Shown in pieces: positions 1 to 64,000 of a DNA stretch of 64,000 nucleotides; positions within the stretch are counted from its first letter, which is position 1; the number at the start of each line of letters is the position of its first letter. The notes under the pieces were generated by a model. The model searched no databases and was not told the DNA's origin. It worked only from the letters and a program-made list of their open reading frames with translations. The position numbers and the translations under genes were made by a program. Source of the stretch: a bacterium (GTDB lineage Bacteria > Hydrothermota > UBA3073 > JACQXS01 > JAQTXJ01); contig JAQUPX010000001.1 of assembly GCA_028716385.1 (NCBI GenBank), forward strand, positions 282,775 to 346,774, in the 5' to 3' direction.

Positions 1-552
1 GTCTCAGGAGAAACAGGCGGCGGATTTATTATTGTAGGGATGACATCCTCTTTCGGGATAGGAACTCCCGGTTGTCCTAATGTCTATCTAATCAGGATAA
101 ATTTTTCAGGTGATACTTTATGGACAAGGGCTTATGGCGGGACTGATTTTGATGGGAGCACTTCAGTTCAGCAGACTTCCGACGGCGGGTTTGTTATTGC
201 AGGATGTACATTGCATCCCGGGACACTCAACCAAGATGTCTATCTTATCAAGATTAAACCAGAACCGGGTATAGAAGAAAAATCAAAAATCAAATCACCG
301 CCAGGGCGGGATGTCGCTACGCTCCAAATCCTAAAAGGAAAGATTTGTTTATCCGTTCCGAATAACGAATATACTAATACACTAATAACGATTTATGATT
401 TAACAGGTAGACTTCAAAGCACTGTCTATTCAGGTACATTAACTAAAGGTAATTACATATTCACACCTAACATTCACAAGAGTGGGGTATATTTTGTAAA
501 ACTAACTAATGACAATATTAAACTAACACGGAAATTAGTTCTAATAAAATAA
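1..552 (+). CDS. T9SS-secreted repeat protein, 3' fragment (start lies upstream of window), with Por/T9SS C-terminal sorting tail
   Basis: Frame open from nt 1 to TAA at 550-552; repeat units (GGFxIxG...DxYLIK...GDTLWT) like CDS 44209-45618; last ~80 aa match the tail shared by 17 other proteins here (KIxLSVP...IYDLxGRL...GxYxFTPNIxKSGVYFVxL...KLVLIK). Confidence 0.6.
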   Translation, partial: VSGETGGGFIIVGMTSSFGIGTPGCPNVYLIRINFSGDTLWTRAYGGTDFDGSTSVQQTSDGGFVIAGCTLHPGTLNQDVYLIKIKPEPGIEEKSKIKSPPGRDVATLQILKGKICLSVPNNEYTNTLITIYDLTGRLQSTVYSGTLTKGNYIFTPNIHKSGVYFVKLTNDNIKLTRKLVLIK

Positions 553-559
553 AAGAAAT

Positions 560-1642
560 ATGAAAGAACTTGCTCTCTTATTTTTTATTACTTTAAATTC
601 TACAAACAACGGCATTGCTAAGACTTATCAAAACTCTGAAGCAAATGGGAAATATATTGCAGGTATTCATTTTCCCGAAAACCGGTATAACAAAAAGTTC
701 TCGCTTCCTTCATTGGATACCGTTTACTCTTTCCCAACGCCGGGAACATGGCCGGGAGGCTTAGCCTGGGATGGAACACATTTTTGGCTTTCGGATAATG
801 ATGCACTCTATATTTATAAACTTACTGCTACCGGGGTTGTAGATACATTCTTCCCTGAACCTGCCTCAGCCGGAGGGCTTACCTGGGACGGTTCGCACAT
901 TTGGTACGTAAGCGAACAAGACGCCAAATTATTTAAACTTGACCCGTCAACCGGAGCAGTAATGTCAACTTTCAACCTGCCTGCCTTTGGTCAGTCTGAC
1001 CCTAACTCCTGGGGAATTGCATGGGATGGCACTTATTTCTGGCACAGCGAGTATAACGGAGCCTCCTCAATAATATATAAACTTGACTCCGGAAATGGAA
1101 ATGTCATATCTTCATTTACAGTGCCATATGGTTTTATATTGGGTATAGTCTGGTTAAATAATTATCTTTATGGAGTTGATTGTCATTCTTTTAAAATTTA
1201 CAAAATAGATACTAACAGTGGTTCTGTAGTAGATAGCGGCGATTGGCCACTCCCTTATGCTTTGGGCCTGGCACGGAAAGATTCTTGCTGGTGGGGCGTC
1301 AGTAGCAAAATCCCGAGCGGAAATCAACGAGTATATGAGTTATGCGGTGAACTTTCGGGAGTTGAAGAAAAAAACAATGAACACTTATCAATAATGAAAA
1401 ATTGTCCTAATCCATTAAATAAAAAAACAATCATAAGTTATTGCCTCGTTTCCGGAACAGCCGTATCGTTAAAAATTTATGATATAAACGGGAAAGTAGT
1501 CAGAACGCTAATAAACGAAGAAAAACAAGCCGGAAATTATAATGTTAACTTAGATGCTCAAAACTTACCTGCAGGTATCTACCTCGCCAGACTTAATGCC
1601 GGCGAATATAAACAAACAATAAAAATGATTGTTGTGAAATAA
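560..1642 (+). CDS. secreted repeat (WDG[TS][HY][FI]W) propeller-like protein with T9SS C-terminal tail
   Basis: 360-aa ORF; four spaced G(L/I)(A/T)WDGxxxW repeats; C-terminal LKIYDINGKVVRTL...GIYLARL...IVVK tail. Confidence 0.55.
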   Translation: MKELALLFFITLNSTNNGIAKTYQNSEANGKYIAGIHFPENRYNKKFSLPSLDTVYSFPTPGTWPGGLAWDGTHFWLSDNDALYIYKLTATGVVDTFFPEPASAGGLTWDGSHIWYVSEQDAKLFKLDPSTGAVMSTFNLPAFGQSDPNSWGIAWDGTYFWHSEYNGASSIIYKLDSGNGNVISSFTVPYGFILGIVWLNNYLYGVDCHSFKIYKIDTNSGSVVDSGDWPLPYALGLARKDSCWWGVSSKIPSGNQRVYELCGELSGVEEKNNEHLSIMKNCPNPLNKKTIISYCLVSGTAVSLKIYDINGKVVRTLINEEKQAGNYNVNLDAQNLPAGIYLARLNAGEYKQTIKMIVVK

Positions 1643-1770
1643 TTGGCAGACCATTTTATCTGCCAAAGTCATAAAAATCTAAAATGACACTTGACAATAT
1701 GAAGCATAGATTGCATATATAAGGTATAGGATAAAAAGAGTTTTAGCATAAACAAAAAATAGGGGGATAG

Positions 1771-3651
1771 ATGATAGGTATTATTTTTCTTTTGTTAAAC
1801 ATAAACGTAGAATGGCAAACTGATTGGGTAGGCGGGTCAGGAGTTGCCGGGCCTGTTTCGGATTGGGGAAATAAATTCTGGCAATCCGACAGCGTTACAT
1901 ACAACATACAGGGGCAGGTGTCTCCAAGGGCATCAGGCACACCGAATTACACTAACTGGACAAAGCGCACGATTGATACTGATGCGAACATAGCTTATAA
2001 TGCAATATGGCCTGCCGATTTTGATAATGATGGCGATATGGATTTGGCAGGCTGGAAAAGCGTTAGCGGGCAGCTTGTTTTTTATAGAAATAACAGTAAT
2101 ACTTTTACTCAGGCAACTACTATGACCGGTCCGGTGGGTAGTTACTGGTCGTTTATGTATGGCGCTGACCTTGATAACGATACTAAAACGGATGTTGTAG
2201 TATGTGGAGGGGAGACGGGAAAAGGAGTATATTGGTATAAAAATAATGGCGGGTTTAGTTTTACTAAAAATACGATTACTACGGATAGTTGTTGCTTCTT
2301 TGTGGAAGGAGCTGACATTGATAAAGATGGTTATATTGACCTGGGGATTACAAGAGCATTTGTCGGCGGAGTAGAGATTTGGCATAATAATAAGAACGGC
2401 ACGTTTTCGCTCTGGCAAACACTGAGCGGGCTTGATTCCTGGAGGATTAAACTTGGAGATTTGAACGGCGACAGTTACCCCGATGTTGTAATAGGGGATG
2501 GGTATACCATTCTCTCTTCGGAGATTAGTTATAAAATATTTTTTAATGACGGCACGGGTCATTTTAATGTTGCCGCCACGGTTGCAAATGGCGCAAGCAC
2601 TACTACTAACGATGGCCTGTGGATTAGGGACGTGAATAACGACGGCAAAAACGATATAATTACTGCGCTTATAGATAACTCGTCCGGGCCAACCAGTGTT
2701 GCAATATACTGGTTTGAGAATGATGGCACGGGCGTAAACTATACTCAACATACCGTATATCCCGGGGGAAACATTTTTTACGGGGATGGCGGTTTCGCGG
2801 AAGATATAGATATGGACGGCAAAGCGGATGTCCCGACAGGATGGACACATCTTTCCTGGTTCAGGCAAAATAACTCCGATAGCTGGACTGAATACGTAAT
2901 TGACCAGCCTACGGATTTGTACACTCACTGGATTGTGCCGTTTAAAACAGAGTGGGGGCAATGTTTCGAGAGCGCAAAAATTAACTTGCTCGTTTCCTGG
3001 AGAGGGGCTTCTACGGGGTCATTTGTGTGGTACGAGAATAACATAGTAAGCGGTTTTGTTGCAAGCGCATCGCTTCAATCCTCTATTTTACGCTCCTCCG
3101 AATGCGATACTACGACATGGTTGCAGTTTGGTTGGAAAACTTGCTGTCCCTTTGACAACGCTATAAGTTTTCAATTCCGCAGCGGCAAGGATTACAGCAG
3201 TATAACAAGCGCTTTATGGAGCACGCCTGTCGTAGTAACTGCGGCGACTTCCATTGATTCGGTTGACCTTTCCTCGTATGTGCAGAATGGTAGCGGAGAT
3301 TCGCTTTTCCAGTATAAGGTTGGTTTTGTAGGCGCAAGCGATGCGGGCATATTGGATAGTGTGTGGGTAACCTACCATTGTGGAATTGCCGGAGTCGCTG
3401 AGAACAAGACAATCGGGAAAGAAGGACTTTCCATATATGCGAATAAAATTCTTTACTCTTTGCCAAAGGATACCGAAGTAAGGCTTGCTTTGTATGATGT
3501 GTCCGGGAGATTGGCAAAATTGCTTGATGAGGGCAAAAAGTCTCAAGGGGACTATACGGCAAACATTCCAAAACTTTCGAACGGAATCTATCTTGTGGTA
3601 TTAAAAGCAGGAGAGAAAATATTCTCCAAAAAGATTACGGTTATAAAATAG
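1771..3651 (+). CDS. FG-GAP/VCBS-like repeat protein with T9SS C-terminal tail
   Basis: 626-aa ORF; recurring DxDxDGxxDL/V motifs (DFDNDGDMDL, DIDKDGYIDL, DVNNDGKNDI, DIDMDGKADV); C-terminal sorting tail; GGGGGA purine-rich site upstream of ATG. Confidence 0.6.
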   Translation: MIGIIFLLLNINVEWQTDWVGGSGVAGPVSDWGNKFWQSDSVTYNIQGQVSPRASGTPNYTNWTKRTIDTDANIAYNAIWPADFDNDGDMDLAGWKSVSGQLVFYRNNSNTFTQATTMTGPVGSYWSFMYGADLDNDTKTDVVVCGGETGKGVYWYKNNGGFSFTKNTITTDSCCFFVEGADIDKDGYIDLGITRAFVGGVEIWHNNKNGTFSLWQTLSGLDSWRIKLGDLNGDSYPDVVIGDGYTILSSEISYKIFFNDGTGHFNVAATVANGASTTTNDGLWIRDVNNDGKNDIITALIDNSSGPTSVAIYWFENDGTGVNYTQHTVYPGGNIFYGDGGFAEDIDMDGKADVPTGWTHLSWFRQNNSDSWTEYVIDQPTDLYTHWIVPFKTEWGQCFESAKINLLVSWRGASTGSFVWYENNIVSGFVASASLQSSILRSSECDTTTWLQFGWKTCCPFDNAISFQFRSGKDYSSITSALWSTPVVVTAATSIDSVDLSSYVQNGSGDSLFQYKVGFVGASDAGILDSVWVTYHCGIAGVAENKTIGKEGLSIYANKILYSLPKDTEVRLALYDVSGRLAKLLDEGKKSQGDYTANIPKLSNGIYLVVLKAGEKIFSKKITVIK

Positions 3652-3811
3652 AAATAGTCCATAACAAAAAAAGTAGTTCCATTTGCTCCTGCGGTAAATC
3701 TTTCTGTATCTGCGCTCCCTGTTAAATTTTCTGTTTGTTATTTGTGCTTTTGTGGCGATATCTTTTCCCCTTGACAATTCCTGACAACTAATTATATTAC
3801 TCACTGAAACT

Positions 3812-4426
3812 ATGAGAAAACTTTTTATACTTTTAATTTTTAGCGCGCAAATCGCATCCGCGGATTCTTCCTCTTTTTCTGTTGATTTCCCAATAACTAA
3901 TATCCTAATAACCAATAATGTGTGTGATTCTTTTTCTCCCATCGGACTTAAGCCAAGCAATCTCATACTGACAGATTTATATGGATGTAAGAGTAATTAT
4001 TTGTTCACGGCAGTAAACGATTCTCAAAAATCTGTTACCTCTGCCGAAGATAGAACGTGGGTCGTAACCGAGCCTTTCGGCGGATTTTTAGGTGGAGTTT
4101 TGGGTGGACTTGCAGGCGCTATAATTGTTGCCTTGGCAGTGCCGTATAGCTTAGACAGTAGTGATCCCACAGTAAGGAACGGATTTCTTTTTGGGTATGC
4201 GGCCGGATGTGGGCTTGGTATCTGGTCAGCAGGGAAATGGATAGAAAGAGAAAAAGGAAATTTGATATGGACAATTTTTGGTAGTATGGCAGGAGAATTC
4301 CTTGCTTATGCAAAACTTACTTATAACAATAATCATGATGATTACAGTACCGGTATTTATTTAGTCATACCTGTATTACCTATAATATCAGGAGTAATTG
4401 CTTATCGTATGAGTTTTAAAAAATGA
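3812..4426 (+). CDS. glycine-zipper membrane protein, tandem paralog 1 of 5
   Basis: 204 aa; N-terminal signal-like segment, IGLKPSxL motif, WVVTEPxGG, Gly-rich hydrophobic segments, GIWxxGKxIEREKG, ends YRMSFKK; stop overlaps next start (ATGA). Confidence 0.55.
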   Translation: MRKLFILLIFSAQIASADSSSFSVDFPITNILITNNVCDSFSPIGLKPSNLILTDLYGCKSNYLFTAVNDSQKSVTSAEDRTWVVTEPFGGFLGGVLGGLAGAIIVALAVPYSLDSSDPTVRNGFLFGYAAGCGLGIWSAGKWIEREKGNLIWTIFGSMAGEFLAYAKLTYNNNHDDYSTGIYLVIPVLPIISGVIAYRMSFKK

Positions 4427-5040
4427 AAAAACTTTTTATCGTCTTTGTAATTTCCGTCACAATCATATCCGCCGATTCCCCATCTTCTTCTTTTGATTCC
4501 CAATTACCTGATTACCACTTAATTACTACAAGTTACAATCAATTACCATCCGGTATCGGCTTAAAGCCCAGCGACTTAACGCTAACTGATGCTTACGAAT
4601 ACAATCGTGGCAAGGCATTCGCATCATTTGGGGGGGAAGGGTATTCTTACGACGAATCTAACGGTGATGAAGATAACTCGTGGAAAATAACCGAACCTTT
4701 GGGTGGCTTGGCAGGAGGATTAATAAGCGCGCTTTTAGTAGGCGGGGCAGTAGGACTTGCAACACGTTCCAGTGATGATTGGAGCGGATTGATTTTAGCG
4801 TACTATGGTGTATTTATAGTATATCCGATAGGCGTTGGAACCGGCATCTGGATGACAGGGAAATACAGGGAAAAAGAAAAAGGGAACTTGTTGTTATCAA
4901 TATTGGGCGCTGCCGTTGGAACGATTCCTGCCTTTTTCTACCCGCCGTTATTACTTGTAACCCCTATATTATCAGGATTAACCGTTTATCGATTGACCCT
5001 TGGAATAGGAAATCCAAATTGTTGTTTAGGTTTGAAGTAA
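4423..5040 (+). CDS. glycine-zipper membrane protein, tandem paralog 2 of 5
   Basis: 205 aa; shares IGLKPSDLTLTDAYEY, ITEPLGGLAGG, GIWMTGKYREKEKG, YRLTLG with neighbours. Confidence 0.55.
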   Translation: MKKLFIVFVISVTIISADSPSSSFDSQLPDYHLITTSYNQLPSGIGLKPSDLTLTDAYEYNRGKAFASFGGEGYSYDESNGDEDNSWKITEPLGGLAGGLISALLVGGAVGLATRSSDDWSGLILAYYGVFIVYPIGVGTGIWMTGKYREKEKGNLLLSILGAAVGTIPAFFYPPLLLVTPILSGLTVYRLTLGIGNPNCCLGLK

Positions 5041-5047
5041 ATAAAAT

Positions 5048-5734
5048 ATGCATAAAATTATACTCTTTATAATTTTATTAGCCAGTAATCTTGCATTCGC
5101 AGACTCTTCGTCTTTTTCTGTTGATTCCCAATTACCTGATTGCCACTTAATTACTACAAGTTACAATCAATTACCATCCGGTATCGGCTTAAAGCCCAGC
5201 GATTTAACACTAACTGACGCGTGGGAAAACAGTTTTTTATTTTCAGCGTCAGGAGAAGACGATTTCACAAAAGAGTCTGATAAGGGATGTTGTACGCTTG
5301 GAAGTTTCAGTTTTAAAAAACCGAAAAACTCATGGGTAGTAACTGAACCTTTAGGTGGAATTGCAGGAATAGTGACAGGTGGATTAGCAGGGGCAATAGC
5401 GGGACTTATTTGTATATCTCCATTTATATCACACGATGGGAGTGAAGACTTCTTTGGCTTGTTAAATATATTATTTGGGGGGTTTGCTGTTGGCGCAACA
5501 ATAGGCATCCCAACCGGTATATGGTTAACCGGGAAGCATATAGAAAAAGAAAAAGGTAGCTGGAAGTGGGCAATGTTAGGCAGTGCTGTAGGGACCGGAT
5601 GTGTTCTCCTTATAAACAAAATAAACAATTCCCAAGAAGACATCTCTTCTACACTAGTGTTTCTTCCCCAAGTGTCTATTTCTTTACCCTTCATATCAAG
5701 TTTAGTTTTTTATCGTTTAAGTTTAAAAAAATGA
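5048..5734 (+). CDS. glycine-zipper membrane protein, tandem paralog 3 of 5
   Basis: 228 aa; same motif set (IGLKPSDLTLTDAWE, WVVTEPLGGIAG, GIWLTGKHIEKEKG, YRLSLKK). Confidence 0.55.
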   Translation: MHKIILFIILLASNLAFADSSSFSVDSQLPDCHLITTSYNQLPSGIGLKPSDLTLTDAWENSFLFSASGEDDFTKESDKGCCTLGSFSFKKPKNSWVVTEPLGGIAGIVTGGLAGAIAGLICISPFISHDGSEDFFGLLNILFGGFAVGATIGIPTGIWLTGKHIEKEKGSWKWAMLGSAVGTGCVLLINKINNSQEDISSTLVFLPQVSISLPFISSLVFYRLSLKK

Positions 5735-5820
5735 AAAATAGAATATCACAAAACAAAAAGTCGCTGAGCTCGCAGAGGATAAAAAAGTCGGACCGGGATA
5801 GTTGGATTTTTCGATGCAAA

Positions 5821-6510
5821 ATGAAAAAACTTTTTATCGTCTTTGTAATTTTTAGCGCAAATATATTCGCGGATTCTACGAATAATCAAATAACCGGGGT
5901 AGAGATGGGAGCACGTGCTCCTATCTACCCGCTTTGCTTAACGCCTTCAATCGGTCTTAAGCCAAGCGATTTAACACTCACCGATGCGTATGAATACAAA
6001 CGTGGCAAGGCATTCGCATCATTTGGAGGGGAGTATTCTGCTGATGAATCTGAATTAAACTGTTGTTTAATCAGGTGTTGTACGTTCGGGAAAATAGATC
6101 CCAGGATAGAAAGAACAAGAAGCTCATGGATGATAACTGAGCTTTTGGGTGGGCTTTTGGGGGGAGGTGTCGGCGGCGGTATAGTTGGAATAGCAGCAGG
6201 AAGCGCGTTCGAAGAGGAGAACCAGTACAAAATGGTAGTTGGAGCAATTATTGGATACTCAATTGGATGTGGAATTGGCATTTGGACAGCAGGTAGCCTT
6301 ATAGAAAAAGAAAAAGGGGATTGTCTATGGGCAACGGTAGGGAGTATTGTTGGAGCAACTATTATCTATTTTAAATTTCAGCATGACTATTATCGCAGTG
6401 CTACAAATACAATGTATGATTTCTGTTTGATTCCCATATTGCCTCTAATATCGGGATTAACTCTTTATCGCTTGACTTTAGGGAAAAGCTCTTTTTTAGG
6501 AATAAAGTAA
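5821..6510 (+). CDS. glycine-zipper membrane protein, tandem paralog 4 of 5 (start chosen by paralog alignment)
   Basis: Track ORF 5566-6510 has a 5' extension overlapping paralog 3; in-frame ATG at 5821 gives MKKLFIVFVIF..., the same N-terminus as paralog 2; same motif set. Confidence 0.5.
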   Translation: MKKLFIVFVIFSANIFADSTNNQITGVEMGARAPIYPLCLTPSIGLKPSDLTLTDAYEYKRGKAFASFGGEYSADESELNCCLIRCCTFGKIDPRIERTRSSWMITELLGGLLGGGVGGGIVGIAAGSAFEEENQYKMVVGAIIGYSIGCGIGIWTAGSLIEKEKGDCLWATVGSIVGATIIYFKFQHDYYRSATNTMYDFCLIPILPLISGLTLYRLTLGKSSFLGIK

Positions 6511-6512
6511 AA

Positions 6513-7199
6513 ATGACTTACAAACTTAAAATCCTAATCGTTTCAATAATTATATTTTCAGGAACAAACACCTTTGCGGATTCTTCCTCTTTTTCTGTTA
6601 ATTCTCCAATAACTAATACCCAATTACCTAATACCCTAATAACTAATTCCGTCTGTAATTTTTCTCCTTCCATCGGTCTCAAAGCGAGCGACTTGGTGAT
6701 AGCTGATGCGTGGAAAGGGAATTACTTATTTTTAGCTGAGTCTTCCGAAGGAGAGAACCCTGTAATTAAAAATGATGAATATTTGGGATGTTGTTTGGGA
6801 GGATGTACGTTTGGCAAACTAAATCCCAGGATAAAAAAACCGAAAAATTCCTGGGTGATAACGGAACCGTTGGGTGGGATTGCGGGTGGCGCTTTCGGTA
6901 TGCTTATTTTTGGCGGACTAGGCGTGGTTATTACTGGTTTTGAGGGGTATGATGTTGTTGGACTTTACGGTTTAATATTTGGATATATAATCGGAAGTCC
7001 GTACGGTATTTGGGCAACGGGCAAACTTATTGAAAAGGAAAAAGGATCTTTAAATCGTACAATGTTGGGAGGAATGTTGGGAGGATTAGGTGCAATGATA
7101 ATTTGCAATTCGAACGTAGATGGAGTGATTAAAACCGGTTCAATACTTGCCCTTCCTTTCGCAGGCGGGTTAATCGGTTATCGTATGAGTTTGAAATAA
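6513..7199 (+). CDS. glycine-zipper membrane protein, tandem paralog 5 of 5
   Basis: 228 aa; IGLKASDL, WVITEPLGGIAGG, GIWATGKLIEKEKG, YRMSLK. Confidence 0.55.
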   Translation: MTYKLKILIVSIIIFSGTNTFADSSSFSVNSPITNTQLPNTLITNSVCNFSPSIGLKASDLVIADAWKGNYLFLAESSEGENPVIKNDEYLGCCLGGCTFGKLNPRIKKPKNSWVITEPLGGIAGGAFGMLIFGGLGVVITGFEGYDVVGLYGLIFGYIIGSPYGIWATGKLIEKEKGSLNRTMLGGMLGGLGAMIICNSNVDGVIKTGSILALPFAGGLIGYRMSLK

Positions 7200-7223
7200 T
7201 GAAAAATTGTTTTTATCAGGGTA

Positions 7224-7245
7224 GGCGAAAGCCCTCGCTTTCGCC
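7224..7245. other. GC-rich hairpin (GGCGAAAG-ccctcg-CTTTCGCC) after the paralog array; no T-run
   Basis: Perfect 8-bp inverted repeat read directly; a second hairpin CCGCCTCAGGCGG follows at about 7267-7283. Confidence 0.4.
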
Positions 7246-7316
7246 ATACTCAACAAATTCGAGCGAGTCCGCCTCAGGCGGATCGAACCTACCCATAAAT
7301 TAAAAAAGGAGAAAAA

Positions 7317-8081
7317 ATGAAAACTAAAATTCCGCTAATCTTTTTCGCCATCATTCTTTTGACGCCTTCTTTTGCGCAGGGCGTGGAAAGCTATTTTCAC
7401 GTTTGTCCCCTTTCGCTTGACAAAGGAACGTCCTCATTCACGAGTATGGATTTTATGGAACTCGGCTTCGGCGCAGGTCCCGTAGTTCTGGGAACCGAGT
7501 TTATCGGATACAAAGTAGTGCCGGGTGGACATCAATATAACATAGAAATGTTCCCGTTAAAAGCGTATCTTATTTTATCCGATACAAAAAGAATGAAACT
7601 ATACGGGTACTTAAATTACAGCCCTTTCGGCGAAGGCGGGTCCGGGTATGAATATGAACTTGAGCGCGGGGATATTTCCGGGTCGTCTTCAGTGCATTCA
7701 CTTTCGCTGGGGATAGGTGCCACTTTTTATCACAGTATGCGATTGTGCTTAGGGTATTACAATTCTGAAGGACCATACAATCTTCGTTCCGGCAATGTTT
7801 ATGCTTCATTAGGAGTGGGGCTTCCCGATTTTTATGGAAAATGGAACCCCGTAAAGGGCGAGAAAAGCGCTCTTGCAAGAATAGGTTTGCCTACATTAGG
7901 CGGAGCGCTGGCGAGTCCACTTATTGGATTTGCAGGAACTCTTGTTTTTGGCGTAATAAAGGGCACCGGGAAAACTGGCATATATTATGACCCGGATGCA
8001 ATTCTAATAGCACTTTTGGGAGTGCCTGTCGGAGCGGTTATAGGACTTGCTTCCGGAATATATTGGAGCACCTGCAAATAA
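7317..8081 (+). CDS. secreted/membrane hypothetical protein with C-terminal glycine-zipper segments
   Basis: 254 aa; AGGAG 8 nt upstream of ATG; N-terminal signal-like MKTKIPLIFFAIILLTPSFAQG; C-terminal GxxxG-rich hydrophobic stretches. Confidence 0.5.
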   Translation: MKTKIPLIFFAIILLTPSFAQGVESYFHVCPLSLDKGTSSFTSMDFMELGFGAGPVVLGTEFIGYKVVPGGHQYNIEMFPLKAYLILSDTKRMKLYGYLNYSPFGEGGSGYEYELERGDISGSSSVHSLSLGIGATFYHSMRLCLGYYNSEGPYNLRSGNVYASLGVGLPDFYGKWNPVKGEKSALARIGLPTLGGALASPLIGFAGTLVFGVIKGTGKTGIYYDPDAILIALLGVPVGAVIGLASGIYWSTCK

Positions 8082-8230
8082 TCCCTTCTTGAATTATCTT
8101 TTTTCTGTACTATTCCGTATCTATATGTGACTATAATTTTTCTGCTCTTTTTTTTTCTGTGTTGATATTCTATTTTTCTGTGTTATTCTGTGTATTTCCC
8201 TGCCTACCGGCAGACAGGCAAAATTCTTGC

Positions 8231-9073
8231 CTACTCAACGACCGTATTTACGCCTAAATACTTCAGATAAGAATTTATACGGTCTTTACGGGACGGCATT
8301 CTGTCTGCGAAATTCCCTTTAACGGCTCCTTTTGTAGGTGTGCCGACATAGAAATCCACGCCACGATTATTGCCTTCAGCCGTAATAAATCCTTTAATAT
8401 CGCCTGTCATATTTCCTGTTTGTCCGACTTGAGCTAATTTTCCGGAACAAGGAGCTATACCCAAATAAACATAATACCAGGTAGCTCCCGCGACATTAAA
8501 ATAAGATGCAGGTATTGTTAAACTATTGGAAACAGGATAAACTCGACGGTCTGGACAATTGCCAATAGGGCCAAGAGAGGAATCATTATATGCCGCTGCG
8601 TAATACCATACATCGTAATACTGAGCGTTTTGTGCAGCTGTCCAGGTACAGTTAACCTGTCCCAAAGCTAAAGTATCGTGATCCAGGGGAGCAGTGATTT
8701 TAATAGTGTCCGGGAAAGTAATACTTCCGCCGGAGTTGCCGAGATTAGAAGTAAGCTCAAGCGTATAGGTTGTTAAAGGAGTTAGCAATGTAGAATCCAT
8801 AAACGCTAAATATCCCGGAGCTATTCCTTCCTGCGGGAATACAATGCTGTTTGTGCCCCATTTAATTTTTACCTGTGACTGTGCCGTATCTGCGATTGGG
8901 TCAGAAAGAAATATAACCTGTGAGTAGCCTGTATACAAGAAACCAAGAATCATAGCCGCAGTATTCGTATCGTCTGTTGAACCTGTTGTAGTTGTTTTCT
9001 TGCAACCGGAGAAAACCGTAACTGCAACGACAAAAAGCGTAACTACCGAAAACTTTAAGTTTTTATTCTTCAT
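8231..9073 (-). CDS. putative lipoprotein
   Basis: 280 aa; N-terminal MKNKNLKFSVVTLFVVAVTVFSGCKK (signal peptide plus lipobox-like Cys); GGGGGAAAG upstream of ATG on minus strand. Confidence 0.5.
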   Translation of the reverse strand: MKNKNLKFSVVTLFVVAVTVFSGCKKTTTTGSTDDTNTAAMILGFLYTGYSQVIFLSDPIADTAQSQVKIKWGTNSIVFPQEGIAPGYLAFMDSTLLTPLTTYTLELTSNLGNSGGSITFPDTIKITAPLDHDTLALGQVNCTWTAAQNAQYYDVWYYAAAYNDSSLGPIGNCPDRRVYPVSNSLTIPASYFNVAGATWYYVYLGIAPCSGKLAQVGQTGNMTGDIKGFITAEGNNRGVDFYVGTPTKGAVKGNFADRMPSRKDRINSYLKYLGVNTVVE

Positions 9074-9322
9074 CTTTCCCCCTTAGTTGGACTTTGTTCC
9101 GTAAGGAACATTATAGTCAAGCTCTTTCCAGCTCCGCTGGATTAGAGATTGCTATCCCGCTAGCGGGAGACCAACTTATCCAGCTTTGCCGGATTATGAA
9201 ACATTTCTTAATTACATACCCACTATAAATTACTTAATAAAAGGATTAGTATGTTTTGTCAAGATTTAAGAGTTTAGCGTGTTCTCCCATTCCCGATAAT
9301 CCCCATTAGAATTAATAAACTA

Positions 9323-9351
9323 TTGACAAAGTAAGGTTTTCAGAGTATAAC
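9323..9351 (+). promoter_or_regulatory. sigma70-like promoter candidate (TTGACA-N17-TATAAC) for the two-component operon
   Basis: TTGACA at 9323-9328 and TATAAC at 9346-9351, about 25 nt upstream of ATG at 9377. Confidence 0.3.
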
Positions 9352-9376
9352 AAATTTATCAAAGCTATAGATAAAT

Positions 9377-9760
9377 ATGGAAAAGAAGATATTAATTGTG
9401 GATGATGATTTCCATCTTATTACTCTCCTGCGGTTCAATCTGGAGAAAGCAGGTTACTCTGTTTGGTCTGCAAAAGACGGCAGCCAGGCGTTGAACATAA
9501 TGAAAAAAGACAAAATGGACCTCATAATTGCCGATATGATGATGCCGGTGATGGACGGTTTGGAATTATGTCGACGGGTAAAAAGCGAACCTTTATGGAA
9601 ATCCTGTCCCGTAATAATGCTCACTGCCAGAGTTCAGCTTTCGGACAAGGAAAAAGGAAAAGAGGCGGGAGTTGATGATTATATTACAAAACCTTTTCAG
9701 ATGAAAGAATTGCTTGCTTCGGTAAAAAACAATCTGAAACTATATTCAGATAAAAAATGA
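9377..9760 (+). CDS. single-domain response regulator (CheY-like receiver)
   Basis: 127 aa; ILIVDDD...MDLIIADMMMP..DGLEL...PVIMLTA...KEAGVDDYITKPF matches the receiver-domain pattern (acidic pocket, phospho-acceptor Asp, conserved Thr and Lys positions). Confidence 0.85.
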   Translation: MEKKILIVDDDFHLITLLRFNLEKAGYSVWSAKDGSQALNIMKKDKMDLIIADMMMPVMDGLELCRRVKSEPLWKSCPVIMLTARVQLSDKEKGKEAGVDDYITKPFQMKELLASVKNNLKLYSDKK

Positions 9761-10137
9761 ACAAACAAAGAAGAGAAATAGTAATAGGGAAGCATACTTT
9801 CTATCTTGATAAAAGCAATATATTACGCATAACCGTTGTCGGGGAACCGGGAAACGAAACCGTAACCGCAATGAAAACACTACATGAGAAACTCGATGAC
9901 ATAGCTAAAGACAAGGTGAATTTCCTTATAGACCTTAACCGGGCAGGAAAGCCCTCTCCGGAAGTAAGAAATATGGAGAAGTTAATTTACCGGCATAAGA
10001 AAGTTAGAAAAATCGCTTTCTGCGGCGCGCATCCTGTTGCAAAAGTACTTGCAAATTTTACTATATCCGTCACAAAAAAGAAAGATATGCAGTTCTTTGA
10101 CACTGAAGAAAAAGCCCTTTCCTGGCTGAAAAAATAA
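9757..10137 (+). CDS. small STAS/SpoIIAA-like protein, tandem paralog 1 of 4 (fold assignment tentative)
   Basis: 126 aa; shares with the next three ORFs IGKHTxxLxxxNIL...VxG...KVxxLxDL...KPSxExR...KKVxKIAxxGxxPVAKV...KKxxxFFxTxExALxWLK; start overlaps receiver stop (ATGA). Confidence 0.5.
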   Translation: MNKQRREIVIGKHTFYLDKSNILRITVVGEPGNETVTAMKTLHEKLDDIAKDKVNFLIDLNRAGKPSPEVRNMEKLIYRHKKVRKIAFCGAHPVAKVLANFTISVTKKKDMQFFDTEEKALSWLKK

Positions 10138-10149
10138 TAAAAAATGAAC

Positions 10150-10214
10150 AAAGAAAAAAAGATGTAAAATTTTTCAATACGAAAGAATCGGCAATCGTAT
10201 GGTTACGGGAATAA
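10150..10214 (+). pseudogene. 3'-terminal remnant of a fifth STAS-like paralog (internally deleted copy)
   Basis: 10150-10214 is near-identical to 10941-11004 (the last ~21 codons of paralog 3, ...KKDVKFFNTKESAIVWL(R/K)E*); ATGAACAAA at 10144 mimics the paralog-1 start but is out of frame, giving M-N-K-E-K-K-M-stop. Confidence 0.55.
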
Positions 10215-10226
10215 CGCGTAAAGGAC

Positions 10227-10613
10227 GTGAAAATGAATAAAGAAGAAAGAGAAATATTAATAGGAAAGCATACCGTCTGCCTCGGTGAAGACAATATATT
10301 ATATATAACTATTGTCGGAGACATTGACGAAGAAAAAATAGAGATATTGTTTGAAACAATTAGTAAACTTCTGGAGATGGGAAAAGGAAAAGTAAGCGTA
10401 TTAGTAAATATTAGCAAAGCCAAGAAGCCTTCTGTAAAAACAAGAAACCATATCGCACAATTCCATACGAATAAAAAGGTCGGGCAGATTGCCATTTTTG
10501 GACTAACCCCGGTTGCAAAAGTAATGTCGGCTTTCGCCGTAGGAATTACTAAAAAAAGAAATATAAAATTCTTTGATACAAAAGAATCGGCTCTTGCCTG
10601 GCTAAACGAATAA
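10227..10613 (+). CDS. small STAS/SpoIIAA-like protein, tandem paralog 2 of 4
   Basis: 128 aa; same conserved motif set; AAGGA upstream. Confidence 0.5.
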   Translation: MKMNKEEREILIGKHTVCLGEDNILYITIVGDIDEEKIEILFETISKLLEMGKGKVSVLVNISKAKKPSVKTRNHIAQFHTNKKVGQIAIFGLTPVAKVMSAFAVGITKKRNIKFFDTKESALAWLNE

Positions 10614-10617
10614 TAAA

Positions 10618-11004
10618 ATGGAAAAAGGGAAAAAAGAGTTTTTTATAGGGGAGAACAGATTATACCTCGGGGAAGATAAAATACTTTATGCGGATTTTTC
10701 AGGGGAACTTACCGTGGATATAATAAATTCGTTATACGATTTTTTTAATCTCAATAAAACCAAAATGATGAACGAAGGAAAAGTAAAGATACTTATACAC
10801 CTTAAGAATCCAAAGAAATCTTCTCCTGAAGCCAGGAAATTAACATATACGTTGAGTAAAGATAAAAATATTGGCAAAGTCGCCCTCTTGGGAATTAACC
10901 CGGTTACAAAAGTAATCGCCTCTTTCTTTATGGGAAATTCAAGAAAAAAAGATGTAAAATTTTTCAATACAAAAGAATCGGCAATCGTATGGTTAAAGGA
11001 ATAA
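10618..11004 (+). CDS. small STAS/SpoIIAA-like protein, tandem paralog 3 of 4
   Basis: 128 aa; same conserved motif set. Confidence 0.5.
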   Translation: MEKGKKEFFIGENRLYLGEDKILYADFSGELTVDIINSLYDFFNLNKTKMMNEGKVKILIHLKNPKKSSPEARKLTYTLSKDKNIGKVALLGINPVTKVIASFFMGNSRKKDVKFFNTKESAIVWLKE

Positions 11005-11017
11005 TGCATACAGAGAT

Positions 11018-11410
11018 ATGAAAATGAAAAAACAAGAAAAAGAAATATGGGCAGGGCAAAATAGATTATGTTTCGGAGAAGACAAAATACTTTACGCAAC
11101 TCTTGTCGGGGACCTTTCTGCGGAAATAGTGAATACGTTATATGTATTTTTCGAACAAAATAAAAATGAAAATATGGTTGACGGGAAAGTAAGATTTTTT
11201 GTAGACCTTACTAATTCAGGGAAACCTTCTATGGAAGCAAGAAAATTGACTTATGCGCTGAGTGAAAGTAAAGACATCGGGAAATTTGCCATAATCGGAA
11301 TGAATCCGGTTGCAAGGGTAATAGCGGCTTTTTTTATGGGAAATTCAAGAAAGAAAGGTATGAAATTTTTCAACACAAGGGAGGAAGCGCTTGAATGGCT
11401 AAAGAAATAA
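11018..11410 (+). CDS. small STAS/SpoIIAA-like protein, tandem paralog 4 of 4
   Basis: 130 aa; same conserved motif set; 3' end overlaps the kinase start. Confidence 0.5.
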   Translation: MKMKKQEKEIWAGQNRLCFGEDKILYATLVGDLSAEIVNTLYVFFEQNKNENMVDGKVRFFVDLTNSGKPSMEARKLTYALSESKDIGKFAIIGMNPVARVIAAFFMGNSRKKGMKFFNTREEALEWLKK

Positions 11411-12747
11411 TACCGTCAGACAAATTCAAAGAAATTACCTATAACAAGGAAAACCCTTTGCGCGATGAAACAATTATTCGTCTTAATAAGATGATTGAAA
11501 TTGTTATGAACGTGGCAAAAGGAATTTACTCCGAACAGGTTCAACTCTCGGATAAAAACGATGAGATTGATGCGCTTGGGATAGGTATAAATATGATGAT
11601 TGACGATATTAAAAAAAACGTTGAAAGAATCAAAAAAGAAAAAATTAACCTCGATAAACAAGAAAAAAGAAGAACTATAGAACTTAAAGAAGAACGGAAT
11701 AAATTCCACGCTACAGCCGAAAGCATATCCGACGGTATACTCGTGATAGACTTCAAGGGGAATATTCTAATCGTTAATTCGGCATTTGAAAGGTTATTTG
11801 GCATCAAAAAAGAACAGGTAACGGGACGACACGTGCTTGATTGTCTGGAGGATGTAAAAATTTTAGACCTTATAACCCGAAAATTAACAACAGGGCATGA
11901 ATATTATACGGAAGAACTTATAATCACGGATAGGGTAACCAACACAGAAAAAATCTTAAACGGACGAATATCTTCCGTCTTCAACCAGGCCGGAAAAAAA
12001 TTGGGAGCCGTAATAGTTCTGAGGAATATCACAAAAGAAAAAGAAGCCGAGAGAATAAAAAATGAATTTGTATCAAACGTGTCTCACGAAATCAGGACGC
12101 CCCTGTCTTCCATAAAAGGTTTCGTTGATACTCTTCTTATGGTTAAAGTTTCCGAGTCCGAACGTAAAAAGTTTTTAAACATAATCAAACAGGAATCAAA
12201 CAGGTTGAACCAGCTTATTACTGATTTGCTTGACCTTTCCCGTATTGAATCCGGAAGGGTAGAGCTTAAATTTGAACCCGTTGACGTTTTTCAAAAGTTG
12301 GAAGCCGTAAAATCGGAAATTTTAGGTAAAATCTCACGGAAGAAACTTTCTTTTGAAATAAAAGTGCCGGCTTCTTTGCCGCTGATAAAAGCCGATAAAA
12401 ATGCTTTGTTCCAGATTCTTATTAATCTTGTTAGTAATGCAATTAAGTTTACGGAAAAAGAAGGAAAAATTTGCGTGAAAGCGGAACTGTGCAACAAGAA
12501 AGAATGTGTCAAATTTTCTGTCCGGGATACGGGGTATGGAATAGAAAAACAATACCTGACAAAAATATGGGAAAAATTCTACAGGATTGAAACTTCTTCG
12601 CATAAAATCCCCGGAACAGGACTCGGGTTACCTATTGTTAAAGATTTGGTAGAAAAGCATAACGGGAAAATATGGGTAAACAGTAAACCCGGAAAAGGCA
12701 GTGTTTTTTACTTTACCATACCGGTTTTTACCGAAAGGAAAAAATGA
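11395..12747 (+). CDS. cytoplasmic sensor histidine kinase (PAS + HisKA + HATPase_c)
   Basis: 450 aa; no transmembrane segment seen; PAS-like region (ATAESISDGILVIDFKGNILIVNSAFERLFG); H-box NEFVSNVSHEIRTPLSSIKGF; ATP-lid motifs (LINLVSNAIKFT, VRDTGYGI, GTGLGLPIV). Confidence 0.85.
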   Translation: MAKEIIPSDKFKEITYNKENPLRDETIIRLNKMIEIVMNVAKGIYSEQVQLSDKNDEIDALGIGINMMIDDIKKNVERIKKEKINLDKQEKRRTIELKEERNKFHATAESISDGILVIDFKGNILIVNSAFERLFGIKKEQVTGRHVLDCLEDVKILDLITRKLTTGHEYYTEELIITDRVTNTEKILNGRISSVFNQAGKKLGAVIVLRNITKEKEAERIKNEFVSNVSHEIRTPLSSIKGFVDTLLMVKVSESERKKFLNIIKQESNRLNQLITDLLDLSRIESGRVELKFEPVDVFQKLEAVKSEILGKISRKKLSFEIKVPASLPLIKADKNALFQILINLVSNAIKFTEKEGKICVKAELCNKKECVKFSVRDTGYGIEKQYLTKIWEKFYRIETSSHKIPGTGLGLPIVKDLVEKHNGKIWVNSKPGKGSVFYFTIPVFTERKK

Positions 12748-13130
12748 GCGATATAGATAAATTACAAAAAATACTTATAATAGACGATGAATACAACTTA
12801 TGCACGCTTCTGCGGTTTCATTTGCAGATGGAAGGATTCAAAGTGTTTACTGCGCATAATGCGGCAGATGGCGTAGAAGCGGCAAAAACGAAACTTCCCG
12901 ACCTTATCCTGCTTGACGTAAAAATGCCGGATACGGACGGCATACAAGTATGTAAAATCTTAAGAAGAAACCGTAAAACCAAGCATATCCCTATATTTAT
13001 GATTACGGGATTATCCCAGATGGGCATTATGGAAGATGCGTTCAAGGCAGGCGCGAACGATTATATCTCCAAACCTTTTGACGTGACTACAATCGTAGAG
13101 CTGGTTACCGAAAAATTTTCCAAACTCTAA
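12744..13130 (+). CDS. single-domain response regulator (CheY-like receiver)
   Basis: 128 aa; ILIIDDE...PDLILLDVKMPDTDG...IPIFMITG...AGANDYISKPF; start overlaps kinase stop. Confidence 0.85.
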   Translation: MSDIDKLQKILIIDDEYNLCTLLRFHLQMEGFKVFTAHNAADGVEAAKTKLPDLILLDVKMPDTDGIQVCKILRRNRKTKHIPIFMITGLSQMGIMEDAFKAGANDYISKPFDVTTIVELVTEKFSKL

Positions 13131-13544
13131 TCCGCTTCCCTGTCCTATTTTCCTAATAACTAATACCCTATTAACGGATTCTCCCGCACGGGGTGTGCCA
13201 ATTTTATCTTTTCTCTGTGCACTCTCTGTCTTCGGAGTTTACCCCGCATTTTGCGGGGTAGTTTTAATCTGTATTCTGTTTTTTGTTGTTTACACTATAA
13301 ATTTCTTTTCTCTGTGCTCTCTGTGGTTAGACTTTCGTGGCGATGTTCTTTTTTTCCTTGCAAAAACGAAACTATAGTATATTCTGAAAACTAACAATTA
13401 TAAGATACAAATAGAAAATAGTAACTGGTAGTCCCGCTAGCGGGATAGCAATCTCTAATGACTAACATCAAAGAGCTTGCTATAATTTAAGGAGTAATTG
13501 GTTGTAACTGAAAAAAAGAATAACCGTAACTAATAGGAGGAAAG

Positions 13545-15725
13545 ATGCGAAATGTTTTCAGGAGTGTTTTTGTCGGGATAATGCTTATCCCGTTTATTTT
13601 ATCCGGCGAACAAAAAATCGCCGCCCGGTCAGTAAGAATTCAGCAGGATAATGTTTTTGAAACAAAAGGCGGAACAAAAACGGGCGTTCCGTCAGAGATT
13701 AACTACCAGGGATGGCTTGGCGCTGCAGATACATCGGCGGTGACAGGAAAACTTAATATGGTATTTAAAATTTATACCGCATCAACAGGCGGGACATTAT
13801 TATGGACAGAGCAAGACAGCGTGCAGGTGAGCAAAGGGATATTCAACGTATTACTTGGCAGCGTAACGCCTATACCGGACAGTATTTTCAACAACACGTC
13901 TCTTTATCTTGAGACACAAGTTGACGCGGACGTTTTAGAGCCGAGGAAAAAACTTACAAGCGTCGGTTATGCAATAAAATCAAAACATTCGGACAATGCA
14001 ACTCGAGCGGACACCGCGACTTACGCAATCAACGCCAACGTTCAGTACGTGGATTCGGCGAGAGTAGCGGCTACGGCTTATGCCTTGACGGATACGACTG
14101 CTTTCAACGACAAATATGTGAGTGTATCCGGCGACACAATGACGGGGCCGTTTGTTGCTTCGGCGAATTCGGCCGATAATTTGGTTTCTTCAATCCAGGC
14201 AGGCGTAGGCAAAGCAGGGTATTTCGAGATAGCCAATATTACAAATGCAAATGACGTGGTATATAATTACACAACCGGCACGGGAAACGCCGGTTTATTC
14301 CGGATAAACAATGCCGTAAATTCGAACAATGCGGTATACGGGATGACGAATGGCGCCGGGCATGCGGTATATGGTTATACGAACGGCACGGGGAATGCGG
14401 TACGCGCGACTACAATCGGAGCCGGGGATGCGCTGTATAGTTATACGACCGGTACCGGGGGCGCGGGATATTTTAATATAAACAATGCTTCAAATGCGAA
14501 CAATGTAGTATATGGGACTACGAATGGCGACGGGGATGCAATATCCGGATATACGACCGGAGCCGGGCATGCGGTATACGGGCAGACAAATTCCAGCGGG
14601 GATGCTGTATACGGTTATACGAACGGCACGGGCAGGGCAGCGTTATTCCAGATAGGGAATGTTTCAAATGCAAGCGATGCTTTGTATACTTATACAAACG
14701 GCACGGGAAAAGCGGCGTATTTTGAGATAGGAAATGTCGCGAGTTCAAGTCCTGTGGTGCATGCGTATACAAACGGCACGGGAAACTGCGGGTATTTTTC
14801 GATAGCCAATGCTTCGAATTCAAACAACGCAGTCTATGCTTCTACGAGTGGAAACGGGCATGCGATACAGGGGTATATGGCAGGAACGGGCACCGCGGGG
14901 TATTTTTCGGTAAACAATGCCGCAAGCGCAGGCGAGGCAATAGCCGCAACTACAATCGGAACGGGCAGGGCGGGGTATTTTTCGATAAGCAATGCCACGA
15001 ATCCAAGTTCCGTAATATATGCGACTACAAATGGAAACGGAGTAGCAGGGCATTTCCAGGTAAGCAATGTTTCAAGTTCAGGCCCTGCGCTGTATGGGGT
15101 AACGAATGGCAGCGGGGAAGCCGTGTACGGGTCAGGGAGCGGAAGCGGGATTGCGGTACGCGGGAGCACAAACGGAACGGGTAGGGCAGGATTTTTCCAG
15201 ATAACAAATGTTTCAAATTCAAGCGATGTGTTGTATGGAACTACGGACGGAAGCGGGAACGTGGTGCATGGTTATACAAGCGGAACGGGCAGGGCGGGGT
15301 ATTTCCAGATAAACAATGTTTCAAATTCGTCAGATGTAATTTATTTAACGTGCAACGGGACGGGGAATTTCATAAATACGTCTAAAAGCGGTTGTTACCT
15401 TGACAAAGACGGTGTATGGCATACTCCAAGCAGTCGTGAACTCAAAGAAAACATAGAAGAACTCCGTGCGGATGAAGCGATGAGTGCGGTTGAAAAGTTG
15501 AATCCGGTTAAATTCAATTACAGGAAAGGTGGAGGAGAAAGCTATGTAGGGTTTATCGCTGAGGACGTGCCCGACCTGGTAGCAATGAAAGACAGGAAAT
15601 CTTTATCGCCGATGGACATAGTAGCGGCTTTGACGAAGGTAGTGCAGGAACAGCAGAAAAGCATACAGGCGCAGCAAAAAGAGATAAACGCATTAAGGGA
15701 AAAAGTAGACCGGCTAACAAAATAA
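13545..15725 (+). CDS. secreted fibre-like repeat protein with C-terminal intramolecular-chaperone (peptidase S74 / endosialidase-chaperone-like) domain
   Basis: 726 aa; AGGAGG upstream; signal-like N-terminus; about 20 copies of a ~21-aa unit (YTNGTGxAGYFxIxNxSNxxxVVY); C-terminal SSRELKENIEEL...LNPVKFNYRK...GFIAEDVPDLVA...coiled-coil tail fits the tail-fibre chaperone pattern SDxRLKxNI...PVxF...GFIAQEV..PxLV. Confidence 0.7.
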   Translation: MRNVFRSVFVGIMLIPFILSGEQKIAARSVRIQQDNVFETKGGTKTGVPSEINYQGWLGAADTSAVTGKLNMVFKIYTASTGGTLLWTEQDSVQVSKGIFNVLLGSVTPIPDSIFNNTSLYLETQVDADVLEPRKKLTSVGYAIKSKHSDNATRADTATYAINANVQYVDSARVAATAYALTDTTAFNDKYVSVSGDTMTGPFVASANSADNLVSSIQAGVGKAGYFEIANITNANDVVYNYTTGTGNAGLFRINNAVNSNNAVYGMTNGAGHAVYGYTNGTGNAVRATTIGAGDALYSYTTGTGGAGYFNINNASNANNVVYGTTNGDGDAISGYTTGAGHAVYGQTNSSGDAVYGYTNGTGRAALFQIGNVSNASDALYTYTNGTGKAAYFEIGNVASSSPVVHAYTNGTGNCGYFSIANASNSNNAVYASTSGNGHAIQGYMAGTGTAGYFSVNNAASAGEAIAATTIGTGRAGYFSISNATNPSSVIYATTNGNGVAGHFQVSNVSSSGPALYGVTNGSGEAVYGSGSGSGIAVRGSTNGTGRAGFFQITNVSNSSDVLYGTTDGSGNVVHGYTSGTGRAGYFQINNVSNSSDVIYLTCNGTGNFINTSKSGCYLDKDGVWHTPSSRELKENIEELRADEAMSAVEKLNPVKFNYRKGGGESYVGFIAEDVPDLVAMKDRKSLSPMDIVAALTKVVQEQQKSIQAQQKEINALREKVDRLTK

Positions 15726-15746
15726 TAATTTATTCGTAATATCGTA

Positions 15747-15788
15747 GGGGCGAGGCTGTACAATAAATGTACAGGGTCGCCCTTTTTT
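15747..15788 (+). terminator. rho-independent terminator candidate after the fibre-like gene
   Basis: GGGCGAggcTGTACA-ataaa-TGTACAgggTCGCCC imperfect hairpin followed by TTTTTT. Confidence 0.5.
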
Positions 15789-15906
15789 ATTGGGGGCTTG
15801 CCCGCCGTTTTTCTTGGAGGATAATGTCCTGTTGGGGTAGCTGAGAGCCCTCGCTCTCAGCAATATTCTCTATACGAGGTCGTTTTTTTCGTTGGGAACG
15901 TCTTAA

Positions 15907-16530
15907 TCAATCTTTATTTTGAGGGGTCTTTTTTTTCAAATTATGGAAATTAAATCTAATGCTTCCGTAACGCATAGAGTAACTTTCTTCTTCCAGATGA
16001 ATTGGAATCACATCAATTTCTCCTAACAACTCCAGCCAATAAGTAAGGGAGAAACTGGCTCCACAAGCTATAAGCGGATAGCTATACGAGAAAAAAGATT
16101 CGGAATTTCCGGGGGGAACTACGTTTGTCATAATATTATATCTACAAGCAATATATGGGGTTGCGAAATCAATTCTTTTACTAAGATATGCCGTAGCTTC
16201 AAGATTAGCGGCGCCTAAGAAGTTGAATCCAAGCCCGCCTCCGATAGAGAAAGTAACGGGGTCTTTAATTAACCTGGCTTTGAGGCATCCGATCATTCCA
16301 AAGTTAGACACGCGTAGTTCGGAATCAAGATTATCTGCAACGCCTAGTTTAAGGTATAAATTAGAATTATAAAGATACGTAGGGTCATAAGGAACGTTTA
16401 CTAAAGTGCTAATTCCCGCTTCTATTTTATGCGGCGGCAAGGTTTCGCCCGTATCAACTATGGAAGTGGTACAGCCGGACAATAATATTACGGACAAGGG
16501 TAATATTTTCAACAGTATTCGTTTTCGCAT
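15907..16530 (-). CDS. putative lipoprotein / outer-membrane hypothetical protein
   Basis: 207 aa; N-terminal MRKRILLKILPLSVILLSGCTT (signal plus lipobox-like Cys). Confidence 0.5.
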   Translation of the reverse strand: MRKRILLKILPLSVILLSGCTTSIVDTGETLPPHKIEAGISTLVNVPYDPTYLYNSNLYLKLGVADNLDSELRVSNFGMIGCLKARLIKDPVTFSIGGGLGFNFLGAANLEATAYLSKRIDFATPYIACRYNIMTNVVPPGNSESFFSYSYPLIACGASFSLTYWLELLGEIDVIPIHLEEESYSMRYGSIRFNFHNLKKKTPQNKD

Positions 16531-16559
16531 TTTTCAGTATCTTTTTCCTATATAAAATG

Positions 16560-17100
16560 ATTAGTATGTTTTGTCAAGATTTAAGAGTTTTTGGTAGCCG
16601 CAAGCTTTAGCTTGCGCAACTATTTCAAAATGTTAACATATTGACTTAGTAGTAACAGATTTAAGAGTTTTTGGTAGCCGCAAGCTTTAGCTTGCGCAAC
16701 TCTGCCTTTCCCTCTGCTTCCGCGTCCCGTGCATCTTGTCTCTTACAGTCCCTGTTGAAATTCTCTGTTTTTTCGTGTCCTTTTTTCGTAGTAAGTTTTT
16801 CTGTTTCTGTTCTTTTTATCTCTTACAAGTCTTAACAAGTAACAGATTTAAGAGTTTTTGGTAGCCGCAAGCTTTTTACCCTGAGCGTAGTCGAAGGATA
16901 GCTTGCGCAACTATTTCAAAATGTTAACATATTGACTTAGTAGTAACAGATTTAAGGGTTTTTGGTAGCCGCAAGCTTTAGCTTGCGCAACTCTGCCTTT
17001 CCCTTTGCTCTCTCCCCATCTTCGCGTCCCGTGCATCTTGTCTCTTACAGTCCCTGTTGAAATTCTCTGTTTTTTCGTGTTTAGCTGGCGTTTTCTGTTA
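16560..17100. repeat. tandemly duplicated ~290-bp intergenic unit with four copies of a ~45-bp hairpin element
   Basis: (a)GATTTAAGAGTTTTTGGTAGCCGCAAGCTTtAGCTTGCGCAACT at about 16585, 16660, 16855, 16945; flanking TTGACT-containing and CTCTTACAGTCCCTGTTGAAATTCT segments also repeated; the 16855 copy carries a ~22-nt insertion (TTACCCTGAGCGTAGTCGAAGG) in its loop. Confidence 0.6.
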
Positions 17101-17108
17101 CTAACTTT

Positions 17109-18596
17109 TTACTTCACAACTACTATTTTCGATGTGCAGTTTTGTCCGCAAGCGGACAGTCTTGCGAGGTATACGCCGGAGGTAAACCCTGTCGGCGTCC
17201 ATTCTAATGTATATTCACCGGGAACCTTATTTGTGTTTAAAAGAGTTTTAACCAATTCGCCTGCAGTGTTATATATCCTTAAACATACATCGGAATTTTT
17301 TGGTATGGAGTATCTGAAAAGTAATTTGTGGTTAGAGAGTTGTGCATATAATCTAGGCGTTTCCCGAGAATAAACTTTTTCCTGAACACCGGCTATACAT
17401 CCTCCATCCAGGACTTTCAAAATTCCTGTTCCTCCGATTACCACTTCCAATTGCCCGTCCCCGTCTACGTCTCCGATTGAAGGGTCGCTGTCTCCGGCAG
17501 AACTATTGCCAAATTCCCATAGAAGAGTTCCGTCATTATTGAGTCCGCGTATTATTGTATCGTTAGAGGCAAATACTATTTCGGGTTTATCGTCACTGTC
17601 CAAATCGCCAATCGCAGGGCATGACCATATGTGACTTCCCGTTGCATAACTCCAGAGCACTGAGCCATCTTCACCGTTGAGAGCGTAAAAGTTGAAATCA
17701 TCGGAGCCAAATACTATTTCAGGTTTAGTGTCGTTATCCAAATCTGCAATCGCAGGGGAAGAGCGTACGGAACCTCCTGTCGTCGTGTAGCTCCAAAGTA
17801 AAGAACCGTCTTCTCCGTTGAGAGCGTAGAAATCGAATGAGCCGACAACTATCTCGAGTTTAGTATCGTTATCCAAATCTGCAATCGCCGGGGAAGCGCT
17901 AACTCCTATTGGATAACTCCAGATAAGCGAACCATCTTCACCATTAAGAGCATATAATTTATTGTCGCCAAGAACTACCTCAAGTTTAGTATCGTTATCC
18001 AAATCCGCAATTGCAGGCGAAGACCATATGTAACTTCCCGTTGCATAACTCCAGAGTACTGAGCCGTCTTCACCGTTGAAAGCGTAGAACGTATAATCCA
18101 GGGAGCCAACAGCTATTTCAGGTTTACTATCGTTATCCAAATCCGCAATCGCGGGGGAAGACATTACCCGATTTCCTGTCTTATAACTCCAGAGCAGGGA
18201 GCCGTCTTCAGTATTGAGGGCATAAAGTTGGCTGTCATAGGAGCAGACAACCACCTCGAGTTTAGTGTCCCCGTCTAAATCCCCAAGTGCAGGGCAAGAG
18301 CATATTTTACCCGACGTTGTATAGCTCCATATTACTGAACCGTTTTCTCCATTGAAATTATATATTTTATTGTCTATGTCATTACCGGAAATTATTTCAG
18401 GGATGTTATCATTATTTATGTCTACAATTGCAAATTTAGCGAATCCCTCGTTAGGGGTTTGCCATTTGATTCTCATAGAATCGGAAGTTAAGCATCCTTT
18501 GAGTTCAGGTTGAAAACCAGTATTTTGCAGGTCATGATGGAATTTCAGCCATTCTCCGGGCAAGGTCAAAAGGCAAATAAGAAATATATTCAACAT
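17109..18596 (-). CDS. propeller-repeat (PQQ-like / FG-GAP-like) protein with T9SS C-terminal tail; inverted paralog of 29316-30824
   Basis: 495 aa; repeating IADLDNDTKxEVVxGSxDxxLYALNGEDGSxLWSYxTG units; C-terminal sorting tail; N- and C-terminal regions about 80-90 percent identical at nucleotide level to 29316-30824 on the other strand. Confidence 0.65.
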   Translation of the reverse strand: MLNIFLICLLTLPGEWLKFHHDLQNTGFQPELKGCLTSDSMRIKWQTPNEGFAKFAIVDINNDNIPEIISGNDIDNKIYNFNGENGSVIWSYTTSGKICSCPALGDLDGDTKLEVVVCSYDSQLYALNTEDGSLLWSYKTGNRVMSSPAIADLDNDSKPEIAVGSLDYTFYAFNGEDGSVLWSYATGSYIWSSPAIADLDNDTKLEVVLGDNKLYALNGEDGSLIWSYPIGVSASPAIADLDNDTKLEIVVGSFDFYALNGEDGSLLWSYTTTGGSVRSSPAIADLDNDTKPEIVFGSDDFNFYALNGEDGSVLWSYATGSHIWSCPAIGDLDSDDKPEIVFASNDTIIRGLNNDGTLLWEFGNSSAGDSDPSIGDVDGDGQLEVVIGGTGILKVLDGGCIAGVQEKVYSRETPRLYAQLSNHKLLFRYSIPKNSDVCLRIYNTAGELVKTLLNTNKVPGEYTLEWTPTGFTSGVYLARLSACGQNCTSKIVVVK

Positions 18597-18699
18597 TTCA
18601 TCCCTAAGATACGGCTAAACAAACACCTTGTCAATTTTTTATCTGTTATAGTCATTATAGAAAGCCCTTGAGTCCGCCTGCCCACAGTTCTTTTTGGTA

Positions 18700-18870
18700 G
18701 ACCTGCCTTTTGTCATTCTCGTGAAAACGGGAATCCATTTCGTGGTTTAGTGCTTTGCCCGTCCTTTCCTGCCCGCCGTTCCTTTTGGTAGGCCTGCCTT
18801 TTGTCATTCTCGTGAAAACGGGAATCCATTTCGTGGTTGAGTTGTCATTCTGAGTCGAAGACGAAGAATC
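18700..18870. repeat. intergenic direct repeats (two copies of TTTTGTCATTCTCGTGAAAACGGGAATCCATTTCGTGGTT plus a related GTCATTCTGAGTCGAAGACGAAGAATC unit)
   Basis: Near-identical ~80-bp blocks at about 18690-18760 and 18780-18840, read directly. Confidence 0.5.
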
Positions 18871-19221
18871 TCTTTGTTATTTTTTCGGCGATAGTCTGCG
18901 AAAATCCCTGCCTGTCCGCCTCAGGCGGAGCAGGTGCGTCCAAAAAATTGTTTTCTATTTTTCGTGGTTACTTAGAGTTTGTTCCTCTCAGGAACATTAC
19001 TCTAAGTTATCCAGCTCAGCTGGGCCTTCTTTTGTTTTTATTTGTTTGGAGTTTACCCCGCTTTGGCGGGGTGGTTAAAGCTTTTCCATTCTCTTTCTTT
19101 TGTTTTGAACTTTGCGGCTTAGCGACTTGGCGCGAGATATTCCGTTTTCTATTTCTGTTCTCTGTTTTTGTCTCTTAAAGTCTCATCCCTGCCTGCCGGC
19201 AGGCAGGAAGTCCCTGTTGAA

Positions 19222-19602
19222 CTATTTGTCTCTTTTCGTAGCAGTTTTTCTCTTAAGGAATTCGACACTCCCGGAAATGATATTAGCGAAGCCCAGAATC
19301 CATCCAATAGGGTACGGCAAAACCGTAAGCCCCCACCACCACGAATGTGCGCCGGGACCAAATCCTCCGACAGCGCTCCATCCAAACAATGCTCCGACTC
19401 CTACTGCTATCATAATAAAAATAAATCTCCAGTAACGGAACAAACTGCGCCGGTTTTTATCAAGGAACGTACCGAACAAAACCATACCGCTGGCGGGAAG
19501 GATAAGCAGAGAGCCTTCCAGGGGATCCACGATTCCGAGTATCATAAAAATACTGCCAACAACAATCATAACCCGCGACCATTTCATAATGTTAATTTCC
19601 AA
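19222..19602 (-). CDS. small multi-pass membrane protein (hypothetical)
   Basis: 126 aa with three to four hydrophobic helices (IVVGSIFMILGIV, MVLFGTFL, FIFIMIAVGVGALFGW, LTVLPYPIGWILGFANII); overlapping plus-strand ORFs have no such features. Confidence 0.4.
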   Translation of the reverse strand: MEINIMKWSRVMIVVGSIFMILGIVDPLEGSLLILPASGMVLFGTFLDKNRRSLFRYWRFIFIMIAVGVGALFGWSAVGGFGPGAHSWWWGLTVLPYPIGWILGFANIISGSVEFLKRKTATKRDK

Positions 19603-19666
19603 TAAAAGGAATAAATGTCAAGTGGGAAATTAAAGTGACAGTTCTTTACCGGATTCGGCGGATAAA

Positions 19667-19864
19667 CTATCCGTTTTTCCTGAATTCTTTCGCCCATTCT
19701 TGATGTTTACAGCTTGGGCATTGAAGGAGTTTTTTACCGGGGAGGAGTACTTTGAAAACAAAACCGCATTTACGGCATTTATAAACGTGTGTGTTGGCAT
19801 ACCCTATTATGATGGAAAGCAGAACGATTACTGCAATTAAAATCCCAATCATCCATTTTTGCAT
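19667..19864 (-). CDS. small membrane-anchored zinc-ribbon protein (hypothetical)
   Basis: 65 aa; N-terminal helix IGILIAVIVLLSIIIGY then CRKCG...CPSCK (two CxxC pairs). Confidence 0.4.
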   Translation of the reverse strand: MQKWMIGILIAVIVLLSIIIGYANTHVYKCRKCGFVFKVLLPGKKLLQCPSCKHQEWAKEFRKNG

Positions 19865-20172
19865 TGCACAACTAATATATGTTAAAAATCCGCACTGTCA
19901 AGAAAATAGCTCCCCTGTGTTCCGATTATACGATTACACGAATATCCTAATAACGACTTTGTCTGTTAATTTTGATATTTAATATTTATTTATCTCTTAC
20001 AAGTCTCTTACAGTCCCTGTTGAAATTCTTTCTGTTATCTGCTTGCCTACGCCTGCCCGCCGTTCTGTTTGGAGGGGTAGGTTTTTCGTGATGGACTTTC
20101 TTGTGTTCCGTTCTATGTTTTTCTGTTTAGTATAATTTCGTGTTTTTGTGCCTTAGTGGCGAGTATTACTCT

Positions 20173-22224
20173 TCACCAAAAGAACAGATACCTCACCTTC
20201 GCAACGGCGACTCTATCCGTCAATTCCATATCGTCTTCGACGTTGTCTATGGTTTGGTTAAACGCCAGATACACCCACGACTTCGGTCTGAAGTTATAAG
20301 AAATAAGCGCATTAAATTTATGTATATGCGTATCGGTATTCGGCTCTGCGTATATCCTCAATTGCATATCCTTTGTAAGCGCATACTGTACGGTCGGCAG
20401 TAAAATCGAAGCTATTGCCACGCTATCATTATTCGGAGTCCATTCAAAAGTGTTTGACAGGACAAGTGAAAAACTTAAAGACGGATTGACTTTCCAGTCT
20501 ACAATAAAGTCATTCGTTCCGGTTGATGCAAAATACTTTTTCCTGTAATTAAAACCATAACTCTTATACCACACCTCTTCGTTTAAGACAAAAGCCTTGC
20601 TGAAATCGGTATATAAGCAAACGCTCAGACGGGAGTAATCATACTCCGTATTCATTTCATATCCTTTACCTTTGTAAACGTTTATGTGTCCCCCGTAATT
20701 ATTCTTAAAGCAAGGGCTGACGCGCGCGCTAATCCAATTCCCGCCCGGATTGCCGGCTTTTTGTGTTCCGCCTGCTCCCGCGCAAGCCACGAATTTACGA
20801 AAAGGTCCCTTGTTAAAAAATTGCGGTCCCGCCATAAGAGAATATATCTTGTACCCGACATACGGAGCAAACCCGATTTCCCCGACATCGAAACTTGTAT
20901 CATAATTTTCGTACCCTGCCAGCACCAGAAATTTCGGCGCATACCAATTCAGAGCTATCTCCTCCGCATACCCGCTGTCCGATTTCGCCACCTCTGCGGC
21001 ACATTGCAGTTGATGCGTTCGGAACATCCCGTCTATCCCCATTACTTTCTGGTTGTTAAAACTGCTGTCCCCGCTGACTCCCGAATAAGTAAACCCTATG
21101 TCCGAATTTTTCAGGATGCCCATTTTTATCCTTCCCACGGAGTATAAATTTCTAGGTTCAAACCAATCTTCTCCCGGCGAAATGCTGTCCGTGTACGCCG
21201 ACAACATTCCGAATTTTACTCTCCCCAGCGACCCCGTATATTTTGCCCCGCCCAAAATCGGGACTTCACCTTCGGGCAATTTTTTGCCTATCCTACGGGA
21301 ATAGAAAAGTGTTATCGGAGTGGCGAAGACTTCCTGCGATTCGATAAAAAACGGCCGTCTTTCGTCGAGATAAAGTTCGTACTCGGAAAGGTTAATCGTA
21401 TAAGGGTCTGCTTCTATTTGCGCAAAATCCGGCAGCATCGTAAGCGAAAGCTGCGACGAAGTAAACCCCCAACCGACGTCCAGTCCTGCCTGCGGGCGAA
21501 GGATTAAAGTATCTCTATCCTCAAGGGTCTTTCCCAATTCGTATCTTACAAGTCCCACGGGATAAACTTCAAGGTTCAGTCCCTGTCTGGTGTTCGGGAT
21601 TCCTTTGAGCGCTCCACTTCTGGAAACACGCATCCCTTCTACCTGTTTAAGGGGCGCCCACGATACGCTCTCGCTATTTTTTGAAATATATCTAAAGAAG
21701 TTGACGCCCCATTCATCGAGTCCTTGTTTAAACCGTAATGTTTTGAAAGGTATTTTCATTTCCGCGACATACCCGTATTTCGTAACTTTAGCCACCGAGT
21801 ACCAGACTCCGTCCCAGCTTACGTCGTCTGCTCTTCCGTCCTGGGAAATTTTTTCATCGTATTGCACGCCTGCGGCGTTCAGCATAAATTCGTAAGCAGT
21901 AGTTTTATCGCCAAAAGTATCGAATATAATTCCGACGTTATCTTCGTTATAGAAATAATCTCTCGGCACTTTTTTAATATTTAAGCTTTTCGGGTCGGCG
22001 TCAAAACACTTAAATGCGATATAAATATTTTTATCATCGCAACAGATGTAGACTTTAGTGGATTCGGAAGGAGACGCTCCCTCGTCCGGGTCACTCTGGA
22101 CGAAGTTTTGAACGGAGTCTGCGTTCTGCCAGACCGAGTCAATTTTTCCGTCAATAACCGGCGGAGTGGTAACTTTCGGTATGTTTACGACACTTCCAAG
22201 GCTTAAAAAAAGTAATAGCAACAT
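20173..22224 (-). CDS. predicted outer-membrane protein: N-terminal CBM9/DOMON-like domain plus C-terminal beta-rich region (DUF5916-like)
   Basis: 683 aa; signal-like N-terminus; DGKIDSVWQNA...IYIAFKCFD...DxVxIxFDTFxDxxTAYxF motif block; ends in aromatic ...RYLFFW as in many outer-membrane barrels. Confidence 0.5.
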   Translation of the reverse strand: MLLLLFLSLGSVVNIPKVTTPPVIDGKIDSVWQNADSVQNFVQSDPDEGASPSESTKVYICCDDKNIYIAFKCFDADPKSLNIKKVPRDYFYNEDNVGIIFDTFGDKTTAYEFMLNAAGVQYDEKISQDGRADDVSWDGVWYSVAKVTKYGYVAEMKIPFKTLRFKQGLDEWGVNFFRYISKNSESVSWAPLKQVEGMRVSRSGALKGIPNTRQGLNLEVYPVGLVRYELGKTLEDRDTLILRPQAGLDVGWGFTSSQLSLTMLPDFAQIEADPYTINLSEYELYLDERRPFFIESQEVFATPITLFYSRRIGKKLPEGEVPILGGAKYTGSLGRVKFGMLSAYTDSISPGEDWFEPRNLYSVGRIKMGILKNSDIGFTYSGVSGDSSFNNQKVMGIDGMFRTHQLQCAAEVAKSDSGYAEEIALNWYAPKFLVLAGYENYDTSFDVGEIGFAPYVGYKIYSLMAGPQFFNKGPFRKFVACAGAGGTQKAGNPGGNWISARVSPCFKNNYGGHINVYKGKGYEMNTEYDYSRLSVCLYTDFSKAFVLNEEVWYKSYGFNYRKKYFASTGTNDFIVDWKVNPSLSFSLVLSNTFEWTPNNDSVAIASILLPTVQYALTKDMQLRIYAEPNTDTHIHKFNALISYNFRPKSWVYLAFNQTIDNVEDDMELTDRVAVAKVRYLFFW

Positions 22225-22314
22225 AGTTTTCTATCTTTCTCTTTTAATGCAAAACATATCCGTTGTCAAAAAAACACCCTCAATTCTGTCCAAAATTCAT
22301 GAATCTTAGAATCT

Positions 22315-24177
22315 TTAGGTCTTCTCACTCAGTTGATTAAGCATTTTTTCCTGTGAAATTTTTACGGCCGCCATTTTTTCCCTTAATGCTGAATGTAGAT
22401 GGCTCCATGTTTCAAAATCACACTCTTCTCTAAGTTCACATTCATTACATCTAAAACATCTTGGGAGTTTTAGCCCGCTAAAAAAGTTGTATTCAATATT
22501 TTTAATAATTTTTTCTACTAATTGTTGCGAATAGAAAATCTCAAGTTTTTCTTTTGCCATTTTAGTATTATAATTCTTAAGCTTTTTTAAAACCAAATAA
22601 TCTCTTATCGCTGAAAAATAAGTAATTTCTTCCTCGTTGTTTTTTATATTTCCGGACGATAGTATATTAATAAATTTTTGCAATTCATATATCGCTTTTT
22701 TATATGAACCGGTAACTAAATGCAAAAACGAAAGTAGTAAAACAGGATTTATTCTGCTCCATTGAGAATCCCATTTACGCAAAGGGAGCCATGTAAAAGG
22801 GAGGATATTATTTATTTTATAGGGAGTCTTATATACGCTGTTGTTAACCAGTTCTTTGATTTCTTTGAATTCATCAATTTTTCTTTTATCTAAATCTATA
22901 AATAAATTATTTTTTTCTATTTTTTCTTTATGTAATTCTAACTCCTTCCATGAAGCTCTTCTGGAGTTAGTCCCCGGTACAATAACTTGATAACTTGGAA
23001 ATCCCAAAAAAGATACATCTCTTATAAATATAGGTCCTTTTGTTGCTCTATGTAATATATTACACATACGTTGATAGTGTAGTTTATTGTTAAATTTGTT
23101 ATTTGTGTTTGCCGACAAAGTACTATTATAAGATGGTTTTCCAAAGAAAAAACTGTTTGGATAAGCACCGTCATTCGTTTTTAGCAAGTTAAAAAAGTTG
23201 TTAGACCATCCGCCATTATTAATTTTTTGTTCGAATAATAAATCTTTTAAGTTTACTTTCGTTCCGCTTTTGTAGTCCAAAATATGTCTACCTTGAAATG
23301 TTTCTGTAATGGCGCGGGAAATAGCCTCATCTATATTAGGATGCGACCCAAAATTTACATGGTAGCTGCCTTTCCTTTTATCGTGCGCTATGACAGCAAC
23401 AACAGGCAACGCCATATTTAGAGAACAATCTTTAATTGAAATATGGAAATTACTATTTTTTTCTATTTCCTCAATCATAATCTTTAAGTGTGGGGAACGA
23501 GATATACAACTTTTGTTTAATTCCGGGGGAGTTAATTGCTTGTGGTAAATAACATCCATACAGTGCCTTTCACTTACTTCGCTCATCCCTTGCACCAATG
23601 CTTCGTAAATATTATTCCCGGCGCACATCCCCGTAGAACCATAATGATACCTTATCATCTCCAATGGCAAAAAAACAATTTTTCCGCTAATCACATCCGC
23701 AAATGGAATGCATAGCAATTTTCCTTCGTATGAAAAAAAATCCAGCCATTTTTCGGCATCCCCTTTCTGTCTGTCACACGGAGCAAAATTTCTTAACAAA
23801 TTCTTGTCGACAGACTTAACAAATTGGCGCGGTGTTAAAAATATTTCATCCGGGGAATAAATAAAATCAGAAATCTTATGCAGTGTTTTATAGTTTAATA
23901 TAAAACTATTATGATTTGCGGTGTTGAATTGATTTTGTATTCTTTCCATTAGTTCCGCATAAGCGCTGGCAAGCGCCGCTTCTTTTGACATCCCCTTCCC
24001 GTTTGAACCAATAAAACTATCATTAAAACTAATGCGTACCGAATATAAAGAATCTCCATTCTTATACCACCTGTCTTCATTAATCAAAACTCCTATTTTG
24101 TAAAAAATGTTTCTTATACGAGTTATAGTTTCTATGGGTTTTACATCTTTATATAAAACTGTCTGAACCTTTTCCAT
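22315..24177 (-). CDS. ycaO: YcaO-domain protein, full-length E. coli YcaO-type
   Basis: 620 aa; SVRISFNDSFIGSNGKGMSKEAALASAYAELMERIQNQF matches the YcaO ATP-binding core (GKG...AxxSAxxExxER); further blocks YHYGSTGMCAGNNIYEALVQGMSEVSERH and FGSHPNIDEAISRAITETFQGR line up with E. coli YcaO along its length. Confidence 0.85.
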   Translation of the reverse strand: MEKVQTVLYKDVKPIETITRIRNIFYKIGVLINEDRWYKNGDSLYSVRISFNDSFIGSNGKGMSKEAALASAYAELMERIQNQFNTANHNSFILNYKTLHKISDFIYSPDEIFLTPRQFVKSVDKNLLRNFAPCDRQKGDAEKWLDFFSYEGKLLCIPFADVISGKIVFLPLEMIRYHYGSTGMCAGNNIYEALVQGMSEVSERHCMDVIYHKQLTPPELNKSCISRSPHLKIMIEEIEKNSNFHISIKDCSLNMALPVVAVIAHDKRKGSYHVNFGSHPNIDEAISRAITETFQGRHILDYKSGTKVNLKDLLFEQKINNGGWSNNFFNLLKTNDGAYPNSFFFGKPSYNSTLSANTNNKFNNKLHYQRMCNILHRATKGPIFIRDVSFLGFPSYQVIVPGTNSRRASWKELELHKEKIEKNNLFIDLDKRKIDEFKEIKELVNNSVYKTPYKINNILPFTWLPLRKWDSQWSRINPVLLLSFLHLVTGSYKKAIYELQKFINILSSGNIKNNEEEITYFSAIRDYLVLKKLKNYNTKMAKEKLEIFYSQQLVEKIIKNIEYNFFSGLKLPRCFRCNECELREECDFETWSHLHSALREKMAAVKISQEKMLNQLSEKT

Positions 24178-24224
24178 AGTTTTAACTAATTCCCCTCATC
24201 TCCCTATCCGCCTTATTCTTTTCT

Positions 24225-24651
24225 TTTAATCTCTCCAATCTATTACCAACCCTTGATTTATCTAGGGATGGTTATCCAGCTCTGCTGGAAAATCTCCAAT
24301 CCAAAATCCAAAATCTATTACTTGCCTGCCCCGTACATTTATTGCACAGGGGCGCTCACTTGGTAGCCGCAAGCTTTAGCTTGCGCCTGTCCACCTTTTG
24401 TTTTGGCGGAAAGCGGGGAAGAATCTCGTTTTTCCCCTTCGCCCTTTGCTCTTCTCGCTCCTCCGTATCTCCCCAATTCGCATTCCAAAATCTTTTTTTT
24501 CAGTATCTTTTAATTCCCCAATTCCTTCTTTTAATCCGTTCAATCCCCAATCCCTGCCTACCGGTCAGGCAGGCAAAATCTAAAATCTATTACCAGCCCT
24601 TGAGTTATCTAGGGATGGTTATCCAGCTCCGCTGTGGCTGGAAAATCCGCC
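24225..24651. repeat. repeat-rich intergenic region containing remnants of T9SS-linker coding sequence
   Basis: Two copies of CTATTACCxxCCCTTGAxTTATCTAGGGATGGTTATCCAGCTCxGCTG (about 24235-24290 and 24585-24640); AATCCAAAATCCAAAATC and CCCTGCCTACCGGTCAGGCAGGCAAAATC blocks match coding sequence at 33585-33625; GGTAGCCGCAAGCTTTAGCTTGCGC hairpin at about 24360. Confidence 0.45.
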
Positions 24652-26370
24652 CTATCCCTCGTTTTCTATTGTTTGAAATAAATGCTGGTATAAGATATTC
24701 GTTTGTATCAATTCTCTGTGCGTCCCCGATGTAACAAAATTCCCCTTATCAAGAACTATCGTCCTGTCCGCTAAAAGCATCGTTTCTTTTGAATGACTGA
24801 TAACTATCGTTATTCTGTCGTCTTTGCCGTCTATTAAAACATTATGTATCGCTTTAATGTTGTTCGCATCAAGTCCTGCCGTGGCCTCATCCAACAGCAA
24901 TACGTCCGGTTTTTTTAGAAAAGCCCGCGCTATCGCCAGCCTCTGTTTTTGCCCGCCACTCAGATTTCCACCGCTTTCATTAAGTTTATGATTCAACCCG
25001 TCTTCTAATTGATTAATGAATTCCATTGCCTGGGCCCTTTTTAGAACAGTATCAATTTCTTCATCGGTTGAATTTAACTTGCCCATAGAAATGTTCTCTT
25101 TTATCGTTGCTAAAAATAAAAAAGGCGCCTGTTGCACTATTGCTATTTTATTCCGATACGAATCCAGGGATATTGAATTGATGTTAATGCCGTTTGCGCT
25201 TATCTCACCTTTCTCCGGCATATATACCCGCTGCAATAACTTAAATATCGTCGTTTTCCCCGCCCCGCTTTCCCCTACTAATGCTATGATTTCACCTTTC
25301 TTTGCGCTGAAAGAAACATTCTTAAGACCAAAATCATCCTTTTCGGAATATGAAAAACAAACTTCTTTAACGTTGAGCGTTTCTATGCTTTCAATATCAA
25401 TGCCTTCTTTCTTCTCCTGCTCTATAGAGAATAATTCCTGCACTCTTTTTATACAACTTTTCCCCGTTTGAAGAGATATGTTAAGATTCGTTAACCCGGA
25501 CGTTGAACTGAATACTTGCACCATAAGCATATTAAACGCAAAGAAACTGCCAAAAGTAAGCTCCCCTTTAATTATCAGGTATCCCCCCAGCCATATTAAT
25601 ACGACCTTCCCCAGGGTCGAACTTAGTTGCCCCAGCACAGATGGCTTGCAGGAATATACGAACCGTTCAATTGCAATATTAAACAACTCTGTTAATTTTT
25701 TAGCATACCTGCTTATAATTTCTTTTTCTGCTCCTAAATATTTTATTTCCAGACGCCCGGAAATGATTTCGTTCAAATAAAAAGTATTATTTGCTTTCTT
25801 CTCCAGCATTTTTATCGTTCTCTGGTTCATCCCGCGATTAAATAGCTTTAAAGAAATGGCAAAAATCGGGAGTATACTGAAAAACACTAAAGATAACGTA
25901 AGATTAAACTTCGCAATGATTATCACGCTAACTACAAGCGTAATCGCATCTTTTGTTAAATTTAACATATCGTCTATAAAAAACGTATTAACTCCTTCCA
26001 AATCTCCCTCTATTCGTCCCGTAAGATATCCCGACCCTTTTTGAGATAATTCTTTCCAGTTGGAATTAATAATTCGTCCCAATAATATTGACTTTAAATA
26101 GTTCCCGAAACCATACTTCAGGCAATTTGCCATATAAGTATCAAAAATGCTTATCCCTATAAGGCAAACTTGAGCAGCCAATATCGCAATAGCCCATTTT
26201 GTTAAAAGAAGATAGTCTTTAGAAGGCAAAACAATATCAAGGATATGTTTTGTCAGGAGCGGAATTATAACGACTAAAGCGACTTTCAATATGTTCCCAA
26301 CAACAATAAGTAGTGATGATGAAAAAGCAATCCCAAAAAAATATTTACCTGCTAATTTTCTTACTTTCAT
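24652..26370 (-). CDS. ABC exporter, fused permease-ATPase (no N-terminal C39 peptidase domain)
   Basis: 572 aa; N-terminal half with multiple hydrophobic helices; Walker A GESGAGKTT, signature LSGGQKQRLAIARAF, Walker B VLLLDEATAGLD; start overlaps the rSAM stop by 4 nt. Confidence 0.85.
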   Translation of the reverse strand: MKVRKLAGKYFFGIAFSSSLLIVVGNILKVALVVIIPLLTKHILDIVLPSKDYLLLTKWAIAILAAQVCLIGISIFDTYMANCLKYGFGNYLKSILLGRIINSNWKELSQKGSGYLTGRIEGDLEGVNTFFIDDMLNLTKDAITLVVSVIIIAKFNLTLSLVFFSILPIFAISLKLFNRGMNQRTIKMLEKKANNTFYLNEIISGRLEIKYLGAEKEIISRYAKKLTELFNIAIERFVYSCKPSVLGQLSSTLGKVVLIWLGGYLIIKGELTFGSFFAFNMLMVQVFSSTSGLTNLNISLQTGKSCIKRVQELFSIEQEKKEGIDIESIETLNVKEVCFSYSEKDDFGLKNVSFSAKKGEIIALVGESGAGKTTIFKLLQRVYMPEKGEISANGININSISLDSYRNKIAIVQQAPFLFLATIKENISMGKLNSTDEEIDTVLKRAQAMEFINQLEDGLNHKLNESGGNLSGGQKQRLAIARAFLKKPDVLLLDEATAGLDANNIKAIHNVLIDGKDDRITIVISHSKETMLLADRTIVLDKGNFVTSGTHRELIQTNILYQHLFQTIENEG

Positions 26371-27731
26371 AGTTTGTCCTTATAGATGAGTTTCATTATC
26401 CCACACTGGTATTCATCCGGAGTATATAAATTGCCGTTTGCCAATAAAGCAGCCCCCGGACACATTTTACAATAATTCTTTATACTACATATATTACACG
26501 TTTTCAAATCGTCTACTTTAATATTATGATGCATTCTTATTTCATCACTTCCCCATATCTCATCTATTGATTTGTTTCTAATGTTTTGACTCCCGTACCT
26601 CAATGTTGCACACGGGAAAACGTTCCCCTTAGCATCTATTGCAAAACTATAAGCTCCGGAATAACAATTTGCTGAATTTGGCCCCCTAATATCCTCTTCT
26701 TGTTGCAAACTCTCTCTTCCCACTTTGTTAATTAACCAATCAATCTGTGATAAAGAACAGAAAACATTTTGATTCATATTTCTATACAATCCTTTTCTCA
26801 TTTGGGTAATGTCGTAAGTATATCTTAAACCATAAGATGCGCATAATTTTTCCATTGCGGGAATCTGCCGGTAATTCATCGCCAAAACTGGGGTTTTAAT
26901 ACGGATGCGCATATTAGTTTTAGAAAGTATGGGAAGTAAAGTTTTTATATGCTCTGAGGCAGTTACTCCGCAAATCTCTTTATAAGTTTTTTCATTAGCT
27001 CCCAAAACGCTAATTTCTAACTTGTATACCCCAAGAGATTCCAAATGTTTTATAAGAGCCTTATTCAATAAATACCCATTTGTAAAAACTACTACTGCAA
27101 AATTTCTATCTATTGCCATCTTTATAATATTAAGAAAATCTTTTCTTATAAGAGGTTCTCCCCCTGAAATTGTAACTCTTAAACACTTTTTTTCTTTGAG
27201 CCAATTTAATATCTCTATAATTTCATTTAGTGAAAGGTCTTCGGATGTTTTTGATTTTTTACTTGGTATTTTGTTATAGCAATGTATACATTGGAAATTG
27301 CACATAGATGAAACCTCTATAAATGCCGACATAGGAAGTTTTTCTCCGGCATATAATCTACGTATTTTCTTAGAATCTAATATCTGCTTAGCATTAAATA
27401 GTTTTTCATTTTTGTTTGATTGGGATTTCATTATTTGTTCTTTATCAACAAACAAAATACTTTCGGCATTTAACCAATTTATTATTAATTTTATATTATC
27501 AACAATAAACTTGTGCGATATAATTATTTTCTTTTTATACGCTAAAGAAATTATATTTTTTTCAATCTTATTCTTGCTATTACCTTTTAAAAAAGAGTAT
27601 ACTATTAGTGCCCCAATTCCATTTATAAGGCTATAGCTATCTGTTTTTTTATTAAAAACAATTGCTTGATTTAGATTTTTAAAATATCTACAAATAAAAA
27701 TCTTATTTAATCTCGACATTTTTAGTCCCAT
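26367..27731 (-). CDS. radical SAM enzyme with C-terminal SPASM domain and ~130-aa N-terminal extension (possible peptide-recognition, RRE/PqqD-like)
   Basis: 454 aa; CNFQCIHC (CxxxCxxC) cluster; glycine-rich SAM motif VTISGGEP; C-terminal Cys cluster CNICSIKNYCKMCPG typical of SPASM; N-terminal region before the rSAM core is a small alpha/beta unit. Confidence 0.8.
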   Translation of the reverse strand: MGLKMSRLNKIFICRYFKNLNQAIVFNKKTDSYSLINGIGALIVYSFLKGNSKNKIEKNIISLAYKKKIIISHKFIVDNIKLIINWLNAESILFVDKEQIMKSQSNKNEKLFNAKQILDSKKIRRLYAGEKLPMSAFIEVSSMCNFQCIHCYNKIPSKKSKTSEDLSLNEIIEILNWLKEKKCLRVTISGGEPLIRKDFLNIIKMAIDRNFAVVVFTNGYLLNKALIKHLESLGVYKLEISVLGANEKTYKEICGVTASEHIKTLLPILSKTNMRIRIKTPVLAMNYRQIPAMEKLCASYGLRYTYDITQMRKGLYRNMNQNVFCSLSQIDWLINKVGRESLQQEEDIRGPNSANCYSGAYSFAIDAKGNVFPCATLRYGSQNIRNKSIDEIWGSDEIRMHHNIKVDDLKTCNICSIKNYCKMCPGAALLANGNLYTPDEYQCGIMKLIYKDKL

Positions 27732-27780
27732 CAGTATTTTACTTTTTTAATACATTATAAAATTAATAATCTACTCCTTG

Positions 27781-27803
27781 TGTACACCTGTAAAAGGTGT
27801 ACA
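27781..27803 (-). terminator. perfect 9-bp-stem hairpin between small ORF and rSAM gene (possible attenuator)
   Basis: TGTACACCT-gtaaa-AGGTGTACA, 17 nt downstream of the small-ORF stop and about 50 nt upstream of the rSAM start. Confidence 0.4.
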
Positions 27804-27819
27804 CAAGGATGCAATACAA

Positions 27820-27963
27820 TTACATAAGGACCATTGTACAATTATCCGTCATGTCAGTTTCATCTTCATTCAATCTACTAGGCCCTATACGTCTTGCTAA
27901 TTTCCCTGGTGTTGTCCCAGCCTCAATAGTTACGGTACTTTCAATTTTTGTTAGTTCAAACAT
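27820..27963 (-). CDS. unannotated 47-aa ORF, candidate precursor peptide
   Basis: Minus-strand ATG at 27963 with AAGGAGGTGA 8 nt upstream; translation MFELTKIESTVTIEAGTTPGKLARRIGPSRLNEDETDMTDNCTMVLM; stop TAA at 27820-27822; sits directly 5' of the rSAM-ABC operon on the same strand; below the 60-aa track cutoff. Confidence 0.35.
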   Translation of the reverse strand: MFELTKIESTVTIEAGTTPGKLARRIGPSRLNEDETDMTDNCTMVLM

Positions 27964-27990
27964 TTTTTCATCACCTCCTTTTTCACATAG

Positions 27991-28073
27991 CAATCACTTT
28001 AAATGTATGTCAAGAGAATTGCAAGAAAAAATCCTAGTAAAATATTAGGATTTCTAGTAAAATATTAGTATCC
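27991..28073 (-). promoter_or_regulatory. promoter/operator module with tandem direct repeats (CTAGTAAAATATTAG x2), -35-like TTGACA and a TTTAAAGT box
   Basis: Minus-strand reading: TTTTACTAGAAATCCTAATATTTTACTAGGATTTTTTCTTGCAATTCTCTTGACATACATTTAAAGTGATTGC, just upstream of the RBS of the small ORF; about 80 percent identical to 61715-61794. Confidence 0.45.
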
Positions 28074-28272
28074 CTTTCGCCCCCATTTTTCCCTGAAATA
28101 CCCATTGTCCCCCATCTTTCAGAGAAATTTCTGCTAACCGGTTCTAAACTTTAAAAAATACTTATTTCCCTTTACAAATCGAATTTTTCCACCCCATAAA
28201 ATCTATTTCGCCGGCGGCGGAAATACTAAAACGTTTGAAAAATTTATACGGGAACAGAAAAAACCGCAGAAC

Positions 28273-29046
28273 CTAAAACGCTTTTTGTCCCAGAATAGTC
28301 ATATTGAAAGAATTAGTATTGAATTTGTTTTCTTCAAGATTAGGATTGACCGAATCGCCATAGACTGCCTTAATGCTGATGTTGACTTCGCGAAACATTT
28401 TTTCTATGTCCCCATAAGAATAAACTTTAATTTTTTGTTTGGGGTATTCGTATGAATTATTCCCTTCAATAACTGTCGTGTTGACGGTAAAAATACTTTG
28501 CAAAACATCAAAAGCGTTCTCTACTATAAAAGTTTTTTCCCCGATTTTATACCTGTCTTTTTTTAGCAGCTTCGGAATATATTGCAAGTTAAATAAATCC
28601 AGAAGTAAATGTCCCTGCGGTTTTAACAAACCCGATATGAGATTTAGCGCCTTCATATTTTCTTTGTCCGACAAAAGACCGAAACTGATGTCCATCATAT
28701 AGACAGCATCAAACCTACACTTGAAACAAGGCGAAAGCATATCCCCGCAAACAAAAGAAGCGCTTAACTTCTTTCTCCCTGCCTCTGCCATTCCGGATTT
28801 TAAAAGCACAAAAGAGTAATCCATCCCTACGACGTTTTCGTATTTCCTTTTCGCAAATTCTATAATATGTCTTCCGTCCCCACATCCTAAATCCAACACC
28901 GCCGTTTCTTTACGTATATTCAAAACTTTTTCAAGGAAGTCCGTCTGGGCAACTGTCACGGCAAGGGATTCTCTCCACCCGTTTTCATACCTGAGCGCGT
29001 AAAGCTCCTTCCACCATTCCTTTGAATATCCTTTTTTCATTGTCAT
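28273..29046 (-). CDS. class I SAM-dependent methyltransferase
   Basis: Motif I VLDLGCGDGRH and downstream acidic/hydrophobic motifs; track ORF extends to 29199 but the likely start is MTMKKGYSK at 29046. Confidence 0.7.
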   Translation of the reverse strand: MTMKKGYSKEWWKELYALRYENGWRESLAVTVAQTDFLEKVLNIRKETAVLDLGCGDGRHIIEFAKRKYENVVGMDYSFVLLKSGMAEAGRKKLSASFVCGDMLSPCFKCRFDAVYMMDISFGLLSDKENMKALNLISGLLKPQGHLLLDLFNLQYIPKLLKKDRYKIGEKTFIVENAFDVLQSIFTVNTTVIEGNNSYEYPKQKIKVYSYGDIEKMFREVNISIKAVYGDSVNPNLEENKFNTNSFNMTILGQKAF

Positions 29047-29278
29047 CTTAAAACCCCAACCTAACTCACTTTCATCGGTTGAAGCGGTCCCCCAAAGCAC
29101 TACATTAACATACAAATAACACAATTTAAAGTTGTGTCTACAATTACTTTTTTCGGCACGCAAGATGTCCCATTTAAAATCCTGACTGCCGTCAGGCAAG
29201 TTATCGGACTATGCCCATTCTGCTTTCCTTTTTTAAAAATATTGTAGGGACAGCCTCCCCAAAAAAAATGCTTATTCC

Positions 29279-29306
29279 TTGACAAACTTTTTTAACAAAA
29301 TAAAAT
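29279..29306 (+). promoter_or_regulatory. sigma70-like promoter candidate (TTGACA-N16-TAAAAT)
   Basis: TTGACA at 29279-29284 and TAAAAT at 29301-29306, immediately upstream of ATG 29316. Confidence 0.3.
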
Positions 29307-29315
29307 AAGGGTAAG

Positions 29316-30824
29316 ATGTTAAACATTTTTCTTATCTGTCTTCTCAACCTCCCCGGCGAATGGCTCAAATTCCATCACGACCTCCAAAACACAGGTTTCC
29401 AATCTGAACTCAAAGGATGCTTAACTCCTGACTCCGTCAGAATCAAATGGGAAACTCCTAATTTGGGATTCGCCAAATTCACAATTGTAGATATAAATAA
29501 TGACGGCATTCCTGAAATAATTGCCGGTAATTACTATGACTATTCAATATATAATTTCAAAGGGGAAGACGGTTCGGTAATATGGAGTTACGAAACAGGA
29601 AGCAAAGTGTCCTCTACTCCTGCGATTGCAGATTTGGATAACGATACTAAACTTGAGATACTTGTTGGCTCAAGGGATTATAATTTATACGCTCTCAAGG
29701 GTGAAAATGGGACACTGCTCTGGAATTATACAACAGGAGGTTCTGTGTATTCTTCGCCAACGATTGCGGATTTAAATAACGACAGTAAACTTGAGGTAGT
29801 TGTTGGCTCTGGCGATTTTACACTATATACGCTCAACGGAGAAGATGGTTCTCTACTCTGGAGTTATACAACAGGAGGGAGTATAATATCTTCACCTGCA
29901 ATTGCGGATTTGGATAACAACGCTAAACTTGAGGTAGTTGTTGGGTCCGATGATTCTACGCTGTATGGCCTAAATGGAGAAAATGGCTCACTACTCTGGA
30001 GCTATAAAACAGGAAATTGCATAGAGTCTTCGCCGGCAATTGGGGATTTGGATAACGACACTAAACCTGAAGTAGTTTTTGGCTCTGTGGATTCGACGTT
30101 GTATGCTCTCAATGGCGAAGATGGCTTACTACTCTGGAGTTATACAACAGGAGGTTCCGTATACTCTTCGCCGGCAATTGGGGATTTGAATAACGACAGT
30201 AAACTTGAGGTAGTTGTTGGATCATTTGACCATAAACTGTATGCTCTCAATGGAGAAGATGGCTCATTGCTCTGGAGTTATGGAACAGAGAATTGGATAT
30301 ACTCCTCGCCAGCAATTGGGGATTTGGATGGTGATGGGAAACTTGAGATAGTATTTGCCTCTTGTGATACAATAACAACAGTATACGGACTCAACGACGA
30401 TGGCACTCTTCTATGGACATTTAACATTTATTCTGCTGGAGACAGCGACCCTTCAATCGGAGATGTAGACGGTGACGGACAACTAGAAGTAGTAATCGGG
30501 GGAACGGGTTATTTAAAAGTTCTGGATGGAGGATGCATAGCCGGCGTTCAGGAAAAAATTGATTCTAAAGAAACCCCTAAACTCCATACACAAATCTTCG
30601 GGCGCAAATTACTTTTCAGATACTCCATACCAAAGAAATCCGACGTCTGTTTACGAATATATAACACTGCAGGCGAATTAGTTAAGACTCTTTTAAACAC
30701 AAATAAAGCCCCCGGTGAATATACATTAGAATGGACGCCGACAGGTTTTGCCTCAGGCATCTACCTTGCAAGACTATCCGCTTGCGGAGCAAACTGCACG
30801 TCAAAAATAGTAGTCGTGAAGTAG
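29316..30824 (+). CDS. propeller-repeat (PQQ-like / FG-GAP-like) protein with T9SS C-terminal tail; inverted paralog of 17109-18596
   Basis: 502 aa; same repeat architecture and near-identical first ~60 and last ~100 residues as 17109-18596. Confidence 0.65.
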   Translation: MLNIFLICLLNLPGEWLKFHHDLQNTGFQSELKGCLTPDSVRIKWETPNLGFAKFTIVDINNDGIPEIIAGNYYDYSIYNFKGEDGSVIWSYETGSKVSSTPAIADLDNDTKLEILVGSRDYNLYALKGENGTLLWNYTTGGSVYSSPTIADLNNDSKLEVVVGSGDFTLYTLNGEDGSLLWSYTTGGSIISSPAIADLDNNAKLEVVVGSDDSTLYGLNGENGSLLWSYKTGNCIESSPAIGDLDNDTKPEVVFGSVDSTLYALNGEDGLLLWSYTTGGSVYSSPAIGDLNNDSKLEVVVGSFDHKLYALNGEDGSLLWSYGTENWIYSSPAIGDLDGDGKLEIVFASCDTITTVYGLNDDGTLLWTFNIYSAGDSDPSIGDVDGDGQLEVVIGGTGYLKVLDGGCIAGVQEKIDSKETPKLHTQIFGRKLLFRYSIPKKSDVCLRIYNTAGELVKTLLNTNKAPGEYTLEWTPTGFASGIYLARLSACGANCTSKIVVVK

Positions 30825-31119
30825 TATCCAATCGCGCATCTAGCGGGATTAGCCTAACTAAACGTGCTCTCCCATCTACCCTGTGTTTTGTTTTCAATCC
30901 TGTTCATCTGCGTCCAAATATTTTTTGTTTTTCCTTACTTAACTAACTATACTCACTTACCTAACTCAACTATTTTAGTATCACCATCTTCTTCGTCTCC
31001 TTAACATTCCCAGCCGTTACCCTCACAAAATATAGCAGACTCTTGCGTTCAACAAAGTGGAACGCTTAGAGGTCGCTATCCGGCTCTGCTACAACCTCTT
31101 TCTCTCTCGCATAGGCTTT

Positions 31120-31548
31120 TTATGGTAAAAGCGCAGGGTCTGTGTACCACCAAATTTTATTTATTTTAATTTCAATTTTTAATGTGTCACTGGAAGAGGT
31201 ATTTACGACTACAAGCATAACGGTATCGGGATCATCTGCTTTCCAACCCCAGTCAACATTATAAAGAGTGTCTTTCGTAATCTCTTTGTAACTGCTGTCT
31301 TTGTATTCACTGAGAGATATGCGCCCGACAGAAGGCCCGGATTCGTGAGTCGTTTTAACGTATAAAGTATCTCCTTCACCCCAACAATGTCTCCATATAA
31401 TAGAATCATTCTGAGAAATCGTCCATACTGTATCAACCCAACAATCATTGTACCTATAAGGTTTTTTCTTAGGGGCATTGCAGGCAAGGGTAAAAACTAT
31501 AAAACACATACTACAAATGGAAAGAATAAAAAAATAATTCTTTTTCAT
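31120..31548 (-). CDS. putative lipoprotein
   Basis: 142 aa; MKKNYFFILSICSMCFIVFTLACNAPKK signal/lipobox-like; AAGGAGGGGGA upstream. Confidence 0.5.
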   Translation of the reverse strand: MKKNYFFILSICSMCFIVFTLACNAPKKKPYRYNDCWVDTVWTISQNDSIIWRHCWGEGDTLYVKTTHESGPSVGRISLSEYKDSSYKEITKDTLYNVDWGWKADDPDTVMLVVVNTSSSDTLKIEIKINKIWWYTDPALLP

Positions 31549-31697
31549 ATCCCCCTCCTTTTTTACCCGGCTCAGCTACAAACTCTTGGATACAATCCTT
31601 AGAGTTTGTTGTCCAGCTCAGCTGTGGCCGTGGCTTTTTTTATTTTGCTTTCTGTTTTGTCATTGTCATCCCGCACTTGATGCGGGATCCATTGTTT

Positions 31698-33131
31698 TCA
31701 CTTTATTAGTACCATTTTCTTTGTCTCTTTAAAATTATTAGTTGTCACCCTCACAAAATATACCCCACTCTTTTTTATATTCGGCGTAAACACATAATCC
31801 CCTTTGCTTAATGCTCCATTGTAAATAACCTCTTTCGTTCTCCCGCACAAATCGTAAATTTTCAATTCCGCATTTATACTCTTTGGCACGCTCAAATAAA
31901 TCTTATCTTTTATTATTTCCATTTTTGATATTTGATTTTTGATTTTTGATTTCTCCTCTATCCCTACCTTAACATATTTTAATGCAAGCGAATAGTTCCA
32001 TCCTGCCGAAATTGCAGTAACGCCTGTCAGGAGGCTTGTCTGGACAGGCTGATTACGCTGGGTGCCGGTAGAATCTCCAAGCTGTCCATAACCGTTCTGC
32101 CCCCAAGCCCATACGGTACTGTCGGATTTTATTAATGCGAGTGAATGTTCCCCTCCTGCTGAGATTGCAACGGCATTGGTCAGATTAAGTGTCTGCAAGG
32201 GCACGGAATGAGGATTATAATCACTACTTCCGATACCAAGCTCCCCATAGCCGTTATATCCCCAAGCCCATACGGTTCCGTCAGGCTTTAATGCGAGTGA
32301 ATGCGCGCCCCCTGCTGAGATTGCAATAACACCGGTCAGGAGTTTTACCTTGACAGGCTGATTATTCTGGGTGGTGGTAGAATCTCCAAGCTGTCCGTAG
32401 TAGTTATATCCCCAAGCCCAGACTGTACTGTCAGACTTTAACGCAAGTGAATGGTGACCTCCCGCTGAAATTGCAACGACATTCGTCAAAAGATTTGTCT
32501 GGACAGGTACGAAATGAGTATTGTAATCGCTACTTCCGATACCAAGCTGTCCGGAGCCGTTATATCCCCATGCCCAGACGGTTCCGTCAGATTTTAACGC
32601 AAGTGAATGCGAACCTCCCGCAGAAATTGCAATAACATTCGTAAGAAGTTTTGTTTGCACAGGATAACGGCGATAGGCAGTAACAGTAGAATCTCCAAGC
32701 ACTCCGGAACCATTACTTCCCCAAGCCCAGACAATGCTGTCAGATTTTAAAGCAAGTGAATGCGAACCTCCCGCAGAAATTGCAACAACATTAGTCAAGA
32801 ACTTTGTCCGGACAGGATTATATCTATAATAAAAAGTAGTAGAATCTCCAAGCTGTCCGTAGGCATTATATCCCCACGCCCAGACAGTGCTGTCATAGTT
32901 TATGGCAAGCGAAAAGTCATATCCTCCTCCGCCTTTTCCTGCACAGATTGCAAGAACATTAGTCAAGATTTTTGTCCGGACGGGTTGATTCCGTTGCCAA
33001 GTATTAGTAGAATCTCCAAGCTGTCCCCAGTCATTACTTCCCCATGCCCATACATTTTCATCGGCTTTTGCGACACCTGCGCTTCCTGCTATCAACAGGC
33101 TTACGACCCACATAAAACTTTGTTTCTTCAT
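31698..33131 (-). CDS. RCC1-repeat propeller protein with T9SS C-terminal tail
   Basis: 477 aa; seven-plus repeats of VWAWGxNxYGQLGDST...GGxHSLALKSDxTV; C-terminal sorting tail. Confidence 0.7.
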   Translation of the reverse strand: MKKQSFMWVVSLLIAGSAGVAKADENVWAWGSNDWGQLGDSTNTWQRNQPVRTKILTNVLAICAGKGGGGYDFSLAINYDSTVWAWGYNAYGQLGDSTTFYYRYNPVRTKFLTNVVAISAGGSHSLALKSDSIVWAWGSNGSGVLGDSTVTAYRRYPVQTKLLTNVIAISAGGSHSLALKSDGTVWAWGYNGSGQLGIGSSDYNTHFVPVQTNLLTNVVAISAGGHHSLALKSDSTVWAWGYNYYGQLGDSTTTQNNQPVKVKLLTGVIAISAGGAHSLALKPDGTVWAWGYNGYGELGIGSSDYNPHSVPLQTLNLTNAVAISAGGEHSLALIKSDSTVWAWGQNGYGQLGDSTGTQRNQPVQTSLLTGVTAISAGWNYSLALKYVKVGIEEKSKIKNQISKMEIIKDKIYLSVPKSINAELKIYDLCGRTKEVIYNGALSKGDYVFTPNIKKSGVYFVRVTTNNFKETKKMVLIK

Positions 33132-33345
33132 CTTTCCCCCTTAGAAACTCTTATTTTTTTATGTTTAGAGTTTCTTATCAGTGTTTCTGCATTAGTTGGA
33201 CTTTCCCGCTCCGCCTGAGGCGGACGGATTAGACCAACTTATCAGTGTTCCTGGCTTTATCAAATTCCCGGCAAATCCGGGTTTTTTTTATTTTGCTTTC
33301 TGTTCTGTCATTGTCATCCCGCACTTGATGCGGGATCCATTGTTT

Positions 33346-34407
33346 TCATTTTATTAGTACCAGTTTCTTTGTCTCTTTAAAATTATTAGTTGTCACCCTC
33401 ACAAAATACACCCCATTCTTTTTCACATTCGGAGTAAACACATAATCCCCTTTGCTTAATGCGCCATTGTAAATAACCTCTTTCGTTCTCCCACACAAAT
33501 CGTAAATTTTCAATTCCGCATTTATACTTTTAGGCACATCCAAATAAATCTTATTTTTTCTTATCTGTAAATCCGCATTCCCCAATCCCTGCCTACCGGT
33601 CAGGCAGGCAAAATCCAAAATCGATGGGTCTTCTATCCCTGCACCGGCATCATAAACTGCTATTGTTGCCCTGCCGCTATCATCCCATGCTATTGCTTCG
33701 CTGGGCGACGAAGCGGAAATCTCTCCCCCGGCTCTAAAGTATACATTTGAAATACCTGAGAAAACGTAATGAGACGCAAGATTTGTGAAGTATAAATCAA
33801 GAGGATAGAGAGTGGAAAGCCCTACGTTCATATTAAATGCATTAGCCACGGGAGCTATGTTCTGATTAGGACAATATGCATTTTCAGACATTATTAAAAT
33901 TCCACCTGTTTTTAAGAGCCAGTTGAATGCATTTAAAGCGAAAGCTTTGTTATCTGCAGAATCAATATACTCACTGTCACAGAAATTACAGTCCCCGACT
34001 AACAATACGCGCCCGTTTTTTCTTTTAATATATTGAGCAAGAGAATCTACTTCAGAGGGTTGATAAAAACTATCCCAGGCACATGCGGAATTAATTACTA
34101 TAACATCGTAACCCGATAGATTCATAAAACCTATACCTGTGTCAACGACATCTATGCAATAATCATTAGAATCTAAAAGAGCAGTTAATCTGCTATACCC
34201 TCCGGAAGGAAGGTAGTAGTTACTGTATATTCCGTGCGTAGTATCCCACAGAACTGAGTATGTTGCCGTTTTCCCCTTTTTTTGTAATGATGGTTTTTGG
34301 GATTCATTCGTAGTATTAATTATTCTTCCTGTAGTAGCATCGTACTGAGCATAAGTCAGGTTACAAAATACAATTATTCCTGCAAAGACAAGCCGAATTT
34401 TTCTCAT
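33346..34407 (-). CDS. secreted hypothetical protein with T9SS C-terminal tail, duplicate A
   Basis: 353 aa; signal-like N-terminus; first ~270 codons about 98 percent identical at nucleotide level to 37724-38797. Confidence 0.55.
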   Translation of the reverse strand: MRKIRLVFAGIIVFCNLTYAQYDATTGRIINTTNESQKPSLQKKGKTATYSVLWDTTHGIYSNYYLPSGGYSRLTALLDSNDYCIDVVDTGIGFMNLSGYDVIVINSACAWDSFYQPSEVDSLAQYIKRKNGRVLLVGDCNFCDSEYIDSADNKAFALNAFNWLLKTGGILIMSENAYCPNQNIAPVANAFNMNVGLSTLYPLDLYFTNLASHYVFSGISNVYFRAGGEISASSPSEAIAWDDSGRATIAVYDAGAGIEDPSILDFACLTGRQGLGNADLQIRKNKIYLDVPKSINAELKIYDLCGRTKEVIYNGALSKGDYVFTPNVKKNGVYFVRVTTNNFKETKKLVLIK

Positions 34408-34414
34408 AACTTTA

Positions 34415-36040
34415 TTATCTCATTAGAATCAATTTCTTTGTTTCTCTGTAATTATCCGTTTTTAACTTCACAAAATAAATCCCTGTTTTTAGGTCTTTTG
34501 AGTTATTATCGGTACCATCCCAGGTGACAGTGGTCATTGGGGAATTAGGTAATTGAGTTATTGGGAAACTCTTTACTAATTTGCCGGCAATGTCGTAAAG
34601 TTTCAAGGAACAGTCCCGACTGTTCCCTACGGAGAAGGAAATGACTGTTGATTTTGAGAATGGATTTTTGTTTACCCTAAGCGTAGTCGAAGGGGGAGTG
34701 ATGTTTACTTTTTCCTGTATGCCCATTTTTTCGTTAGTTTTATAATGATACCCCATATCTACATATTTTTTATCAAAGACCGAGTCAGTTCTTGTTGTGT
34801 AAAGATGGAACCCCAAATCTTCTGCAAGCGTGTCTCCTGCCTCTACGCAAGGGCTTTCGACTGCTTGTCCTGCCGCTATCTGACTAAGGAAAAACGAATC
34901 TGCGCCCGATATTGCAAACATTGGGGGGCGGGAAATATTATAAAAACTATCACAAGGAATTCCGTTGCGATTTACACCCCAAGTCGTATCTCCGACTCCC
35001 GGACAAAAAACAAAATTTCCGGCCGAATTACCCCAAACGTTATTAAAAGCAATAAGAGAAGGAGTGATTTGACCACAATTATAACAATCTATCCCATATC
35101 CCGAACAACTAACAATAATATTATTAAGAATTACTGCGGGAGAAGGTGACTGACTGAGCCAGACCTGAGTAGGAGGAGCAGAACCGGAAGACCACGTCGT
35201 ATTATTTGAAATAGTATTATTTATAACGAAACTATTAGAGCGACATATATCAATTGCATAAGCGCGTTGAGATATGTTTCTACATATAAGATTGTTTTTT
35301 ATGGTATCAGACGAGGAGACACATCTTATTCCTCCGCCATCGAACCAAACTGAATTGTTTTTTATAATATTCCCAAATATTATAGAGCCTGTATTGGAGT
35401 CAAGATAAATGCCTCCGCCATATCCTCCTCCAATGGGTGTCACTGAGAAAAGCCCGCCATTTCCAACTATTTGATTATACATTATTTTAGCTCCATTAGA
35501 ATGACCACAATAAATAGCTGACCCTAAATGCCCTTTATTGCCTGATAAAACATTAAAGGTGATTTTAGTTGCCCCGCCCAAACAGCAAATTCCACCGCCG
35601 TTAGAGGAAATGGACCCATTTACAAAATTATTAAGTATCTTGTTATTGGTAATGGTAAGATAAGAATTATAACAATATATACCGCCTCCAACACTATCAG
35701 TAACATATCCCCATTGGATTGTAAAACCGGAAATTATTGTGTTGGAATCAAGAGTATTGCAGTTAAAAATCCTATTAGTACTATCCGCATCAACTATCGT
35801 AGAATCCGCACCTTTCTCGCTCATCAAAATTACCCCATTTTCCATATTTATCGGGAAAGTTTCTCCGGATGCCGTGTCGTAAATTCCCGGGGCTACGAGA
35901 ACAGTATCGCCATATTTAGCCGAATCTTCAACTGCATGTTTTATTGTTGAAATATATGATGGAACATACCATATTTTTGCCTGCAAAGAGTTAACCACAA
36001 ATAATAAGGTTGTAACAACAAAACAATTTACTCTTTTCAT
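34415..36040 (-). CDS. right-handed parallel beta-helix repeat protein with T9SS C-terminal tail
   Basis: 541 aa; repeated GGGIYxxNSxxTIxNNxIxNN units typical of pectate-lyase-fold repeats; C-terminal sorting tail. Confidence 0.65.
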   Translation of the reverse strand: MKRVNCFVVTTLLFVVNSLQAKIWYVPSYISTIKHAVEDSAKYGDTVLVAPGIYDTASGETFPINMENGVILMSEKGADSTIVDADSTNRIFNCNTLDSNTIISGFTIQWGYVTDSVGGGIYCYNSYLTITNNKILNNFVNGSISSNGGGICCLGGATKITFNVLSGNKGHLGSAIYCGHSNGAKIMYNQIVGNGGLFSVTPIGGGYGGGIYLDSNTGSIIFGNIIKNNSVWFDGGGIRCVSSSDTIKNNLICRNISQRAYAIDICRSNSFVINNTISNNTTWSSGSAPPTQVWLSQSPSPAVILNNIIVSCSGYGIDCYNCGQITPSLIAFNNVWGNSAGNFVFCPGVGDTTWGVNRNGIPCDSFYNISRPPMFAISGADSFFLSQIAAGQAVESPCVEAGDTLAEDLGFHLYTTRTDSVFDKKYVDMGYHYKTNEKMGIQEKVNITPPSTTLRVNKNPFSKSTVISFSVGNSRDCSLKLYDIAGKLVKSFPITQLPNSPMTTVTWDGTDNNSKDLKTGIYFVKLKTDNYRETKKLILMR

Positions 36041-36048
36041 TTTATTTC

Positions 36049-37638
36049 CTATTTCATTAAAATCAGTTTCTTCGTTTCTTTTATATTTCCTGCTGTTAGC
36101 CTCACAAAATACACTCCGCTCTTTTTTATGTTCGGCGTAAATGTATAATTGCCTTTGGTTAATGTACCTGAATAAACAGTGCTTTGAAGTCTACCACATA
36201 AATCGTAAATAGTTATTAGGGCATTAGGACAATAGTTATTAGGAACAGAAAGATAAATCTTTCCTTTTATAATTTTCAATTCCAAATTCCGAAATCCAAA
36301 ATCCAAATTCTTTTTATCCGCCTTCTCTTCAACTCCTATCTGTGTTCCATAATGGTATCCCAAATCAACCCATCCGGTATCAGGCTTTCCGTCAGTGGTA
36401 TTGCCACCCAGAAAGAGAAACTCATTATTAACAATATAATCCCCGCACCCTGAAACATTTTGCTGGTAATAATTTCCTAACGTCCCGCTCGTAAATCCCG
36501 GGTCAATGTTTATGTTATAAAAGCTATCGCAGGCATTTCCGTTCCTGTTAGTGCCCCAGGAGAAATTGCCAACTCCCTGCGGAGCATTATGAAAATTATC
36601 GGGATTATTGAGATAAAAACCGTTATATCCGATAAAAACTTTAGCCAGACTGTCGCAATATATTCCTCCTCCTGTTATTGCGCTGTCATAGGCAATTATG
36701 TTATTTTTTATAATTATAGAGTCCTGTCCCGAATCATTTCCCCAACAAAAAATACCGCCACCTCGTCCATCCCCATTATTAAACGGGTAATAATTATTAA
36801 CTATTGTATTGTTGATTATCTCTACCGGAGCAGAGCACTCAATTCCCATTCCAAAACCTTCTACATACCAGCCATTGCATGCATAATTGCTATCTATAAG
36901 ATTATTAAAAATAACGGCTTTTATGCAATTTACACACTCAATTCCGCCTCCATAAGGACTAGCTTCTATTGCATTATTTTTAGCTATAACATTATTCTTG
37001 ATAGTGATAATTGTAGCTTCTGCATATATTCCGCCCCCCCCGTATGCCTCATAGTATTTTGAGATATCCCCTTGAAGGTTATTTCCATCTTCTTTTACTA
37101 ACATACCGGCAGACTTTTTATTGTTTTTAAGATTGTCGGCCTCAGAGCTATTATACTTTATTATGTTATTCTCAATCAAAGCGGACCCTCCGTAAACAAA
37201 TATACCCCCACCCGCTGCAGGGAGATTATAAGCAGGATCTAACGTGTTATCCCGAATAATATTATTCCTTATAATTATATTTGAATTGTCGGAATATATT
37301 CCACCCCCATAAGAATGAAAACTACTGCCATCACTTATGGTAAAGCCATCAATTAGAACTGTATCGGTTAAACCAATGCATTTGATAACTGAGTACCCTC
37401 CGCTAATGATTGTGCTTTCCGGGCCTTCTTCGCTTTTGAGATGGATACCCCCCTTCATATTTATACTGTTTATACCGCCGGAGTAAGTCCCTTTTGAGAC
37501 AAGAACCACATCTCCCGACACGGCAGAATCAATTCCCGTTTGAATTGTAGAATAGTCAGCCGGGATACGAATTGTTTTTGCTTCAATATTACCCGTAATA
37601 AAGAATATCAAAGACACAAAAAATAAATATGTTCTCAT
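36049..37638 (-). CDS. right-handed parallel beta-helix repeat protein with T9SS C-terminal tail
   Basis: 529 aa; GGGIYSDNSNIIIRNNIIRDN and GGGIFCWGNDSGQDSIIIKNNII units; C-terminal sorting tail. Confidence 0.65.
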   Translation of the reverse strand: MRTYLFFVSLIFFITGNIEAKTIRIPADYSTIQTGIDSAVSGDVVLVSKGTYSGGINSINMKGGIHLKSEEGPESTIISGGYSVIKCIGLTDTVLIDGFTISDGSSFHSYGGGIYSDNSNIIIRNNIIRDNTLDPAYNLPAAGGGIFVYGGSALIENNIIKYNSSEADNLKNNKKSAGMLVKEDGNNLQGDISKYYEAYGGGGIYAEATIITIKNNVIAKNNAIEASPYGGGIECVNCIKAVIFNNLIDSNYACNGWYVEGFGMGIECSAPVEIINNTIVNNYYPFNNGDGRGGGIFCWGNDSGQDSIIIKNNIIAYDSAITGGGIYCDSLAKVFIGYNGFYLNNPDNFHNAPQGVGNFSWGTNRNGNACDSFYNINIDPGFTSGTLGNYYQQNVSGCGDYIVNNEFLFLGGNTTDGKPDTGWVDLGYHYGTQIGVEEKADKKNLDFGFRNLELKIIKGKIYLSVPNNYCPNALITIYDLCGRLQSTVYSGTLTKGNYTFTPNIKKSGVYFVRLTAGNIKETKKLILMK

Positions 37639-37723
37639 TTTTCCTCCCCTCCTCCGATATTTTTTCTGTTATTTGTTTTATTTGTCTTATTCGTCCTATA
37701 TGACTTATATGTCTTATCTTTTC

Positions 37724-38797
37724 CTATTTCATTAATATTAGTTTCTTTGTCTCTTTTATATTCCCCGCACTTACCCTCACAAAATACACCCCACTCTTTT
37801 TTATATTCGGAGTAAACACATAATCCCCTTTGCTTAATATGCCATTGTAAATAACCTCTTTCGTTCTCCCGCATAAGTCGTATATTTTCAATTCCGCATT
37901 TATACTCTTTGGCGCGCTCAAATAAATCTTATCTTTTAGCAATTGGAGCGAAGCGACATCCCGCCCTGGCGGGACCAAAATCGATGGGTCTTCTATACCT
38001 GCACCGGCATCATAAACTGCTATTGTTGCCCTGCCGCTATCATCCCATGCTATTGCTTCGCTGGGCGACGAAGCGGAAATCTCTCCCCCGGCTCTAAAGT
38101 ATACATTTGAAATACCTGAGAAAACGTAATGAGACGCAAGATTTGTGAAGTATAAATCAAGAGGATAGAGAGTGGAAAGCCCTACGTTCATATTAAATGC
38201 ATTAGCCACGGGAGCTATGTTCTGATTAGGACAATATGCATTTTCAGACATTATTAAAATTCCACCTGTTTTTAAGAGCCAGTTGAATGCATTTAAAGCG
38301 AAAGCTTTGTTATCTGCAGAATCAATATACTCACTGTCACAGAAATTACAGTCCCCGACTAACAATACGCGCCCGTTTTTTCTTTTAATATATTGAGCAA
38401 GAGAATCTACTTCAGAGGGTTGATAAAAACTATCCCAGGCACATGCTGAATTAATTACTATAACATCGTAACCCGATAGATTCATAAAACCTATACCTGT
38501 GTCAACGACATCTATGCAATAATCATTAGAATCTAAAAGAGCAGTTAATCTGCTATACCTTCCGGAAGGAAGGTAGTAGTTACTGTATATTCCGTGCGTA
38601 GTATCCCACAGAACTGAGTATGTTGCCGTTTTTTCTTTTTTTTGTAATGATAGTTTTTGGGGTTCATTCGTAGTGTTAATTATTCTTCCTGTTGTAACGT
38701 CATATTGAGCGTAAGCTATGTTAAAAAATACGATTATTCCTGCAAAGACAAGCCGAATTTTTCTTCTGCCTGAGGCGGATTTCGCTTTGCTCAACAT
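37724..38797 (-). CDS. secreted hypothetical protein with T9SS C-terminal tail, duplicate B
   Basis: 357 aa; see duplicate A; the linker before the tail differs (VPPGRDVASLQLL versus DFACLTGRQGLGNADLQI). Confidence 0.55.
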   Translation of the reverse strand: MLSKAKSASGRRKIRLVFAGIIVFFNIAYAQYDVTTGRIINTTNEPQKLSLQKKEKTATYSVLWDTTHGIYSNYYLPSGRYSRLTALLDSNDYCIDVVDTGIGFMNLSGYDVIVINSACAWDSFYQPSEVDSLAQYIKRKNGRVLLVGDCNFCDSEYIDSADNKAFALNAFNWLLKTGGILIMSENAYCPNQNIAPVANAFNMNVGLSTLYPLDLYFTNLASHYVFSGISNVYFRAGGEISASSPSEAIAWDDSGRATIAVYDAGAGIEDPSILVPPGRDVASLQLLKDKIYLSAPKSINAELKIYDLCGRTKEVIYNGILSKGDYVFTPNIKKSGVYFVRVSAGNIKETKKLILMK

Positions 38798-38804
38798 AAT
38801 TTTC

Positions 38805-40268
38805 CTATCTCATTAGAATCAATTTCTTTGTTTCTCTGTAATTATCCGTTTTTAACTTCACAAAATAAATCCCTGTTGTTAAACCTTTGGCGTCAAAATT
38901 AACACTATAACTTCCCGCTTGTTTTTCTTCATTGACAAGTGTTTTAACACAACTGCCCGTTATGTCATAAAGGGCTAACGAAACTTTACTTTTCCCATTG
39001 TTGAGCGAAGCGAAATCCGCCGTAGGCGCGAGTATTTGATATTTAATAATCCCTTTATTTACTATAGGATTTGGAAAACAATCGGTCAATCCATATGTTT
39101 TTGGAGTCCCGGTTTCTTCTTGAATGCTGCCAAAGCCAGGTCCTATCGCATAAAAAAGACTATCGCTTCCTTGTACATATATTGTTCCATCTGAACCTAT
39201 CGTAGGAGAAGAATATATTGGCGCTCCTGTTAAATAAGACCATTTAAGCGAACCATCAGAATTTATTGCGTAAAGGTTACTATCACTAGACCCAATATAT
39301 ATAGTTCCATTAAAATCTATTGCCGGAGAACTTCCTATTCTCTCACCTGTTAGAAAAGACCATTTAACCGAGCCATCAGGATTCATTGCATAAAGTTTCC
39401 TATCGTACGATCCAACATATATAGTCTCATCATAACCTATTGCAGGGCAAGAAGTAGTTATCATACCTCCTGTTTGATATGACCATTTTAGCGTCCCACT
39501 ATCAGGGTTTAAAGCATAAAGCTTGTGATTATATGCTCCTATATATACGGTTCTATCAGAACCTATCGCCGGTGCAGGATTGGGCTGACTTCCCGTTTGA
39601 TATGACCATTTTTCAACCCCGTCGTAATTTATCGCGTAAACCTTACCGGCATCACACCCCAAATATATAACCCCGTTAAGAGGGTCTATTGCCGGAGATG
39701 ACGCTATTCGGAAGTCTGTTTGATATGACCATTTAAGCGAACCATCAGGGTTTATCGCATAAAGTTTAAAATTAGATGACCCAAAATATATAATCCCGGC
39801 AGAATCTATTGCCGGGGAGCTGTTTTGATACCATCCGCTTCCTACTGTTACAAAAGACCATTTAAGCGAGCCGTCAGGATTTATTGCATAAAGTTTACTA
39901 TCCCAGGATAATACATATATAGTACTATCATAGCCTATTGCCGGCGAAGATATTACATAGTCCCCCGTTTTATATGACCATTTGATAGAGCCCATAGAAT
40001 CTATTGCATAAAGATTGCTATCGCTTGACCCGACATATAAAGTCCCATCAAAACCTATTGTTGGGGAAGAAAAACTCAAATAATTTCCTGTTACACAGCT
40101 CCATTTAAGTTGAGGGGTTGCAGGTCCGATATATGGGCTGCGTCCTGTATGTTGTAAATCATGGTGAAACATTGGCCAGGGAGTATTTGCTAACTGAGCA
40201 TCCAGGTTTCTAAACCCAATCAACCCAACAAATAAAATGAAAAAAACTTTTATACTTTTTATTGTCAT
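38805..40268 (-). CDS. PQQ-like beta-propeller repeat protein with T9SS C-terminal tail
   Basis: 487 aa; eight-plus repeats of YAINPDGSLKWSYxTGxxxxSSPAI; C-terminal sorting tail. Confidence 0.65.
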   Translation of the reverse strand: MTIKSIKVFFILFVGLIGFRNLDAQLANTPWPMFHHDLQHTGRSPYIGPATPQLKWSCVTGNYLSFSSPTIGFDGTLYVGSSDSNLYAIDSMGSIKWSYKTGDYVISSPAIGYDSTIYVLSWDSKLYAINPDGSLKWSFVTVGSGWYQNSSPAIDSAGIIYFGSSNFKLYAINPDGSLKWSYQTDFRIASSPAIDPLNGVIYLGCDAGKVYAINYDGVEKWSYQTGSQPNPAPAIGSDRTVYIGAYNHKLYALNPDSGTLKWSYQTGGMITTSCPAIGYDETIYVGSYDRKLYAMNPDGSVKWSFLTGERIGSSPAIDFNGTIYIGSSDSNLYAINSDGSLKWSYLTGAPIYSSPTIGSDGTIYVQGSDSLFYAIGPGFGSIQEETGTPKTYGLTDCFPNPIVNKGIIKYQILAPTADFASLNNGKSKVSLALYDITGSCVKTLVNEEKQAGSYSVNFDAKGLTTGIYFVKLKTDNYRETKKLILMR

Positions 40269-40275
40269 CTTTTCC

Positions 40276-41622
40276 TTATTTCATCACGATTAACTTTTTT
40301 GTTAGTTTGTAATTGTCTGCACTTAGTTTCACAAAATAAATTCCTGTTTTTAATTCTTTTGCATTTAGAGTAACACTATAACTTCCCGCTTCTTTTTCCC
40401 CGTCAGCTAATGTCTTAACACAACTTCCTGAAATGTCGTAGAGCCTTAATGAGATATTGCTTTTATCGGGTACGCAGTAACTAACAGTAGTTGATTTAAT
40501 AAACGGGTTTTTCAGTATTTCTAATTTTGCATTTCGGAATGTGAATTGCGGATTTTGGGATTCTTCCATCCCCATAGTTGTATAAACCCATTTTAAGTCT
40601 TTGTTTGTGAAATCATAATAAGCAACATCCATTGCGTACCCATCTTCACCACAACTCGTGTATCCTCCAACATCTCCAAAATCACACGCCCCTCCGCCCG
40701 ATGAAGTGTTTCCCCATTTAAGAACTCCGCCAGTTTTATCATAGTAAGTGATCATCCCATCGTTACAGCAAGCAAACATCCCTACATCTCCAACACTATC
40801 CAGAATAGAAGTTATCCAACTGCTCCCATTAAAAACAGCTTTTTTCAGGTCACCGTTTGTTACATCGTAATAAGCAATTACATAATTATTAGTTACTTTA
40901 CTGAGAGAACAGTACTGTCCTACATTTCCTGCTGTGTCCGCTTTTCCAATTATCCACTGGGTTCCGGTCCGGTATGCATATTTCAGGTCGCCGTTTGTTG
41001 CATCATAATAAGCTATTCCATATCTATCCTCTTTGTAGAGAGAACTGTATTGTCCAACGTCTCCCGCGGTATCCACTTTCTCAATTATCCATTGTGTTCC
41101 ATTCCAACTTGCATATTTTAAGTCGCCGTTTGTCGCATCATAATAGCTTATGTGTGGATAATTGAGAGTATCTAATTTCAACGAGGTGTATAATCCAACA
41201 TTTCCGGTAGTGTCCACTTTTTCAATATCCCATTGTGTCCCATTCCAATGGACATACTTTAAGTCTCCATTTGTAGAGTCATAATAACTTATGTGCGGAG
41301 AATACAGACTGTCTTTAATAACGGTTTGTATTCCAATAGAAGTCCACATTCCCACATCACCTATTGTATCTACATTTTGGATTGAAAACATTTCAAATCC
41401 TTCTGCACACTTTAGATTACCATTTGTAGCATCATAATAGGATATAAAAACAGGGAAAAGATCTGCTCTGGATATACTTTGAGGCGCTACCATTGAAATA
41501 TATTTTCCAACGTCCCCGGTTGTATCTACCCTGAAAATAGCTCCTCCTGTTGATTTTTCACTGAGAATTGCCAACATTACTACTGTCCAGAATATACTTA
41601 GCATAAATCTACTTCTTCTCAT
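40276..41622 (-). CDS. tandem ~45-aa repeat (ISYYDATNGDLKYA...) protein with T9SS C-terminal tail
   Basis: 448 aa; five-plus copies of DTxGDVGxYxSLxxxxxxxPHISYYDATNGDLKYAxWNGTQW; C-terminal sorting tail. Confidence 0.55.
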   Translation of the reverse strand: MRRSRFMLSIFWTVVMLAILSEKSTGGAIFRVDTTGDVGKYISMVAPQSISRADLFPVFISYYDATNGNLKCAEGFEMFSIQNVDTIGDVGMWTSIGIQTVIKDSLYSPHISYYDSTNGDLKYVHWNGTQWDIEKVDTTGNVGLYTSLKLDTLNYPHISYYDATNGDLKYASWNGTQWIIEKVDTAGDVGQYSSLYKEDRYGIAYYDATNGDLKYAYRTGTQWIIGKADTAGNVGQYCSLSKVTNNYVIAYYDVTNGDLKKAVFNGSSWITSILDSVGDVGMFACCNDGMITYYDKTGGVLKWGNTSSGGGACDFGDVGGYTSCGEDGYAMDVAYYDFTNKDLKWVYTTMGMEESQNPQFTFRNAKLEILKNPFIKSTTVSYCVPDKSNISLRLYDISGSCVKTLADGEKEAGSYSVTLNAKELKTGIYFVKLSADNYKLTKKLIVMK

Positions 41623-41871
41623 CTTTCCTCCTACTTTATTTCATCCTCAAGTATCTTTATACTTAATATTCTCAAAACCTTTCTTTGTCAATCTTAAATG
41701 TCAACTTTTTTAATTCCTTCGGTGAATCAAAGAATTCTGTGCCAACTTTGCGATAATCCATCAAACAGAGGAAAGAGAATTTTCCAATTTTTGTCTAAAT
41801 CTCGGGGCAAAAGTTAGGTCGTGTAAATTAGGAACCGCAGACATCCATACGATCATAAACTTAAAACATTC

Positions 41872-43299
41872 TTATTTTAACACTTTCCAATATCCGCCTT
41901 TATCCGGTCCAATTCGCTTGATAATTTTCTCTTTAACCAGTTTTCGTAATCGAGACTGTATTGTTTCTTCTGTCTCGTTCAGTTGTATAGATAATTCTTT
42001 CCTTGATAACTGCGGGTTTTCTTTTATCGTATTTATTATTATCCGGTATTTATCCGGTATTTTTCTGGGACTTTTCTGGGACTTTTCTGGGACTTTTGCA
42101 GTGATCTTTACAGTGCCTTTCCCGGCGTCCTTGTTATATAATTTTTCTGAAAACTTTTTTTTCGACTTATAAAAAATTACTACAAAACCTGTTTTTATAC
42201 ACTGAAACTCAACTTTTATTTTATATTTCTCGCATTCTTCGTAGATTCTTTTTAATCCGCTTCCCCATTTTTCAATGTCACTTGATTTATACAAAGTCTC
42301 CGCAATTAATGGATTCCTTAAGATAGAATGCTCTTTGCCCTTGATAAAGTCTTCAGGGGTTGCTTCTTCCGGGAACTGTCCGGGGTTATATATTTCTATC
42401 CTGTCCTTAAAAATAGCAATTTCATTGCCTTTAGGATTAGCATAATCCCTGTGACATAATGAATTGACAATAGCCTCTGTAATGGCTCTGACAGAGATTT
42501 CAGGGATTTCTTCTCTCCTGCTTCCTTCAAGATTAGCGCGCCAGTTCATATGCTCTTTTATGTAAGTTTCTGATTGTGCTTTCAAATTGAAAATATTTCC
42601 CTTAAATTTCTTGATATCAAGAAATGTGAGTTTATCCGTACCGGCAAATACAGCCGCCTGTACTTCCATTAAATTGTCATCACAAAATAAAACCTCTGCG
42701 GATTTGAGTAGTTTGTTTCCTTTGCTAAGATTTAATTTATGTAATACAGTTTTTATGTTTGAAAACTTGAAGTTAATTCTTTTAGCTTCGTTTGCCCTTG
42801 CTATATAATTTTTTACTGTATCTACATTTATATCTTTAAGAGATTTCTCTGATACTCCGTTTTCCCAAAAGATTTTGTTTTTCTTAAGTATTAAATTCTC
42901 CAATTCTCGAGCACTCAATTGCCTGTTTTCGTCGCCAACTCTCATATATGCTCTACCATAAGCAAAGTAAGGAATGTCCTGCCCGGAAAATTCAACCTCA
43001 ATATACATCTTTTTATTTGCCTTATTTGCAGAAACTTTAGGGAAAATTCTAGGCTCAATATGTTCTGAAATAGCTCTGGAAATTTCTCTTAAAGTATTTT
43101 TACCTATCGCCTGGCCTACAAAAGTGCTATCATCTTTTATGCCAAAATATATTTTACCTTTACTATGTTTATTAAGAATGGCAGATATAGAAATAATGGC
43201 TTCTTTTAATTCTGAAGTTGATGCCTTAAGCTCAACCTTTTCTGATTCTATATATTTCATTCTATTAGTACTACTATATAGTTTCTGTAATGTCGTCAA
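41872..43299 (-). CDS. putative DNA-binding regulator (AlbA_2/Schlafen-like domain + HATPase_c_4-like + C-terminal winged helix)
   Basis: 475 aa; N-terminal YIESEKVELKAS...GKIYFGIKDD block, central ITEAIVNSLCHRDYANPKGNEIAIFKDRIEIYNPG block, C-terminal IINTIKENPQLSRKELSIQLNETEETIQSRLRKLVKEKIIKRIG helix-turn-helix; contains an 11-nt x3 tandem repeat at 42061-42093. Confidence 0.65.
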   Translation of the reverse strand: MTTLQKLYSSTNRMKYIESEKVELKASTSELKEAIISISAILNKHSKGKIYFGIKDDSTFVGQAIGKNTLREISRAISEHIEPRIFPKVSANKANKKMYIEVEFSGQDIPYFAYGRAYMRVGDENRQLSARELENLILKKNKIFWENGVSEKSLKDINVDTVKNYIARANEAKRINFKFSNIKTVLHKLNLSKGNKLLKSAEVLFCDDNLMEVQAAVFAGTDKLTFLDIKKFKGNIFNLKAQSETYIKEHMNWRANLEGSRREEIPEISVRAITEAIVNSLCHRDYANPKGNEIAIFKDRIEIYNPGQFPEEATPEDFIKGKEHSILRNPLIAETLYKSSDIEKWGSGLKRIYEECEKYKIKVEFQCIKTGFVVIFYKSKKKFSEKLYNKDAGKGTVKITAKVPEKSQKSPRKIPDKYRIIINTIKENPQLSRKELSIQLNETEETIQSRLRKLVKEKIIKRIGPDKGGYWKVLK

Positions 43300-43369
43300 T
43301 AAAATTATTAAAGCGTATGATTAAAAGGGGGAAATCCAGTGCCAAATCTGTGCCCATCCGTGCTTTGTA

Positions 43370-44197
43370 TCATTTCATTAATATTAGTTTCTTTGTCTCT
43401 TTTATATTCCCCGCACTTAACTTCACAAAATATACCCCGCTCTTTTTTATGTTCGGCGTAAATGTATAATCCCCTTTACTTAATGTGCCACTGTAAATAA
43501 CCTCTTTCGTTCTCCCGCATAAATCGTAAATTTTCAATTCCGCATTTATACTCTTTGGCGCGCTCAAATAAATCTTTCCTTTTATAATTTTCAAGTCAAC
43601 AGCTTGAAGCGAGGGCTTCAAGCTACCCTGTTCTTCTATCCCTACGACAGGAGTGCCTGTTATGGAAACATCGTCAATCCAAAAAGCGACAGAGTCAGTA
43701 TAACTTGAAGTACCGGGAGATTGTATATCTGCTCCGAATATAATTCCGGTTATAGTATCCTTATCAGTATAAATTCCTTGCCATTGTGTCCATACCAAGT
43801 TTTCCCCCATACCATACAGATAATCCCCCCTAGTCCATACTGTATCATTCTTTTTATTTATAAGGAGAATGATAGATATTTTGTTAACAGACATCGCAGG
43901 CGCATCGCACGAATATTGATACTGAATTTTGCATGTGCAAGATATTACGGGTTTTATCGTTTGGGACATAGTTATGCTACTGAACTGGCATGAAGGTTTA
44001 TATCCATAAGCATATACCTCGCAACTTGCCGGAGAGGAGTAATATTTTGTATAGCAAGGAGTTGCCCTCCCGCCACCGTGTGCTATTGTGGGCGACCAGC
44101 TCGTTACTCCCGAATTAAATCCACCGTTAGTTATCATCTCACTCGCAAACATAGATAACGGCACAATTAACATCAAACCTATCAATACCTTTTTCAT
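43370..44197 (-). CDS. secreted hypothetical protein with T9SS C-terminal tail
   Basis: 275 aa; signal-like N-terminus; C-terminal sorting tail. Confidence 0.5.
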   Translation of the reverse strand: MKKVLIGLMLIVPLSMFASEMITNGGFNSGVTSWSPTIAHGGGRATPCYTKYYSSPASCEVYAYGYKPSCQFSSITMSQTIKPVISCTCKIQYQYSCDAPAMSVNKISIILLINKKNDTVWTRGDYLYGMGENLVWTQWQGIYTDKDTITGIIFGADIQSPGTSSYTDSVAFWIDDVSITGTPVVGIEEQGSLKPSLQAVDLKIIKGKIYLSAPKSINAELKIYDLCGRTKEVIYSGTLSKGDYTFTPNIKKSGVYFVKLSAGNIKETKKLILMK

Positions 44198-44208
44198 AGT
44201 TTTTTCTC

Positions 44209-45618
44209 CTACTTAATCAAGATTAATTTCTTTGTTTCTGTAAAATTATTAGTTTTTAATTGCACAAAATACACCCCATTCTTTTTTATCTTCGGCGTAA
44301 ACGTATAATCCCCTTTACTCAATATGCCATTATAGACAGTGCTTTGAAGTCTTCCACATAAATCATAAATCGTTATTAGTGTATTAGTATAATAGTTATT
44401 AGGAACAGAAAGACAAATCTTATCTTTTATAGTTTTTATATTTACTGACCACTCACCACTCACCACTGGCAACTGTTCTTCTTCTACGCCGACTTCTTTC
44501 CCCAATTTAATCAGATAGACTCCACAACCTGCCCCACTTCCTGCAATAATAAATCCGCTGTCAGAAGTTTGTTGAATTGATCTTCCCGCATCATAGCCGG
44601 TTCCGCCGATAGTTTTTGTCCAGAGAGTGTCGCCCGAACTATTTATCTTGATTAGATAGATATCTCCACCACCTGCCCCAAAAGAGGTTGTCATTCCTGA
44701 AATAATAAATCCGCTATCAGAAGTTTGTTGAAATGCCCAGCCCTCATCATACTCAGTTCCACCATAAGTTTTTGTCCAAATCGTATTACCTGAAGAATTT
44801 GTACGTATAAAATAAATATCTCCCTTACCTGCTCCTAAAAGTTCTGAATAACCTAAAACAATAAAGCCACCCATTCCGCCCGAAACTGATTGAACGGAAG
44901 TGCCGCCATCATATCCGCTTACACCGAAAGTTTTAGTCCAGATAACATCTCCCGAACTAGTTGTCCTTATTAGATAAACATCTCCCTCGCCCGGTCCATA
45001 ATATGCTTTTGTCATTCCTGAAATGATAAACCCTCCGTCTTGAGTCTGTTGAACGGAAAAACCTACATCATCGTAAATTCCGCCATAAGTTTTTGTCCAG
45101 AGAGTATTACCCGAAGAATCTGTCTTGATAAAATAAAAATTCTGATAATCCGGTGCGCCTGTCCCGAAAGAGTATGTCCCGCCTACGATAACAAATCCTC
45201 CGTCTTGAGTCTGTTGAACGCATTCTCCATAATCAGAGTCAGTCCCGCCGTAACTTCTTGACCATAAGGTATCCCCTAAAGAATCCGTTTTAATCAAACA
45301 AACATCTTTCCCGGAATACGTATTGCCTGCAATAATAAACCCGCAGTCAGAAGTCTGTTGGACCGAAAAGCCCCCATTGTTGCTAATTTTTCCGAAAGTT
45401 TTTGTCCACAGGGTATCCCCCGAAGAGTTTGTTCTGATGAGATAAATATTATTAGAATCTGTACGGCTTACAATAACAAATCCCCCGTCTTGAGTCTGTT
45501 TAACAAAATAGGCAGATGCACTTTTCCCGCCATAAGTCCTTGTCCATAAAGTATCCGGTGCAGATGCGAACAAGTTTGTTCCCGTTATGATAATTAATAT
45601 AATCAAATATCTTTTCAT
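44209..45618 (-). CDS. beta-propeller-type repeat (SBBP-like) protein with T9SS C-terminal tail
   Basis: 469 aa; eight repeats of GDTLWTKTYGGxxxDxGxSVQQTxDGGFIIxGxT...DxYLIKT; C-terminal sorting tail; same family as the fragment at 1-552. Confidence 0.6.
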   Translation of the reverse strand: MKRYLIILIIITGTNLFASAPDTLWTRTYGGKSASAYFVKQTQDGGFVIVSRTDSNNIYLIRTNSSGDTLWTKTFGKISNNGGFSVQQTSDCGFIIAGNTYSGKDVCLIKTDSLGDTLWSRSYGGTDSDYGECVQQTQDGGFVIVGGTYSFGTGAPDYQNFYFIKTDSSGNTLWTKTYGGIYDDVGFSVQQTQDGGFIISGMTKAYYGPGEGDVYLIRTTSSGDVIWTKTFGVSGYDGGTSVQSVSGGMGGFIVLGYSELLGAGKGDIYFIRTNSSGNTIWTKTYGGTEYDEGWAFQQTSDSGFIISGMTTSFGAGGGDIYLIKINSSGDTLWTKTIGGTGYDAGRSIQQTSDSGFIIAGSGAGCGVYLIKLGKEVGVEEEQLPVVSGEWSVNIKTIKDKICLSVPNNYYTNTLITIYDLCGRLQSTVYNGILSKGDYTFTPKIKKNGVYFVQLKTNNFTETKKLILIK

Positions 45619-45724
45619 ATTGCCCCCCTATTTCAGTGGGTAGTTGGGAGCACGTGCTCCCAACGCTACCCTGTGTTTTCATTCTGTCATTGTCATCCCG
45701 CACTTGATGCGGGATCCATTGTTT

Positions 45725-46900
45725 TCATTTTATTAGTACCATTTTCTTCGTTTCTTTAAAATTATTAGTTGTCAGCCTCACAAAATACACCCCGCTCTTT
45801 TTTATATTGGGCGTAAATGTATAATCCCCTTTGCTTAGTAGACCTTGATAAACAGTGCTTTGAAGTCTTCCACATAAATCATAAATTTTCAATTCCGTAT
45901 TTATACTCTTTGGCGCGCTCAAATAAATCTTGCCCTTTATTATCTGTAAATCCGCATTCCCCAATCCGAAATCCAAAATCAAAGGTTCTTCCACTCCCGA
46001 TTTTGAGTTAATGAATTTTAATATCCACTTTCCCGTAGTGTCGGGAACATTATATAAATATAACTCGGAAGAATCCGGTGTCAAACTTAGCCCTGACACA
46101 AACCCTATTCCACTAAATTCCGGCATCGCTTCAGGTGTAGAAAAAGTGTCTCCTATCGAACCTCTTTTTGCGTAGTAAATAATACCGGCTCTAAAATAAA
46201 TTTCCAGTTCATTATTTGTCAGGAAACAAGAAAAGTTATTAGTGCCGGGAAAATTAATTTTAAGGGACTCTTTAGCTCCGAATAAAGAATCTCTATTGCT
46301 TCTGGAAGCCATATATAAATAAACCCCCTGAGAATCCTCCTGCGCAAAATAAAGATGTAATCCGTTTGGTGAAATCCATGGGTAAGCGTCTGCCGTATCG
46401 GTAATATTTATCTCGCTTAGCGGGCGCAAACTATCAAAAGGGTCCGTTAAAGAATTCCTTACGGCAATCCATAAATCATTGTTGTCCCAGTTATTGTCCC
46501 AGCTTTTCGTAAATACCATTATTTTCCCGTCTTCCGTAATTGTGGGCTGGCTATTCGAGAAAGTATCCACATCATTAATATTCCCGGGCAATTTTGTCAG
46601 ACTTAATGAATCAAACTCTTCCTTAAGATTATTGCGGGACATAACATACAATCTATAGTTACCCGTGCTATCCGCAATGCTTGCATAATATTTCAGTCCG
46701 TCTTTTGAGAGCTGTCCCGGTCCGGGTATAAGATTCTGCGGAACTATAAGCGTATCCTTTAAAATAAAAGTTGTATCCGAGAAAAAAGCCGTTTTTGTAT
46801 TATTCTTTGTCTGGAGAATCCGCAGATTCCCGTCCTGTTTCCTTTCAACGTTTCCCTGCGTTAACGCAAGAACAAACCCCATCAAAATCGCATAAATCAT
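45725..46900 (-). CDS. secreted protein with T9SS C-terminal tail (start set at MIYAIL...)
   Basis: Track ORF reaches 46939, but ATG at 46900 has AAGGAGAG 5 nt upstream and begins a signal-like MIYAILMGFVLALTQG; C-terminal sorting tail. Confidence 0.55.
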   Translation of the reverse strand: MIYAILMGFVLALTQGNVERKQDGNLRILQTKNNTKTAFFSDTTFILKDTLIVPQNLIPGPGQLSKDGLKYYASIADSTGNYRLYVMSRNNLKEEFDSLSLTKLPGNINDVDTFSNSQPTITEDGKIMVFTKSWDNNWDNNDLWIAVRNSLTDPFDSLRPLSEINITDTADAYPWISPNGLHLYFAQEDSQGVYLYMASRSNRDSLFGAKESLKINFPGTNNFSCFLTNNELEIYFRAGIIYYAKRGSIGDTFSTPEAMPEFSGIGFVSGLSLTPDSSELYLYNVPDTTGKWILKFINSKSGVEEPLILDFGLGNADLQIIKGKIYLSAPKSINTELKIYDLCGRLQSTVYQGLLSKGDYTFTPNIKKSGVYFVRLTTNNFKETKKMVLIK

Positions 46901-46984
46901 ATTCTCTCCTTTATTAACCGGTATGTCGGTTAATAACACCCATCAACAACAAAAGTCAAACATTTTAATTTGTACGATGCAAGC

Positions 46985-48568
46985 TTATTTCAATACTATA
47001 AATCTTTTATTTATGCAGTGGCCGTTGGATTCCAACCTGACAAAATATATCCCGCCGGATAACCCTTTTGTATCTATACTAACCGTATGTTCGCCTGCGC
47101 ACTGCTCTCCGCTGAAAATAGTCCTGACCGCTCTCCCGCTGACATTATAAACTTTCAACGAAAAACTACTTTTAACGGGGAGTTCGTAACTTATATTCGC
47201 AAACTTTGAAACGAGATTCGGATTTACCTTTAATTCCCCAATCCGAAATCCAAAATCCGAATTCGACGATTCTTCTACCGCATTTAACGAAACTTTCGAG
47301 TAATAAACATCGGGATTCTCCATAGAAATCGACAAAGCGCTCCATACTATGTGGAGATATCCCGAGCCGTCAATTGCTGCCGAAGGATACATAGAAGCAA
47401 AACCTCCCGTGCTGATAATATTAGAGCTCCACGATAGTCCGCTGTTCTTGGAATACTTTACCCCGATTTTCGGATAAGGTTCCCCCATTAAACTATCGTA
47501 TTGATAAACACCATAAACAACTGCAACAAAATTATCCCGGACATTAATTTGAGGTATCCCCATCCCGTATCCCCCCACAGCCAAAGTCTCTACTGCCGGA
47601 ATCAGACAAACAGGAGTTCCCCAACTTGCTCCTCCATTGGAGGAATATCTTATGTAATACGAAAAAACGGAATCTTGTTTCTCGCACTGTAACCACCCTA
47701 TATAAACCGAATTTCCGCTTGACGCAACCGACGGCAAAATAGAAATATCCGTATCCGTCGTAAGCCTGACATCGGACGCCCAGACTTTTCCGCTGTCCGT
47801 TGAGCGTTTATAATATATCTCTCCGAGCGAATCGTTTTTTGAATCCTGCCATACCAGATGCACAAGATTACCGGAAGCTGATATTACCGGGAAAGGCTCA
47901 CATAAAAGACCCATTTGAGGAGGCGTATGTGTTACACCGGCAGTTGTCAACTTTTCAACGGGATTTGACCACCCGGAACCGCTGTTGAAAGAATGAGTAT
48001 AAACAAAATCATAAGTGCTGTCGGTTTCTAGTTTCGTCCAGATTGAATGAACGGTATTATTCCCGGACGTCGCCATAGATACGAGTCCCAGCCCTTGAAT
48101 CGAGTCCGATTTGTACAACACGGTATCTTTCCATATACTTCCGCCATCTACGGAACGAGTATAATAAATACAATAATTATCGCCGACATTTTCGTATTTG
48201 GAATAAAATATATGAACGGCATCGAGATTGTTAGTTGCTATCGTAGGCCAAAACCCAAGGGAGTCGGCAAGCCTTACGGTATCGCCGAACGTTGTTCCTC
48301 CATCGGTAGAGCGTTTATAATAAAGATGTGTTGCCGAACTTTTAGCCTTGTTTTTTGAGAATAATTCTATTGATTTGTAGCCTGTAGTGTCTACGTCATC
48401 TATCCACACGATATGAACACGGTTTCGCGAATCCAAAGCAACGGAATGCTGGGAAAAAAGAGAACTCGCCGAACATCCCGGGGTGTTGCTTATATTCGTT
48501 GCGCTCTTATACGAAACAGTCAATCCACCCAAAAGGATGCTTACTAAAAAATATTTAATGTATACCAT
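46985..48568 (-). CDS. BNR/Asp-box repeat (sialidase-fold) protein with T9SS C-terminal tail
   Basis: 527 aa; Asp-box motifs STDGGTTF, SVDGGSIW, STDSGKVW, SSNGGASW, SKNSGLSW; C-terminal sorting tail. Confidence 0.65.
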   Translation of the reverse strand: MVYIKYFLVSILLGGLTVSYKSATNISNTPGCSASSLFSQHSVALDSRNRVHIVWIDDVDTTGYKSIELFSKNKAKSSATHLYYKRSTDGGTTFGDTVRLADSLGFWPTIATNNLDAVHIFYSKYENVGDNYCIYYTRSVDGGSIWKDTVLYKSDSIQGLGLVSMATSGNNTVHSIWTKLETDSTYDFVYTHSFNSGSGWSNPVEKLTTAGVTHTPPQMGLLCEPFPVISASGNLVHLVWQDSKNDSLGEIYYKRSTDSGKVWASDVRLTTDTDISILPSVASSGNSVYIGWLQCEKQDSVFSYYIRYSSNGGASWGTPVCLIPAVETLAVGGYGMGIPQINVRDNFVAVVYGVYQYDSLMGEPYPKIGVKYSKNSGLSWSSNIISTGGFASMYPSAAIDGSGYLHIVWSALSISMENPDVYYSKVSLNAVEESSNSDFGFRIGELKVNPNLVSKFANISYELPVKSSFSLKVYNVSGRAVRTIFSGEQCAGEHTVSIDTKGLSGGIYFVRLESNGHCINKRFIVLK

Positions 48569-48770
48569 TATTTCTCCTTGTCTTGTTTTTAAACTAGACC
48601 CTTACTCCATATCTTTGTTTGTTGGGGTTGTCAAGTGGAAAAAGAAGGGGAAAAGGAATAAATATTAATTTAGCAGTAACTTATAGCCTAGCCCAATGAA
48701 AGAGACTGCAGCAGAACCGGGTAAACCGCCTTTGGCAGAAAGCGGAGCGCCCCAACCTACCCTCTATTTT

Positions 48771-50516
48771 TCATTTTAATGGATTTGCTCCCCGATTTAT
48801 CAAAGCGTTGTAATATTTGTTTCGTCGGCAAAGTTCCTCGTGTGTTCCCGTATCTATTAAACTGCCCTCTGCCAACACAATAATTTCGTCTGCCAACTTT
48901 GCAACTGACGGGTGATGTGTTATGAAAATAACGATTCTATCCTTGAAACTATTCAATACATTTTGGAGCACTTTTTTCTCTGTTTCGGAATCCAATGAAG
49001 CCGTCGCTTCATCAAGCACTACGATGTCCCCGCCTTTTAAAAACATCCGCGCAAGTATGATTCGCTGGATTTGCCCCTCGCTTAGACCGAGCCCGTTTTC
49101 CCCAAGATAAGTGTTGTATCCCGATTTTGTTTCTTTGATAAATTCGTTTGCCGTTGCCAGAATGGATGCCTGCTCTATCCCACTCTCATCCGTTGTGGTT
49201 TTCGCAATCCGTATATTATCGGAAATGCTTTCGGAAAAAATGAAATCCGAAATCGAAGCAATGCTTATTCGTGACCTGATATAATCAACAGGCAACTTTT
49301 CATACGCAATATTATTGATGAGATATTGTCCTTTCTGAGGAGAATAAAGACCGGCAAGTATATTCGCAATCGTGGACTTTCCCGCTCCCGAACTTCCTAC
49401 TAAGGCATACACCCGCCCGGCAACGCACTCAAACGTAATCTCTTGTAAAGCAACCGTCTTATCGGGATAAGCATAACTTATATTGTCTAACTTAATTTGT
49501 GTTATCCTGTTCGGTAAAACTGTATTTTGCTGTAAGTCGTTGGATTCTGATGGCATCAAAAGATATTCCTGTAAACGTTTTATCGTGCCTTCAATAATAG
49601 GTAATTTGCCTCCGACATTGATTACATTAGTAAACGACCCTATAAATCGACTAGAATATAAATCAAGCGCTATCCATTGTCCTATCGTCATATTCCCTTT
49701 CAATACTAAATATCCACCGAACAAAAAAACCAATAATGTTGGCAGATACTCTAAAAACAATTCCTGGAATAAAGAGGGGTAATACTCGGCAACGGAGAGC
49801 TTAACGCTTTTGTTAATGTAATCCGTATATCGTTTTTTATATGTTTCCATACGGAATTTATGCGCGAGCCATAATTTAAGCGAGCGAAGTCCGGCAAGCG
49901 TTTCATAGCGAAAAGTTTCTATATCGCACGCCTGGTCGCGAACCGCAAAAACCTGCTCACGCATCCGGTCATAGTATTTCCCTATGAAAAAATATAACGG
50001 AAAGAAGACAACCGCTATAATAACGGCAATCCAGATATTTACCGTTAGCGCATAAACGATTGCCCATATTGCGGTAACTATCTGGCTGACTAAACGGGAA
50101 CTAATATGTTCATAAAAATTCATTACGCTTTCGGTATCTTTTTTAATTCTGTTCGCATGGAAACTGCCGGGTTTTTGCCCGAGCGATTGCACGGATACGT
50201 CCAGAATTTTACTCAGTATTTGATTGTCCAATGCGCAGGTTAAAGTAAGTTTCACCCGCCCCTGCAATAGCGTAATAATATATTGCGCAAGAAGAATCCC
50301 TCCAATATTCAGCGCCAGAACCCCGACAAACGGATACAACATAGCAAGGCTTTTACTCGGGACGATGGTATCGATAAAATATTTCGCATAAAGGGGCAGC
50401 GCCATATAAAGGCAATCCAGTATTATCTGTAAGATTACTATTAACAGCGTTTTGTTTCCCTGTGTAGAGATAAGACTTTTATAAAACGCCGTTATTTTAC
50501 GAATGTCGTTTATCAT
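48771..50516 (-). CDS. ABC exporter, fused permease-ATPase
   Basis: 581 aa; hydrophobic N-terminal half; Walker A GSSGAGKST; signature LSEGQIQRIILARMF; Walker B VVLDEATASLD. Confidence 0.8.
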   Translation of the reverse strand: MINDIRKITAFYKSLISTQGNKTLLIVILQIILDCLYMALPLYAKYFIDTIVPSKSLAMLYPFVGVLALNIGGILLAQYIITLLQGRVKLTLTCALDNQILSKILDVSVQSLGQKPGSFHANRIKKDTESVMNFYEHISSRLVSQIVTAIWAIVYALTVNIWIAVIIAVVFFPLYFFIGKYYDRMREQVFAVRDQACDIETFRYETLAGLRSLKLWLAHKFRMETYKKRYTDYINKSVKLSVAEYYPSLFQELFLEYLPTLLVFLFGGYLVLKGNMTIGQWIALDLYSSRFIGSFTNVINVGGKLPIIEGTIKRLQEYLLMPSESNDLQQNTVLPNRITQIKLDNISYAYPDKTVALQEITFECVAGRVYALVGSSGAGKSTIANILAGLYSPQKGQYLINNIAYEKLPVDYIRSRISIASISDFIFSESISDNIRIAKTTTDESGIEQASILATANEFIKETKSGYNTYLGENGLGLSEGQIQRIILARMFLKGGDIVVLDEATASLDSETEKKVLQNVLNSFKDRIVIFITHHPSVAKLADEIIVLAEGSLIDTGTHEELCRRNKYYNALINRGANPLK

Positions 50517-50553
50517 AATTACTTACGAAATATAACTATTTCAGGATTATTTT

Positions 50554-51993
50554 TTAGACAAGATATTTATTAAGTCTTGCAATAAAAGGTTCAAAAAAGA
50601 AATCCTTGATTCCCATACTTTGTAAAATTTCAAATAGAGTATGTTTTTTCCCGATTTTCCAAAGGTTTTTCAAAAAATTACCTGCCGCAGGATCATTAAA
50701 CCATTTCTCCCCATAATTTTTTTCAAGATAAGCAGAGAAAACGGGTTCAAATAACGCAGATTTTATATAGTTTATGATTTCAAACGCCGGATCAATGCTT
50801 CTCAAATACATAGCTTCCGGGAATTCTCCCTTACACGCATTAGACAAAATGTTTTTATAAAGCTCGCCCTTCCCTTTTAATTCTTCTGTTTTACGAAGCT
50901 CAATTTCGTAAATAAACTCGGCAGCCCATTGACGCAAAAGGGAAAGGTCGCGGAAAAACATTAATCGCAAAAACTTTTCAGGTTTCTTTATGCCTAATGC
51001 GGAAAACAACCAATGCGGATTATAAATAAGATGATCAAATGTTGCGGCAAATCCCTCTTCGACTGAATTATCCCCCAATCGCATATACTCAAAAGGAGTA
51101 TGTTCATCCATATGTATATTTGAAAGGGCATGCCCCAATTCATGCAGAAATGCTCCATAAGTTCTGTATGATATTCCCAATGGGGCAATAACTAAAAAGA
51201 TTTTAGAAGGAATTTCAATCGGCGCACAAAAACCGTTCCCTGCTTTTTTCTCTCTCGTGTCTGTGTCAAACTTAATATTATTTTCTCCACTATAACCTAT
51301 ATCCATATCTTCAAGTAATTTTTTAATAATATTAACCATTGCGTCTTCAGGAAACAAAGAACTGAAAGTCTCAGGTTTTCCGTACTCTATCTTAATTGCT
51401 TTATCATAAATATCTTGAGTTTTTTTCAAAAAGTCTTGCATTGACTCCGAAAGTTTGTATAAATCTATACCACTAATAGTCTGAAACATAGAAATGTAAT
51501 TACTAAATCCCAGCTCTTCGGGTATTTTCATTGTTCTTTTATGAATATCCTCAAGAGACGGATTAATTTTATCCATAATTTTTATTTTCTCTTCCGTCCA
51601 CCAGGTTTTTAAGTATGAATTTTTATTGCTCATCATTTCTATTTGAGCAGCATAATAGGAAACCTTTCTTCCATCAGGAAAAATAACTGTAGCATCGGAT
51701 TCTATGTTGTCGGCATTATCATTAAGTTCTTTTACTTGCATTTGTTCATAATTATTAATAAGAAATTCAAGAATATACCGGATGCTTTTTTTCTCTTCTT
51801 CTCCCGCTTTATTCATAAACTCTATTACGGATTCTATTGTTTCTTTTGAACTCAAAACACTATATTTTTCGTATATTGCAGAAAAATTACTTTCGTCTTT
51901 CTGCCCGGACCATACGAGATATCTTTCCTGATATATTTCTCTAAAAAACTCTTCCCCTTTTTCTCTGATTGTTTGCACACTGATTTTTAACAT
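50554..51993 (-). CDS. zinc metallopeptidase (HExxH gluzincin-type; family not resolved)
   Basis: 479 aa; FLHELGHAL followed by a downstream Glu (EEGFAATF); no signal peptide seen. Confidence 0.55.
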   Translation of the reverse strand: MLKISVQTIREKGEEFFREIYQERYLVWSGQKDESNFSAIYEKYSVLSSKETIESVIEFMNKAGEEEKKSIRYILEFLINNYEQMQVKELNDNADNIESDATVIFPDGRKVSYYAAQIEMMSNKNSYLKTWWTEEKIKIMDKINPSLEDIHKRTMKIPEELGFSNYISMFQTISGIDLYKLSESMQDFLKKTQDIYDKAIKIEYGKPETFSSLFPEDAMVNIIKKLLEDMDIGYSGENNIKFDTDTREKKAGNGFCAPIEIPSKIFLVIAPLGISYRTYGAFLHELGHALSNIHMDEHTPFEYMRLGDNSVEEGFAATFDHLIYNPHWLFSALGIKKPEKFLRLMFFRDLSLLRQWAAEFIYEIELRKTEELKGKGELYKNILSNACKGEFPEAMYLRSIDPAFEIINYIKSALFEPVFSAYLEKNYGEKWFNDPAAGNFLKNLWKIGKKHTLFEILQSMGIKDFFFEPFIARLNKYLV

Positions 51994-52067
51994 TACTTCC
52001 CTCCCGGGATTTTCAATTAATTGTTTTTACAAAAATTGCAACTACAAGTGCCCCAGCCTACCCAACT

Positions 52068-52634
52068 TTATTTACAAAGCGCATCCTTCATTTCCTTTTC
52101 TATGTCAAAAACATTTTCTGACGTTAAAAGAACATTCGCCGTCTTTCCCTCTTTTAATTCTACGAGAATATACCAAACAAAAGTAATACCCTCTGTTGTC
52201 GTTCTCATTTTTGTAACTATCCATTTTTTTGCGCCCGGTTTCGGAACACCGTAAGACGTTTCCCCGAATCCGTTCATCCCGCCTTTCTTTGTCTCCCCTA
52301 TGAGTAAATCAATATCCGTTCCCTTAACCTTTGCGAAACATCCATCCCACAAAGCTCCCCATTTTAAAAGAGTGTCTTCCCTGCACTTTCCTTCCGATAG
52401 CCATTTTCTATACTTAATTTTGTTTTCTTTGAGTTTGTATCTCAATGCCGGTAGCGGGTCTTTATCAAATATTGCAAATTGCACAACATTAGGTTCTAAA
52501 GAGGTAGCGCCTAAACTTACAAATATCCCATATGCTTTTTGCAAGCCTGTTTCTAAGTATTCTATTTCAGTACTCGCTTTAACTTCTACCGTTATCCACC
52601 CCGTTATTACTAAAATCCATATCCACTTTTTCAT
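52068..52634 (-). CDS. secreted hypothetical protein
   Basis: 188 aa; signal-like MKKWIWILVITGWITVEVKAS. Confidence 0.45.
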   Translation of the reverse strand: MKKWIWILVITGWITVEVKASTEIEYLETGLQKAYGIFVSLGATSLEPNVVQFAIFDKDPLPALRYKLKENKIKYRKWLSEGKCREDTLLKWGALWDGCFAKVKGTDIDLLIGETKKGGMNGFGETSYGVPKPGAKKWIVTKMRTTTEGITFVWYILVELKEGKTANVLLTSENVFDIEKEMKDALCK

Positions 52635-52718
52635 ATTTTCTCCCTTCCAAAATATTCATAACTACTTAATCAAATATAACTAATTTTTTCAATTGTCAAA
52701 GGATATGATACCAACTTG

Positions 52719-53192
52719 TTAGTCCATCTTTGCGCCTTTGCGACTTAGCGTGAGATATTCTGTTATTTTTTCCATCTCTTTTTGAAACTCGGCAATTGGT
52801 TCTCTATAAGACGCTTTTAACAGAATCTTTCCTTCCCGGTTTACAAAAATTTTCGCAGGCGTCTCCTCGAACCCAAGTTTTTTCTTTGCCGATAAGTCCT
52901 TATCGAACAAAACAAGAAAATTGATTTTGGCATTCCTGACCCAGTCCACTAATTCTCTTTCGCTCACGTGATACGCAATCCCGATTACCCGGATATTTTC
53001 GTCTTTGGCAATCTCCGGCCAGACCCACCGTTCTGCAATGCAAGGCAAACTATCAAGTAACGAGAAATAAATAAACAACGTATGCTTTTTTTCTTTCAGT
53101 AGTTCCGAAACGTTTCTTTCTTTTCCCGTTAAATCGGGCAGCGAAAAAAACGGAATGCAAGATTCTTTGTTTTTCATTATATATTCATACAA
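52719..53192 (-). CDS. thioredoxin-fold (redoxin/TlpA-like) protein
   Basis: 157 aa; weak resemblance to redoxin-family proteins (ETPAKIFVNREGKIL) with a single Cys in LDSLPCIAERW; no CxxC; start overlaps upstream gene by 16 nt. Confidence 0.4.
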   Translation of the reverse strand: MYEYIMKNKESCIPFFSLPDLTGKERNVSELLKEKKHTLFIYFSLLDSLPCIAERWVWPEIAKDENIRVIGIAYHVSERELVDWVRNAKINFLVLFDKDLSAKKKLGFEETPAKIFVNREGKILLKASYREPIAEFQKEMEKITEYLTLSRKGAKMD

Positions 53193-54100
53193 TACTTTAC
53201 AATAAAATACTTCTGCGAATCTTCGGTTTTTTCTTCCCTGAGAAAATACACGAACCCGTTTTCATCCGCGCAAAGTAATTTGTCATTTGTCTTAAAATTG
53301 CCAACGAATTTTCCGCCTATAGTCCAAACGTCTATTACGTATTTTTCTTTAATTTCTTCTACCAAATCATTCATATTCAATTGTAAAAAAATCAGTTTGT
53401 CTTTTGGAGAGGTGCATATTTTTATTACTTGTGTCCAGGAACGTGCCCATTTTTCTATGTTGCCTTCCATACAGTTCCCGGGATATTTCAGTTTAGGGGA
53501 AACAAAATATTCAGGCTCTTCCCCCAAAGTTCTTATTAACTTACCCTCTAAACTATATTCCCAAATCTTATAATCACCTACTTGAACGACAAACAAACTA
53601 TCCTTATATAAATCAAAAAATACTCCCAGTATTTCAAAATCTATGGAAGTTGGGCTTTTAGGGCAGAATGAATATAGAAATTCGCCCCTTAAAGAAAGAG
53701 TATGTATGTAAGTTTGTGTAGCAGGATTTGATGCTCCCGCGAATATAAGTTCTTTTGCAACCCGTATTGTAAATGGTTGTGTATGGTATTCCGTAAAGAT
53801 AAAAGAATTGGTGAGTTCCCCGTCAGGACTGAAAGCGCTTAACCTTCTTATGGCGTGGTCGGTTATATAAAAATTTCCTTTTTCGTCTTTTGTTATTGCG
53901 TTCGGCAGTTGAAACTCTCCCGGCTTCAATCCTTCTTTTCCTATCGTTTTGATTAGTTTCCCGTCTTTGTTGAATATCAAAAATCGTTTGCCGTGCATAT
54001 CCGTTATCCCAAATCTTCCTTGCGAATCCACTACCATACCCGTTAAAGATAACGTTTGCGTTTCTAAAGGAATAATCGTTTTCAAGTTAAAAATATCCAT
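53177..54100 (-). CDS. NHL-type / six-bladed beta-propeller repeat protein
   Basis: 307 aa; repeated GxxxLxxPxGITxDxxGxxYITD-like units (GRFGITDMHGKRFLIFN, FQLPNAITKDEKGNFYITDH). Confidence 0.5.
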   Translation of the reverse strand: MDIFNLKTIIPLETQTLSLTGMVVDSQGRFGITDMHGKRFLIFNKDGKLIKTIGKEGLKPGEFQLPNAITKDEKGNFYITDHAIRRLSAFSPDGELTNSFIFTEYHTQPFTIRVAKELIFAGASNPATQTYIHTLSLRGEFLYSFCPKSPTSIDFEILGVFFDLYKDSLFVVQVGDYKIWEYSLEGKLIRTLGEEPEYFVSPKLKYPGNCMEGNIEKWARSWTQVIKICTSPKDKLIFLQLNMNDLVEEIKEKYVIDVWTIGGKFVGNFKTNDKLLCADENGFVYFLREEKTEDSQKYFIVKYCMNI

Positions 54101-54307
54101 AACAATATAGTTTTCTCCCTATTGGGTAGATAGGGCTTTAATGCCCTATCTTATTCTATGATATTCTTAATCAAATATAACTATTTTTTTCAATTGTCAA
54201 AGAATATGGTACCAACTTCTAATCCGTTTTTGTAAATTACCCCGTCCTTTAGGGCGGGGGCGTGAACCTAAAACAAAATATTTTCTTGGGCTTTAGCCCG
54301 AAATTAC

Positions 54308-55042
54308 CTACCTTTTCTGACAAATAAATATCGCCCGCGTTGTTTCCGCATCTACCTTTTTATCTTTTTTGTCTTCCACATCCCATACCTCTTTTATCGT
54401 AAACCCGCTTTTTTCAATCAAAGAACTTATCTCCGCAACTTCATAGCGTCTCTGGATGTGTGTTTCTTTATACGCTTTTCCCTTGAAGTTTAGAATAAGG
54501 TCCAGCGTCTTTATTTTTGTCGTCTCGTTGTAAGATGGAGATATTGTCACTCCAAAAGTATCAAACTTCGCATTAAATTTCACCGAGAATTTTTTCCCCT
54601 GGTATGGAGTAGTTATGTCAAATATGAAGTGTCCGTTTTCGTTTAGGCGGGCATACACATTATTGAAAACCTTTGTCATATCTTTTCTCAGGAGAATATA
54701 ATTTATGGCGTCAAAGTTACAGGTTGCCAAATCGAAGTAATCACGGAGTTGAATTTCTCTCATATCCCGGACAAAAAAATTACATAAGAGGCGTTGTTTT
54801 TTCGTTTTTATTTTTGCTAAACGTATCATTTCGGGAGACGAATCTATCCCCGTTCCCGTCCATCCGTTCTTTACCATTTCCAGAAGAAACGTTCCTGTCC
54901 CGCACCCGATATCCAGAAGTTTTTTGTTGTTTCCCGTTGTTGAACCGAAATAATCGTTGAGTAGTTTTATGGTTACTTGGTGTAACTCTTTGTATAAAAC
55001 ATCATACACCTGCGAGAGATATTTGTAAGGATTATTTAACAT
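54308..55042 (-). CDS. class I SAM-dependent methyltransferase
   Basis: 244 aa; motif I LLDIGCGTGTF; architecture parallels the methyltransferase at 28273-29046. Confidence 0.7.
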   Translation of the reverse strand: MLNNPYKYLSQVYDVLYKELHQVTIKLLNDYFGSTTGNNKKLLDIGCGTGTFLLEMVKNGWTGTGIDSSPEMIRLAKIKTKKQRLLCNFFVRDMREIQLRDYFDLATCNFDAINYILLRKDMTKVFNNVYARLNENGHFIFDITTPYQGKKFSVKFNAKFDTFGVTISPSYNETTKIKTLDLILNFKGKAYKETHIQRRYEVAEISSLIEKSGFTIKEVWDVEDKKDKKVDAETTRAIFICQKR

Positions 55043-55288
55043 TGTTTTTTATTCTTGTGTTTTATCATAAAACATATTCTTTGTCAAAGATATTCAGGAC
55101 GGAAATTTAAAAAACGTCTTCCCGCCGGTTTGCCTATTAGTAGGTAAAATTGTAGGGGCGACTCGCCGAGTCGCCAGTTTACAATGCCTGAGCCGGGTAT
55201 GATTTTCTAAAACAAAAGCCCTCCCCGAATAACGGGGAGGGCTTCTGCGTTATTATCTGTGTCTATCCTTGTCCATCTGTGTTTTGTA

Positions 55289-58200
55289 TCATTTCATCAA
55301 TATGAGTTTCTTTGTCTCTTTGTATTCACCAGCTTTAAACTTCGCAAAGTATATACCCGTCGGATAGTTCCTTGATTCAAGAGTTTCCTTGTAACAACCC
55401 GGTACTTTCTCTCCATCTACCAATGTCTTTATGCATCGTCCTGTAAGGTCGTAAAGTTTTAAAGAAACTTTGCTAGTTTTCGGTAGTGAATATTGAATCG
55501 TTGTTCTGTCCCTAAATGGATTAGGATAATTTTGATAGAGCTTGAATACAAGCGGTTTAGACATAGTTCCTTGCGATCCGCCGCTTCCAAGTTCAGCTCT
55601 GCAAATCTTTCCTTCGCCCCCATCTGTCGCATTATCAGGACCTATTCCTTGAGTTACCAAAACATTTCCCGTGAAAGTCTCTACATTTCTTATAAGTGCG
55701 ATTCTCCCGCCTGCCGATCCACCACCGTCCGCTTGTGTATTATTTGCTCCGTCATTTCCTTTTGCTTCTATGTTCCCTTCACCTTTTAATGAATCACAGC
55801 TTATAAAAATCGAGCCACCGCTTCCGGCACCGCCTGCATATCCACTTGCATATTTATATCCAGCTTCTCCATTTACTGAAACTACTCCGTCAATTGTTAT
55901 CACATTTGCTGAAAGTTTTAATCTTCCTCCACCGGAACCTCCCGGGGCTACTGTATAGTTATTTCCAGCGCCTCCGCCGGAACCAAGAGATGTAGGATTA
56001 AGAGAATCTGCTTCACCATAAGCAACTCCACCGGATATTCCGCTTTCTCCGTTTCCCCCTGTGTTTCCGTAACCTGCTCCGCCGGCACCCGCTCCATTCA
56101 ATCCGTTTGTGCCTTTCCCGGTTCCGTTTGATGTTAAATAGCCTTTTTTATCTGCACTTATCACTGCTCCCGAACCGACAGTTATCTCATTTGCTATAAT
56201 AGAAGCATTACCTAATACGGAATCTCCGGAATCAAGCTGGAATTTTACATTGCTGAAACTTGCTCCGTTAACAAACGAAAGCCTGTCATGTGAGCCTATT
56301 GTCGTATTTACCGGAGAAACAAGCAATTCTACGTTTCCGTTAGATTGAGCTACTTTTATTATTCCGCTCTGTCCGTCTTGTGCCTTATCCGGATAAATAG
56401 AGCCTGCCCCAACGCCACCGCTTGCCAATAACTTTCCACTAAAAGATGAATTCCTGTAATCAATTTGAAGCCTTCCCGCGCTTCCGCCTCCACCCTGTGC
56501 TGTGCTTCTATATGCGCCATTTCCTCCGTTTGTTTCTGCAATTCCGCTCCCTGCAATTGAATCGCAAGTTATCCAAATTGAACCTGCTCCACCGCCACCG
56601 CCGGCATAAGACGAGCCGCCTGCTTCTCCATCCGTTCCATTAGATTCTATTTTCCCTGAAAGCGTTAATGTCGCTGTTGAGAGTTTAATTAAACCGCCTC
56701 CTGCTCCACCCCAAGCCGAATAAGAGCTTCCGTTTCCGCCACCACAGCCAAGGTAAGCCATTGGAGAAAGAGTATCAGGATAAGCGGCTCCGCCTGATAT
56801 TTCTGTTTCTCCTAAACCGCCTTGCCCACAGCACGCTCCACCGCCTGCGCCTGCACCATTTGTGCCATTTGTGCCTTTGCCCGGTCCACTGGCTTTCGGA
56901 TTTCCCTTGCCTGTAGAGCTTAAAGTTCCTAATAGTTGCATTGTTTGAGCTTCCACGTCTATGATACCTGTAGTAGAATCAGTGCCATTAAATGCAACGC
57001 TATTCATCGTAGCGCCTGAATTTATCTTAAATAAGTTTATGTTATAATGTCTACCTGAAACGAGTCTTGTGCTGTCCGTTGTCCATACCCAATCAGTCCC
57101 GCCGTGATTTGTTCCACCAAGTCCTACGCTTAACTGGAAGTGACGCACTCCACCTGCACCTGAATTATAAACATAGTTTGGATTAGTGCGTAAGTTCTGT
57201 GTAGCCCCATTCCCAAGATCAAGCAAATATATGCCGTATCCCGAAGGCACATCGGACGGTAAAATGTTAAGTGTTATATTTTCGTTTGATTTATCCGTAT
57301 TGACTTCAAAGTTCCATACCATTGTGGAATCCGTAAGGTCAACCGTTTCTCTTACATCCTGACAGAACTTATCTCCTAAAGGATGATTCCATTCGGAATG
57401 AGGAAAATAGAGGTGTACATAATTGGAAGGGGGAGTAGAATATTTTGGAATGTCATATCCTTCGTCACAACTGTCAGAAGCTTCTCCAAGCACTCCTGCG
57501 TAATTTGAAATATCTTCGGCAAAGTTGGAAGTTGCTTTGACCTGGAGTTTCCAGTCGAGAGGTAGAATAGTTTTTATCGGCATAAAAGTACTATATCCGG
57601 AAACGGTACCTGCTATGGTAGCGGAATCGCTGTTCTCCCAGTAATTATTCTGAGCGATAATCGTATCTCCGGATGTGTTTACAAAATTCCATAACCCATT
57701 AGCATAAATGTTATTATTCCCGGGATTGTATTCCGCATTGGAATAAGTAGCATTACCAAAATTAATTCCTGTTCCTGTATTGGTAAATACTCCAATTGAG
57801 TCATTCGCAACTATTGTATTTTCCCTGCCGAGTAGGGAGGAATTATATGCTTTTATACCTATTCTGTTATGATGAATCGTACTTTTCCATACTTCCCCGT
57901 AAGGTGAATTATCATAGAGAATTCCGGCTTGTTTACAATTCTCTATTTCAAAACCACGTATTGTAATGTACTGTTTATTGCTTACATTAAATCCATAATC
58001 CCTTGTATTGTCTCCGGTAATGACAACTCTTTCTCCTTCGGCAGCAAGATAAACAATTCTTCCGTCGTCGGGATCTCCTGCGTTTTGGGGAGTTACGGTC
58101 TCGTGATAAGTGCCACCCTTTACGATAACGGCTTCACCGGGTTGAAGAGTGTTAGCGGCTTTTTGAATAGTTGCCCATGGTGATGTTTCAGTCCCCGAAT

Positions 58201-61200
58201 TCCCATCGTTACCGCCATTGCAATTCACGTATTTTACGGATTTGTATGTGATATAAGGCACAGGCGTACTCCATGGACCAATATTGCCAGACCTATCTAT
58301 TGCACAAACAGCATAATAATACATCCAGTCGACTGGCGCCCACTCATACCATGTCCTTTGAATAGGAGAAAATGTTGTAGCTAGATTAAACGTGTTTGGC
58401 GAGTTACTCGCACTCACAAAATAGCCGCCTAAATACGGTTCATGGTTAGATTCGCCAGTACCTGCCTCTGTAAATGGAGTAGCATCCCACACACAACGAA
58501 TAATGCCACCTCTGCCTCTAAAGAAAGACACGCCTGTTACCTGAGGAGGCTTCAAGATATTATTAGCACCGGTTTTTACAAAACTACCAGAAGGAGGCGG
58601 TGTTTCACTAAAAGAAGCAGGCTCTGAAGGTATTTCATTGGTGCCAACAGCATTAACCGCTCTAATTGCATAATAATAATCCCGTCCAACCTCACCGGTA
58701 AAGTCCTGGTAATTCAGCCCCGATGTGTTGCCAATATATTCATAATCTCCGTTACTGCTTACTTCCGAACGATAAATATAATATTCTAGGGCATAGGGAA
58801 CGGAGTTCCAACTTATAAAACCACTTTTTTCACCATGGTCTATGGGATAAGGAATACGTGACATTACGCTAGGTGCAATAGGCCTATTAGTAATAGGCAT
58901 TAATCCCCATGGTCTGGATTTGGCAGGCCCAATCCAGAATTGTGCTCGGTTTTCCCCCCCGTCATCCCATATGACTTTTACTTTGTACCAATATGGAATG
59001 TTAAAACAAACAGTATTATCCGTATACCCATAGAAATTAAAGCCGTTGTTTGTCGCATTAATTACACTGCCCGGAACCTCTTCAAACGGACCTTCCTCGC
59101 ATATACTGCGATATACAATATACTTAGTTATCTTATCGCTTACACCGCTTGTCCATGTTTCTTCTCCGGTAATCCAGCCTATGCTGACACCTCCTTCATA
59201 CCCTTCTGCCCAAATATTACCTAACAATGGAGCATAATACCTGCCAAGGAGTGTACCTTCTTCAACGTCTATGTTTGGACGTCTTCCTCCGGAATATGCC
59301 ATCCAGCCTTTTTCGCCGTTACTGCATACACAATAAAGATCATTATTCTTTAAGAAATATTCATGTTCCCATTCTGCATATGTTTTGTAAATTGCATCTG
59401 ATGTGCCAACGTAGAATGTTCCTTTCTCGCCGCCGCCGATACTTCCATATTTAACATCAGTGAACCATGTAGGATACATTATCCTGCCGTCAAAATTAAT
59501 ATCTACTGAAGTCGAATTCCACGCAGAGCCGGAACTTGCCCCAACCCCTCCCGTGGAAATTCCCATTATTGCGTCGTCTATAGCTCCGCCTGATCCTGTA
59601 ATTCCAAAATTTGCATGTCTGACATCTGCCCAGTTGACAGGAGCGTTTACCCAATCACTTTGTCCCCAACCCCAGGGATACGGATTATGTCCCGGTTCAT
59701 CATTCCTGAATGTATTAAAAGATGCAGCAGTTGTCTCATTCCATTTGGTCCAAGTTATGCCTCCATTCTTTGTCTGCGCCACACACCCTCTGTTGTCCGT
59801 TGTTATCCAAACGTTATTGCCAAGCAGATTGTTTTTGTCTACCCATATACCTCTTACACAGTCGGAAAAATGCTCTGGTGTGTTTGGGACGGGTTTTGTA
59901 GTTATATTTGCCTTCCAAGTTTGTCCAAAATCTACTGATTTTAATACATATCCTCCGGATGCTCCTATGTATCCAACCTGGTCATTTGCAAAATCCACAC
60001 AATAGAAAGCAAGGTTATTATTGTCTGCACCCACTATATTATCCGAATATAAAAAAGATTGCCCTCCTCCTGTTTTTTCAAGTTTTGCTATAATTCCTCG
60101 CACACCTGTATAAGTTATATCCGTGCTTACTTTTACATTTGTCCCTACGACATATGCATAGTCCTGCGTCTCGCATACTCCATAAAAATCCCAATCATTT
60201 CCACAACCCGTTACCGGGGTCCACTTTGAATATGCATCTTTTTTTAAGATTAATCCTTTATCTCCAACTGCATAGTTTTCACTAACTGCTCTTATAATTT
60301 GGTTATTGGAACCAAAATCCGGCTGTTGATTAAACCAACCGGAAGTAAATAAAGGGTCAAGTTTGTCGTCAAAAATAAATAAGCCGAAAGTATTACTATA
60401 AGAACCAGGTAGTGCTATTTCTAAATCACCATCGTTATCTATATCCCCTATTGCAAGCTCATGAATAGTAGTACCTATGGATAAAGTGTACGCGGTTTCC
60501 CATAAAAAACTTCCGTCATAATTAAGGCAAAGAAGACAATATTTTAACGCAACAAACGGATCTAGAGAAATAATTATTTCTGGGTTAGGAGTTAGGTCAT
60601 TTATATTGGCAACCGTTATAGAAAGACTTGTTGTAGCGATGCCGGTTAAAGCATAAGTCCATTTGAAGCTACCATCATGATATAAAGAATAAATTTGAGT
60701 CCCAGACGCAAAAATTATTTCATCATAAGGATTGTTGTCTATATTCGCTATTGCCGGGGAAGAAATAATTCTGTTTCCTGTTGTATAACTCCATCTGCAA
60801 GAACCATTTGTGTTTAACAGATATACTTTGTTATCATCCGAACCGGCTACTATTTCCAAAGTGGAGTTATTATTATCTATATCCGTTATTGCCGGGGAAA
60901 ACCTTACTTTGTCTCCTGTTGCATAATTCCATCTGCAAGAACCATTTGCATTTAATACGTATACATTGTTGTCATAAGAGCCGACCACTATTTCTAAAGC
61001 AGTGTTATTATTATCTATATCCGCTATTGCCGGGGAAGATTCTACGTCGCCTCCTGTTGCATAAGTCCATCTAAAAGAACCATTTGCATTTAATACATAT
61101 ACATTGTTATCATCAGAGCCGAATACTATTTCTAAAGGACCGTTATTATTATCTATATCCGTTATTGCCGGGGAAGATTCTATTTTATCTCCTGTTGGAG

Positions 61201-61642
61201 TCGAATAAGACCATAAACAATTGCCATCATGGTCAAGGGCATAAATTTTGCCATCCCAACTTCCAAAAACTATCTCAAGATCACCATCTCCGTTTATGTC
61301 TCCTACTGCCGGGGCAGAGGATACACCCTCCCATGGACTGGTGGGTGCATAATTCCAAAGGTCACTGCCATTATGGTCTATCGCATATACCCTTCCTTCA
61401 AAATTTACCATAGATTGCGCATTGTAAGTTCCAAGTATTGTTTCTAAATATCCATCCCCATTAATATCCGCAAGAACTCCTCCCGATTTAGCCGTGAGCG
61501 TATTTAAACGAGCAGTTTTAAATATCGGTGCAGTACTCATTTTCCCTGTTCCAATATTCTGGAAATTTGTATTACGTAAATCATGCCCATGCTTAGGCCA
61601 TGCCGAAAGACTCATTACTGCTAAAAGATAAACATACCACAT
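55289..61642 (-). CDS. giant multi-domain surface protein (propeller repeats, beta-helix, Gly-rich repeats) with T9SS C-terminal tail
   Basis: 2117 aa; AAGGAGGT 5 nt upstream; N-terminal IDNNNxxLEIVxGSDDNxVYVLNxNGS repeats; central pectate-lyase-like block; Gly-rich GGxGxxG segments; C-terminal LKLYDLTGRCIKTL...GIYFAKFKAGEYKETKKLILMK. Confidence 0.7.
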   Translation of the reverse strand: MWYVYLLAVMSLSAWPKHGHDLRNTNFQNIGTGKMSTAPIFKTARLNTLTAKSGGVLADINGDGYLETILGTYNAQSMVNFEGRVYAIDHNGSDLWNYAPTSPWEGVSSAPAVGDINGDGDLEIVFGSWDGKIYALDHDGNCLWSYSTPTGDKIESSPAITDIDNNNGPLEIVFGSDDNNVYVLNANGSFRWTYATGGDVESSPAIADIDNNNTALEIVVGSYDNNVYVLNANGSCRWNYATGDKVRFSPAITDIDNNNSTLEIVAGSDDNKVYLLNTNGSCRWSYTTGNRIISSPAIANIDNNPYDEIIFASGTQIYSLYHDGSFKWTYALTGIATTSLSITVANINDLTPNPEIIISLDPFVALKYCLLCLNYDGSFLWETAYTLSIGTTIHELAIGDIDNDGDLEIALPGSYSNTFGLFIFDDKLDPLFTSGWFNQQPDFGSNNQIIRAVSENYAVGDKGLILKKDAYSKWTPVTGCGNDWDFYGVCETQDYAYVVGTNVKVSTDITYTGVRGIIAKLEKTGGGQSFLYSDNIVGADNNNLAFYCVDFANDQVGYIGASGGYVLKSVDFGQTWKANITTKPVPNTPEHFSDCVRGIWVDKNNLLGNNVWITTDNRGCVAQTKNGGITWTKWNETTAASFNTFRNDEPGHNPYPWGWGQSDWVNAPVNWADVRHANFGITGSGGAIDDAIMGISTGGVGASSGSAWNSTSVDINFDGRIMYPTWFTDVKYGSIGGGEKGTFYVGTSDAIYKTYAEWEHEYFLKNNDLYCVCSNGEKGWMAYSGGRRPNIDVEEGTLLGRYYAPLLGNIWAEGYEGGVSIGWITGEETWTSGVSDKITKYIVYRSICEEGPFEEVPGSVINATNNGFNFYGYTDNTVCFNIPYWYKVKVIWDDGGENRAQFWIGPAKSRPWGLMPITNRPIAPSVMSRIPYPIDHGEKSGFISWNSVPYALEYYIYRSEVSSNGDYEYIGNTSGLNYQDFTGEVGRDYYYAIRAVNAVGTNEIPSEPASFSETPPPSGSFVKTGANNILKPPQVTGVSFFRGRGGIIRCVWDATPFTEAGTGESNHEPYLGGYFVSASNSPNTFNLATTFSPIQRTWYEWAPVDWMYYYAVCAIDRSGNIGPWSTPVPYITYKSVKYVNCNGGNDGNSGTETSPWATIQKAANTLQPGEAVIVKGGTYHETVTPQNAGDPDDGRIVYLAAEGERVVITGDNTRDYGFNVSNKQYITIRGFEIENCKQAGILYDNSPYGEVWKSTIHHNRIGIKAYNSSLLGRENTIVANDSIGVFTNTGTGINFGNATYSNAEYNPGNNNIYANGLWNFVNTSGDTIIAQNNYWENSDSATIAGTVSGYSTFMPIKTILPLDWKLQVKATSNFAEDISNYAGVLGEASDSCDEGYDIPKYSTPPSNYVHLYFPHSEWNHPLGDKFCQDVRETVDLTDSTMVWNFEVNTDKSNENITLNILPSDVPSGYGIYLLDLGNGATQNLRTNPNYVYNSGAGGVRHFQLSVGLGGTNHGGTDWVWTTDSTRLVSGRHYNINLFKINSGATMNSVAFNGTDSTTGIIDVEAQTMQLLGTLSSTGKGNPKASGPGKGTNGTNGAGAGGGACCGQGGLGETEISGGAAYPDTLSPMAYLGCGGGNGSSYSAWGGAGGGLIKLSTATLTLSGKIESNGTDGEAGGSSYAGGGGGAGSIWITCDSIAGSGIAETNGGNGAYRSTAQGGGGSAGRLQIDYRNSSFSGKLLASGGVGAGSIYPDKAQDGQSGIIKVAQSNGNVELLVSPVNTTIGSHDRLSFVNGASFSNVKFQLDSGDSVLGNASIIANEITVGSGAVISADKKGYLTSNGTGKGTNGLNGAGAGGAGYGNTGGNGESGISGGVAYGEADSLNPTSLGSGGGAGNNYTVAPGGSGGGRLKLSANVITIDGVVSVNGEAGYKYASGYAGGAGSGGSIFISCDSLKGEGNIEAKGNDGANNTQADGGGSAGGRIALIRNVETFTGNVLVTQGIGPDNATDGGEGKICRAELGSGGSQGTMSKPLVFKLYQNYPNPFRDRTTIQYSLPKTSKVSLKLYDLTGRCIKTLVDGEKVPGCYKETLESRNYPTGIYFAKFKAGEYKETKKLILMK

Positions 61643-61714
61643 CTTACCTCCTTTGCTCTAATAAAGAGCAAGCTACCTTACAAAAAATTATCTCCTCTTC
61701 TTCTTTATAAAAAA

Positions 61715-61794
61715 CAGTTTACTTTAAATATAGATTAATGCTTTTGCAATAAAAAATCCTAGTAAAATATTAGTATTTCTAGTAAAATCTTAAC
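61715..61794 (-). promoter_or_regulatory. promoter/operator module homologous to 27991-28073 (tandem CTAGTAAAAT repeats, TTGCAA, TTTAAAGT)
   Basis: Minus-strand reading: TTTTACTAGAAATACTAATATTTTACTAGGATTTTTTATTGCAAAAGCATTAATCTATATTTAAAGTAAACTG, about 75-150 nt upstream of the giant-protein ATG. Confidence 0.45.
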
Positions 61795-61822
61795 ATTTTT
61801 AGTTGGAGTTTCCGGCCTTGGC

Positions 61823-61915
61823 GGGATTACTCCAACTTATCAGTGTTTCTGATTAGTTAGAGTTTGCGATTCGCTCGTTACTCCAACTTATCAGTGTTTC
61901 TGATTAGTTAGAGTT
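61823..61915. repeat. tandem direct repeat of ~53-bp nested-palindrome element (TTACTCCAACTTATCAGTGTTTCTGATTAGTTAGAGTT x2)
   Basis: Two adjacent copies read directly; related single copies near 33185-33245 and 9100-9185; AGTTGG and CCAACT arms flank GC-rich inner hairpins. Confidence 0.5.
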
Positions 61916-62037
61916 TTATTCCTGAAATATTCGGTTTTTTAAAATTGTTTCGGGGGAAATGTAAGCTATTTAATTGAGGATAAACAAAAAGCCCTTCCCA
62001 TCACTGGGAAGGGCTTCAAATTAACTTTTTTTATTAA

Positions 62038-64000
62038 CTACTTCATCAATATCAGTTTCTTTGTTTCTTTATAATCCCCTGCCTTAAACTTCGCAAAGTA
62101 TATACCCGTCGGATAGTCTTTTGAATTCAGTTCCGCTTTGTAATATCCCGGTAGTTGTTCCTCATCTACTAACGTCTTTACACATCTGCCGGTTAAATCA
62201 TAAAGCATTAACGATACTTTACTCGTTAAAGGTATCTGGTACTTTATAGTCGTCTTATTCCTGAATGGATTCGGATAATTCTGGAACATCTTAAACACAA
62301 ACGGCAATCCCGCATTGTTCACATAAGATACAGGTGTGAAATTCTGCAAGAGTTTTTCCTTTAAAAACGTTCCCGTATCTCCCGGTGTTGCGCCAGTTCC
62401 TCCGGAATCTCCACCCACTACGTATACTGAAATTGTGTGTGTAGTGTCAAGGCTGTCCGTGTAAAATATTACTCTTCCGCCTGCACCTCCACCTGCTTTA
62501 CAGTTGGATATAGTTCCGCCGTTTCCGCCTCTCGCGTTTACGACTCCACTTCCTTTCAGGCATTTTGCGTAGATTAAGATACTTCCGCCGCTGGCTCCGC
62601 CGCCTGCATAACCGGTCTGTGACGTTCCGTTGCTTCCTTTTACGGATAACGTTCCGTCAAGCACTATCGTTCCGGCATCGCATTCAAGCTCAATTGCTCC
62701 ACCACCGTTTCCGCCGCCGTATCTGTATCCCGAGACGTTTGCAAAGTCTCCGCCGCCGCTTCCCAAACTATCCGGCATAAAAGAATCAGGATATGCAATT
62801 CCGCCGTCTCCGACTCCACCCTGTGTATGATAACTTCCCCATCCGCCTAAATTACCGTATCCCGCTCCGCCTGCTCCGTGTGAGCTTGAGCCGGTATGTC
62901 CGTAACCGGTCCCCTGGTTATGGGCATATCCTTTTTCATCTGCCAGGATATAAGAGGAGGTGTTTACTATAATAGAGTCTCTTGCTCTTGCCCTGAAGTT
63001 TCCTACTATACTATCTCCGCTTGTTAATCTTATATATTTATCCGTGAATTCAATTCCTTTTACAAAACCGTATCTGCTATCAGTCGAGCTGAATGTCTGC
63101 ACGGGAGATAAGATAATCTTTACCGAATCATCCGTCTGGTGAATCAATGCCGTTCCCATCTGTCCTGTCTGTGCATTGTCATAAGCAAGTCCACCCGACA
63201 CATCCACTCTTCCCGTAAACGAAGATTGTTGATACCAGACGTTCAATCTTCCGCCTGAGCCGCCGCCACCGTCAGCTGTCCCATTTGCTCCGTTTCCACC
63301 TTTACAGGACACAAGTCCGTTTCCTGTTAATTTATTAGTCTGTAGCCATACAGAGCCGCCTGCTCCTCCACCTGCTGCTTTGTTGCCTGATCCGGAGCCT
63401 GTTTTCCCGTCACTCTTGATTGTTCCTGCTACGTTTATAGTTCCTGAAGATATTAATCTGATAATTCCTCCGCCTGCTCCGCCTTTGTATGCAAGAGTTA
63501 CGTCGGAGTTACCTCCACCGCTTCCAAGGTCACATGGGTTTTCCAAATTGCCATAAGCAAACCCGCCGTATTTACTTGTATCGCCTTGTAAGTTACAACC
63601 ACCTGCTCCACCTCTGCCTCCATATCCAGCACCGCCTGCTCCGTATGCAGATGCGCCCATAGTGCCTGCTCCTGTGCCTTCGCCTGCCAGGTAACCTGCA
63701 GAGTCTGCCGAGAATGTGCCTTCAATGTCAAAGCTATCGGCTTCTATTGCAATCCAGCCGGTAGTATTGATTGATTTCGGTGCGACTTTTGCGGTCTTAC
63801 CGCTGTTGATTTTAAATGTCCCTACATTCCAGTAAGTGCCGTAGATTGTGGTGTCATTGGCGATTGTCCAGTCAGCATCCTTTAAGTCTATTCCGAAAGG
63901 CTCTCTTACTATTTTTCCTATTAGCTTTAATGAATCGGTATTGAAACTGCCCCAGTAATTTGCCTGTGCCATTATGCTGTCTTGTGTGTTGTTGAATAAA
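62038..64000 (-). CDS. Gly-rich beta-helix-like surface protein with T9SS C-terminal tail (5' end probably beyond window)
   Basis: Frame stays open upstream of the first Met (63972) to the window edge; no signal peptide at that Met; Gly-rich repeats resemble the giant protein; C-terminal LMLYDLTGRCVKTL...GIYFAKFKAGDYKETKKLILMK. Confidence 0.6.
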   Translation of the reverse strand, partial: LFNNTQDSIMAQANYWGSFNTDSLKLIGKIVREPFGIDLKDADWTIANDTTIYGTYWNVGTFKINSGKTAKVAPKSINTTGWIAIEADSFDIEGTFSADSAGYLAGEGTGAGTMGASAYGAGGAGYGGRGGAGGCNLQGDTSKYGGFAYGNLENPCDLGSGGGNSDVTLAYKGGAGGGIIRLISSGTINVAGTIKSDGKTGSGSGNKAAGGGAGGSVWLQTNKLTGNGLVSCKGGNGANGTADGGGGSGGRLNVWYQQSSFTGRVDVSGGLAYDNAQTGQMGTALIHQTDDSVKIILSPVQTFSSTDSRYGFVKGIEFTDKYIRLTSGDSIVGNFRARARDSIIVNTSSYILADEKGYAHNQGTGYGHTGSSSHGAGGAGYGNLGGWGSYHTQGGVGDGGIAYPDSFMPDSLGSGGGDFANVSGYRYGGGNGGGAIELECDAGTIVLDGTLSVKGSNGTSQTGYAGGGASGGSILIYAKCLKGSGVVNARGGNGGTISNCKAGGGAGGRVIFYTDSLDTTHTISVYVVGGDSGGTGATPGDTGTFLKEKLLQNFTPVSYVNNAGLPFVFKMFQNYPNPFRNKTTIKYQIPLTSKVSLMLYDLTGRCVKTLVDEEQLPGYYKAELNSKDYPTGIYFAKFKAGDYKETKKLILMK

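Follow-up and report, generated by a model that had tools for sequence, protein, structure and literature searches.

A five-gene tandem array from a rare family of four-helix glycine-zipper membrane proteins, with a partner gene carrying half of the module

Glycine-zipper proteins of the bacterial envelope, as in the Pfam families Gly-zipper_Omp (PF13488), Gly-zipper_YMGG (PF13441) and Rick_17kDa_Anti/‘glycine zipper 2TM’ (PF05433) and in SlyB/PCP-type lipoproteins, tend to pair a helical hairpin with a beta-rich domain. Here the analysis concerned five tandem paralogs and the gene that follows them in a 64,000-nt stretch of bacterial DNA (hereafter the window), whose products share with these proteins the envelope location and helical hairpins rich in GxxxG-type motifs, the partner likewise combining a hairpin with a beta-rich domain. 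However, the paralogs lack the lipobox of SlyB/PCP-type lipoproteins, and their module has four helices instead of two; these helices are also much more hydrophobic than those of the described families, which points to the inner membrane. The best match of the window proteins to a glycine-zipper Pfam family was to Gly-zipper_YMGG (E 0.52; 10.5 bits against a cut-off of 28.9), and each of PF13488, PF13441 and PF05433 was matched by just 1–3 of 106 relatives at E<0.01.

Further known systems were compared. MamF-like/HOTT (DUF4870)/Tic20 proteins, which act with glycine-zipper partner proteins (PMC11628618), are also small bacterial integral membrane proteins with several paralogs and a conserved charged inter-helix loop, but none of the 106 members of the present family matched Pfam DUF4870 or Tic20, the organisms are different and magnetosome context is lacking. 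Another is the Tim17/Tim22/Tim23/OEP16 (PRAT) fold, which includes the complex I subunit NDUFA11 and whose Tim17 family has an unsettled bacterial origin (PMC11628618). With low probability, the module is a prokaryotic counterpart of Tim17 proteins in structure, or is related to them; no significant fold or profile similarity to Tim17/OEP16 was detected.

Layout of the array and sequence relations among its copies

Five consecutive plus-strand ORFs lie head to tail (Table 1), as an earlier note on this DNA had described. Their products (204–229 aa) align over their full length with 34–49% pairwise identity and 34 invariant columns, and each matched the family profile with an E value of 1e-73 to 1e-87 in a library of 1.84 billion proteins, far beyond chance. 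The spacers of 0–8 nt or overlaps given previously hold for three junctions, namely a 4-nt overlap between genes 1 and 2 (where the start of the second overlaps the stop of the first as ATGA), 7 nt between genes 2 and 3 and 2 nt between genes 4 and 5. At the remaining junction, the mechanically called ORF of gene 4 begins at 5566, but ATG 5821 is homologous to the starts of the other copies and is the start annotated by NCBI; the spacer between genes 3 and 4 is therefore 86 nt, with no structure beyond chance.

Table 1. Features of the array, its partner gene and the flanking and recombined segments (window positions).
Feature	Coordinates	Strand	Description
Sigma-70-like promoter match	3771..3798	+	TTGACA-16-TATATT, 11/12; ends 14 nt ahead of first start codon
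Paralog 1	3812..4426	+	204 aa, NCBI PHX21_01315; signal peptide, IGLKPSNLILTDL tail motif, four-helix glycine-zipper module, C-terminus YRMSFKK
Paralog 2	4423..5040	+	205 aa, PHX21_01320; C-terminal extension ...NPNCCLGLK
Gene-conversion tract	4467..4603	+	137 nt, 88% identical to 5095-5231 in paralog 3; genes overall ~60%
Overlapping gene-conversion tract	4555-4637	+	83 nt, 86% identical to 5950-6032 in paralog 4
Paralog 3	5048..5734	+	228 aa, PHX21_01325; Cys-rich insert ahead of helix 1
Paralog 4	5821..6510	+	229 aa, PHX21_01330; eight Cys; C-terminal extension ...SSFLGIK
Paralog 5	6513..7199	+	228 aa, PHX21_01335
Structured intergenic region	7200..7316	+	between paralog 5 and partner; three-way hairpin fold, dG -35.9 kcal/mol, z -4.3
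Partner gene	7317..8081	+	254 aa, PHX21_01340; signal peptide, beta-rich domain, C-terminal two-helix glycine-zipper hairpin

The best explanation of the locus is an operon in which an undescribed envelope membrane protein is present as five tandem copies from old duplications, followed by a sixth gene with half of the module. The sigma-70-like site ahead of the first gene is a weak candidate for the operon promoter, being a consensus match of a kind no commoner in this region than in shuffled sequence. The three-way hairpin fold between paralog 5 and the partner is unique within the window, in which Rfam models identified no RNA family.

The N-termini, previously called signal-like, are Sec signal peptides of the standard kind in all five paralogs; the cleavage site, A-D-S (AxA-type, of the signal-peptidase I type), is invariant, and there is no lipobox Cys. 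The shared motifs that had been listed were largely recovered: IGLKPSDLTLTDA is exact in genes 2–4 and present as a variant in genes 1 and 5, and both W-x-[IV]-T-E-[PL]-[LF]-G-G and GIWxxG(K/S)x(I/R)E(K/R)EKG occur in all five. The terminal YRxSLKK, on the other hand, is confined to genes 1, 3 and 5, the products of genes 2 and 4 ending in YRLTLG followed by a 9–13-aa extension that finishes LG(L/I)K. Between the motifs the copies are indeed highly divergent, with only 5–16% identity in loops 1 and 3 and in the Cys-rich insert. Identity is highest in loop 2 (77%), the IGLKP motif (68%) and those helix ends that lie on the side of these two elements.

Pairwise Nei-Gojobori estimates among six sequences gave dN/dS values of 0.21–0.52 at dS values of 1.0–3.6, which are saturated, and thus no overall excess of amino-acid change; judged by this saturation, the array copies are old. 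The 5' part of paralog 2 is a mosaic with paralogs 3 and 4, as the two conversion tracts in Table 1 show. A related MAG (GCA_028688815.1) has a single copy, orthologous to paralog 5 (51% identity).

Predicted fold, topology and the partner protein

Each paralog consists of a cleavable signal peptide, a predicted-disordered tail of ~70–95 aa with one conserved strand-like motif, the IGLKPSDLTLTDA element, and a compact predicted bundle of four transmembrane glycine-zipper helices. Structure prediction of the conserved core, which the earlier note had proposed, was carried out with an AlphaFold2 monomer model of paralog 3 from a 106-sequence alignment and gave four confidently predicted helices (pLDDT >90) at residues 96–126, 135–164, 172–194 and 199–226, all four segments being hydrophobic. 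The strongly conserved residues all cluster at the membrane interface on the side of both termini. Fold searches returned nothing significant pointing to an activity. A comparison of hairpin 1 with hairpin 2 of the module (hhalign, 34%) did not establish an internal duplication.

Because a signal peptide is combined with an even number of helices, we infer that the N- and C-termini would face the periplasm at the inner membrane, as would conserved loop 2 (GKxIEKEKG). This orientation violates the positive-inside rule, as loops 1 and 3, putatively cytoplasmic, have an acidic or neutral character and the Lys/Arg residues lie in loop 2 and at the C-terminus. It is also worth noting that in many close relatives the N-terminus has just 8–10 hydrophobic residues, without a classical signal peptide.

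The further glycine-zipper protein noted downstream of the array is real and is a distant relative of the paralogs over its C-terminal helical hairpin, which is homologous to their helices 1–2 (hhalign probability 84%, E 7.5e-6). Residues 25–166 are predicted to form a beta-rich domain of about 10 strands; the model of the partner has a low pLDDT (48.5), so that this domain rests on secondary structure only. No homology was detectable between the beta domain of the partner and those of the fusion proteins P0018 and P0028 (see below). Extension of the partner family yielded just one further paralog, and the second partner paralog ends in ...GYWATGKIL, matching the GIWxTGK motif of the family. 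The adjacency of partner and family genes is kept in the window and at loci L001/L002, L003 and L005, but the partner is known only from a single narrow clade (four genomes), and the majority of family members occur without it.

A rare family with recurrent arrays and fusions

In keeping with the earlier statement that no known family could be assigned, neither profile libraries nor PDB sequence searches gave a match. Specifically, the five paralogs, the partner and a downstream lipoprotein matched nothing in Pfam, NCBIfam, PADLOC or PHROGs at family thresholds; searches of PDB sequences with the family and partner profiles gave no hit below E 0.36; and a Pfam scan of 106 relatives gave only scattered weak matches. 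When 1.84 billion representatives were searched exhaustively with the profile, only 107 relatives were retrieved; 2.9 million viral contigs yielded none, and literature searches on glycine zippers in connection with type IX secretion (T9SS) or with tandem paralogs found no account of the family. Among scans for further loci, that of genomes returned the PHE49 contig only, which was already known, and the two of metagenomes returned none and then one 1-kb contig. The family is thus real, rare and previously undescribed. Three motifs can define it: W-x-[IV]-[TS]-E-P-L-G-G where helix 1 begins, G-I-W-x-T-G-K-x-[IVL]-E-K-E-x-G within loop 2, and a C-terminal G-Y-R-L-[ST]-L. Each of the five paralogs has them, allowing for minor substitutions, as do the 32 closest relatives.

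Unrelated genomes also contain tandem arrays, with at least three copies flanking the partner at L005, two at L010 and four at the high-GC locus L014. Some relatives carry two modules in one chain (P0039, P0085, P0090 and P0092), and in others a full module is fused to a beta-rich domain (P0018, P0028 and P0097).

Possible roles of the array

By Rosetta-stone type logic, the two-module chains, the recurrent arrays, the beta-domain fusions and the half-module partner suggest that modules associate with one another as well as with beta domains. On this basis, our preferred reading, to which we give a probability of roughly 0.4, is that glycine-zipper packing joins the paralogous modules into a hetero-oligomer of the inner membrane, by which periplasmic tails and beta-domains would be anchored. 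The modules would lie side by side with their glycine-zipper faces in contact, and the partner would enter the assembly through its homologous two-helix hairpin, so that its beta-rich domain would be held at the periplasmic face. More speculatively, the N-terminal strand motif of the paralogs may dock on the edge of a beta-sheet in the partner domain or in another envelope protein. The array would then be a source of diversified subunits for an anchor or scaffold on which components of the periplasm and cell surface are held, and would serve neither toxin immunity nor lysis. If this is correct, the module is an uncatalogued membrane anchor, a four-helix glycine zipper with half- and double-module forms, used by poorly known bacteria of the FCB group (Fibrobacterota-Chlorobiota-Bacteroidota), in whose genomes surface proteins secreted by the T9SS abound. 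It would then merit definition as a family, with its own Pfam ‘domain of unknown function’ entry, and would offer a handle on envelope organisation in these uncultured organisms. The main gain is that an unsupported ‘immunity/holin cassette’ label gives way to a defined family with an inferred topology, a partner gene and testable interactions.

T9SS cargo genes are frequent neighbours, which raises an alternative that we consider unlikely, in which the four-helix proteins are T9SS-linked accessories. Acting at the periplasmic face or in the inner membrane, they would receive, hold or anchor type IX substrates in a cargo-specific manner, their strand motif pairing with the beta-sandwich C-terminal domain (CTD) of the cargo. 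At three independent cargo-sparse loci a family gene lies immediately 5' of a T9SS cargo gene, on the same strand and with short gaps: 13 nt before a C25 peptidase cargo (L009), 18 nt before a Metallophos cargo (L010) and ahead of a BNR/sortilin cargo with PorV three genes upstream (L007). At L013 the family gene is one gene away from a cargo gene, and in the window, L001 and L003 the array comes directly after cargo genes. Furthermore, the duplicated unit at L010 consists of the family gene and the 5' end of the cargo gene, and P0081 is a cargo N-terminus fused to the module. However, with 18 CTD-bearing ORFs in the 64-kb window, cargo adjacency there is expected by chance and the link is weak, while a rough estimate for the independent loci gives only p ~0.01–0.02. 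The adjoining cargo types are mutually unrelated, and L008, L012 and the distant high-GC L014 have no adjoining cargo gene. The module is also unlike any known T9SS component, without a Pfam or NCBIfam match, and only neighbouring genes match Por_Secre_tail or PorV. Membrane proteins of the PorP/SprF type are likewise encoded beside individual cargo genes, but according to the literature these are outer-membrane beta-barrels, whereas the module described here is a bundle of alpha-helices unrelated to them in sequence.

The earlier note had likened the array to immunity-protein or pore/holin-like cassettes, and neither comparison is supported. Immunity proteins for pore-forming colicins and those of polymorphic-toxin arrays are also small proteins of the inner membrane with three or four helices, and some are encoded in tandem diversified arrays; the tight array of small four-helix membrane proteins with hypervariable loops would suit a role in which each paralog neutralises a different membrane-targeting toxin or bacteriocin. 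A YcaO/radical-SAM/ABC cluster ~13–20 kb downstream possibly makes a modified peptide, but it is set apart from the array by unrelated genes. A search for a cognate toxin found none beside the array in the window or beside relatives elsewhere, the nine contexts examined having no adjoining toxin, polymorphic-toxin, LXG, Rhs, CDI, T6SS or bacteriocin gene, and PADLOC gave no match. The pairwise dN/dS ratios, with dS saturated, stay below 1 and give no sign of positive selection, and the surface loops are the most conserved elements, unlike the pattern expected of diversified specificity determinants. The signal peptides, the conserved non-toxin partner, the single-copy members and the beta-domain fusions also argue against such a role, which is quite improbable.

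A channel or pore former, whether holin-like or a stress or solute channel, in which glycine-zipper helices line an oligomeric membrane pore, is distinctly unlikely as well. The modules are multi-copy and oligomer-prone, helix 1 opens with a conserved Glu, and glycine zippers such as theirs are said, after Kim et al. in 2005 (cited in PMC11628618), to be typical of channel-forming helices. However, no lysin (endolysin), spanin or phage gene lies nearby, neither PHROGs nor known channel families were matched, relatives were absent from the viral contigs and no viral fold match was found at E<0.28; a signal peptide with a long tail is also atypical for holins.

Highly improbable, finally, is a Tim17/OEP16-like bacterial four-helix glycine-zipper protein with a role in protein handling at the inner membrane. 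It might, for instance, receive or hold T9SS cargo by strand pairing between its tail motif and the CTD; if so, WOR-3/Stahlbacteria-like bacteria would have a lineage-specific accessory layer to type IX secretion, encoded next to cargo genes.

If the modules instead form an inner-membrane anchor, the docking role proposed above for the strand motif could be taken in distant relatives by a C-terminal beta-hairpin ending in Phe. Of the 76 members of this distant clade, 46 are extended C-terminally by 25 aa or more, and in 34 of these 46 the last residue is aromatic (Phe in 31), a strand-like terminus that is exposed on the N-tail side.

A glycine-zipper membrane-protein family

The head-to-tail array of five paralogs described in the earlier note proved real: the products of genes 1-5 (204, 205, 228, 229 and 228 aa, respectively, with the start of gene 4 corrected to ATG 5821 in agreement with the 229-aa NCBI protein P0002) aligned end to end with 34-49% identity and 34 invariant columns, and their E-values against the family profile ranged from 1e-73 to 1e-87. 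Proteins identical to the paralogs are PHX21_01315-01335, and a further member (PHX21_00885) is encoded elsewhere in the same genome. The 0-8 nt spacers or overlaps claimed for the junctions were found at three of them (a 4-nt overlap, 7 nt and, between genes 4 and 5, 2 nt), but genes 3 and 4 are 86 nt apart, and folding of this spacer gave no structure beyond chance.

That no known family could be assigned was also upheld, with no at-threshold match in Pfam, NCBIfam, PADLOC or PHROGs and no relative by sequence in the PDB. A word-indexed search of 5.8 billion proteins returned only the five copies themselves and one protein from a related MAG, and HMMER, run exhaustively over 1.84 billion representatives, gave 107 proteins at E≤1e-3 (28 at ≤1e-10); a Pfam scan of 106 relatives showed no family common to them. 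The membrane-protein family defined by the array is new and rare, is of the glycine-zipper type in general, and comes with a defined partner gene. The close clade has a 'Candidatus Stahlbacteria' protein among its members, which suggests a WOR-3/Stahlbacteria-like FCB lineage as the source of the window. Proteins of this clade often have an N-terminus of only M plus 8-10 hydrophobic residues followed directly by an IG(L/Y/F)KP motif. Proteins of the distant clade, often high-GC, run from a classical signal peptide through a long linker of low complexity to the four-helix module and a C-terminal extension (at least 25 aa in 46/76 members), the extended members ending in an aromatic residue in 34/46 cases (Phe in 31) after an alternating hydrophobic strand. 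Four proteins carry two modules in a single chain, and in P0018, P0028 and P0097 a beta-rich domain is fused to a full module; at loci L007 and L008 such fusions follow an LVIVD-repeat lipoprotein.

The signal-like N-terminus noted earlier is, in every paralog, a standard Sec signal peptide that lacks a lipobox and whose A-D-S site is invariant. It is followed by a tail of ~70-95 residues, left disordered by AlphaFold2 (pLDDT 45-57), whose best-conserved linear motif is IGLKPSDLTLTDA (mean pairwise identity 68%); in genes 3-5 the tail also holds a Cys-rich insert (GCC...C.FGK), with an identity of just 16%. The core was predicted from a 106-sequence alignment as four helices with pLDDT >90 (96-126, 135-164, 172-194 and 199-226 in paralog 3), all hydrophobic and glycine-rich. 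Conservation peaks in three places: SW-x-ITEPLGG where helix 1 begins, GIW-x-TGK-x-IEKEKG in loop 2 (77% identity) and YRLSLK where helix 4 ends. Identity is 5-22% in helix 3 and in loops 1 and 3, a pattern that matches the reported alternation of conserved motifs and divergent segments. Given a cleavable signal peptide followed by four helices, the tail, loop 2 and C-terminus are probably periplasmic; the acidic loops 1 and 3 mean that the positive-inside rule does not back this topology. In paralogs 3-5 a CC-containing insert directly precedes helix 1, and the C-termini of paralogs 2 and 4 and of the relative P0011 (...C(C)LG(L/I)K or ...FLGIK) echo the N-terminal IGLK motif.

Coordinates and high-identity tracts of features in the window
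Feature	Position	Strand	Details
T9SS cargo genes	1-3651; 17109-18596; 29304-48601; 55289-63999		
Five-paralog array	3812-7199	+	five consecutive genes
Paralog 2	4423-5040	+	
Paralog 4	5821-6510	+	
Paralog 5/partner spacer	7200-7316		
Partner gene	7317-8081		254-aa product
Predicted lipoprotein	8231-9073	-	280 aa
Response-regulator gene	9377-9760		
SpoIIAA-like/STAS genes	9757-10137; 10227-10613; 10618-11004; 11018-11410		~127 aa each
PAS histidine-kinase gene	11395-12747		
CBM9/DUF5916 gene, then YcaO cluster	20173-27731	-	
YcaO	22315-24177	-	
ABC exporter	24652-26370	-	
Radical-SAM/SPASM enzyme	26367-27731	-	
Schlafen AlbA_2/HATPase_c_4/HTH gene	41872-43299	-	
CTD protein	55289-61642		2117 aa
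Tract, genes 2/3			137 nt, 88% identity
Tract, genes 2/4			83 nt, 86%
Tract, genes 2/4, 5' ends			59 nt, 85%
Tract, genes 1/5			58 nt, 86%

Partner gene and evolution of the array

The partner, already recognized as a further glycine-zipper protein, has homologs in three other assemblies (49-71% identity) and, within the same genome, a paralog with 25% identity. Its low-confidence AlphaFold2 model (pLDDT 48.5) shows a signal peptide, ~10 beta-strands and, at the C-terminus, a hairpin of two long helices. With a profile of five partner-type proteins, this hairpin aligned to family helices 1-2 (84% probability, E 7.5e-6), and the partner paralog P0121 ends in ...GFPLGYWATGKIL, mirroring the family GIWxTGK motif; the partner is therefore a predicted beta-rich domain joined to a half module (helices 1-2). 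The spacer before it adopts a stable three-way hairpin fold (dG -35.9 kcal/mol, z -4.3) that is unique in the window. Searches of Pfam, NCBIfam, PADLOC and PHROGs returned nothing for the predicted lipoprotein (...FSGCKK), whose gene converges on that of the partner.

Gene order varies among genomes. In MAG GCA_028688815.1 a T9SS-tail protein is followed by a single family copy (the paralog 5 ortholog), a 133-aa transposase-like remnant and the partner; this remnant (L001, 1859-2260), judged by eye to resemble a RAYT/IS200-type transposase, occupies the position matching the paralog 5/partner spacer. In the WC614 MAG the family gene before the partner is reduced to a 66-aa N-terminal remnant, and in Logan contig L005 three short family members flank the partner. 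Arrays lacking the partner were seen in L010, with two copies, and in the distant-clade locus L014, with four adjacent ones. The latter (3637-6793; three on the + strand, one on the -) end in ...GRW or ...ASW; a few genes away are two genes for SurA-like peptidyl-prolyl isomerases as well as Ser/Thr kinase genes.

Pairwise dN/dS among the paralogs, a check proposed in the earlier note, was 0.21-0.52, with dS saturated at 1.0-3.6: the duplications are old, without overall excess of amino-acid change. Short high-identity tracts over this old divergence indicate gene conversion in the 5' parts.

Possible function and genomic neighbourhood

We infer, with a probability of roughly 0.4, that packing of the modules via their glycine-zipper faces builds a hetero-oligomer in the inner membrane, which would serve as an anchor for periplasmic tails and beta-rich domains. 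Recurrent multi-copy arrays, double-module and half-module proteins and beta-domain fusions are consistent with this model. Candidate beta-augmentation contacts are the strand-like N-terminal IGLKP motif of the window paralogs and the C-terminal ...VRVRF-type strand of distant relatives.

A role linked to T9SS cargo is unlikely. Family genes lie 13-76 nt upstream of cargo genes in L009, L010 and L007 (the last with PorV three genes upstream) and one gene away in L013, giving a rough p of ~0.01-0.02 over independent loci. However, the three cargo genes (Por_Secre_tail) directly before the array carry no weight, because a profile for the Por_Secre_tail-type C-terminal domain (CTD), made for this analysis, detected 18 CTD-bearing ORFs within the 64 kb, and cargo adjacency was absent from L008, L012 and L014; the link is suggestive at best. 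The immunity-array and channel or holin readings raised earlier are each less probable still and found no support: in none of the contexts examined did a gene for a toxin, secretion effector, lysis protein or phage function adjoin family genes.

Cargo genes are unusually dense in the window, with a nearly unbroken minus-strand run from 31.7 to 48.6 kb interrupted by the Schlafen gene. Between two family paralogs of L010, an 81-aa ORF (8559-8804) copies the N-terminus of the downstream Metallophos cargo, so that the duplicated unit comprised a family gene and the 5' end of a cargo gene; in P0081 a Metallophos cargo N-terminus is fused to a four-helix module. The window also contains a second tandem paralog array, of four SpoIIAA-like/STAS genes (PF11964/DUF7793), flanked by response-regulator and PAS histidine-kinase genes (9377-12747 with these flanks). 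The YcaO, ABC and radical-SAM genes together resemble a cluster for making a modified peptide of ribosomal origin; in related MAGs, genes of the DUF5916, radical-SAM and ABC types have stayed close to that of the partner.

Follow-up and report, generated by a model that had tools for sequence, protein, structure and literature searches.

It is well established that tandem gene families evolve by birth and death and in concert, and slippage or illegitimate recombination classically leaves a junction at a short direct repeat. Deletions in lacI between short direct repeats were reportedly described by Albertini and co-workers in 1982. In Neisseria pilS, silent partial cassettes serve as gene-conversion donors, and an operon with several STAS paralogs is reminiscent of the stressosome with its RsbR paralogues. 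The Pfam family PF11964 is the former DUF3478, with the PDB entry 2q3l. The structural-genomics entries of the DUF7793/PF11964 family were found to be labelled 'uncharacterized', and a literature search on DUF3478, DUF7793, PF11964 and PF25056, with full texts included, returned nothing on function.

The window analysed here, i.e. the whole stretch of 64,000 nucleotides, was found to contain a tandem array of four DUF7793/SpoIIAA-like genes (p1 to p4). The segment at 10144-10214, between p1 and p2, is probably a non-functional remnant of a fifth gene of the p3 type that formerly stood there. As a kind of feature it is already well known, namely an ordinary pseudogene remnant, here from a tandem family with changing membership.

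Results

Organization of the operon

The relatives compared were L033 (a metagenome-assembled genome, MAG, GCA_041649255.1), L003 (MAG STC_131), L034 (an ENA contig) and a JGI contig. The paralogs were assigned to five types: type A1 contained p1 and P0052; type A2 contained p2, L033 gene 1 and P0068; type B contained p3, P0002, P0003 and P0004; type C contained L033 gene 3, L003 gene 1 and L034 gene 3; and type D contained p4, L033 gene 4 (97%) and L003 gene 2 (86%). The operon of the window was found to contain the following features.

9377-13130, forward strand: operon, tightly packed, with a response regulator (RR), four paralogs, a histidine kinase (HK) and a second response regulator
9377-9760, forward strand: response regulator with a receiver domain only, operon gene 1
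9757-10137, forward strand: paralog 1 (p1, type A1), 126 aa, DUF7793/SpoIIAA-like; orthologue P0052 (66%)
10233-10613, forward strand: paralog 2 (p2, type A2), 126 aa from the conserved ATG; orthologues L033 gene 1 (61%) and P0068
10618-11004, forward strand: paralog 3 (p3, type B), 128 aa, putative intact sister of the remnant
11024-11410, forward strand: paralog 4 (p4, type D), 128 aa from the conserved ATG; 97% to L033 gene 4 and 86% to L003 gene 2
11395-12747, forward strand: PAS-HisKA-HATPase_c histidine kinase, 85% identical to the L003 kinase
12744-13130, forward strand: second receiver-only response regulator, last operon gene
13239-13261: terminator-like hairpin after the operon

The start of p1 was found to overlap the stop codon of the upstream response regulator (ATGA), and its end was found to read CTG AAA AAA TAA at 10137, with a second TAA at 10138-10140. 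An in-frame GTG was present upstream of p2 at 10227, the ATG at 10233 being the start that is kept in the homologues. The p4 gene overlapped the start of the histidine kinase, in which a HAMP match stayed under the Pfam cut-off (18.4 against 25 bits). The gap between p1 and p2 measured 89 nt to the GTG at 10227 and 95 nt to the ATG at 10233, and this gap alone was long, the remaining junctions of the operon and those in the L033, L003 and L034 arrays being overlaps or gaps of 4-19 nt.

All four intact paralogs scored above the Pfam gathering cut-offs, with 34.6-43.2 bits for PF25056 (DUF7793; cut-off 26 bits) and 29.1-43.5 bits for PF11964 (SpoIIAA-like; cut-off 25 bits), and a tblastn search found no further copies of the paralog family in the window. 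The AlphaFold2 model of p3 (pLDDT 85.9) was found to contain an alternating strand-helix fold, and its best Foldseek matches were 2q3l (DUF3478), 1thn_B and 1h4z (SpoIIAA) and 6jhk (RsbS), with probability 1.00 and TM scores of 0.60-0.70. The 'STAS-like' label given in the initial annotation is therefore backed both by the Pfam scores and by the fold match of the p3 model. A nearly invariant serine was found in the family (S69 of p3, at about 10822-10824), placed as Lys-x-Ser in the motif GKPS just before the predicted helix 70-80, and its position recalls that of the serine phosphorylated in SpoIIAA/RsbV (Ser58 in SpoIIAA). No serine kinase of the SpoIIAB/RsbW type and no PP2C phosphatase was found in the operon or in the neighbours scanned.

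Outside the operon, the downstream gene at 13545-15725 (forward strand) was found to encode a protein of 726 aa with many short Gly/Thr/Asn/Ala-rich repeats (NGTG.A-like) and a C-terminal Peptidase_S74 domain ('chaperone of endosialidase'; E = 1.2e-8). Domains of this family process themselves and are familiar above all from phage tail spikes. On the reverse strand, a YcaO cyclodehydratase-domain protein was found at 22315-24177 (E = 4e-52), an FG-GAP/beta-propeller protein of 2,117 aa at 55289-61642, which carries the Por_Secre_tail sorting domain of type IX secretion, and a second FG-GAP/PQQ-like propeller protein at 17109-18596. From the Por_Secre_tail domain, type IX secretion may be suspected in this lineage. 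No tRNA genes and no Rfam families at the gathering threshold were found in the whole 64-kb window (1-64000).

Structure of the remnant

The sequence of the gap between p1 and p2 was found to read TAAAAA-ATGAACAAAGAAAAAAAGATGTAAAATTTTTCAATACGAAAGAATCGGCAATCGTATGGTTACGGGAATAA-CGCGTAAAGGACGTGAAA and to contain the following parts.

10144-10214, forward strand: whole remnant of a B-type DUF7793/SpoIIAA-like gene, start to stop codon, 71 nt against 387 nt in the intact gene
10144-10167, forward strand: 5' piece and short frame, ATG AAC AAA GAA AAA AAG ATG TAA, i.e. MNKEKKM and stop
10151-10162, forward strand: junction zone AAGAAAAAAAGA, assignable to the 5' or the 3' parent
10152-10214, forward strand: 3' piece (tail), last 20 codons (RKKDVKFFNTKESAIVWLRE) and the stop codon at 10212-10214
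10215-10232, forward strand: 18-nt spacer from the remnant stop to the p2 ATG, resembling the 19-nt spacer after p3 (11005-11023)

The start-like sequence that the initial annotation had placed in this spacer was present, although its ATG had to be corrected to 10144 (10144-10146), a position 6 nt past the p1 stop. The same annotation had held that the 3' piece was out of frame with this ATG and that translation would stop after seven codons, and both points stood: the frame of the ATG reads MNKEKKM and ends at the TAA at 10165-10167, and the tail starts at a position equal to 0 modulo 3 while the ATG lies at 1 modulo 3. No ATG, GTG or TTG start was found in the frame of the tail. With 71 nt against 387, an ATG frame of seven codons and a tail in another frame, the remnant cannot yield a full protein. 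The AAGGA in the spacer at 10215-10232 was judged by eye to be Shine-Dalgarno-like. The frame of the tail was also found to be open backwards into the 3' end of p1 (10119-10214; FLAEKIIKNEQRKKDVKFFNTKESAIVWLRE), and this open stretch is probably due to chance.

The 5' piece had been likened to the start of p1. The likeness itself was found, the 16-mer ATAAAAAATGAACAAA being present exactly twice in the window, at the p1 start (9750-9765) and at the remnant (10137), but the start context is family-wide and not specific to p1. The 5' piece matched nearly every start of the family at 13-14 of 18 positions, and the A-rich context AAAATGAA.AAA was common to nearly all of them. An origin of the 5' piece from p1 was not favoured, the exact 16-mer being outweighed by the family-wide start context and by the equal closeness of the piece to most starts.

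Similarity to paralog 3

The stretch 10151-10223 was found to match 10941-11013, i.e. the 3' end of p3 and 9 nt past its stop, with 92% identity (67/73 nt). The last 63 nt of the remnant contained 60 nucleotides identical to p3 against 36, 46 and 43 of the 63 for p1, p2 and p4, respectively, and the closest intact pair, p3 and p4, reached only 73% across the same stretch. A tblastn search with p3 residues 108-128 matched 10149-10211 with 90% identity (E = 4e-8), and the near-identity of the tail to the p3 end thus held as first described, the length being 20 codons and a stop. Elsewhere in the window, unrelated sequence matched the 63-mer at no more than 36/63, and 200 shuffles gave at most 38/63. 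The matching part was found to include the non-repetitive TTTTTCAATACGAAAGAATCGGCAATCGTATGGTTA, so the objection that the similarity might be limited to A-rich sequence failed on formal alignment.

Over 66 nt, the tail of the remnant was found to share 61 nucleotides with p3, 55 with the B gene of L034 and 47 with that of L033, and the non-B genes shared 21-50. The tail encodes KKDVKFFNTKESAIVWLRE, which fits the C-terminal signature of the B type, KKDVKFF(N/S)TKESAI(V/E)WL, the motif KKDVKFF(N/S)TKESAI within it being specific to this type. The tail was accordingly found to fall within the B-type orthologue group (p3, P0002, P0003 and P0004), and on these comparisons it is assigned as the 3' end of a B-type gene.

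The remnant and p3 were found to share derived states against the B orthologues of L034 and L033, namely GAT for GAC and GAA-TAA for GAG-TAA, followed by a third one, a G as the last base of the penultimate Lys/Arg codon. After the split, two non-synonymous positions changed in the remnant (AAG to CGG) and one synonymous site changed in p3 (ACG to ACA). The junction between A1 and the remnant resembled that between A2 and p3, the homology reaching both flanks. The shared derived bases suggest that the remnant and p3 split, or were homogenised by gene conversion, within the lineage. The B genes are most conserved at their 3' end (p3 and the L034 orthologue shared 56/63 there and 79% over the whole gene), and this slow evolution accounts for part of the near-identity between the remnant and p3, so that the sister relationship rests on only 3-4 sites. 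The two are tentatively regarded as sisters within the lineage, by duplication or gene conversion. In the simplest history, the B gene at position 2 would have been copied with short flanks to position 4, and one of the two redundant B copies would then have been lost.

Arrays of related genomes

The arrays of the window and of the relatives were found to be ordered as follows.

Window: RR - A1 - (remnant) - A2 - B - D - HK - RR
JGI 3300075153 contig (2,983 nt): RR (960-1343) - A1 P0052 (1340-1726) - B P0003 (1730-2116) - A2 P0068 (2135-2518) - fourth gene
JGI 3300075153, 2523-2912: the fourth gene, 129 aa, after which the contig ends; absent from all hit lists
L033: RR - A2 - B - C - D - HK - RR
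L034: RR - B - C
L003: RR - C - D - HK

The JGI contig, the synteny of which was read from called-gene coordinates and protein sequences only, was found to contain an intact B gene of 128 aa (P0003, 69%) placed 3 nt after the A1 gene P0052 (66% to p1). The distance from the B stop to the A2 start was 18 nt, and the remnant stop and the p2 ATG were likewise separated by 18 nt (10214 to 10233). The overlap of 4 nt between the response regulator and A1 was identical in the JGI contig and in the window. The only other genome that bears an A1 gene thus contained an intact B gene where the window contained the remnant. The idea of an internally deleted extra copy gained from this contig, with its B-type gene at the same position and the same downstream gap, and the view that the remnant occupies the position of an intact gene of a relative is largely supported by the gene order. 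The intact five-copy array that had been sought in related strains was not found among the relatives.

No room for a remnant was found in the relatives, their gaps being at most 19 nt, and no second genome with the remnant was found among the genomes and metagenomes scanned. A metagenome scan with an alignment of p1 and P0052 gave no matches, and a scan with the B-, C- and D-type genes gave only distant relatives (30-37% identity). When the histidine kinase was used to scan genomes, a single close relative came up, its sequence divided between the contigs L003 and L004, and all further matches were distant. The exact p1 and p3 proteins were found only on contigs identical to the window, and there was accordingly no strain variation to compare.

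The intact B gene of the relative, with its 18-nt downstream gap, and the correct placement of a start codon with family context 6 nt after the p1 stop speak against a partial copy that was never a full gene, in which the 3' end of p3 and its spacer would have been pasted in by template switching or as a short gene-conversion tract. Such an event would suit the observations that only the 3' 73 nt are demonstrably p3-like, that the 5' piece is not diagnostic and that similar spacers follow the remnant and p3. It is considered improbable, and the ancestral ACG kept by the remnant where p3 has ACA argues against a very recent copy of the present p3.

Probable origin of the deletion

Measured against the intact gene of 387 nt, the remnant was found to lack 316 nt, and this length (3n+1) explains the frame shift between its two pieces. 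A simulated deletion of 316 nt in p3 reproduced the remnant at 66 of 71 positions. With p3 as a stand-in, the retention of nt 1 to 7-10 and of nt 324-327 to 387 gave one and the same 71-mer at each choice of end points, these end points of the deletion being ambiguous over AAG. The p3 gene was found to carry AAAAAAGA at nt 13 and nt 328, and the presence of this repeat near both ends marks the junction zone 10151-10162 as a microhomology, the length of which lies between 3-4 nt as a minimum and about 12 nt as a maximum.

A fifth DUF7793/SpoIIAA-like gene, of the B type, would once have stood between p1 and p2, and a single deletion would have closed at a short direct repeat, either AAG at least or an A-run such as AAAAAAGA, by replication slippage or by microhomology-mediated illegitimate recombination.

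Homologous crossing-over between paralogs was rejected as a cause of the scar, the junction repeat being at most 12 nt and both ends lying within one gene model. We infer that the scar arose by slippage or illegitimate recombination and not by paralog crossing-over.

Being so short and A-rich, the 5' piece cannot be assigned to a gene type, which leaves room for a deletion across more than one gene, with the start taken from an A2-like MNKE gene and the tail from another B gene in an ancestor of at least six genes. The first four codons of the remnant (MNKE) were indeed those of p2 (MNKEERE), the 5' piece matched the A-type starts at 14/18, and the arrays vary widely in the group. However, the MNKEKK reading was found to fit the N-termini of the B type (MNKAKRE, MEKEKRE and MEKGKKE) as well as any, the B gene of the JGI contig directly follows A1 with a 3-nt gap, and an extra hypothetical gene would be needed; a deletion of this extent is considered improbable.

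Function of the remnant

No promoter- or terminator-like site was found in the gap between p1 and p2, the RNA folding of the remnant gap was no better than that of shuffles (z = -0.78), and no Rfam match was found for the gap. An RNA element, a promoter and a terminator were ruled out as candidates by these scans. The 20 codons retained correspond to the last strand (113-116) and the last helix (119-127) of the fold in the p3 model. The remnant, as we infer, does nothing now except leave the only long intergenic space of the operon.

A remnant kept for a function is very unlikely on sequence grounds. It could act as an upstream ORF of seven codons that couples p1 to p2. It could also be read by slippage on the A7 run, giving a peptide of 23 aa (MNKEKKDVKFFNTKESAIVWLRE), which might mimic the C-terminal strand and helix of a B-type protein, or a C-terminally extended p1. 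As a further variant, it could be a silent partial cassette that donates or exchanges sequence with the 3' end of p3. With a single additional A, the A7 run would bring the ATG into the frame of the tail, this frame is open into p1, the tail's only amino-acid change is conservative (K to R), and the derived bases common to the remnant and p3 are compatible with gene conversion; if the frame of the tail was translated, the product would contain DVKFFNTKESAIVWLRE. Against all of these variants, the frame of the tail contains no canonical start, RNA structure, promoter and terminator were missing from the scans, the tail covers no more than a strand and a helix of a five-layer fold, no second genome was found with the element, and with three substitutions a selection test is powerless.

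An assembly artefact, in which a mis-join in the repeated array would mimic an internal deletion, is extremely unlikely: short-read assemblers may be confused by tandem paralogs and the source is a metagenome-assembled genome, but two Logan assemblies from two sequencing runs were 100% identical to the window across the region, the region was also present on a 953-kb contig (named as the longest for the protein-database match of p3), the junction repeat of at most 12 nt is under any assembly k-mer, and the tail differs from p3 at three bases, which argues for a separate locus and not for p3 reused.

Turnover of the array

The arrays were found to contain A1-b-A2-B-D, A1-B-A2-x, A2-B-C-D, B-C and C-D, respectively, and no two of the five related genomes were alike. 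The initial annotation had called the array actively recombining. On the evolutionary scale this is supported by the five differing arrays, by a chimera in another organism and by the shared derived bases, but no current polymorphism was found, the two run-level Logan assemblies being identical to the window.

The chimera was found in a different organism from the same sample (L039, 74-577; Logan SRR22315506_235205; P0058) and joins type A2 to type D. Its 5' part was 77% identical to p2 (10239-10534) and its 3' part was 74% identical to 11174-11448, a stretch made up of p4 and about 40 nt from the start of the kinase gene. Of the kinase no more was left than a remnant of its N-terminus, to which the chimera is fused. 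By its sequence, the chimera arose independently, through recombination and decay in an array of the same kind.

In a distant relative (L040, 3733-4229; JGI Ga0120401_1008132), a DUF7793 copy was found to be broken over three frames (residues 2-31, 50-111 and 104-127). Downstream of it lie an intact copy (4256-4630) and a PAS kinase. The 3' part of the broken copy was annotated as fused to the next copy (P0006, 210 aa). The broken copy was found on 7 contigs from several samples.

Tandem DUF7793 genes, one to three in number, were also found directly upstream of related PAS kinases in distant taxa, namely a Thermoplasmata archaeon MAG and Prolixibacteraceae MAGs, at the following loci.

L005, 5104-5896: tandem DUF7793 locus
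L009, 4453-5940: tandem DUF7793 locus
L011, 4885-5937: tandem DUF7793 locus
L013, 5561-5920: tandem DUF7793 locus

These loci suggest that the DUF7793 arrays are a conserved kinase-accessory module with variable copy number.

Discussion

Taken alone, the remnant matters little, being one dead fragment in an uncultured bacterium. It would explain the sole long non-coding gap of the operon, in which no small gene or RNA need be sought, and it would date a recent change in an array that differs in every related genome examined. The STAS-like DUF7793 genes would then be fast-turnover accessories of a conserved PAS histidine kinase. The link between DUF7793 and PAS kinases across distant taxa is the more interesting lead, pointing to a candidate widespread module.

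When compared with the partner-switching systems of SpoIIAA/RsbV, the operon was found to differ in its partners, the expected ones being absent and a PAS histidine kinase and two receiver-only regulators being present instead. The remnant resembles pseudogene remnants made by slippage or illegitimate recombination: both limits of the deletion fall within a short repeat (from AAG to as much as AAGAAAAAAAGA), one copy of this repeat was kept, a frameshift is present and only the ends of the gene survive. No difference in kind was found from such remnants, the tandem intact copy and the orthologue of a relative allowing a reconstruction here.

The array as a whole resembles tandem families under birth-and-death and concerted evolution in its varying copy number and order, followed by the L039 chimera and the frameshifted copy of L040, and it differs from them in that no within-population variation was seen here. 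With the silent cassettes of Neisseria pilS, the remnant shares the state of a promoterless truncated copy near an intact paralog, with a highly similar segment. It differs from them in being a single remnant of 63 nt from the most conserved and not the variable part of the gene; no repeats or recombination signals were seen here, and the evidence of exchange consists of the 3-4 shared sites.

What the first reader, a model, noticed from the sequence alone, without database searches (positions are those of the whole stretch)
13545..15725. Cellular surface fibre protein with a phage-tail-fibre-type self-cleaving chaperone domain
About 20 copies of a ~21-aa Gly/Asn/Thr-rich unit (YTNGTGxAGYFxIxN) precede a C-terminal ~120-aa domain beginning SSRELKENIEEL...PVKFNY...GFIAEDVPDLV and ending in a heptad-rich tail. 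That is the pattern of the intramolecular chaperone that trimerises and then excises itself from phage tail spikes and endosialidases. No capsid, terminase, integrase or other phage genes are nearby, so this looks like a host-encoded adhesin or fibre that borrowed the module.
Basis: partly seen in the sequence, partly recalled or inferred. Interest (0 to 1): 0.6.

Follow-up and report, generated by a model that had tools for sequence, protein, structure and literature searches.

The report
Cell-surface fibre with self-cleaving chaperone domain
This chromosomal gene encodes an exported, repeat-built fibre protein ending in the self-excising folding domain known from phage tail fibres; this kind of bacterial fibre was described in the predator Bdellovibrio in 2024, so it is a real but fairly ordinary new example.

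Summary
ORF 13545..15725 (+) encodes a 726-aa protein with four parts:
- a Sec-type signal peptide;
- a confidently modelled ~120-aa beta-sandwich N-domain;
- a stalk of 22 Gly/Asn/Thr-rich units, eleven of 11 aa and eleven of 25 aa, not a uniform ~21 aa;
- a 98-aa C-terminal Peptidase_S74 intramolecular chaperone (Pfam 35.6 bits against a cut-off of 22; profile E 6e-17 to a solved phage tail-fibre chaperone).

The chaperone keeps the Ser629/Lys634 dyad and ends in a clean heptad coiled coil.

The whole 64-kb window and three relatives' loci are chromosomal and free of phage genes. Only the C-terminal domain matches phage protein families. The N-domain and the stalk match none.

The N-domain defines a very large family with no Pfam match (27,225 cluster representatives). 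It is joined to many alternative stalks and tips, including C1q, beta-helix, collagen and UspA1 repeats.

This architecture matches the "MAT" fibres of Bdellovibrio (Caulton et al. 2024), which include experimentally self-cleaving S74 members. Direct homology of the N-domains could not be tested.

I rate it a new member of a known kind, with modest interest.

The parts
13458..13486 (+). Promoter-like site (ATGACT-17-TATAAT, with TG extension) about 60 nt upstream of the start codon
   Evidence: This is a consensus match only; the number of such sites in the region does not exceed the shuffles.
13535..13540 (+). Ribosome-binding site AGGAGG, 4 nt before the ATG
   Evidence: read directly from the sequence.
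13545..13610 (+). Sec-type signal peptide (about residues 1-22: MRNVFRSVFVGIMLIPFILSGE); no lipobox Cys
   Evidence: Arg2 and Arg6 are followed by a hydrophobic core with mean Kyte-Doolittle 2.39 over residues 7-20. AlphaFold2 models helix 3-19. Homologues P0001-P0005 have equivalent N-termini. No dedicated signal-peptide predictor was available.
13677..14039 (+). Conserved N-terminal beta-sandwich module (residues ~45-165; INYQGWLG...FNVLLGS...PRKKLTSVGYAIKS); proposed cell-proximal anchor
14040..14186 (+). Low-confidence linker between the N-module and the stalk (residues 166-214)
   Evidence: pLDDT 38-52.
14187..15374 (+). Stalk: 22 Gly/Asn/Thr-rich units (eleven of 25 aa and eleven of 11 aa), residues 215-610
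   Evidence: The same repeat occurs in 216 database proteins, with various termini. It matches no PHROG family.
15375..15428 (+). Connector NTSKSGCYLDKDGVWHTP (residues 611-628); predicted C-terminus of the mature fibre after cleavage
   Evidence: Inferred from the position of the scissile bond in homologues.
15429..15722 (+). Peptidase_S74 intramolecular chaperone domain (residues 629-726); predicted scissile bond Pro628-Ser629
15429..15446 (+). Catalytic dyad motif S629-S-R-E-L-K634 (Ser codon 15429-15431, Lys codon 15444-15446)
   Evidence: In alignment A1 the Lys is invariant and the Ser is present in at least 90% of sequences. The Ser aligns to residue 1 of chaperone chain 3GUD and to the SDxxxK motif of other solved chaperones. 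Coordinates were verified.
15609..15719 (+). C-terminal amphipathic helix with about 4.5 heptads; predicted trimeric coiled coil
   Evidence: It corresponds to the central trimeric coiled coil of the T5 pb1 chaperone (PMC4690869).
15840..15861 (+). G+C-rich hairpin downstream of the stop codon (terminator-like, weak T tract)

Best explanation
The gene encodes a chromosomally encoded, Sec-exported, homotrimeric cell-surface fibre of the mosaic type described as 'MAT' fibres in Bdellovibrio.

Proposed mechanism:
1. The signal peptide takes the chain across the inner membrane (inferred from sequence).
2. The C-terminal 98-aa S74 domain trimerises through its heptad helix and templates folding of the upstream Gly/Asn/Thr-rich stalk into an intertwined trimer (inferred from homology to solved chaperones).
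3. Once the last stalk rungs are correctly assembled, Ser629, activated by Lys634, cuts the Pro628-Ser629 bond. The chaperone leaves and exposes the distal end of the stalk (inferred from the conserved dyad and the published mechanism).
4. The mature fibre (about residues 23-628, three chains) is held at the cell surface by the conserved N-terminal beta-sandwich through an unknown partner. The 22-unit stalk projects outward as the binding element (inferred by analogy; the ligand is unknown).

Shown here: the domain architecture, S74 family membership, conservation of the dyad, the non-phage genomic context, and the mosaic N-module family.

Not shown: trimer formation, cleavage, surface location and adhesion.
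For: S74 membership:
- Pfam PF13884 at 35.6 bits against a cut-off of 22.
- Family profile A1 against the PDB: 6F45 E 6e-17, 8JOV 1e-13, MYRF 7DC3 2e-11, T5 pb1 8HQZ 2e-10, 3GUD 8e-3.
- 32 PHROG families, nearly all tail or tail-fibre proteins, aligned at their C-termini.
- The dyad S629/K634 is conserved.
- The C-terminal helix has an unbroken heptad register.

Cellular origin:
- Signal peptide.
- No phage, CIS or integrase genes and no tRNA in 64 kb.
- Relatives P0001, P0013 and P0005 lie among housekeeping genes.
- The N-module and stalk are absent from PHROGs, 50,697 phage genomes, IMG/VR and BFVD.

Mosaic fibre family:
- The N-module has 27,225 representatives.
- It is fused to S74, C1q, beta-helix, collagen, UspA1 repeats, TIG, phage tail collar and other domains.
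- Paralogues P0013 (S74 tip) and P0046 (non-S74 tip) lie two genes apart.

Published precedent:
- Bdellovibrio MAT fibres have a signal peptide, a conserved ~130-aa beta-rich N-domain with no PDB homologue, a trimeric stalk, and S74 or other tips.
- Bd3182 self-cleaves, and the S782A mutant does not (PMC10769870).
- In T5 pb1 the mechanism is a Ser/Lys(+5) dyad with cleavage immediately N-terminal to the Ser (PMC4690869).
Against: - The stalk is modelled poorly as a monomer (pLDDT 35-70), so its fold is unknown and the trimeric beta-helix is unverified.
- The residue after the catalytic Ser is Ser, not the canonical Asp (SSRELK against SDxxxK).
- No Arg is evident upstream to act as the neighbouring-chain folding sensor seen in T5 pb1.
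- The window protein lacks the capping-loop motif shared by Bdellovibrio MATs and MYRF. That motif is present in 67 of 189 N-module relatives.
- Homology of the N-module to the Bdellovibrio MAT N-domain could not be tested.
- No route across the outer membrane is evident. The protein has no T9SS C-terminal sorting domain, although 15 neighbouring ORFs do.
- No conserved partner gene was seen in the four loci examined.
Confidence: 0.72

Rival explanations
1. It is a phage-derived tail fibre: part of a prophage, a degraded prophage remnant, or the fibre of a tailocin or extracellular contractile injection system.
For: The C-terminal domain is the one typical of phage tail fibres. NCBI calls the nearest homologue 'tail fiber domain-containing protein'. 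The gene's GC3 (0.478) lies at the upper edge of the window's range, which has mean 0.367 +/- 0.06.
Against: - There are no capsid, terminase, portal, sheath, tube, baseplate or integrase genes and no tRNA in 64 kb.
- Three relatives sit among housekeeping genes.
- The protein has a Sec-type signal peptide.
- Five-sixths of the protein (N-module plus stalk) matches no PHROG family, no phage genome and no IMG/VR contig.
Confidence: 0.05
2. The S74 domain is retained only as a permanent trimerisation cap and is not cleaved off, so the mature fibre keeps its coiled-coil C-terminus.
For: The motif is SSRELK rather than SDxxxK. The close homologue P0002 has Cys at the nucleophile position. No upstream sensor Arg is evident. 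This sub-family has a shortened domain, and the Pfam match covers only residues 629-677.
Against: The Lys is invariant and the Ser is present in at least 90% of 15 aligned family members. A Cys could still act as nucleophile. In every S74 domain tested experimentally the Ser/Lys pair supports cleavage (PMC4690869, PMC10769870).
Confidence: 0.12
3. It is a surface or secreted structural protein with a role other than adhesion, for example an S-layer-like spacer, an ice- or mineral-binding solenoid, or a released fibre. Alternatively it is an unconventional type IX secretion cargo or a trimeric autotransporter.
For: The stalk is a regular Thr/Asn/Gly-rich solenoid-like repeat. A relative carries an ice-binding-type beta-roll repeat (P0029). 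The window is dense in T9SS cargo. Some N-module proteins carry UspA1 stalk repeats.
Against: The protein has no Por_Secre_tail domain and no YadA-type anchor. The tips found on N-module relatives (C1q, collagen, phage tail collar, TIG, beta-helix) are typical binding or enzymatic heads. The only characterised analogues act in cell-cell recognition (PMC10769870).
Confidence: 0.1

Closest known systems
Bdellovibrio bacteriovorus MAT (mosaic adhesive trimeric) fibres, S74 subgroup, e.g. Bd3182 (Caulton et al. 2024, PMC10769870)
   Same: - The protein is chromosomally encoded.
- A signal peptide is followed directly by a conserved beta-rich N-domain of ~120-130 aa that has no PDB homologue.
- A long repetitive stalk follows.
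- The C-terminus is an S74 chaperone with a Ser-x4-Lys dyad.
- The same N-domain is combined with alternative, non-S74 tips in paralogues.
- The paper already lists examples outside Bdellovibrio, in the FCB group, PVC, Omnitrophica and Myxococcales.
   Different: - Sequence homology of the N-domains was not tested, because no Bdellovibrio sequence could be obtained.
- This protein is shorter (726 aa against about 1,000-1,900).
- Its stalk is built of 11/25-aa Gly/Asn/Thr units.
- It lacks the capping-loop motif.
- The motif is SSRELK, not SDxxxK.
- After cleavage no separate tip domain is left.
- The source organism is an uncultured lineage rich in T9SS cargo (relatives include candidate division WOR-3), and it is not a known predator.
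Phage tail-fibre and tailspike intramolecular chaperones (Peptidase_S74 / ICA domain): K1F endosialidase, T5 pb1, S16 gp37, a phage neck appendage protein (3GUD)
   Same: The C-terminal 98 aa are homologous. The catalytic Ser and Lys(+5), the C-terminal trimeric coiled-coil helix and the position at the extreme C-terminus of a fibre are all shared.
   Different: Everything upstream differs. This protein has a signal peptide, an N-module and a stalk that are absent from phage families. It lies in no virion gene context. The domain itself is a shortened variant lacking the insertion and the RGV-Y-W motif seen in canonical members.
MYRF (myelin regulatory factor) ICA domain, eukaryotic
   Same: It is a non-viral protein that uses the same self-cleaving trimerisation domain (7DC3, E 2e-11).
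   Different: MYRF is a membrane-tethered transcription factor in which cleavage releases a DNA-binding N-terminal part. No DNA-binding or transmembrane region is present here.
Trimeric autotransporter adhesins (YadA/UspA1 type) and T9SS-sorted adhesins
   Same: They are repetitive, probably trimeric surface fibres. Some N-module relatives carry UspA1-type stalk repeats. The genomic neighbourhood is full of T9SS cargo.
   Different: This protein has no C-terminal beta-barrel anchor and no Por_Secre_tail sorting domain. The predicted polarity is the opposite of a trimeric autotransporter: the conserved, presumably cell-proximal end is N-terminal.

Membership tests
Peptidase_S74 / intramolecular chaperone auto-processing domain (PF13884) | Significant match to the family profile, above the curated threshold | tested here: met
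   E 1.2e-8, 35.6 bits against a cut-off of 22, residues 629-677. The sub-family profile hits solved chaperones at E 6e-17 to 8e-3. 32 PHROG tail or tail-fibre families match.
Peptidase_S74 / intramolecular chaperone auto-processing domain (PF13884) | Catalytic Ser with Lys five residues downstream (SDxxxK) | tested here: met
   The motif is S629-S-R-E-L-K634. The Lys is invariant and the Ser is at least 90% conserved in 15 relatives. The +1 Asp is replaced by Ser in this sub-family.
Peptidase_S74 / intramolecular chaperone auto-processing domain (PF13884) | Extreme C-terminal position, with a trimeric coiled-coil helix | tested here: met
   The domain is the last 98 aa. Helix 689-725 has a 3-4 a/d register. 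The trimeric state itself was not modelled.
Peptidase_S74 / intramolecular chaperone auto-processing domain (PF13884) | Upstream intertwined trimeric beta-helix whose correct folding completes the active site (neighbour-chain Arg sensor) | tested here: inconclusive
   Only monomer prediction was available, and the stalk pLDDT is 35-70. No Arg occurs in residues 600-628, though Lys614 and Lys621 are present (read).
Peptidase_S74 / intramolecular chaperone auto-processing domain (PF13884) | Autoproteolytic release of the domain | not testable with these tools
   This needs expression of the wild type against the S629A and K634A mutants.
MAT fibres (Caulton et al. 2024) | Signal peptide followed immediately by a conserved ~130-aa beta-rich domain with no PDB homologue | tested here: met
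MAT fibres (Caulton et al. 2024) | N-domain homologous to that of the Bdellovibrio MAT proteins | not testable with these tools
   The afdb50 library was unavailable. Two primer-derived exact patterns for bd3182 found nothing in genome contigs. A query of concatenated Bd3182 peptides found nothing.
MAT fibres (Caulton et al. 2024) | One N-domain combined with S74 or alternative tip domains in paralogues (mosaicism) | tested here: met
   N-module relatives carry S74, C1q, Beta_helix/NosD, Collagen, UspA1_rep, TIG, Collar and other domains. P0013 (S74 tip) and P0046 (non-S74 tip) are two genes apart. There is no paralogue within this window, and the rest of the genome was not seen.
MAT fibres (Caulton et al. 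2024) | Capping-loop motif on the stalk (of the type NVGIGTTxPxxKL, shared with MYRF) | tested here: not met
   It is absent from the window protein, P0001 and P0002. It is present in P0004, P0005, P0013 and in 67 of 189 N-module proteins.
MAT fibres (Caulton et al. 2024) | Trimeric fibre displayed on the cell surface | not testable with these tools
   This needs multimer modelling, electron microscopy or localisation experiments.
Phage, prophage or CIS tail fibre | Encoded among virion or tail-module genes | tested here: not met
   None is present in 64 kb or in three relatives' loci.
Phage, prophage or CIS tail fibre | N-terminal part related to phage fibre or baseplate-attachment domains | tested here: not met
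   Residues 1-225 match 0 PHROG families and residues 226-610 match none. There is no tblastn hit in 50,697 phage genomes, no relative in IMG/VR, and no BFVD match at E<=1e-3.
T9SS cargo protein | C-terminal Por_Secre_tail sorting domain | tested here: not met
   The fibre has no such hit, whereas 15 other ORFs in the window hit it at E<1e-3.
Trimeric autotransporter adhesin | C-terminal YadA-type membrane anchor | tested here: not met
   No anchor family is found among the Pfam hits at E<=1. The C-terminus is the S74 domain.

The most novel reading that the evidence does not exclude
The N-terminal beta-sandwich may be the universal cell-side 'socket' of a very large class of bacterial surface fibres. 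The class has at least 27,000 50%-identity clusters and matched no family or solved structure in the libraries searched here. Stalks and tips would be shuffled freely within it, and the phage-type S74 chaperone would be just one interchangeable cap. If the module is homologous to the Bdellovibrio MAT N-domain, MAT fibres are not a predator speciality. They would be a general organelle of many phyla (FCB group, Planctomycetes, WOR-3-like lineages), exported and anchored by an unknown route that bypasses the T9SS even in T9SS-rich cells. The 11/25-aa Gly/Asn/Thr stalk would then be a new kind of chaperone-dependent trimeric solenoid.
Probability: 0.4. Interest if true: 0.5.

Novelty: new member of a known kind. 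Interest (0 to 1): 0.3.

Why it matters
It adds a clear example, from an uncultured T9SS-rich lineage, of a cellular fibre that uses the phage-type self-cleaving chaperone.

The analysis also shows that the fibre's N-terminal module belongs to a very large mosaic family. No family library searched here names it, it has no solved structure, and its partner is unknown. That points to a widespread but barely studied way for bacteria to build and diversify surface fibres. Two questions about MAT-type fibres remain open and are easy to state:
- What holds them on the cell?
- How do they cross the outer membrane?

For this single gene the practical value is modest. It would be a compact model (726 aa, with no separate tip domain) for testing chaperone-dependent folding of a simple repeat stalk.

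Tried and rejected
1. Single-sequence PDB searches with the full protein and with the C-terminal 131 aa found nothing relevant. A 15-sequence profile was needed.
2. Attempts to obtain a Bdellovibrio MAT sequence for a direct N-domain comparison all failed:
   - the afdb50 fold library was not available;
   - a query of concatenated published Bd3182 peptides found no candidate;
   - length-matched candidates for the paper's Table S3 proteins carried no accessions;
   - the CASP16 paper concerned a different Bdellovibrio protein.
4. A full-length AlphaFold2 monomer model gave no usable stalk structure, so the trimeric beta-helix idea remains untested.
5. The window protein is not itself in the protein collection, so the source organism was not identified. 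Relatives come from unclassified MAGs and candidate division WOR-3.
6. Rejected readings:
   - prophage or CIS fibre, for lack of context and because the N-module and stalk are absent from viral data;
   - T9SS cargo, for lack of the C-terminal sorting domain;
   - trimeric autotransporter, for lack of an anchor;
   - defence system, with no PADLOC hit;
   - recent horizontal transfer, because GC3 is high but inside the window's range.
7. No conserved neighbouring gene that could be an anchor or export partner was seen in the four loci examined.
Full report
**Observation**

The ORF lies exactly where stated, at 13545..15725 on the + strand. It is 726 aa with an ATG start and a TAA stop, and AGGAGG sits 4 nt upstream of the start.

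The repeat array is real, and the quoted motif is correct, but the unit length is not. Residues 215-610 contain 22 Gly-x-Gly cores. They are organised as eleven 11-aa units (consensus YGxTNGxGxAV) and eleven 25-aa units. Each 25-aa unit is the same 11 aa followed by a 14-aa extension of the type GYFxIxNxSNxxxx. Mean pairwise identity is 49% for the 25-mers and 50% for the 11-mers. Composition-preserving shuffles of the region, cut in the same register, give 10.1 +/- 0.8%. Tandem Repeats Finder sees 75-nt and 174-nt periods at DNA level, and 174 nt corresponds to a 25+11+11+11-aa super-unit.

The C-terminal domain starts at Ser629 and is 98 aa long. Its last helix (689-725) has an unbroken 3-4 hydrophobic register (V693, L696, V700, Q703, I707, Q710, I714, L717, V721, L724). 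The 'heptad-rich tail' is therefore also confirmed.

**The C-terminal domain**

- Pfam PF13884 (Peptidase_S74, 'chaperone of endosialidase') matches residues 629-677 at E 1.2e-8. The score is 35.6 bits against a gathering score of 22.
- Single-sequence searches of the PDB found nothing.
- A profile built from 15 relatives' C-termini (A1) hits solved intramolecular chaperones:
  - phage S16 long tail fibre gp37 (6F45, E 6e-17);
  - a putative tail fibre (8JOV, 1e-13);
  - the MYRF ICA domain (7DC3, 2e-11);
  - T5 L-shaped fibre pb1 (8HQZ, 2e-10);
  - a neck appendage protein chaperone (3GUD, 8e-3).
- Ser629 aligns with the first residue of the 3GUD chaperone chain and with the conserved Ser of the other chains. 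Lys634 aligns with their Lys.
- In A1 the Lys is invariant and the Ser is present in at least 90% of sequences. One close homologue, P0002, has Cys there.

The published mechanism for T5 pb1 is as follows (PMC4690869). Cleavage occurs at the Thr1263-Ser1264 bond. The Ser is activated by Lys1269. The active site is completed by an Arg from a neighbouring chain of the correctly folded trimer. The chaperone is a trimeric coiled coil flanked by an alpha/beta domain, and its removal unmasks the binding site. By homology the predicted cut here is Pro628|Ser629. This sub-family differs from the canon in having Ser rather than Asp after the nucleophile (SSRELK) and a shortened domain.

**Context**

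All ORFs of at least 150 aa in the window were scanned against Pfam.
- The region contains 15 ORFs that hit the type IX secretion C-terminal sorting domain at E<1e-3.
- It also contains FG-GAP/PQQ beta-propeller proteins and a YcaO / ABC transporter / radical-SAM-SPASM cluster.
- The other genes found are methyltransferases, a Schlafen-type ATPase and two-component signalling genes.
- There is no capsid, terminase, portal, tail, baseplate, sheath or integrase gene, and no tRNA.

Immediately upstream lie a PAS histidine kinase and a response regulator, followed by a terminator-like hairpin. A promoter-like site precedes the fibre gene, which therefore looks monocistronic. Downstream, on the opposite strand, is a 207-aa lipoprotein-like ORF.

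The closest homologues are also chromosomal:
- P0001 lies among Iso_dh, ROK kinase, PdxA, transketolase and SurA genes.
- P0013 lies among SecA, a tRNA synthetase, NAD kinase and SurA genes.
- P0005 lies among UvrD, a Ser/Thr kinase and polysaccharide-synthesis genes.

**Which parts are phage-like**

The protein was split into three pieces and scanned against PHROGs.

| Piece | PHROG result |
|---|---|
| N-terminal 225 aa | 0 families |
| 385-aa stalk | none significant |
| C-terminal 116 aa | 32 families, almost all tail or tail-fibre proteins, aligned at their C-termini |

tblastn against 50,697 phage genomes gives no match for the N-module. For the C-terminal domain it gives matches to Bacillus phage tail proteins, one of them annotated 'intramolecular chaperone-containing tail fiber protein'. 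A scan of IMG/VR found no relative of the N-module. Neither the PDB nor the BFVD viral structure library holds a specific structural neighbour of the N-domain model.

The protein also begins with a Sec-type signal peptide: Arg2 and Arg6, then a 14-residue hydrophobic core with mean Kyte-Doolittle 2.39. All close homologues have an equivalent N-terminus. Phage fibres assemble in the cytoplasm, so this points to a cellular, exported protein.

**The family**

The best database homologue is only 56% identical. It is P0001, named by NCBI 'MAG: tail fiber domain-containing protein [bacterium]'. The window protein itself is not on record.

Reading the homologues shows three modules that recombine.
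- The N-module (INYQGWLG...FNVLLGS...PRKKLxSVGYAxKS) occurs with this stalk and S74 in P0001, P0002, P0004 and P0005.
- It occurs with other repeats and S74 in P0013 and P0029.
- It occurs with a C1q head in P0049 and with a right-handed beta-helix in P0114.

An exhaustive phmmer search with residues 1-200 finds 27,225 50%-identity cluster representatives at E<=1e-3, and 7,643 at <=1e-10. The module is almost always near the N-terminus.

A Pfam census of 68 of these proteins shows S74, UspA1 repeats, TIG, ice-binding-type beta-rolls and NosD/beta-helix. It also shows collagen, phage tail collar, Peptidase_M74 and other domains.

In one genome (GCA_030592575.1), P0013 (S74 tip) and P0046 (same N-module, non-S74 tip) lie two genes apart.

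AlphaFold2 models the N-module as a beta-sandwich with pLDDT above 90. The stalk is poorly modelled as a monomer.

**Comparison with what is known**

Caulton et al. 2024 (PMC10769870) described 21 'mosaic adhesive trimeric' (MAT) fibres in Bdellovibrio bacteriovorus.
[quoted passage not shown] It has no PDB structural homologue and is presumed to bind a surface element.
- All have a trimeric stalk.
- 13 end in an S74 domain with an SDxxxK motif, and 8 end in other tips (TNF-like, C-type lectin, novel sandwiches).
- Bd3182 self-cleaves at S782, and the S782A mutant does not.
- Supplementary Table S3 lists further MAT proteins in the FCB group, PVC, Omnitrophica, Myxococcales and other groups, several with 'S74-like' tips.

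The window protein has the same overall architecture, and its family shows the same mosaicism. The capping-loop motif shared by Bdellovibrio MATs and MYRF occurs in 67 of 189 N-module proteins fetched here. It does not occur in the window protein or its two closest homologues.

I could not test whether the two N-domains are homologous. The afdb50 library was unavailable. Primer-derived DNA patterns and a peptide-derived query failed to retrieve any Bdellovibrio MAT sequence.

**Mechanism and confidence**

The most likely reading, with confidence about 0.7, has four steps:
1. Sec export.
2. C-terminal trimerisation and templated folding of the stalk by the S74 domain.
3. Self-cleavage at Pro628|Ser629 once the trimer is correct.
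4. Display of a ~606-residue-per-chain fibre, held by the N-terminal sandwich, whose distal end is the repeat stalk itself.

S74 membership and the cellular, non-phage origin are shown. Trimerisation, cleavage, surface location and adhesion are inferred. The route across the outer membrane is unknown: the fibre lacks the T9SS sorting domain that its neighbours carry.

**Verdict**

It is not new in kind. Cellular S74-capped fibres have been described, including experimentally, and NCBI already names the closest homologue as containing a tail-fibre domain. The most interesting by-product is the size and mosaic nature of the N-module family and its absence from every family library searched here. 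I rate the finding a new member of a known kind, with interest 0.3.

Noticed in passing
window 9377-13130: A signalling cluster lies directly upstream of the fibre gene. It comprises a response regulator (9377-9760), four tandem paralogous ~126-130-aa SpoIIAA-like/DUF7793 (STAS-type) genes (9757-11410), a PAS histidine kinase (11395-12747) and a second response regulator (12744-13130). It is not conserved next to the fibre gene's relatives.
   Followed up: partly
window 22315-27731: A YcaO cyclodehydratase (22315-24177), an ABC exporter (24652-26370) and a radical-SAM/SPASM enzyme (26367-27731) lie in a row on the - strand. This is a RiPP-like biosynthetic cluster, and no precursor peptide was looked for.
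   Followed up: no
window 40-3651, 17109-18596 and 31698-63972: The density of type IX secretion cargo is unusual. 15 ORFs hit the Por_Secre_tail sorting domain at E<1e-3, some of them below Pfam's gathering score. They include a 2,117-aa FG-GAP/beta-propeller giant (55289-61642), RCC1-repeat, BNR and beta-helix proteins.
   Followed up: partly
window 41872-43299 (-): A Schlafen AlbA_2 + HATPase_c_4 + HTH protein sits among the surface-protein genes. It gives PADLOC hits to models of prokaryotic Argonaute (pAgo) defence systems (Aga_SIR2-PNTD E 1.9e-16, pAgo 4.7e-11).
   Followed up: no
P0002 (closest full-length homologue), residue 575: The catalytic Ser of the S74 dyad is replaced by Cys (GCSREYK against PSSRELK). 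This may be a thiol nucleophile variant or an inactive cap.
   Followed up: no
Homologue list (e.g. P0020, P0026): Many proteins share the 11/25-aa stalk repeat but carry Pfam PF26696, which is not in the local Pfam copy. None of these also has the N-module, so the two sets do not overlap. PF26696 may mark an alternative terminal module for the same stalk.
   Followed up: partly
window 13545-15722: The fibre gene has higher GC3 (0.478) than 19 other genes of the window (0.367 +/- 0.06, range 0.264-0.493). It also prefers G-ending Gly, Thr and Ala codons. The pattern holds in all three parts of the gene.
   Followed up: partly
L002 10001-14339 (GCA_030592575.1): Two N-module fibre paralogues, P0013 (S74 tip) and P0046 (other tip), flank a ClpP/NfeD-like serine protease gene (11961-12773).
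   Followed up: no
window 14304-14626: There is a 174-nt DNA tandem repeat (1.9 copies, 76% matches) inside the stalk. It corresponds to a duplicated 58-aa super-unit (25+11+11+11 aa), which suggests the stalk grows by recent block duplication.
   Followed up: partly

Follow-up and report, generated by a model that had tools for sequence, protein, structure and literature searches.

The intergenic regions of the window, as we call the whole 64-kb stretch of DNA analysed here, have probably been colonised by REP-type short palindromic repeats of three classes, which gained copies locally; two of the classes would rely on enzymes encoded elsewhere in the genome. Most of the hairpin families listed in an earlier note on this DNA belong to two known REP superfamilies, GTAG-tagged and CGTC-tagged; hairpin units in upstream regions form the third class, a separate, lineage-specific and orientation-locked family. 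The host is an unclassified MAG for which many T9SS cargo genes suggest the FCB group, and its closest named homologues come from candidate division WOR-3, Stahlbacteria and Edwardsbacteria. The same repeat vocabulary, in tandem arrays, is used by relatives whose proteins are 85-88% identical.

The 6,956 bases of intergenic DNA hold 19 perfect GC-rich hairpins (stem of at least 7 with at least 5 GC), where dinucleotide shuffles give 0.24 ± 0.47, and the 57 kb of coding DNA only 5; 19 of 24 thus lie in 11% of the window sequence, a clear extragenic bias. A second copy exists within the window for 25% of intergenic bases, and for 84% in 16531-17108. The recurrence of palindromes claimed in the earlier note was borne out, each motif being found at or close to where it had been placed. 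Its suggestion of REP- or MITE-like elements holds in the first part for most families; the elements are single palindromes, not bounded by TIRs with a fixed-length target-site duplication as MITEs are. The intergenic DNA it called AT-rich is not notably so (38.3% GC, coding DNA 39.7%). As for conserved flanks, a 28-nt identical flank does accompany the CCCGCTAGCGGG copies, whereas some others are gene 3' ends or tandem duplicates, and several hairpin copies are not independent insertions because they are carried on near-identical gene 3' ends or in tandem duplications. Rfam 15 covariance models gave no match in the window at gathering score and one chance-level miRNA match (E = 0.73).

Families A, B and E and the GCCGCAAGC hairpin, here called H, share a GGTAG tag and belong to the GTAG-REP superfamily, a link that had been missed. 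In each, a GC-rich stem-loop of 6-9 bp, with a stem that varies, begins immediately after the (G)GGTAG tag. GGGTAG occurs at 1.58/kb in intergenic and 0.19/kb in coding DNA, an 8-fold intergenic enrichment, and a palindrome directly follows most intergenic GGTAG sites. GGGTAG with a direct palindrome is found at 7220, 7289 (minus strand), 13427, 15836, the H copies, 45639/45666, 54125 and 61673 (minus strand), and GTAG also precedes hairpins at 55153 and 15744. Two hallmarks of GTAG REPs, the short palindrome and a conserved unpaired 5' GT[A/G]G, are present in the window, with doublet-like organisation only at 7219-7294 and 45638-45671. The members other than H, followed by one further tagged hairpin (19049-19075), are:

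7269, 18916 and 33211 (the last on the minus strand): CCGCCTCAGGCGG, by motif search; the family A core at 7289 (minus strand) carries the GGTAG tag
18904-18935, plus strand: nested palindrome of family A, CCTGC..TCCGCC-TCA-GGCGGA..GCAGG, by sequence and motif search
7219-7294, plus strand: two unlike hairpins as a doublet inside GGGTAGG...CCTACCC, GTAG tags outermost (DNA fold z = -5.9)
9156 and 13433: CCCGCTAGCGGG, in inverted relative orientation
13427-13462, plus strand: family B, GGTAG-TCCCGC-TA-GCGGGA plus ATAGCAATCTCTAAT
9141-9168: inverted copy of family B with degenerate tag GGTCT; both family B copies (2/2) are oriented with their downstream gene
45646 and 5907: GGGAGCACGTGCTCC[C/T], by motif search
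45638-45671, plus strand: family E palindrome GGGTAG-TTGGGAGC-ACGT-GCTCCCAA-CG-CTACCC (fold z = -5.0), with a related intragenic copy at 5897-5930 and a half copy at ~30860-30892
19049-19075, plus strand: GAGTTTACC-tagged hairpin CCCCGC-TTTG-GCGGGG, motif GAGTTTACCCCGC...GCGGGG; sister copy at 13235-13260 and an orthologous copy in relative L066 at 11661-11687

H has the structure GGTAG-CCGCAAGC-TTTA-GCTTGCG-C, with a GCCGCAAGC-TTTA-GCTTGCG hairpin, and folds at -7.6 kcal/mol (z = -2.6). The GCCGCAAGCTTTAGCTTGCGC motif lies at 16597, 16677 and 16968, is split at 16860-16908, and recurs at 24366, a copy that had been overlooked:

16593-16617, plus strand: H copy 1, an exact 25-mer; the ends of short-read contigs L188 and L189, 16588 and 16606, adjoin it or fall inside it
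16673-16697, plus strand: H copy 2, by motif and hairpin search
16860-16908, plus strand: H copy 3, TTTA loop interrupted, by duplication alignment
16964-16988, plus strand: H copy 4, by motif and hairpin search
24362-24386, plus strand: H copy 5, an independent locus with unrelated flanks

These copies are single units in one orientation, four of them in the tandem cluster, and not inverted doublets; because four of the five come from local duplication, the window holds only two independent H insertions. Representative genomes of many phyla have the exact 25-mer, in 63 stretches altogether and in multiple copies in several of them, and H in other genomes usually forms inverted doublets with the partner CGCAGGCTAAAGCCTGCGGCTACC. 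A variable stem triplet of five distinct types is perfectly complementary in 112 of 126 H-family instances. In one genome (L003) an IS200-like gene (Y1_Tnp, Pfam E = 4.7e-10) has H-family REP clusters on both sides, and in an Ignavibacteriales genome (L037) a 49% identical homologue has an H doublet ~160 nt upstream, the side that was read. By sequence, H is a member of a cross-phylum REP family.

The tandem duplication of about 290 bp around H copies 1 to 4 is real, since 16577-16778 aligns with 16844-17080; we put it at 291 bp. The nested insert in a hairpin loop is equally real, being 24 nt long and lying exactly in the H loop as a clean indel, and its counterpart inside CDS 34415-36040 matches at 22 of 23 positions. 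Similar small palindromes occur elsewhere in filled and empty versions of the same site. The duplication units, inserts and related sites are:

16577-16778, plus strand: duplication unit 1 (H, 35-nt spacer, H, T/C-rich tail), by self-alignment
16844-17080, plus strand: duplication unit 2, differing from unit 1 by 3 substitutions, the 24-nt insert and an 11-nt indel
16550-16578, minus strand: promoter-like TTGACA-17-TATATA for gene 15907-16530, by direct reading, inside a 39-nt module common to 9237-9275
16875-16898, plus strand: 24-nt insert TTTACCCTGAGCGTAGTCGAAGGA in the H loop, the left arm and loop of a widespread palindromic module
34671-34693, plus strand: the counterpart of the insert (22/23), within CDS 34415-36040 in the linker that precedes its T9SS C-terminal domain
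24553 and 33588 (exact), 8199 and 19188 (variants): CCTGCCTACCGGTCAGGCAGG; the first had been placed at 24541, 12 nt off
33588-33608, plus strand: 21-nt palindrome CCTGCCTACCGGTCAGGCAGG, in frame in CDS 33346-34407, adding ACLTGRQ; the paralog 45725-46939 is empty here (DFGLGN, against DF-ACLTGRQ-GLGN)
19183-19212, plus strand: 30-nt insert with 20-nt palindrome CCTGCCTGCCGGCAGGCAGG, between GTCTCTTA[C/A]AGTC and CCTGTTGAA of a module, with flanking AAGTC repeats; the module (19170-19221) has empty copies at 16738-16764, 17040-17066 and 20003-20029

Together with the filled and empty H loops in the duplication alignment, these comparisons show that small palindromes have in some cases been inserted: within the loop of a REP, within another repeat module and, keeping the frame, within a coding sequence. 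Of the target-site duplications that the earlier note had thought worth seeking, neither 16875-16898 nor 33588-33608 has one; only the 19183-19212 insert has flanking repeats (AAGTC). At 34671-34693 insertion is not demonstrated, because paralog alignment gives no clear length gain.

The newest element to come out of the analysis is the cross-phylum 23-mer module that forms the loop insert. Its full form is GGAGTTTACCCTGAGC-GTAGTCGAAGG-GCTCAGGGTAAACTCC, and its 23-nt core is exact in at least 120 metagenome contigs with 117 unique flank pairs, conservation falling sharply at both ends; no recurrent neighbouring protein family was found. Relative L066 has four tandem copies at 12006-12103 in 25-nt arrays, and the module also sits at the 3' end of a HEARO/omega RNA (L176 compared with L158) and directly adjoins tRNA genes in three further loci (L130, L142 and L131). 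Since the window insert is half of the full palindromic module, template switching fits at least as well as transposition. We tentatively raise, as a minority view, that the module represents a class of its own, made up of non-autonomous single-strand hairpin elements that are ultra-short and still active, or else a process of templated insertion, and that it would land by preference beside or within structured DNA across many phyla.

The GTCAT...ATCCAT hairpins described earlier were confirmed at 18712, 18803, 31665, 33313 and 45692, and their patterns place them in the CGTC/NTS/SRM superfamily, a connection not made before. The published SRM pattern (HGTCWY N0-2 YYVSBRH N0-5 WNVSBRG N0-2 RNCYNB) has exactly five matches in the window (18711, 18802, 31664, 33312 and 45691), all intergenic and on the plus strand, with 0.19 ± 0.48 expected from shuffles. 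In members of the CGTC family, a CGTC/TGTC tag precedes a stem of 8-9 bp that starts with AT and closes on a loop of 4-5 nt, and CCA forms the tail (PMC3733652). The window hairpins show all of these features, with stems of 8 bp, and also agree with what PMC11893778 describes for NTS/SRM; examples are TGTC-ATCCCGCA-CTTGA-TGCGGGAT-CCA and TGTC-ATTCTCGT-GAAA-ACGGGAAT-CCA:

18677-18842, plus strand: 91-bp tandem duplication (93% identity), each unit CCTGCCC..TTTTGGTAG[A/G]CCTGCC and then a CGTC-type hairpin
18711-18738, plus strand: CGTC/SRM-type REP TGTCATTCTCGTGAAAACGGGAATCCAT, by SRM pattern and CGTC description; second copy at 18802-18829
31664-31692, plus strand: CGTC/SRM-type REP in a 3' UTR; identical copies at 33312-33340 and 45691-45719
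18843-18872, plus strand: CGTC-like hairpin TGTCATTCTGAGTCGAAGACGAAGAATCTC, outside the strict SRM pattern; relative L067 has at least 8 copies in ~59-nt tandem arrays at 12949-13397

The copies at 31664, 33312 and 45691 stem from paralogy or conversion of gene ends: each prolongs ~90 nt of C-terminal coding sequence that is near-identical among the three, so they spread with gene ends.

Each upstream-region unit comprises CCAGC-N-GCTGG, ATAAG, a covarying stem around a variable insert, and CTAA:

18972-19023, minus strand: unit CCAGC-TGA-GCTGG, ATAAC, TTAGAGT..inner hairpin..ACTCTAAG (fold -17.3 kcal/mol, z = -7.1)
61795-61930, minus strand: unit array before the gene for a 2117-aa protein
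33132-33253, 9076-9192, 24237-24288, 24584-24641 and 31575-31630: similar arrays
19007, 24272, 24619, 31609 and 9176 (weaker): TTATCCAGCTCAGCTGG-type, by motif search

Neither this family nor the T/C-rich filler modules had a counterpart that we could find in the REP literature. Instead of selfish repeats, the units might be functional structured RNAs, acting as 5' leaders or as small RNAs to regulate genes for secreted proteins, a reading we consider unlikely. It draws on their orientation, which follows the downstream gene in 13 of 13 cases across the window and two relatives, on covarying stems in which two variants read as pairing in RNA (G-U) and not in DNA, on two copies that abut the ribosome-binding site (CTAAGGGGGAAAGATG), and on confinement to the lineage (1 spurious match in 1.1 Mb of unrelated loci). 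However, units vary from 1 to 5 per site, some nested in the loops of others; the arrays at 18972-19023 and 61795-61930 lie 5' of the predicted promoter; an L066 copy (15507-15523) is antisense to its flanking genes; and no Rfam family matches.

We return to repeats that spread. Copies would have been gained locally in three ways: tandem duplication, of 291 bp in the 16.6-17.1 kb region and of 91 bp in 18.68-18.84 kb; the spreading of a cassette from gene 3' ends, made up of the T9SS C-terminal domain and the 3' UTR; and genuine insertion of palindromes of 20-30 nt into the loops of hairpins, into other repeat modules and, in frame, into coding sequence. GTAG elements may be, or may once have been, mobilised in trans as ssDNA hairpins by a RAYT (HUH/Y1 transposase), and CGTC/SRM elements may be bound and cut as ssDNA by the GIY-YIG nuclease Ssn, each encoded elsewhere. 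A cognate enzyme in the host genome is assumed, because the 64-kb window and 37 kb of relatives (L066, L067) contain no RAYT (Y1_Tnp) or GIY-YIG gene; for the latter, no candidate emerged when all six frames were scanned for motifs, the small intergenic ORFs were listed and selected window genes were run against Pfam. The GTAG-tagged stems are unusually varied for one RAYT, which, like the arrangement of the H copies as single units in one orientation, counts against this explanation. Judged by promoter-like sites, each cluster follows a stop codon and precedes the next promoter, where the clusters may be co-transcribed as 3' UTR hairpins and could act as hot spots of recombination and rearrangement.

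That same position, which for most clusters is 3' of a gene and ahead of the promoter that follows, would also suit ordinary cis-acting terminators or 3'-end stabilisers that arose in place, with repetition reflecting convergent selection and gene duplication and not mobility; three copies demonstrably moved with gene 3' ends, and mRNA stabilisation is known for E. coli REPs (PMC3733652). We give this account little credence. The repeat hairpins lack T-runs and stand beside separate, canonical T-run terminators (55216-55244, 61989-62016 and 15744-15788), so the plain post-stop terminators with unconserved flanks that the earlier note had named as its refutation are not what is seen; unpaired tags (GGTAG; TGTC...CCA) are conserved, exact 23-25-mers are common to unrelated phyla in unrelated contexts, and an in-frame coding copy and a clean loop insertion exist. 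It is scarcely credible that the tandem array and nested insert are artefacts of a long-read MAG assembly: no independent assembly spans 16607-17108, and short-read contigs end at 16588 and 16606, but independent short-read (Logan) contigs are 100% identical to the window wherever they cover it, relatives have similar tandem arrays, and relatives and many metagenomes carry the loop insert. Short-read contigs end inside repeat modules also at 18997, 24266, 24551 and 28064, and breaks at repeats in two short-read assemblies suggest multiple copies in the genome.

The systems closest to these repeats include GTAG-tagged REPs and REPINs, which RAYTs mobilise (Nunvar 2010; Bertels and Rainey 2011; Di Nocera et al. 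2013, PMC3733652). The window elements resemble them as 20-40 nt imperfect palindromes with an unpaired GTAG tag directly 5', in extragenic enrichment, in clusters tandemly repeated with flanking DNA, in occasional in-frame intragenic copies, and in an H identical to REPs beside IS200-like, RAYT-like tyrosine transposase genes in L003 and L037. They differ in being mostly single units in one orientation, in having many stems under one tag with no RAYT in 64 kb, and in belonging to an uncultured lineage with T9SS genes, whereas GTAG repeats are listed only for Proteobacteria, Cyanobacteria, Chloroflexi and the PVC group (Di Nocera et al., PMC3733652). CGTC REPs include Neisseria dRS3/NTS and SRM, associated with Ssn (Di Nocera 2013; Chenal et al. 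2025, PMC11893778), a single-domain GIY-YIG (cd10448) ssDNA nuclease whose gene is typically flanked by the motif. The window hairpins share the [C/T]GTC tag, stem, loop, tail and fixed orientation and, as in Neisseria, lie in mosaic intergenic regions among other repeats; as differences, the window yielded no ssn gene, three of five copies ride on a duplicated gene 3' end, and the related hairpin at 18843-18872 departs from the strict pattern. As in E. coli BIMEs and Neisseria mosaics, long intergenic regions between genes transcribed in the same direction are built from a small module vocabulary expanded by tandem duplication, although the modules are others and include lineage-specific T/C-rich filler and upstream-region units. 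The in-frame palindrome at 33588-33608 (21 nt, 7 amino acids) recalls Rickettsia palindromic elements and intragenic REPs, but is much shorter than RPE-1 and lies in a linker before a T9SS C-terminal domain.

The repeats explain why short-read assemblies of this organism break in intergenic regions, and they are a warning for annotation, as small ORFs within them yield peptides such as '...AQAKACGYQ...' that are translated REP. The clean filled and empty pairs show that palindromes of 20-30 nt can enter hairpin loops and, in frame, coding sequence. One REP sequence (25 of 25 nt) is common to many phyla though its associated transposases have diverged to 49% identity, and GTAG- and CGTC/SRM-type REPs now extend to an uncultured T9SS lineage in which both superfamilies coexist.

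The abundance of short hairpins between the genes of this window is real, and it is mostly explained by two known kinds of element: GTAG-tagged REPs, tied to the IS200-like Y1 transposases called RAYTs, and CGTC/NTS/SRM hairpins, tied to the GIY-YIG nuclease Ssn. The 6,956 intergenic nucleotides hold 19 perfect GC-rich hairpins where dinucleotide shuffles predict 0.24 ± 0.47, and the 57 kb of coding DNA hold five. A second copy within the window exists for 25% of intergenic bases and for 84% of those in 16531-17108. A motif search found all the motifs listed in the earlier note at or near the positions it gave, one coordinate being 12 nt off and one copy of the GCCGCAAGC hairpin (24366) having been overlooked, and its REP-like reading stands for most of the families. 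Its description of the intergenic DNA as AT-rich does not apply relative to coding DNA (38.3% vs 39.7% GC; window, 40%).

Logan contigs from two independent short-read runs match the window at 100% identity, and every one of their ends (16588, 16606, 18997, 24266, 24551, 28064) falls inside a repeat module. Genes lie on the plus strand up to ~15.7 kb and nearly all on the minus strand thereafter, and Pfam scans of selected genes show that many encode T9SS cargo (Por_Secre_tail). The DUF5916 protein (20173..22224) is 100% identical to an NCBI MAG protein and 88% and 85% identical to its counterparts in two relatives' loci, L066 and L067; remoter named homologues are from candidate division WOR-3, Stahlbacteria and Edwardsbacteria. 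Synteny breaks between window 15900-20170 and L066 11582-12390: L066 has DUF5916, an 810-bp repeat mosaic and then the tail-fibre-like (Peptidase_S74) gene, and in the window four genes spread over ~4 kb separate the two. From DUF5916 to the gene for a 120-aa membrane protein is 48 nt in L067 vs 570 nt in the window. A RiPP-like cluster occupies 22315-28000 on the minus strand (YcaO, 22315..24177; ABC transporter, 24652..26370; radical SAM/SPASM, 26367..27731), with a small precursor-like ORF (27820..27993) whose counterpart is annotated as a 47-aa gene in locus L002; the transporter and radical SAM neighbours are kept in L066 and L067. At 9377-13130, small paralogous genes of ~128 aa are arrayed around a PAS histidine kinase (11395..12747), and this array contains a 64-nt repeat (10151-10214 vs 10941-11004, 95% identity).

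The sequence GGGTAG is enriched 8-fold in intergenic DNA, with a palindrome nearly always directly 3' of the tag, the same layout as in GTAG-tagged REPs (PMC3733652). The motifs that the earlier note had assigned to separate hairpin families are real, and several of them are joined by this one tag.

GTAG-tagged palindromes, and terminators separate from them, in the window
7219-7294, GTAG doublet, its second hairpin being the earlier reader's CCGCCTCAGGCGG
13427, GTAG-tagged palindrome CCCGCTAGCGGG
15836, GTAG-tagged palindrome
16593-16617, 16673-16697, 16860-16908 (loop interrupted), 16964-16988 and 24362-24386, the five copies of hairpin H, GGTAG-CCGCAAGC-TTTA-GCTTGCG
45638-45671, palindrome GGGAGCACGTGCTCCC with the tag on either side
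54125, GTAG-tagged palindrome
55153, GTAG-tagged palindrome
61652-61677, minus strand, GTAG-tagged palindrome immediately before the ribosome-binding site of a 2117-aa gene
15744-15788, plus strand, genuine terminator with T-run
55216-55244, minus strand, genuine terminator with T-run
61989-62016, minus strand, genuine terminator with T-run

The exact 25-mer of H, GGTAGCCGCAAGCTTTAGCTTGCGC, occurs in 63 stretches of species-representative genomes, whose record titles name Gammaproteobacteria, Coxiellaceae, Thermodesulfobacteriota, Firestonebacteria, Omnitrophota, Fimbriimonadia, Zixibacteria, Ignavibacteriales, Chlorobiaceae, Calditrichota, Elusimicrobia, Spirochaetes and others, and several of these MAGs carry more than one copy. 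In other genomes its inverted partner, CGCAGGCTAAAGCCTGCGGCTACC, usually lies 0-60 nt away. Across 126 instances of the H family the variable stem triplet is fully complementary in 112, with five types, and the loop is TTTA in 106. In the genome L003, a gene for an IS200-like tyrosine transposase (Pfam Y1_Tnp, E = 4.7e-10) has H-family REP clusters on either side, and in L037 (Ignavibacteriales) an H doublet lies ~160 nt from a homologue of that transposase (49% identity). The stem complementarity, the inverted pairing and these transposase neighbours give good support, at the sequence level, for placing H in a REP family linked to RAYT-like genes. No RAYT-like transposase gene was found by tblastn and Pfam in the window, L066 or L067; the weak tblastn match at 3236-3453, antisense to a real gene, was rejected because Pfam shows no Y1_Tnp there. 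In Gammaproteobacteria RBG_16_37_9 (L005, L023, L024, L059), a nested hairpin, GTTTACCCCGTTATGTTTCTAAACGGGGT, sits in the TAAA loop of H's inverted partner, which makes this an independent second example, from a different phylum, of a GTTTAC-tagged hairpin within an H-family REP loop. The H REP also gives rise to spurious small ORFs on the minus strand (16911-17036, 24339-24488) whose peptides contain 'AQAKACGYQ', and annotation pipelines would call the same false proteins from it in other genomes.

Alignment bears out the tandem duplication noted at 16560-17100: units of about 240 nt (16577-16778 and 16844-17080) differ by three substitutions, an 11-nt indel and a 24-nt insert, which sits precisely in a hairpin loop, as the claim of a nested insertion had it. 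This insertion, AGCTT[TTTACCCTGAGCGTAGTCGAAGGA]TAGCT, can be compared with four empty H copies in the window and 63 empty stretches elsewhere. At a second site, the coding sequence 33346..34407 has gained ACLTGRQ through in-frame insertion of the 21-nt palindrome CCTGCCTACCGGTCAGGCAGG, the paralog 45725..46939 providing the empty site. At a third (19183-19212), a 30-nt piece with CCTGCCTGCCGGCAGGCAGG interrupts a module between GTCTCTTA[C/A]AGTC and CCTGTTGAA; three copies are empty, and AAGTC repeats on the flanks of the insert. For the copy of the 24-nt insert at 34671-34693 (22 of 23 positions matching), insertion into the coding sequence is unsupported, because paralogs have linkers of similar length. 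The 45-nt direct repeats at 16577-16701 could be read as CRISPR-like, but they show no spacer diversity and are instead a duplication inside the tandem unit. A hammerhead-like reading of CUGAGCG...CGAAGG was rejected on inspection because its core positions misfit. RNA folding of the entire 16560-17108 region gave a marginal z of -1.9, an Rfam search of the window at gathering and E-value thresholds returned nothing relevant, and a tRNA scan of the whole window found none.

The 24-nt insert is also found outside this genome: in L066 as four tandem copies of 25 nt, and, as the exact 23-nt core, with 117 distinct flank pairs among at least 120 metagenome contigs. The full form of this module is a long palindrome, of which the window has the left arm and loop only. 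A HEARO (IsrB omega) RNA in the metagenome locus L176 carries, at its 3' end, an inserted 74-nt palindromic element with the 23-mer (1230-1305); the homologous HEARO of L158 (2640-2660) is intact and without the element. In several loci the 23-mer adjoins a tRNA gene to the base, stopping exactly at the gene end or overlapping it by 1-2 nt.

The 23-mer TTTACCCTGAGCGTAGTCGAAGG and adjoining tRNA genes in three metagenome loci
L130, 4286-4308, tRNA-Ala starts at 4307
L142, 8209-8231, tRNA-Arg starts at 8232
L131, 547-569, tRNA-Arg (minus strand) ends at 569

That the module always lies in a host hairpin loop was rejected as a general rule, its flanks being self-complementary over at least 4 bp in 14.5% of cases vs 11% of mismatched controls, with no excess. 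No recurrent protein gene was found beside it among the loci checked. No match to the lineage-specific module CTCTTACAGTCCCTGTTGAA turned up in a scan of metagenomes.

The GTCAT...ATCCAT hairpins have a TGTC tag, an AT-initiated 8-bp stem, a loop of 4-5 nt and a CCA tail, in agreement with the description of CGTC REPs. The degenerate Ssn-related-motif (SRM) pattern of Chenal et al. 2025 (PMC11893778) matches precisely these five sites in the 64 kb and no others, with 0.19 expected. The same study showed that SsnA, a GIY-YIG nuclease, binds the Neisseria form of the motif in single-stranded DNA and cleaves it there. A six-frame motif scan, a listing of small intergenic ORFs and Pfam scans of selected genes gave no GIY-YIG candidate in the window. 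Three copies (31664, 33312, 45691) follow directly on ~90 nt of C-terminal coding sequence that is nearly the same in three T9SS paralogs, and they were carried along with the gene end rather than separately inserted; the remaining two are inside a 91-bp tandem duplication. A related hairpin (18843-18872) fails the strict pattern, and its type forms ~59-nt tandem arrays of at least eight copies in L067. The GTAG and CGTC/NTS/SRM elements form BIME-like mosaics, amplified by duplication. The T9SS cargo paralogs themselves (31698-33131, 33346-34407, 45725-46939; also 37724.. and 43370..) share a near-identical cassette of C-terminal domain and 3' UTR with unrelated N-terminal parts, a pattern that points to exchange of the cassette or to gene conversion at the linker preceding the C-terminal domain; this linker, DFG[L/F].., is also a site of small palindromes.

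REP clusters usually sit between a stop codon and the next promoter. Promoter-like sites at 18634-18606 and at 16578-16550 (a direct reading, within a 39-nt module common to 9237-9275) place both focal clusters between one gene's stop codon and the next gene's promoter. L066 is without the window's ~15.9-20.1 kb between the tail-fibre-like and DUF5916 genes, and the repeat mosaics at its junctions fit a role in which the repeats would act as rearrangement sites. Two further modules lie upstream of minus-strand genes. One of 45 nt (28019-28071, 61744-61788; 95.6% identity), upstream of two genes or operons, has two direct repeats of CTAGTAAAATATTAG and looks like a common operator or transcription-factor site. 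The other, of 53 nt (52665-52717, 54166-54218; 94% identity), is intergenic, lies upstream of two genes and has TTGACA on the minus strand, and is therefore probably a shared promoter region.

The hairpins of upstream regions, such as 61795-61930 and 33132-33253, make up a third family, specific to this lineage. Its unit, taken on the sense strand, reads CCAGC-N-GCTGG (or CAGAAACACTG), ATAAG, a stem of 7-10 bp, a variable interior, a closing stem and CTAA, the interior often being a GC hairpin or entire further units. All 13 pattern matches in the window, L066 and L067 are co-oriented with the downstream gene, and the motif is all but absent from 1.1 Mb of unrelated loci. Stem covariation across copies, a check proposed in the earlier note, is seen here (TTGGAGT/ACTCCAA, AAACTCT/AGAGTTT, TTAGAGT/ACTCTAA, CAGTCTCT/AGAGACTG) as well as in the H triplets. 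The same note had placed hairpins in 5' leaders: two copies end right at a ribosome-binding site, and others lie upstream of the predicted promoter; the family may have a leader-RNA function or may be another oriented repeat. The window mostly presents known kinds of element in an uncultured lineage, and the remaining novelty is the cross-phylum 23-mer module and this family of upstream-region hairpins.
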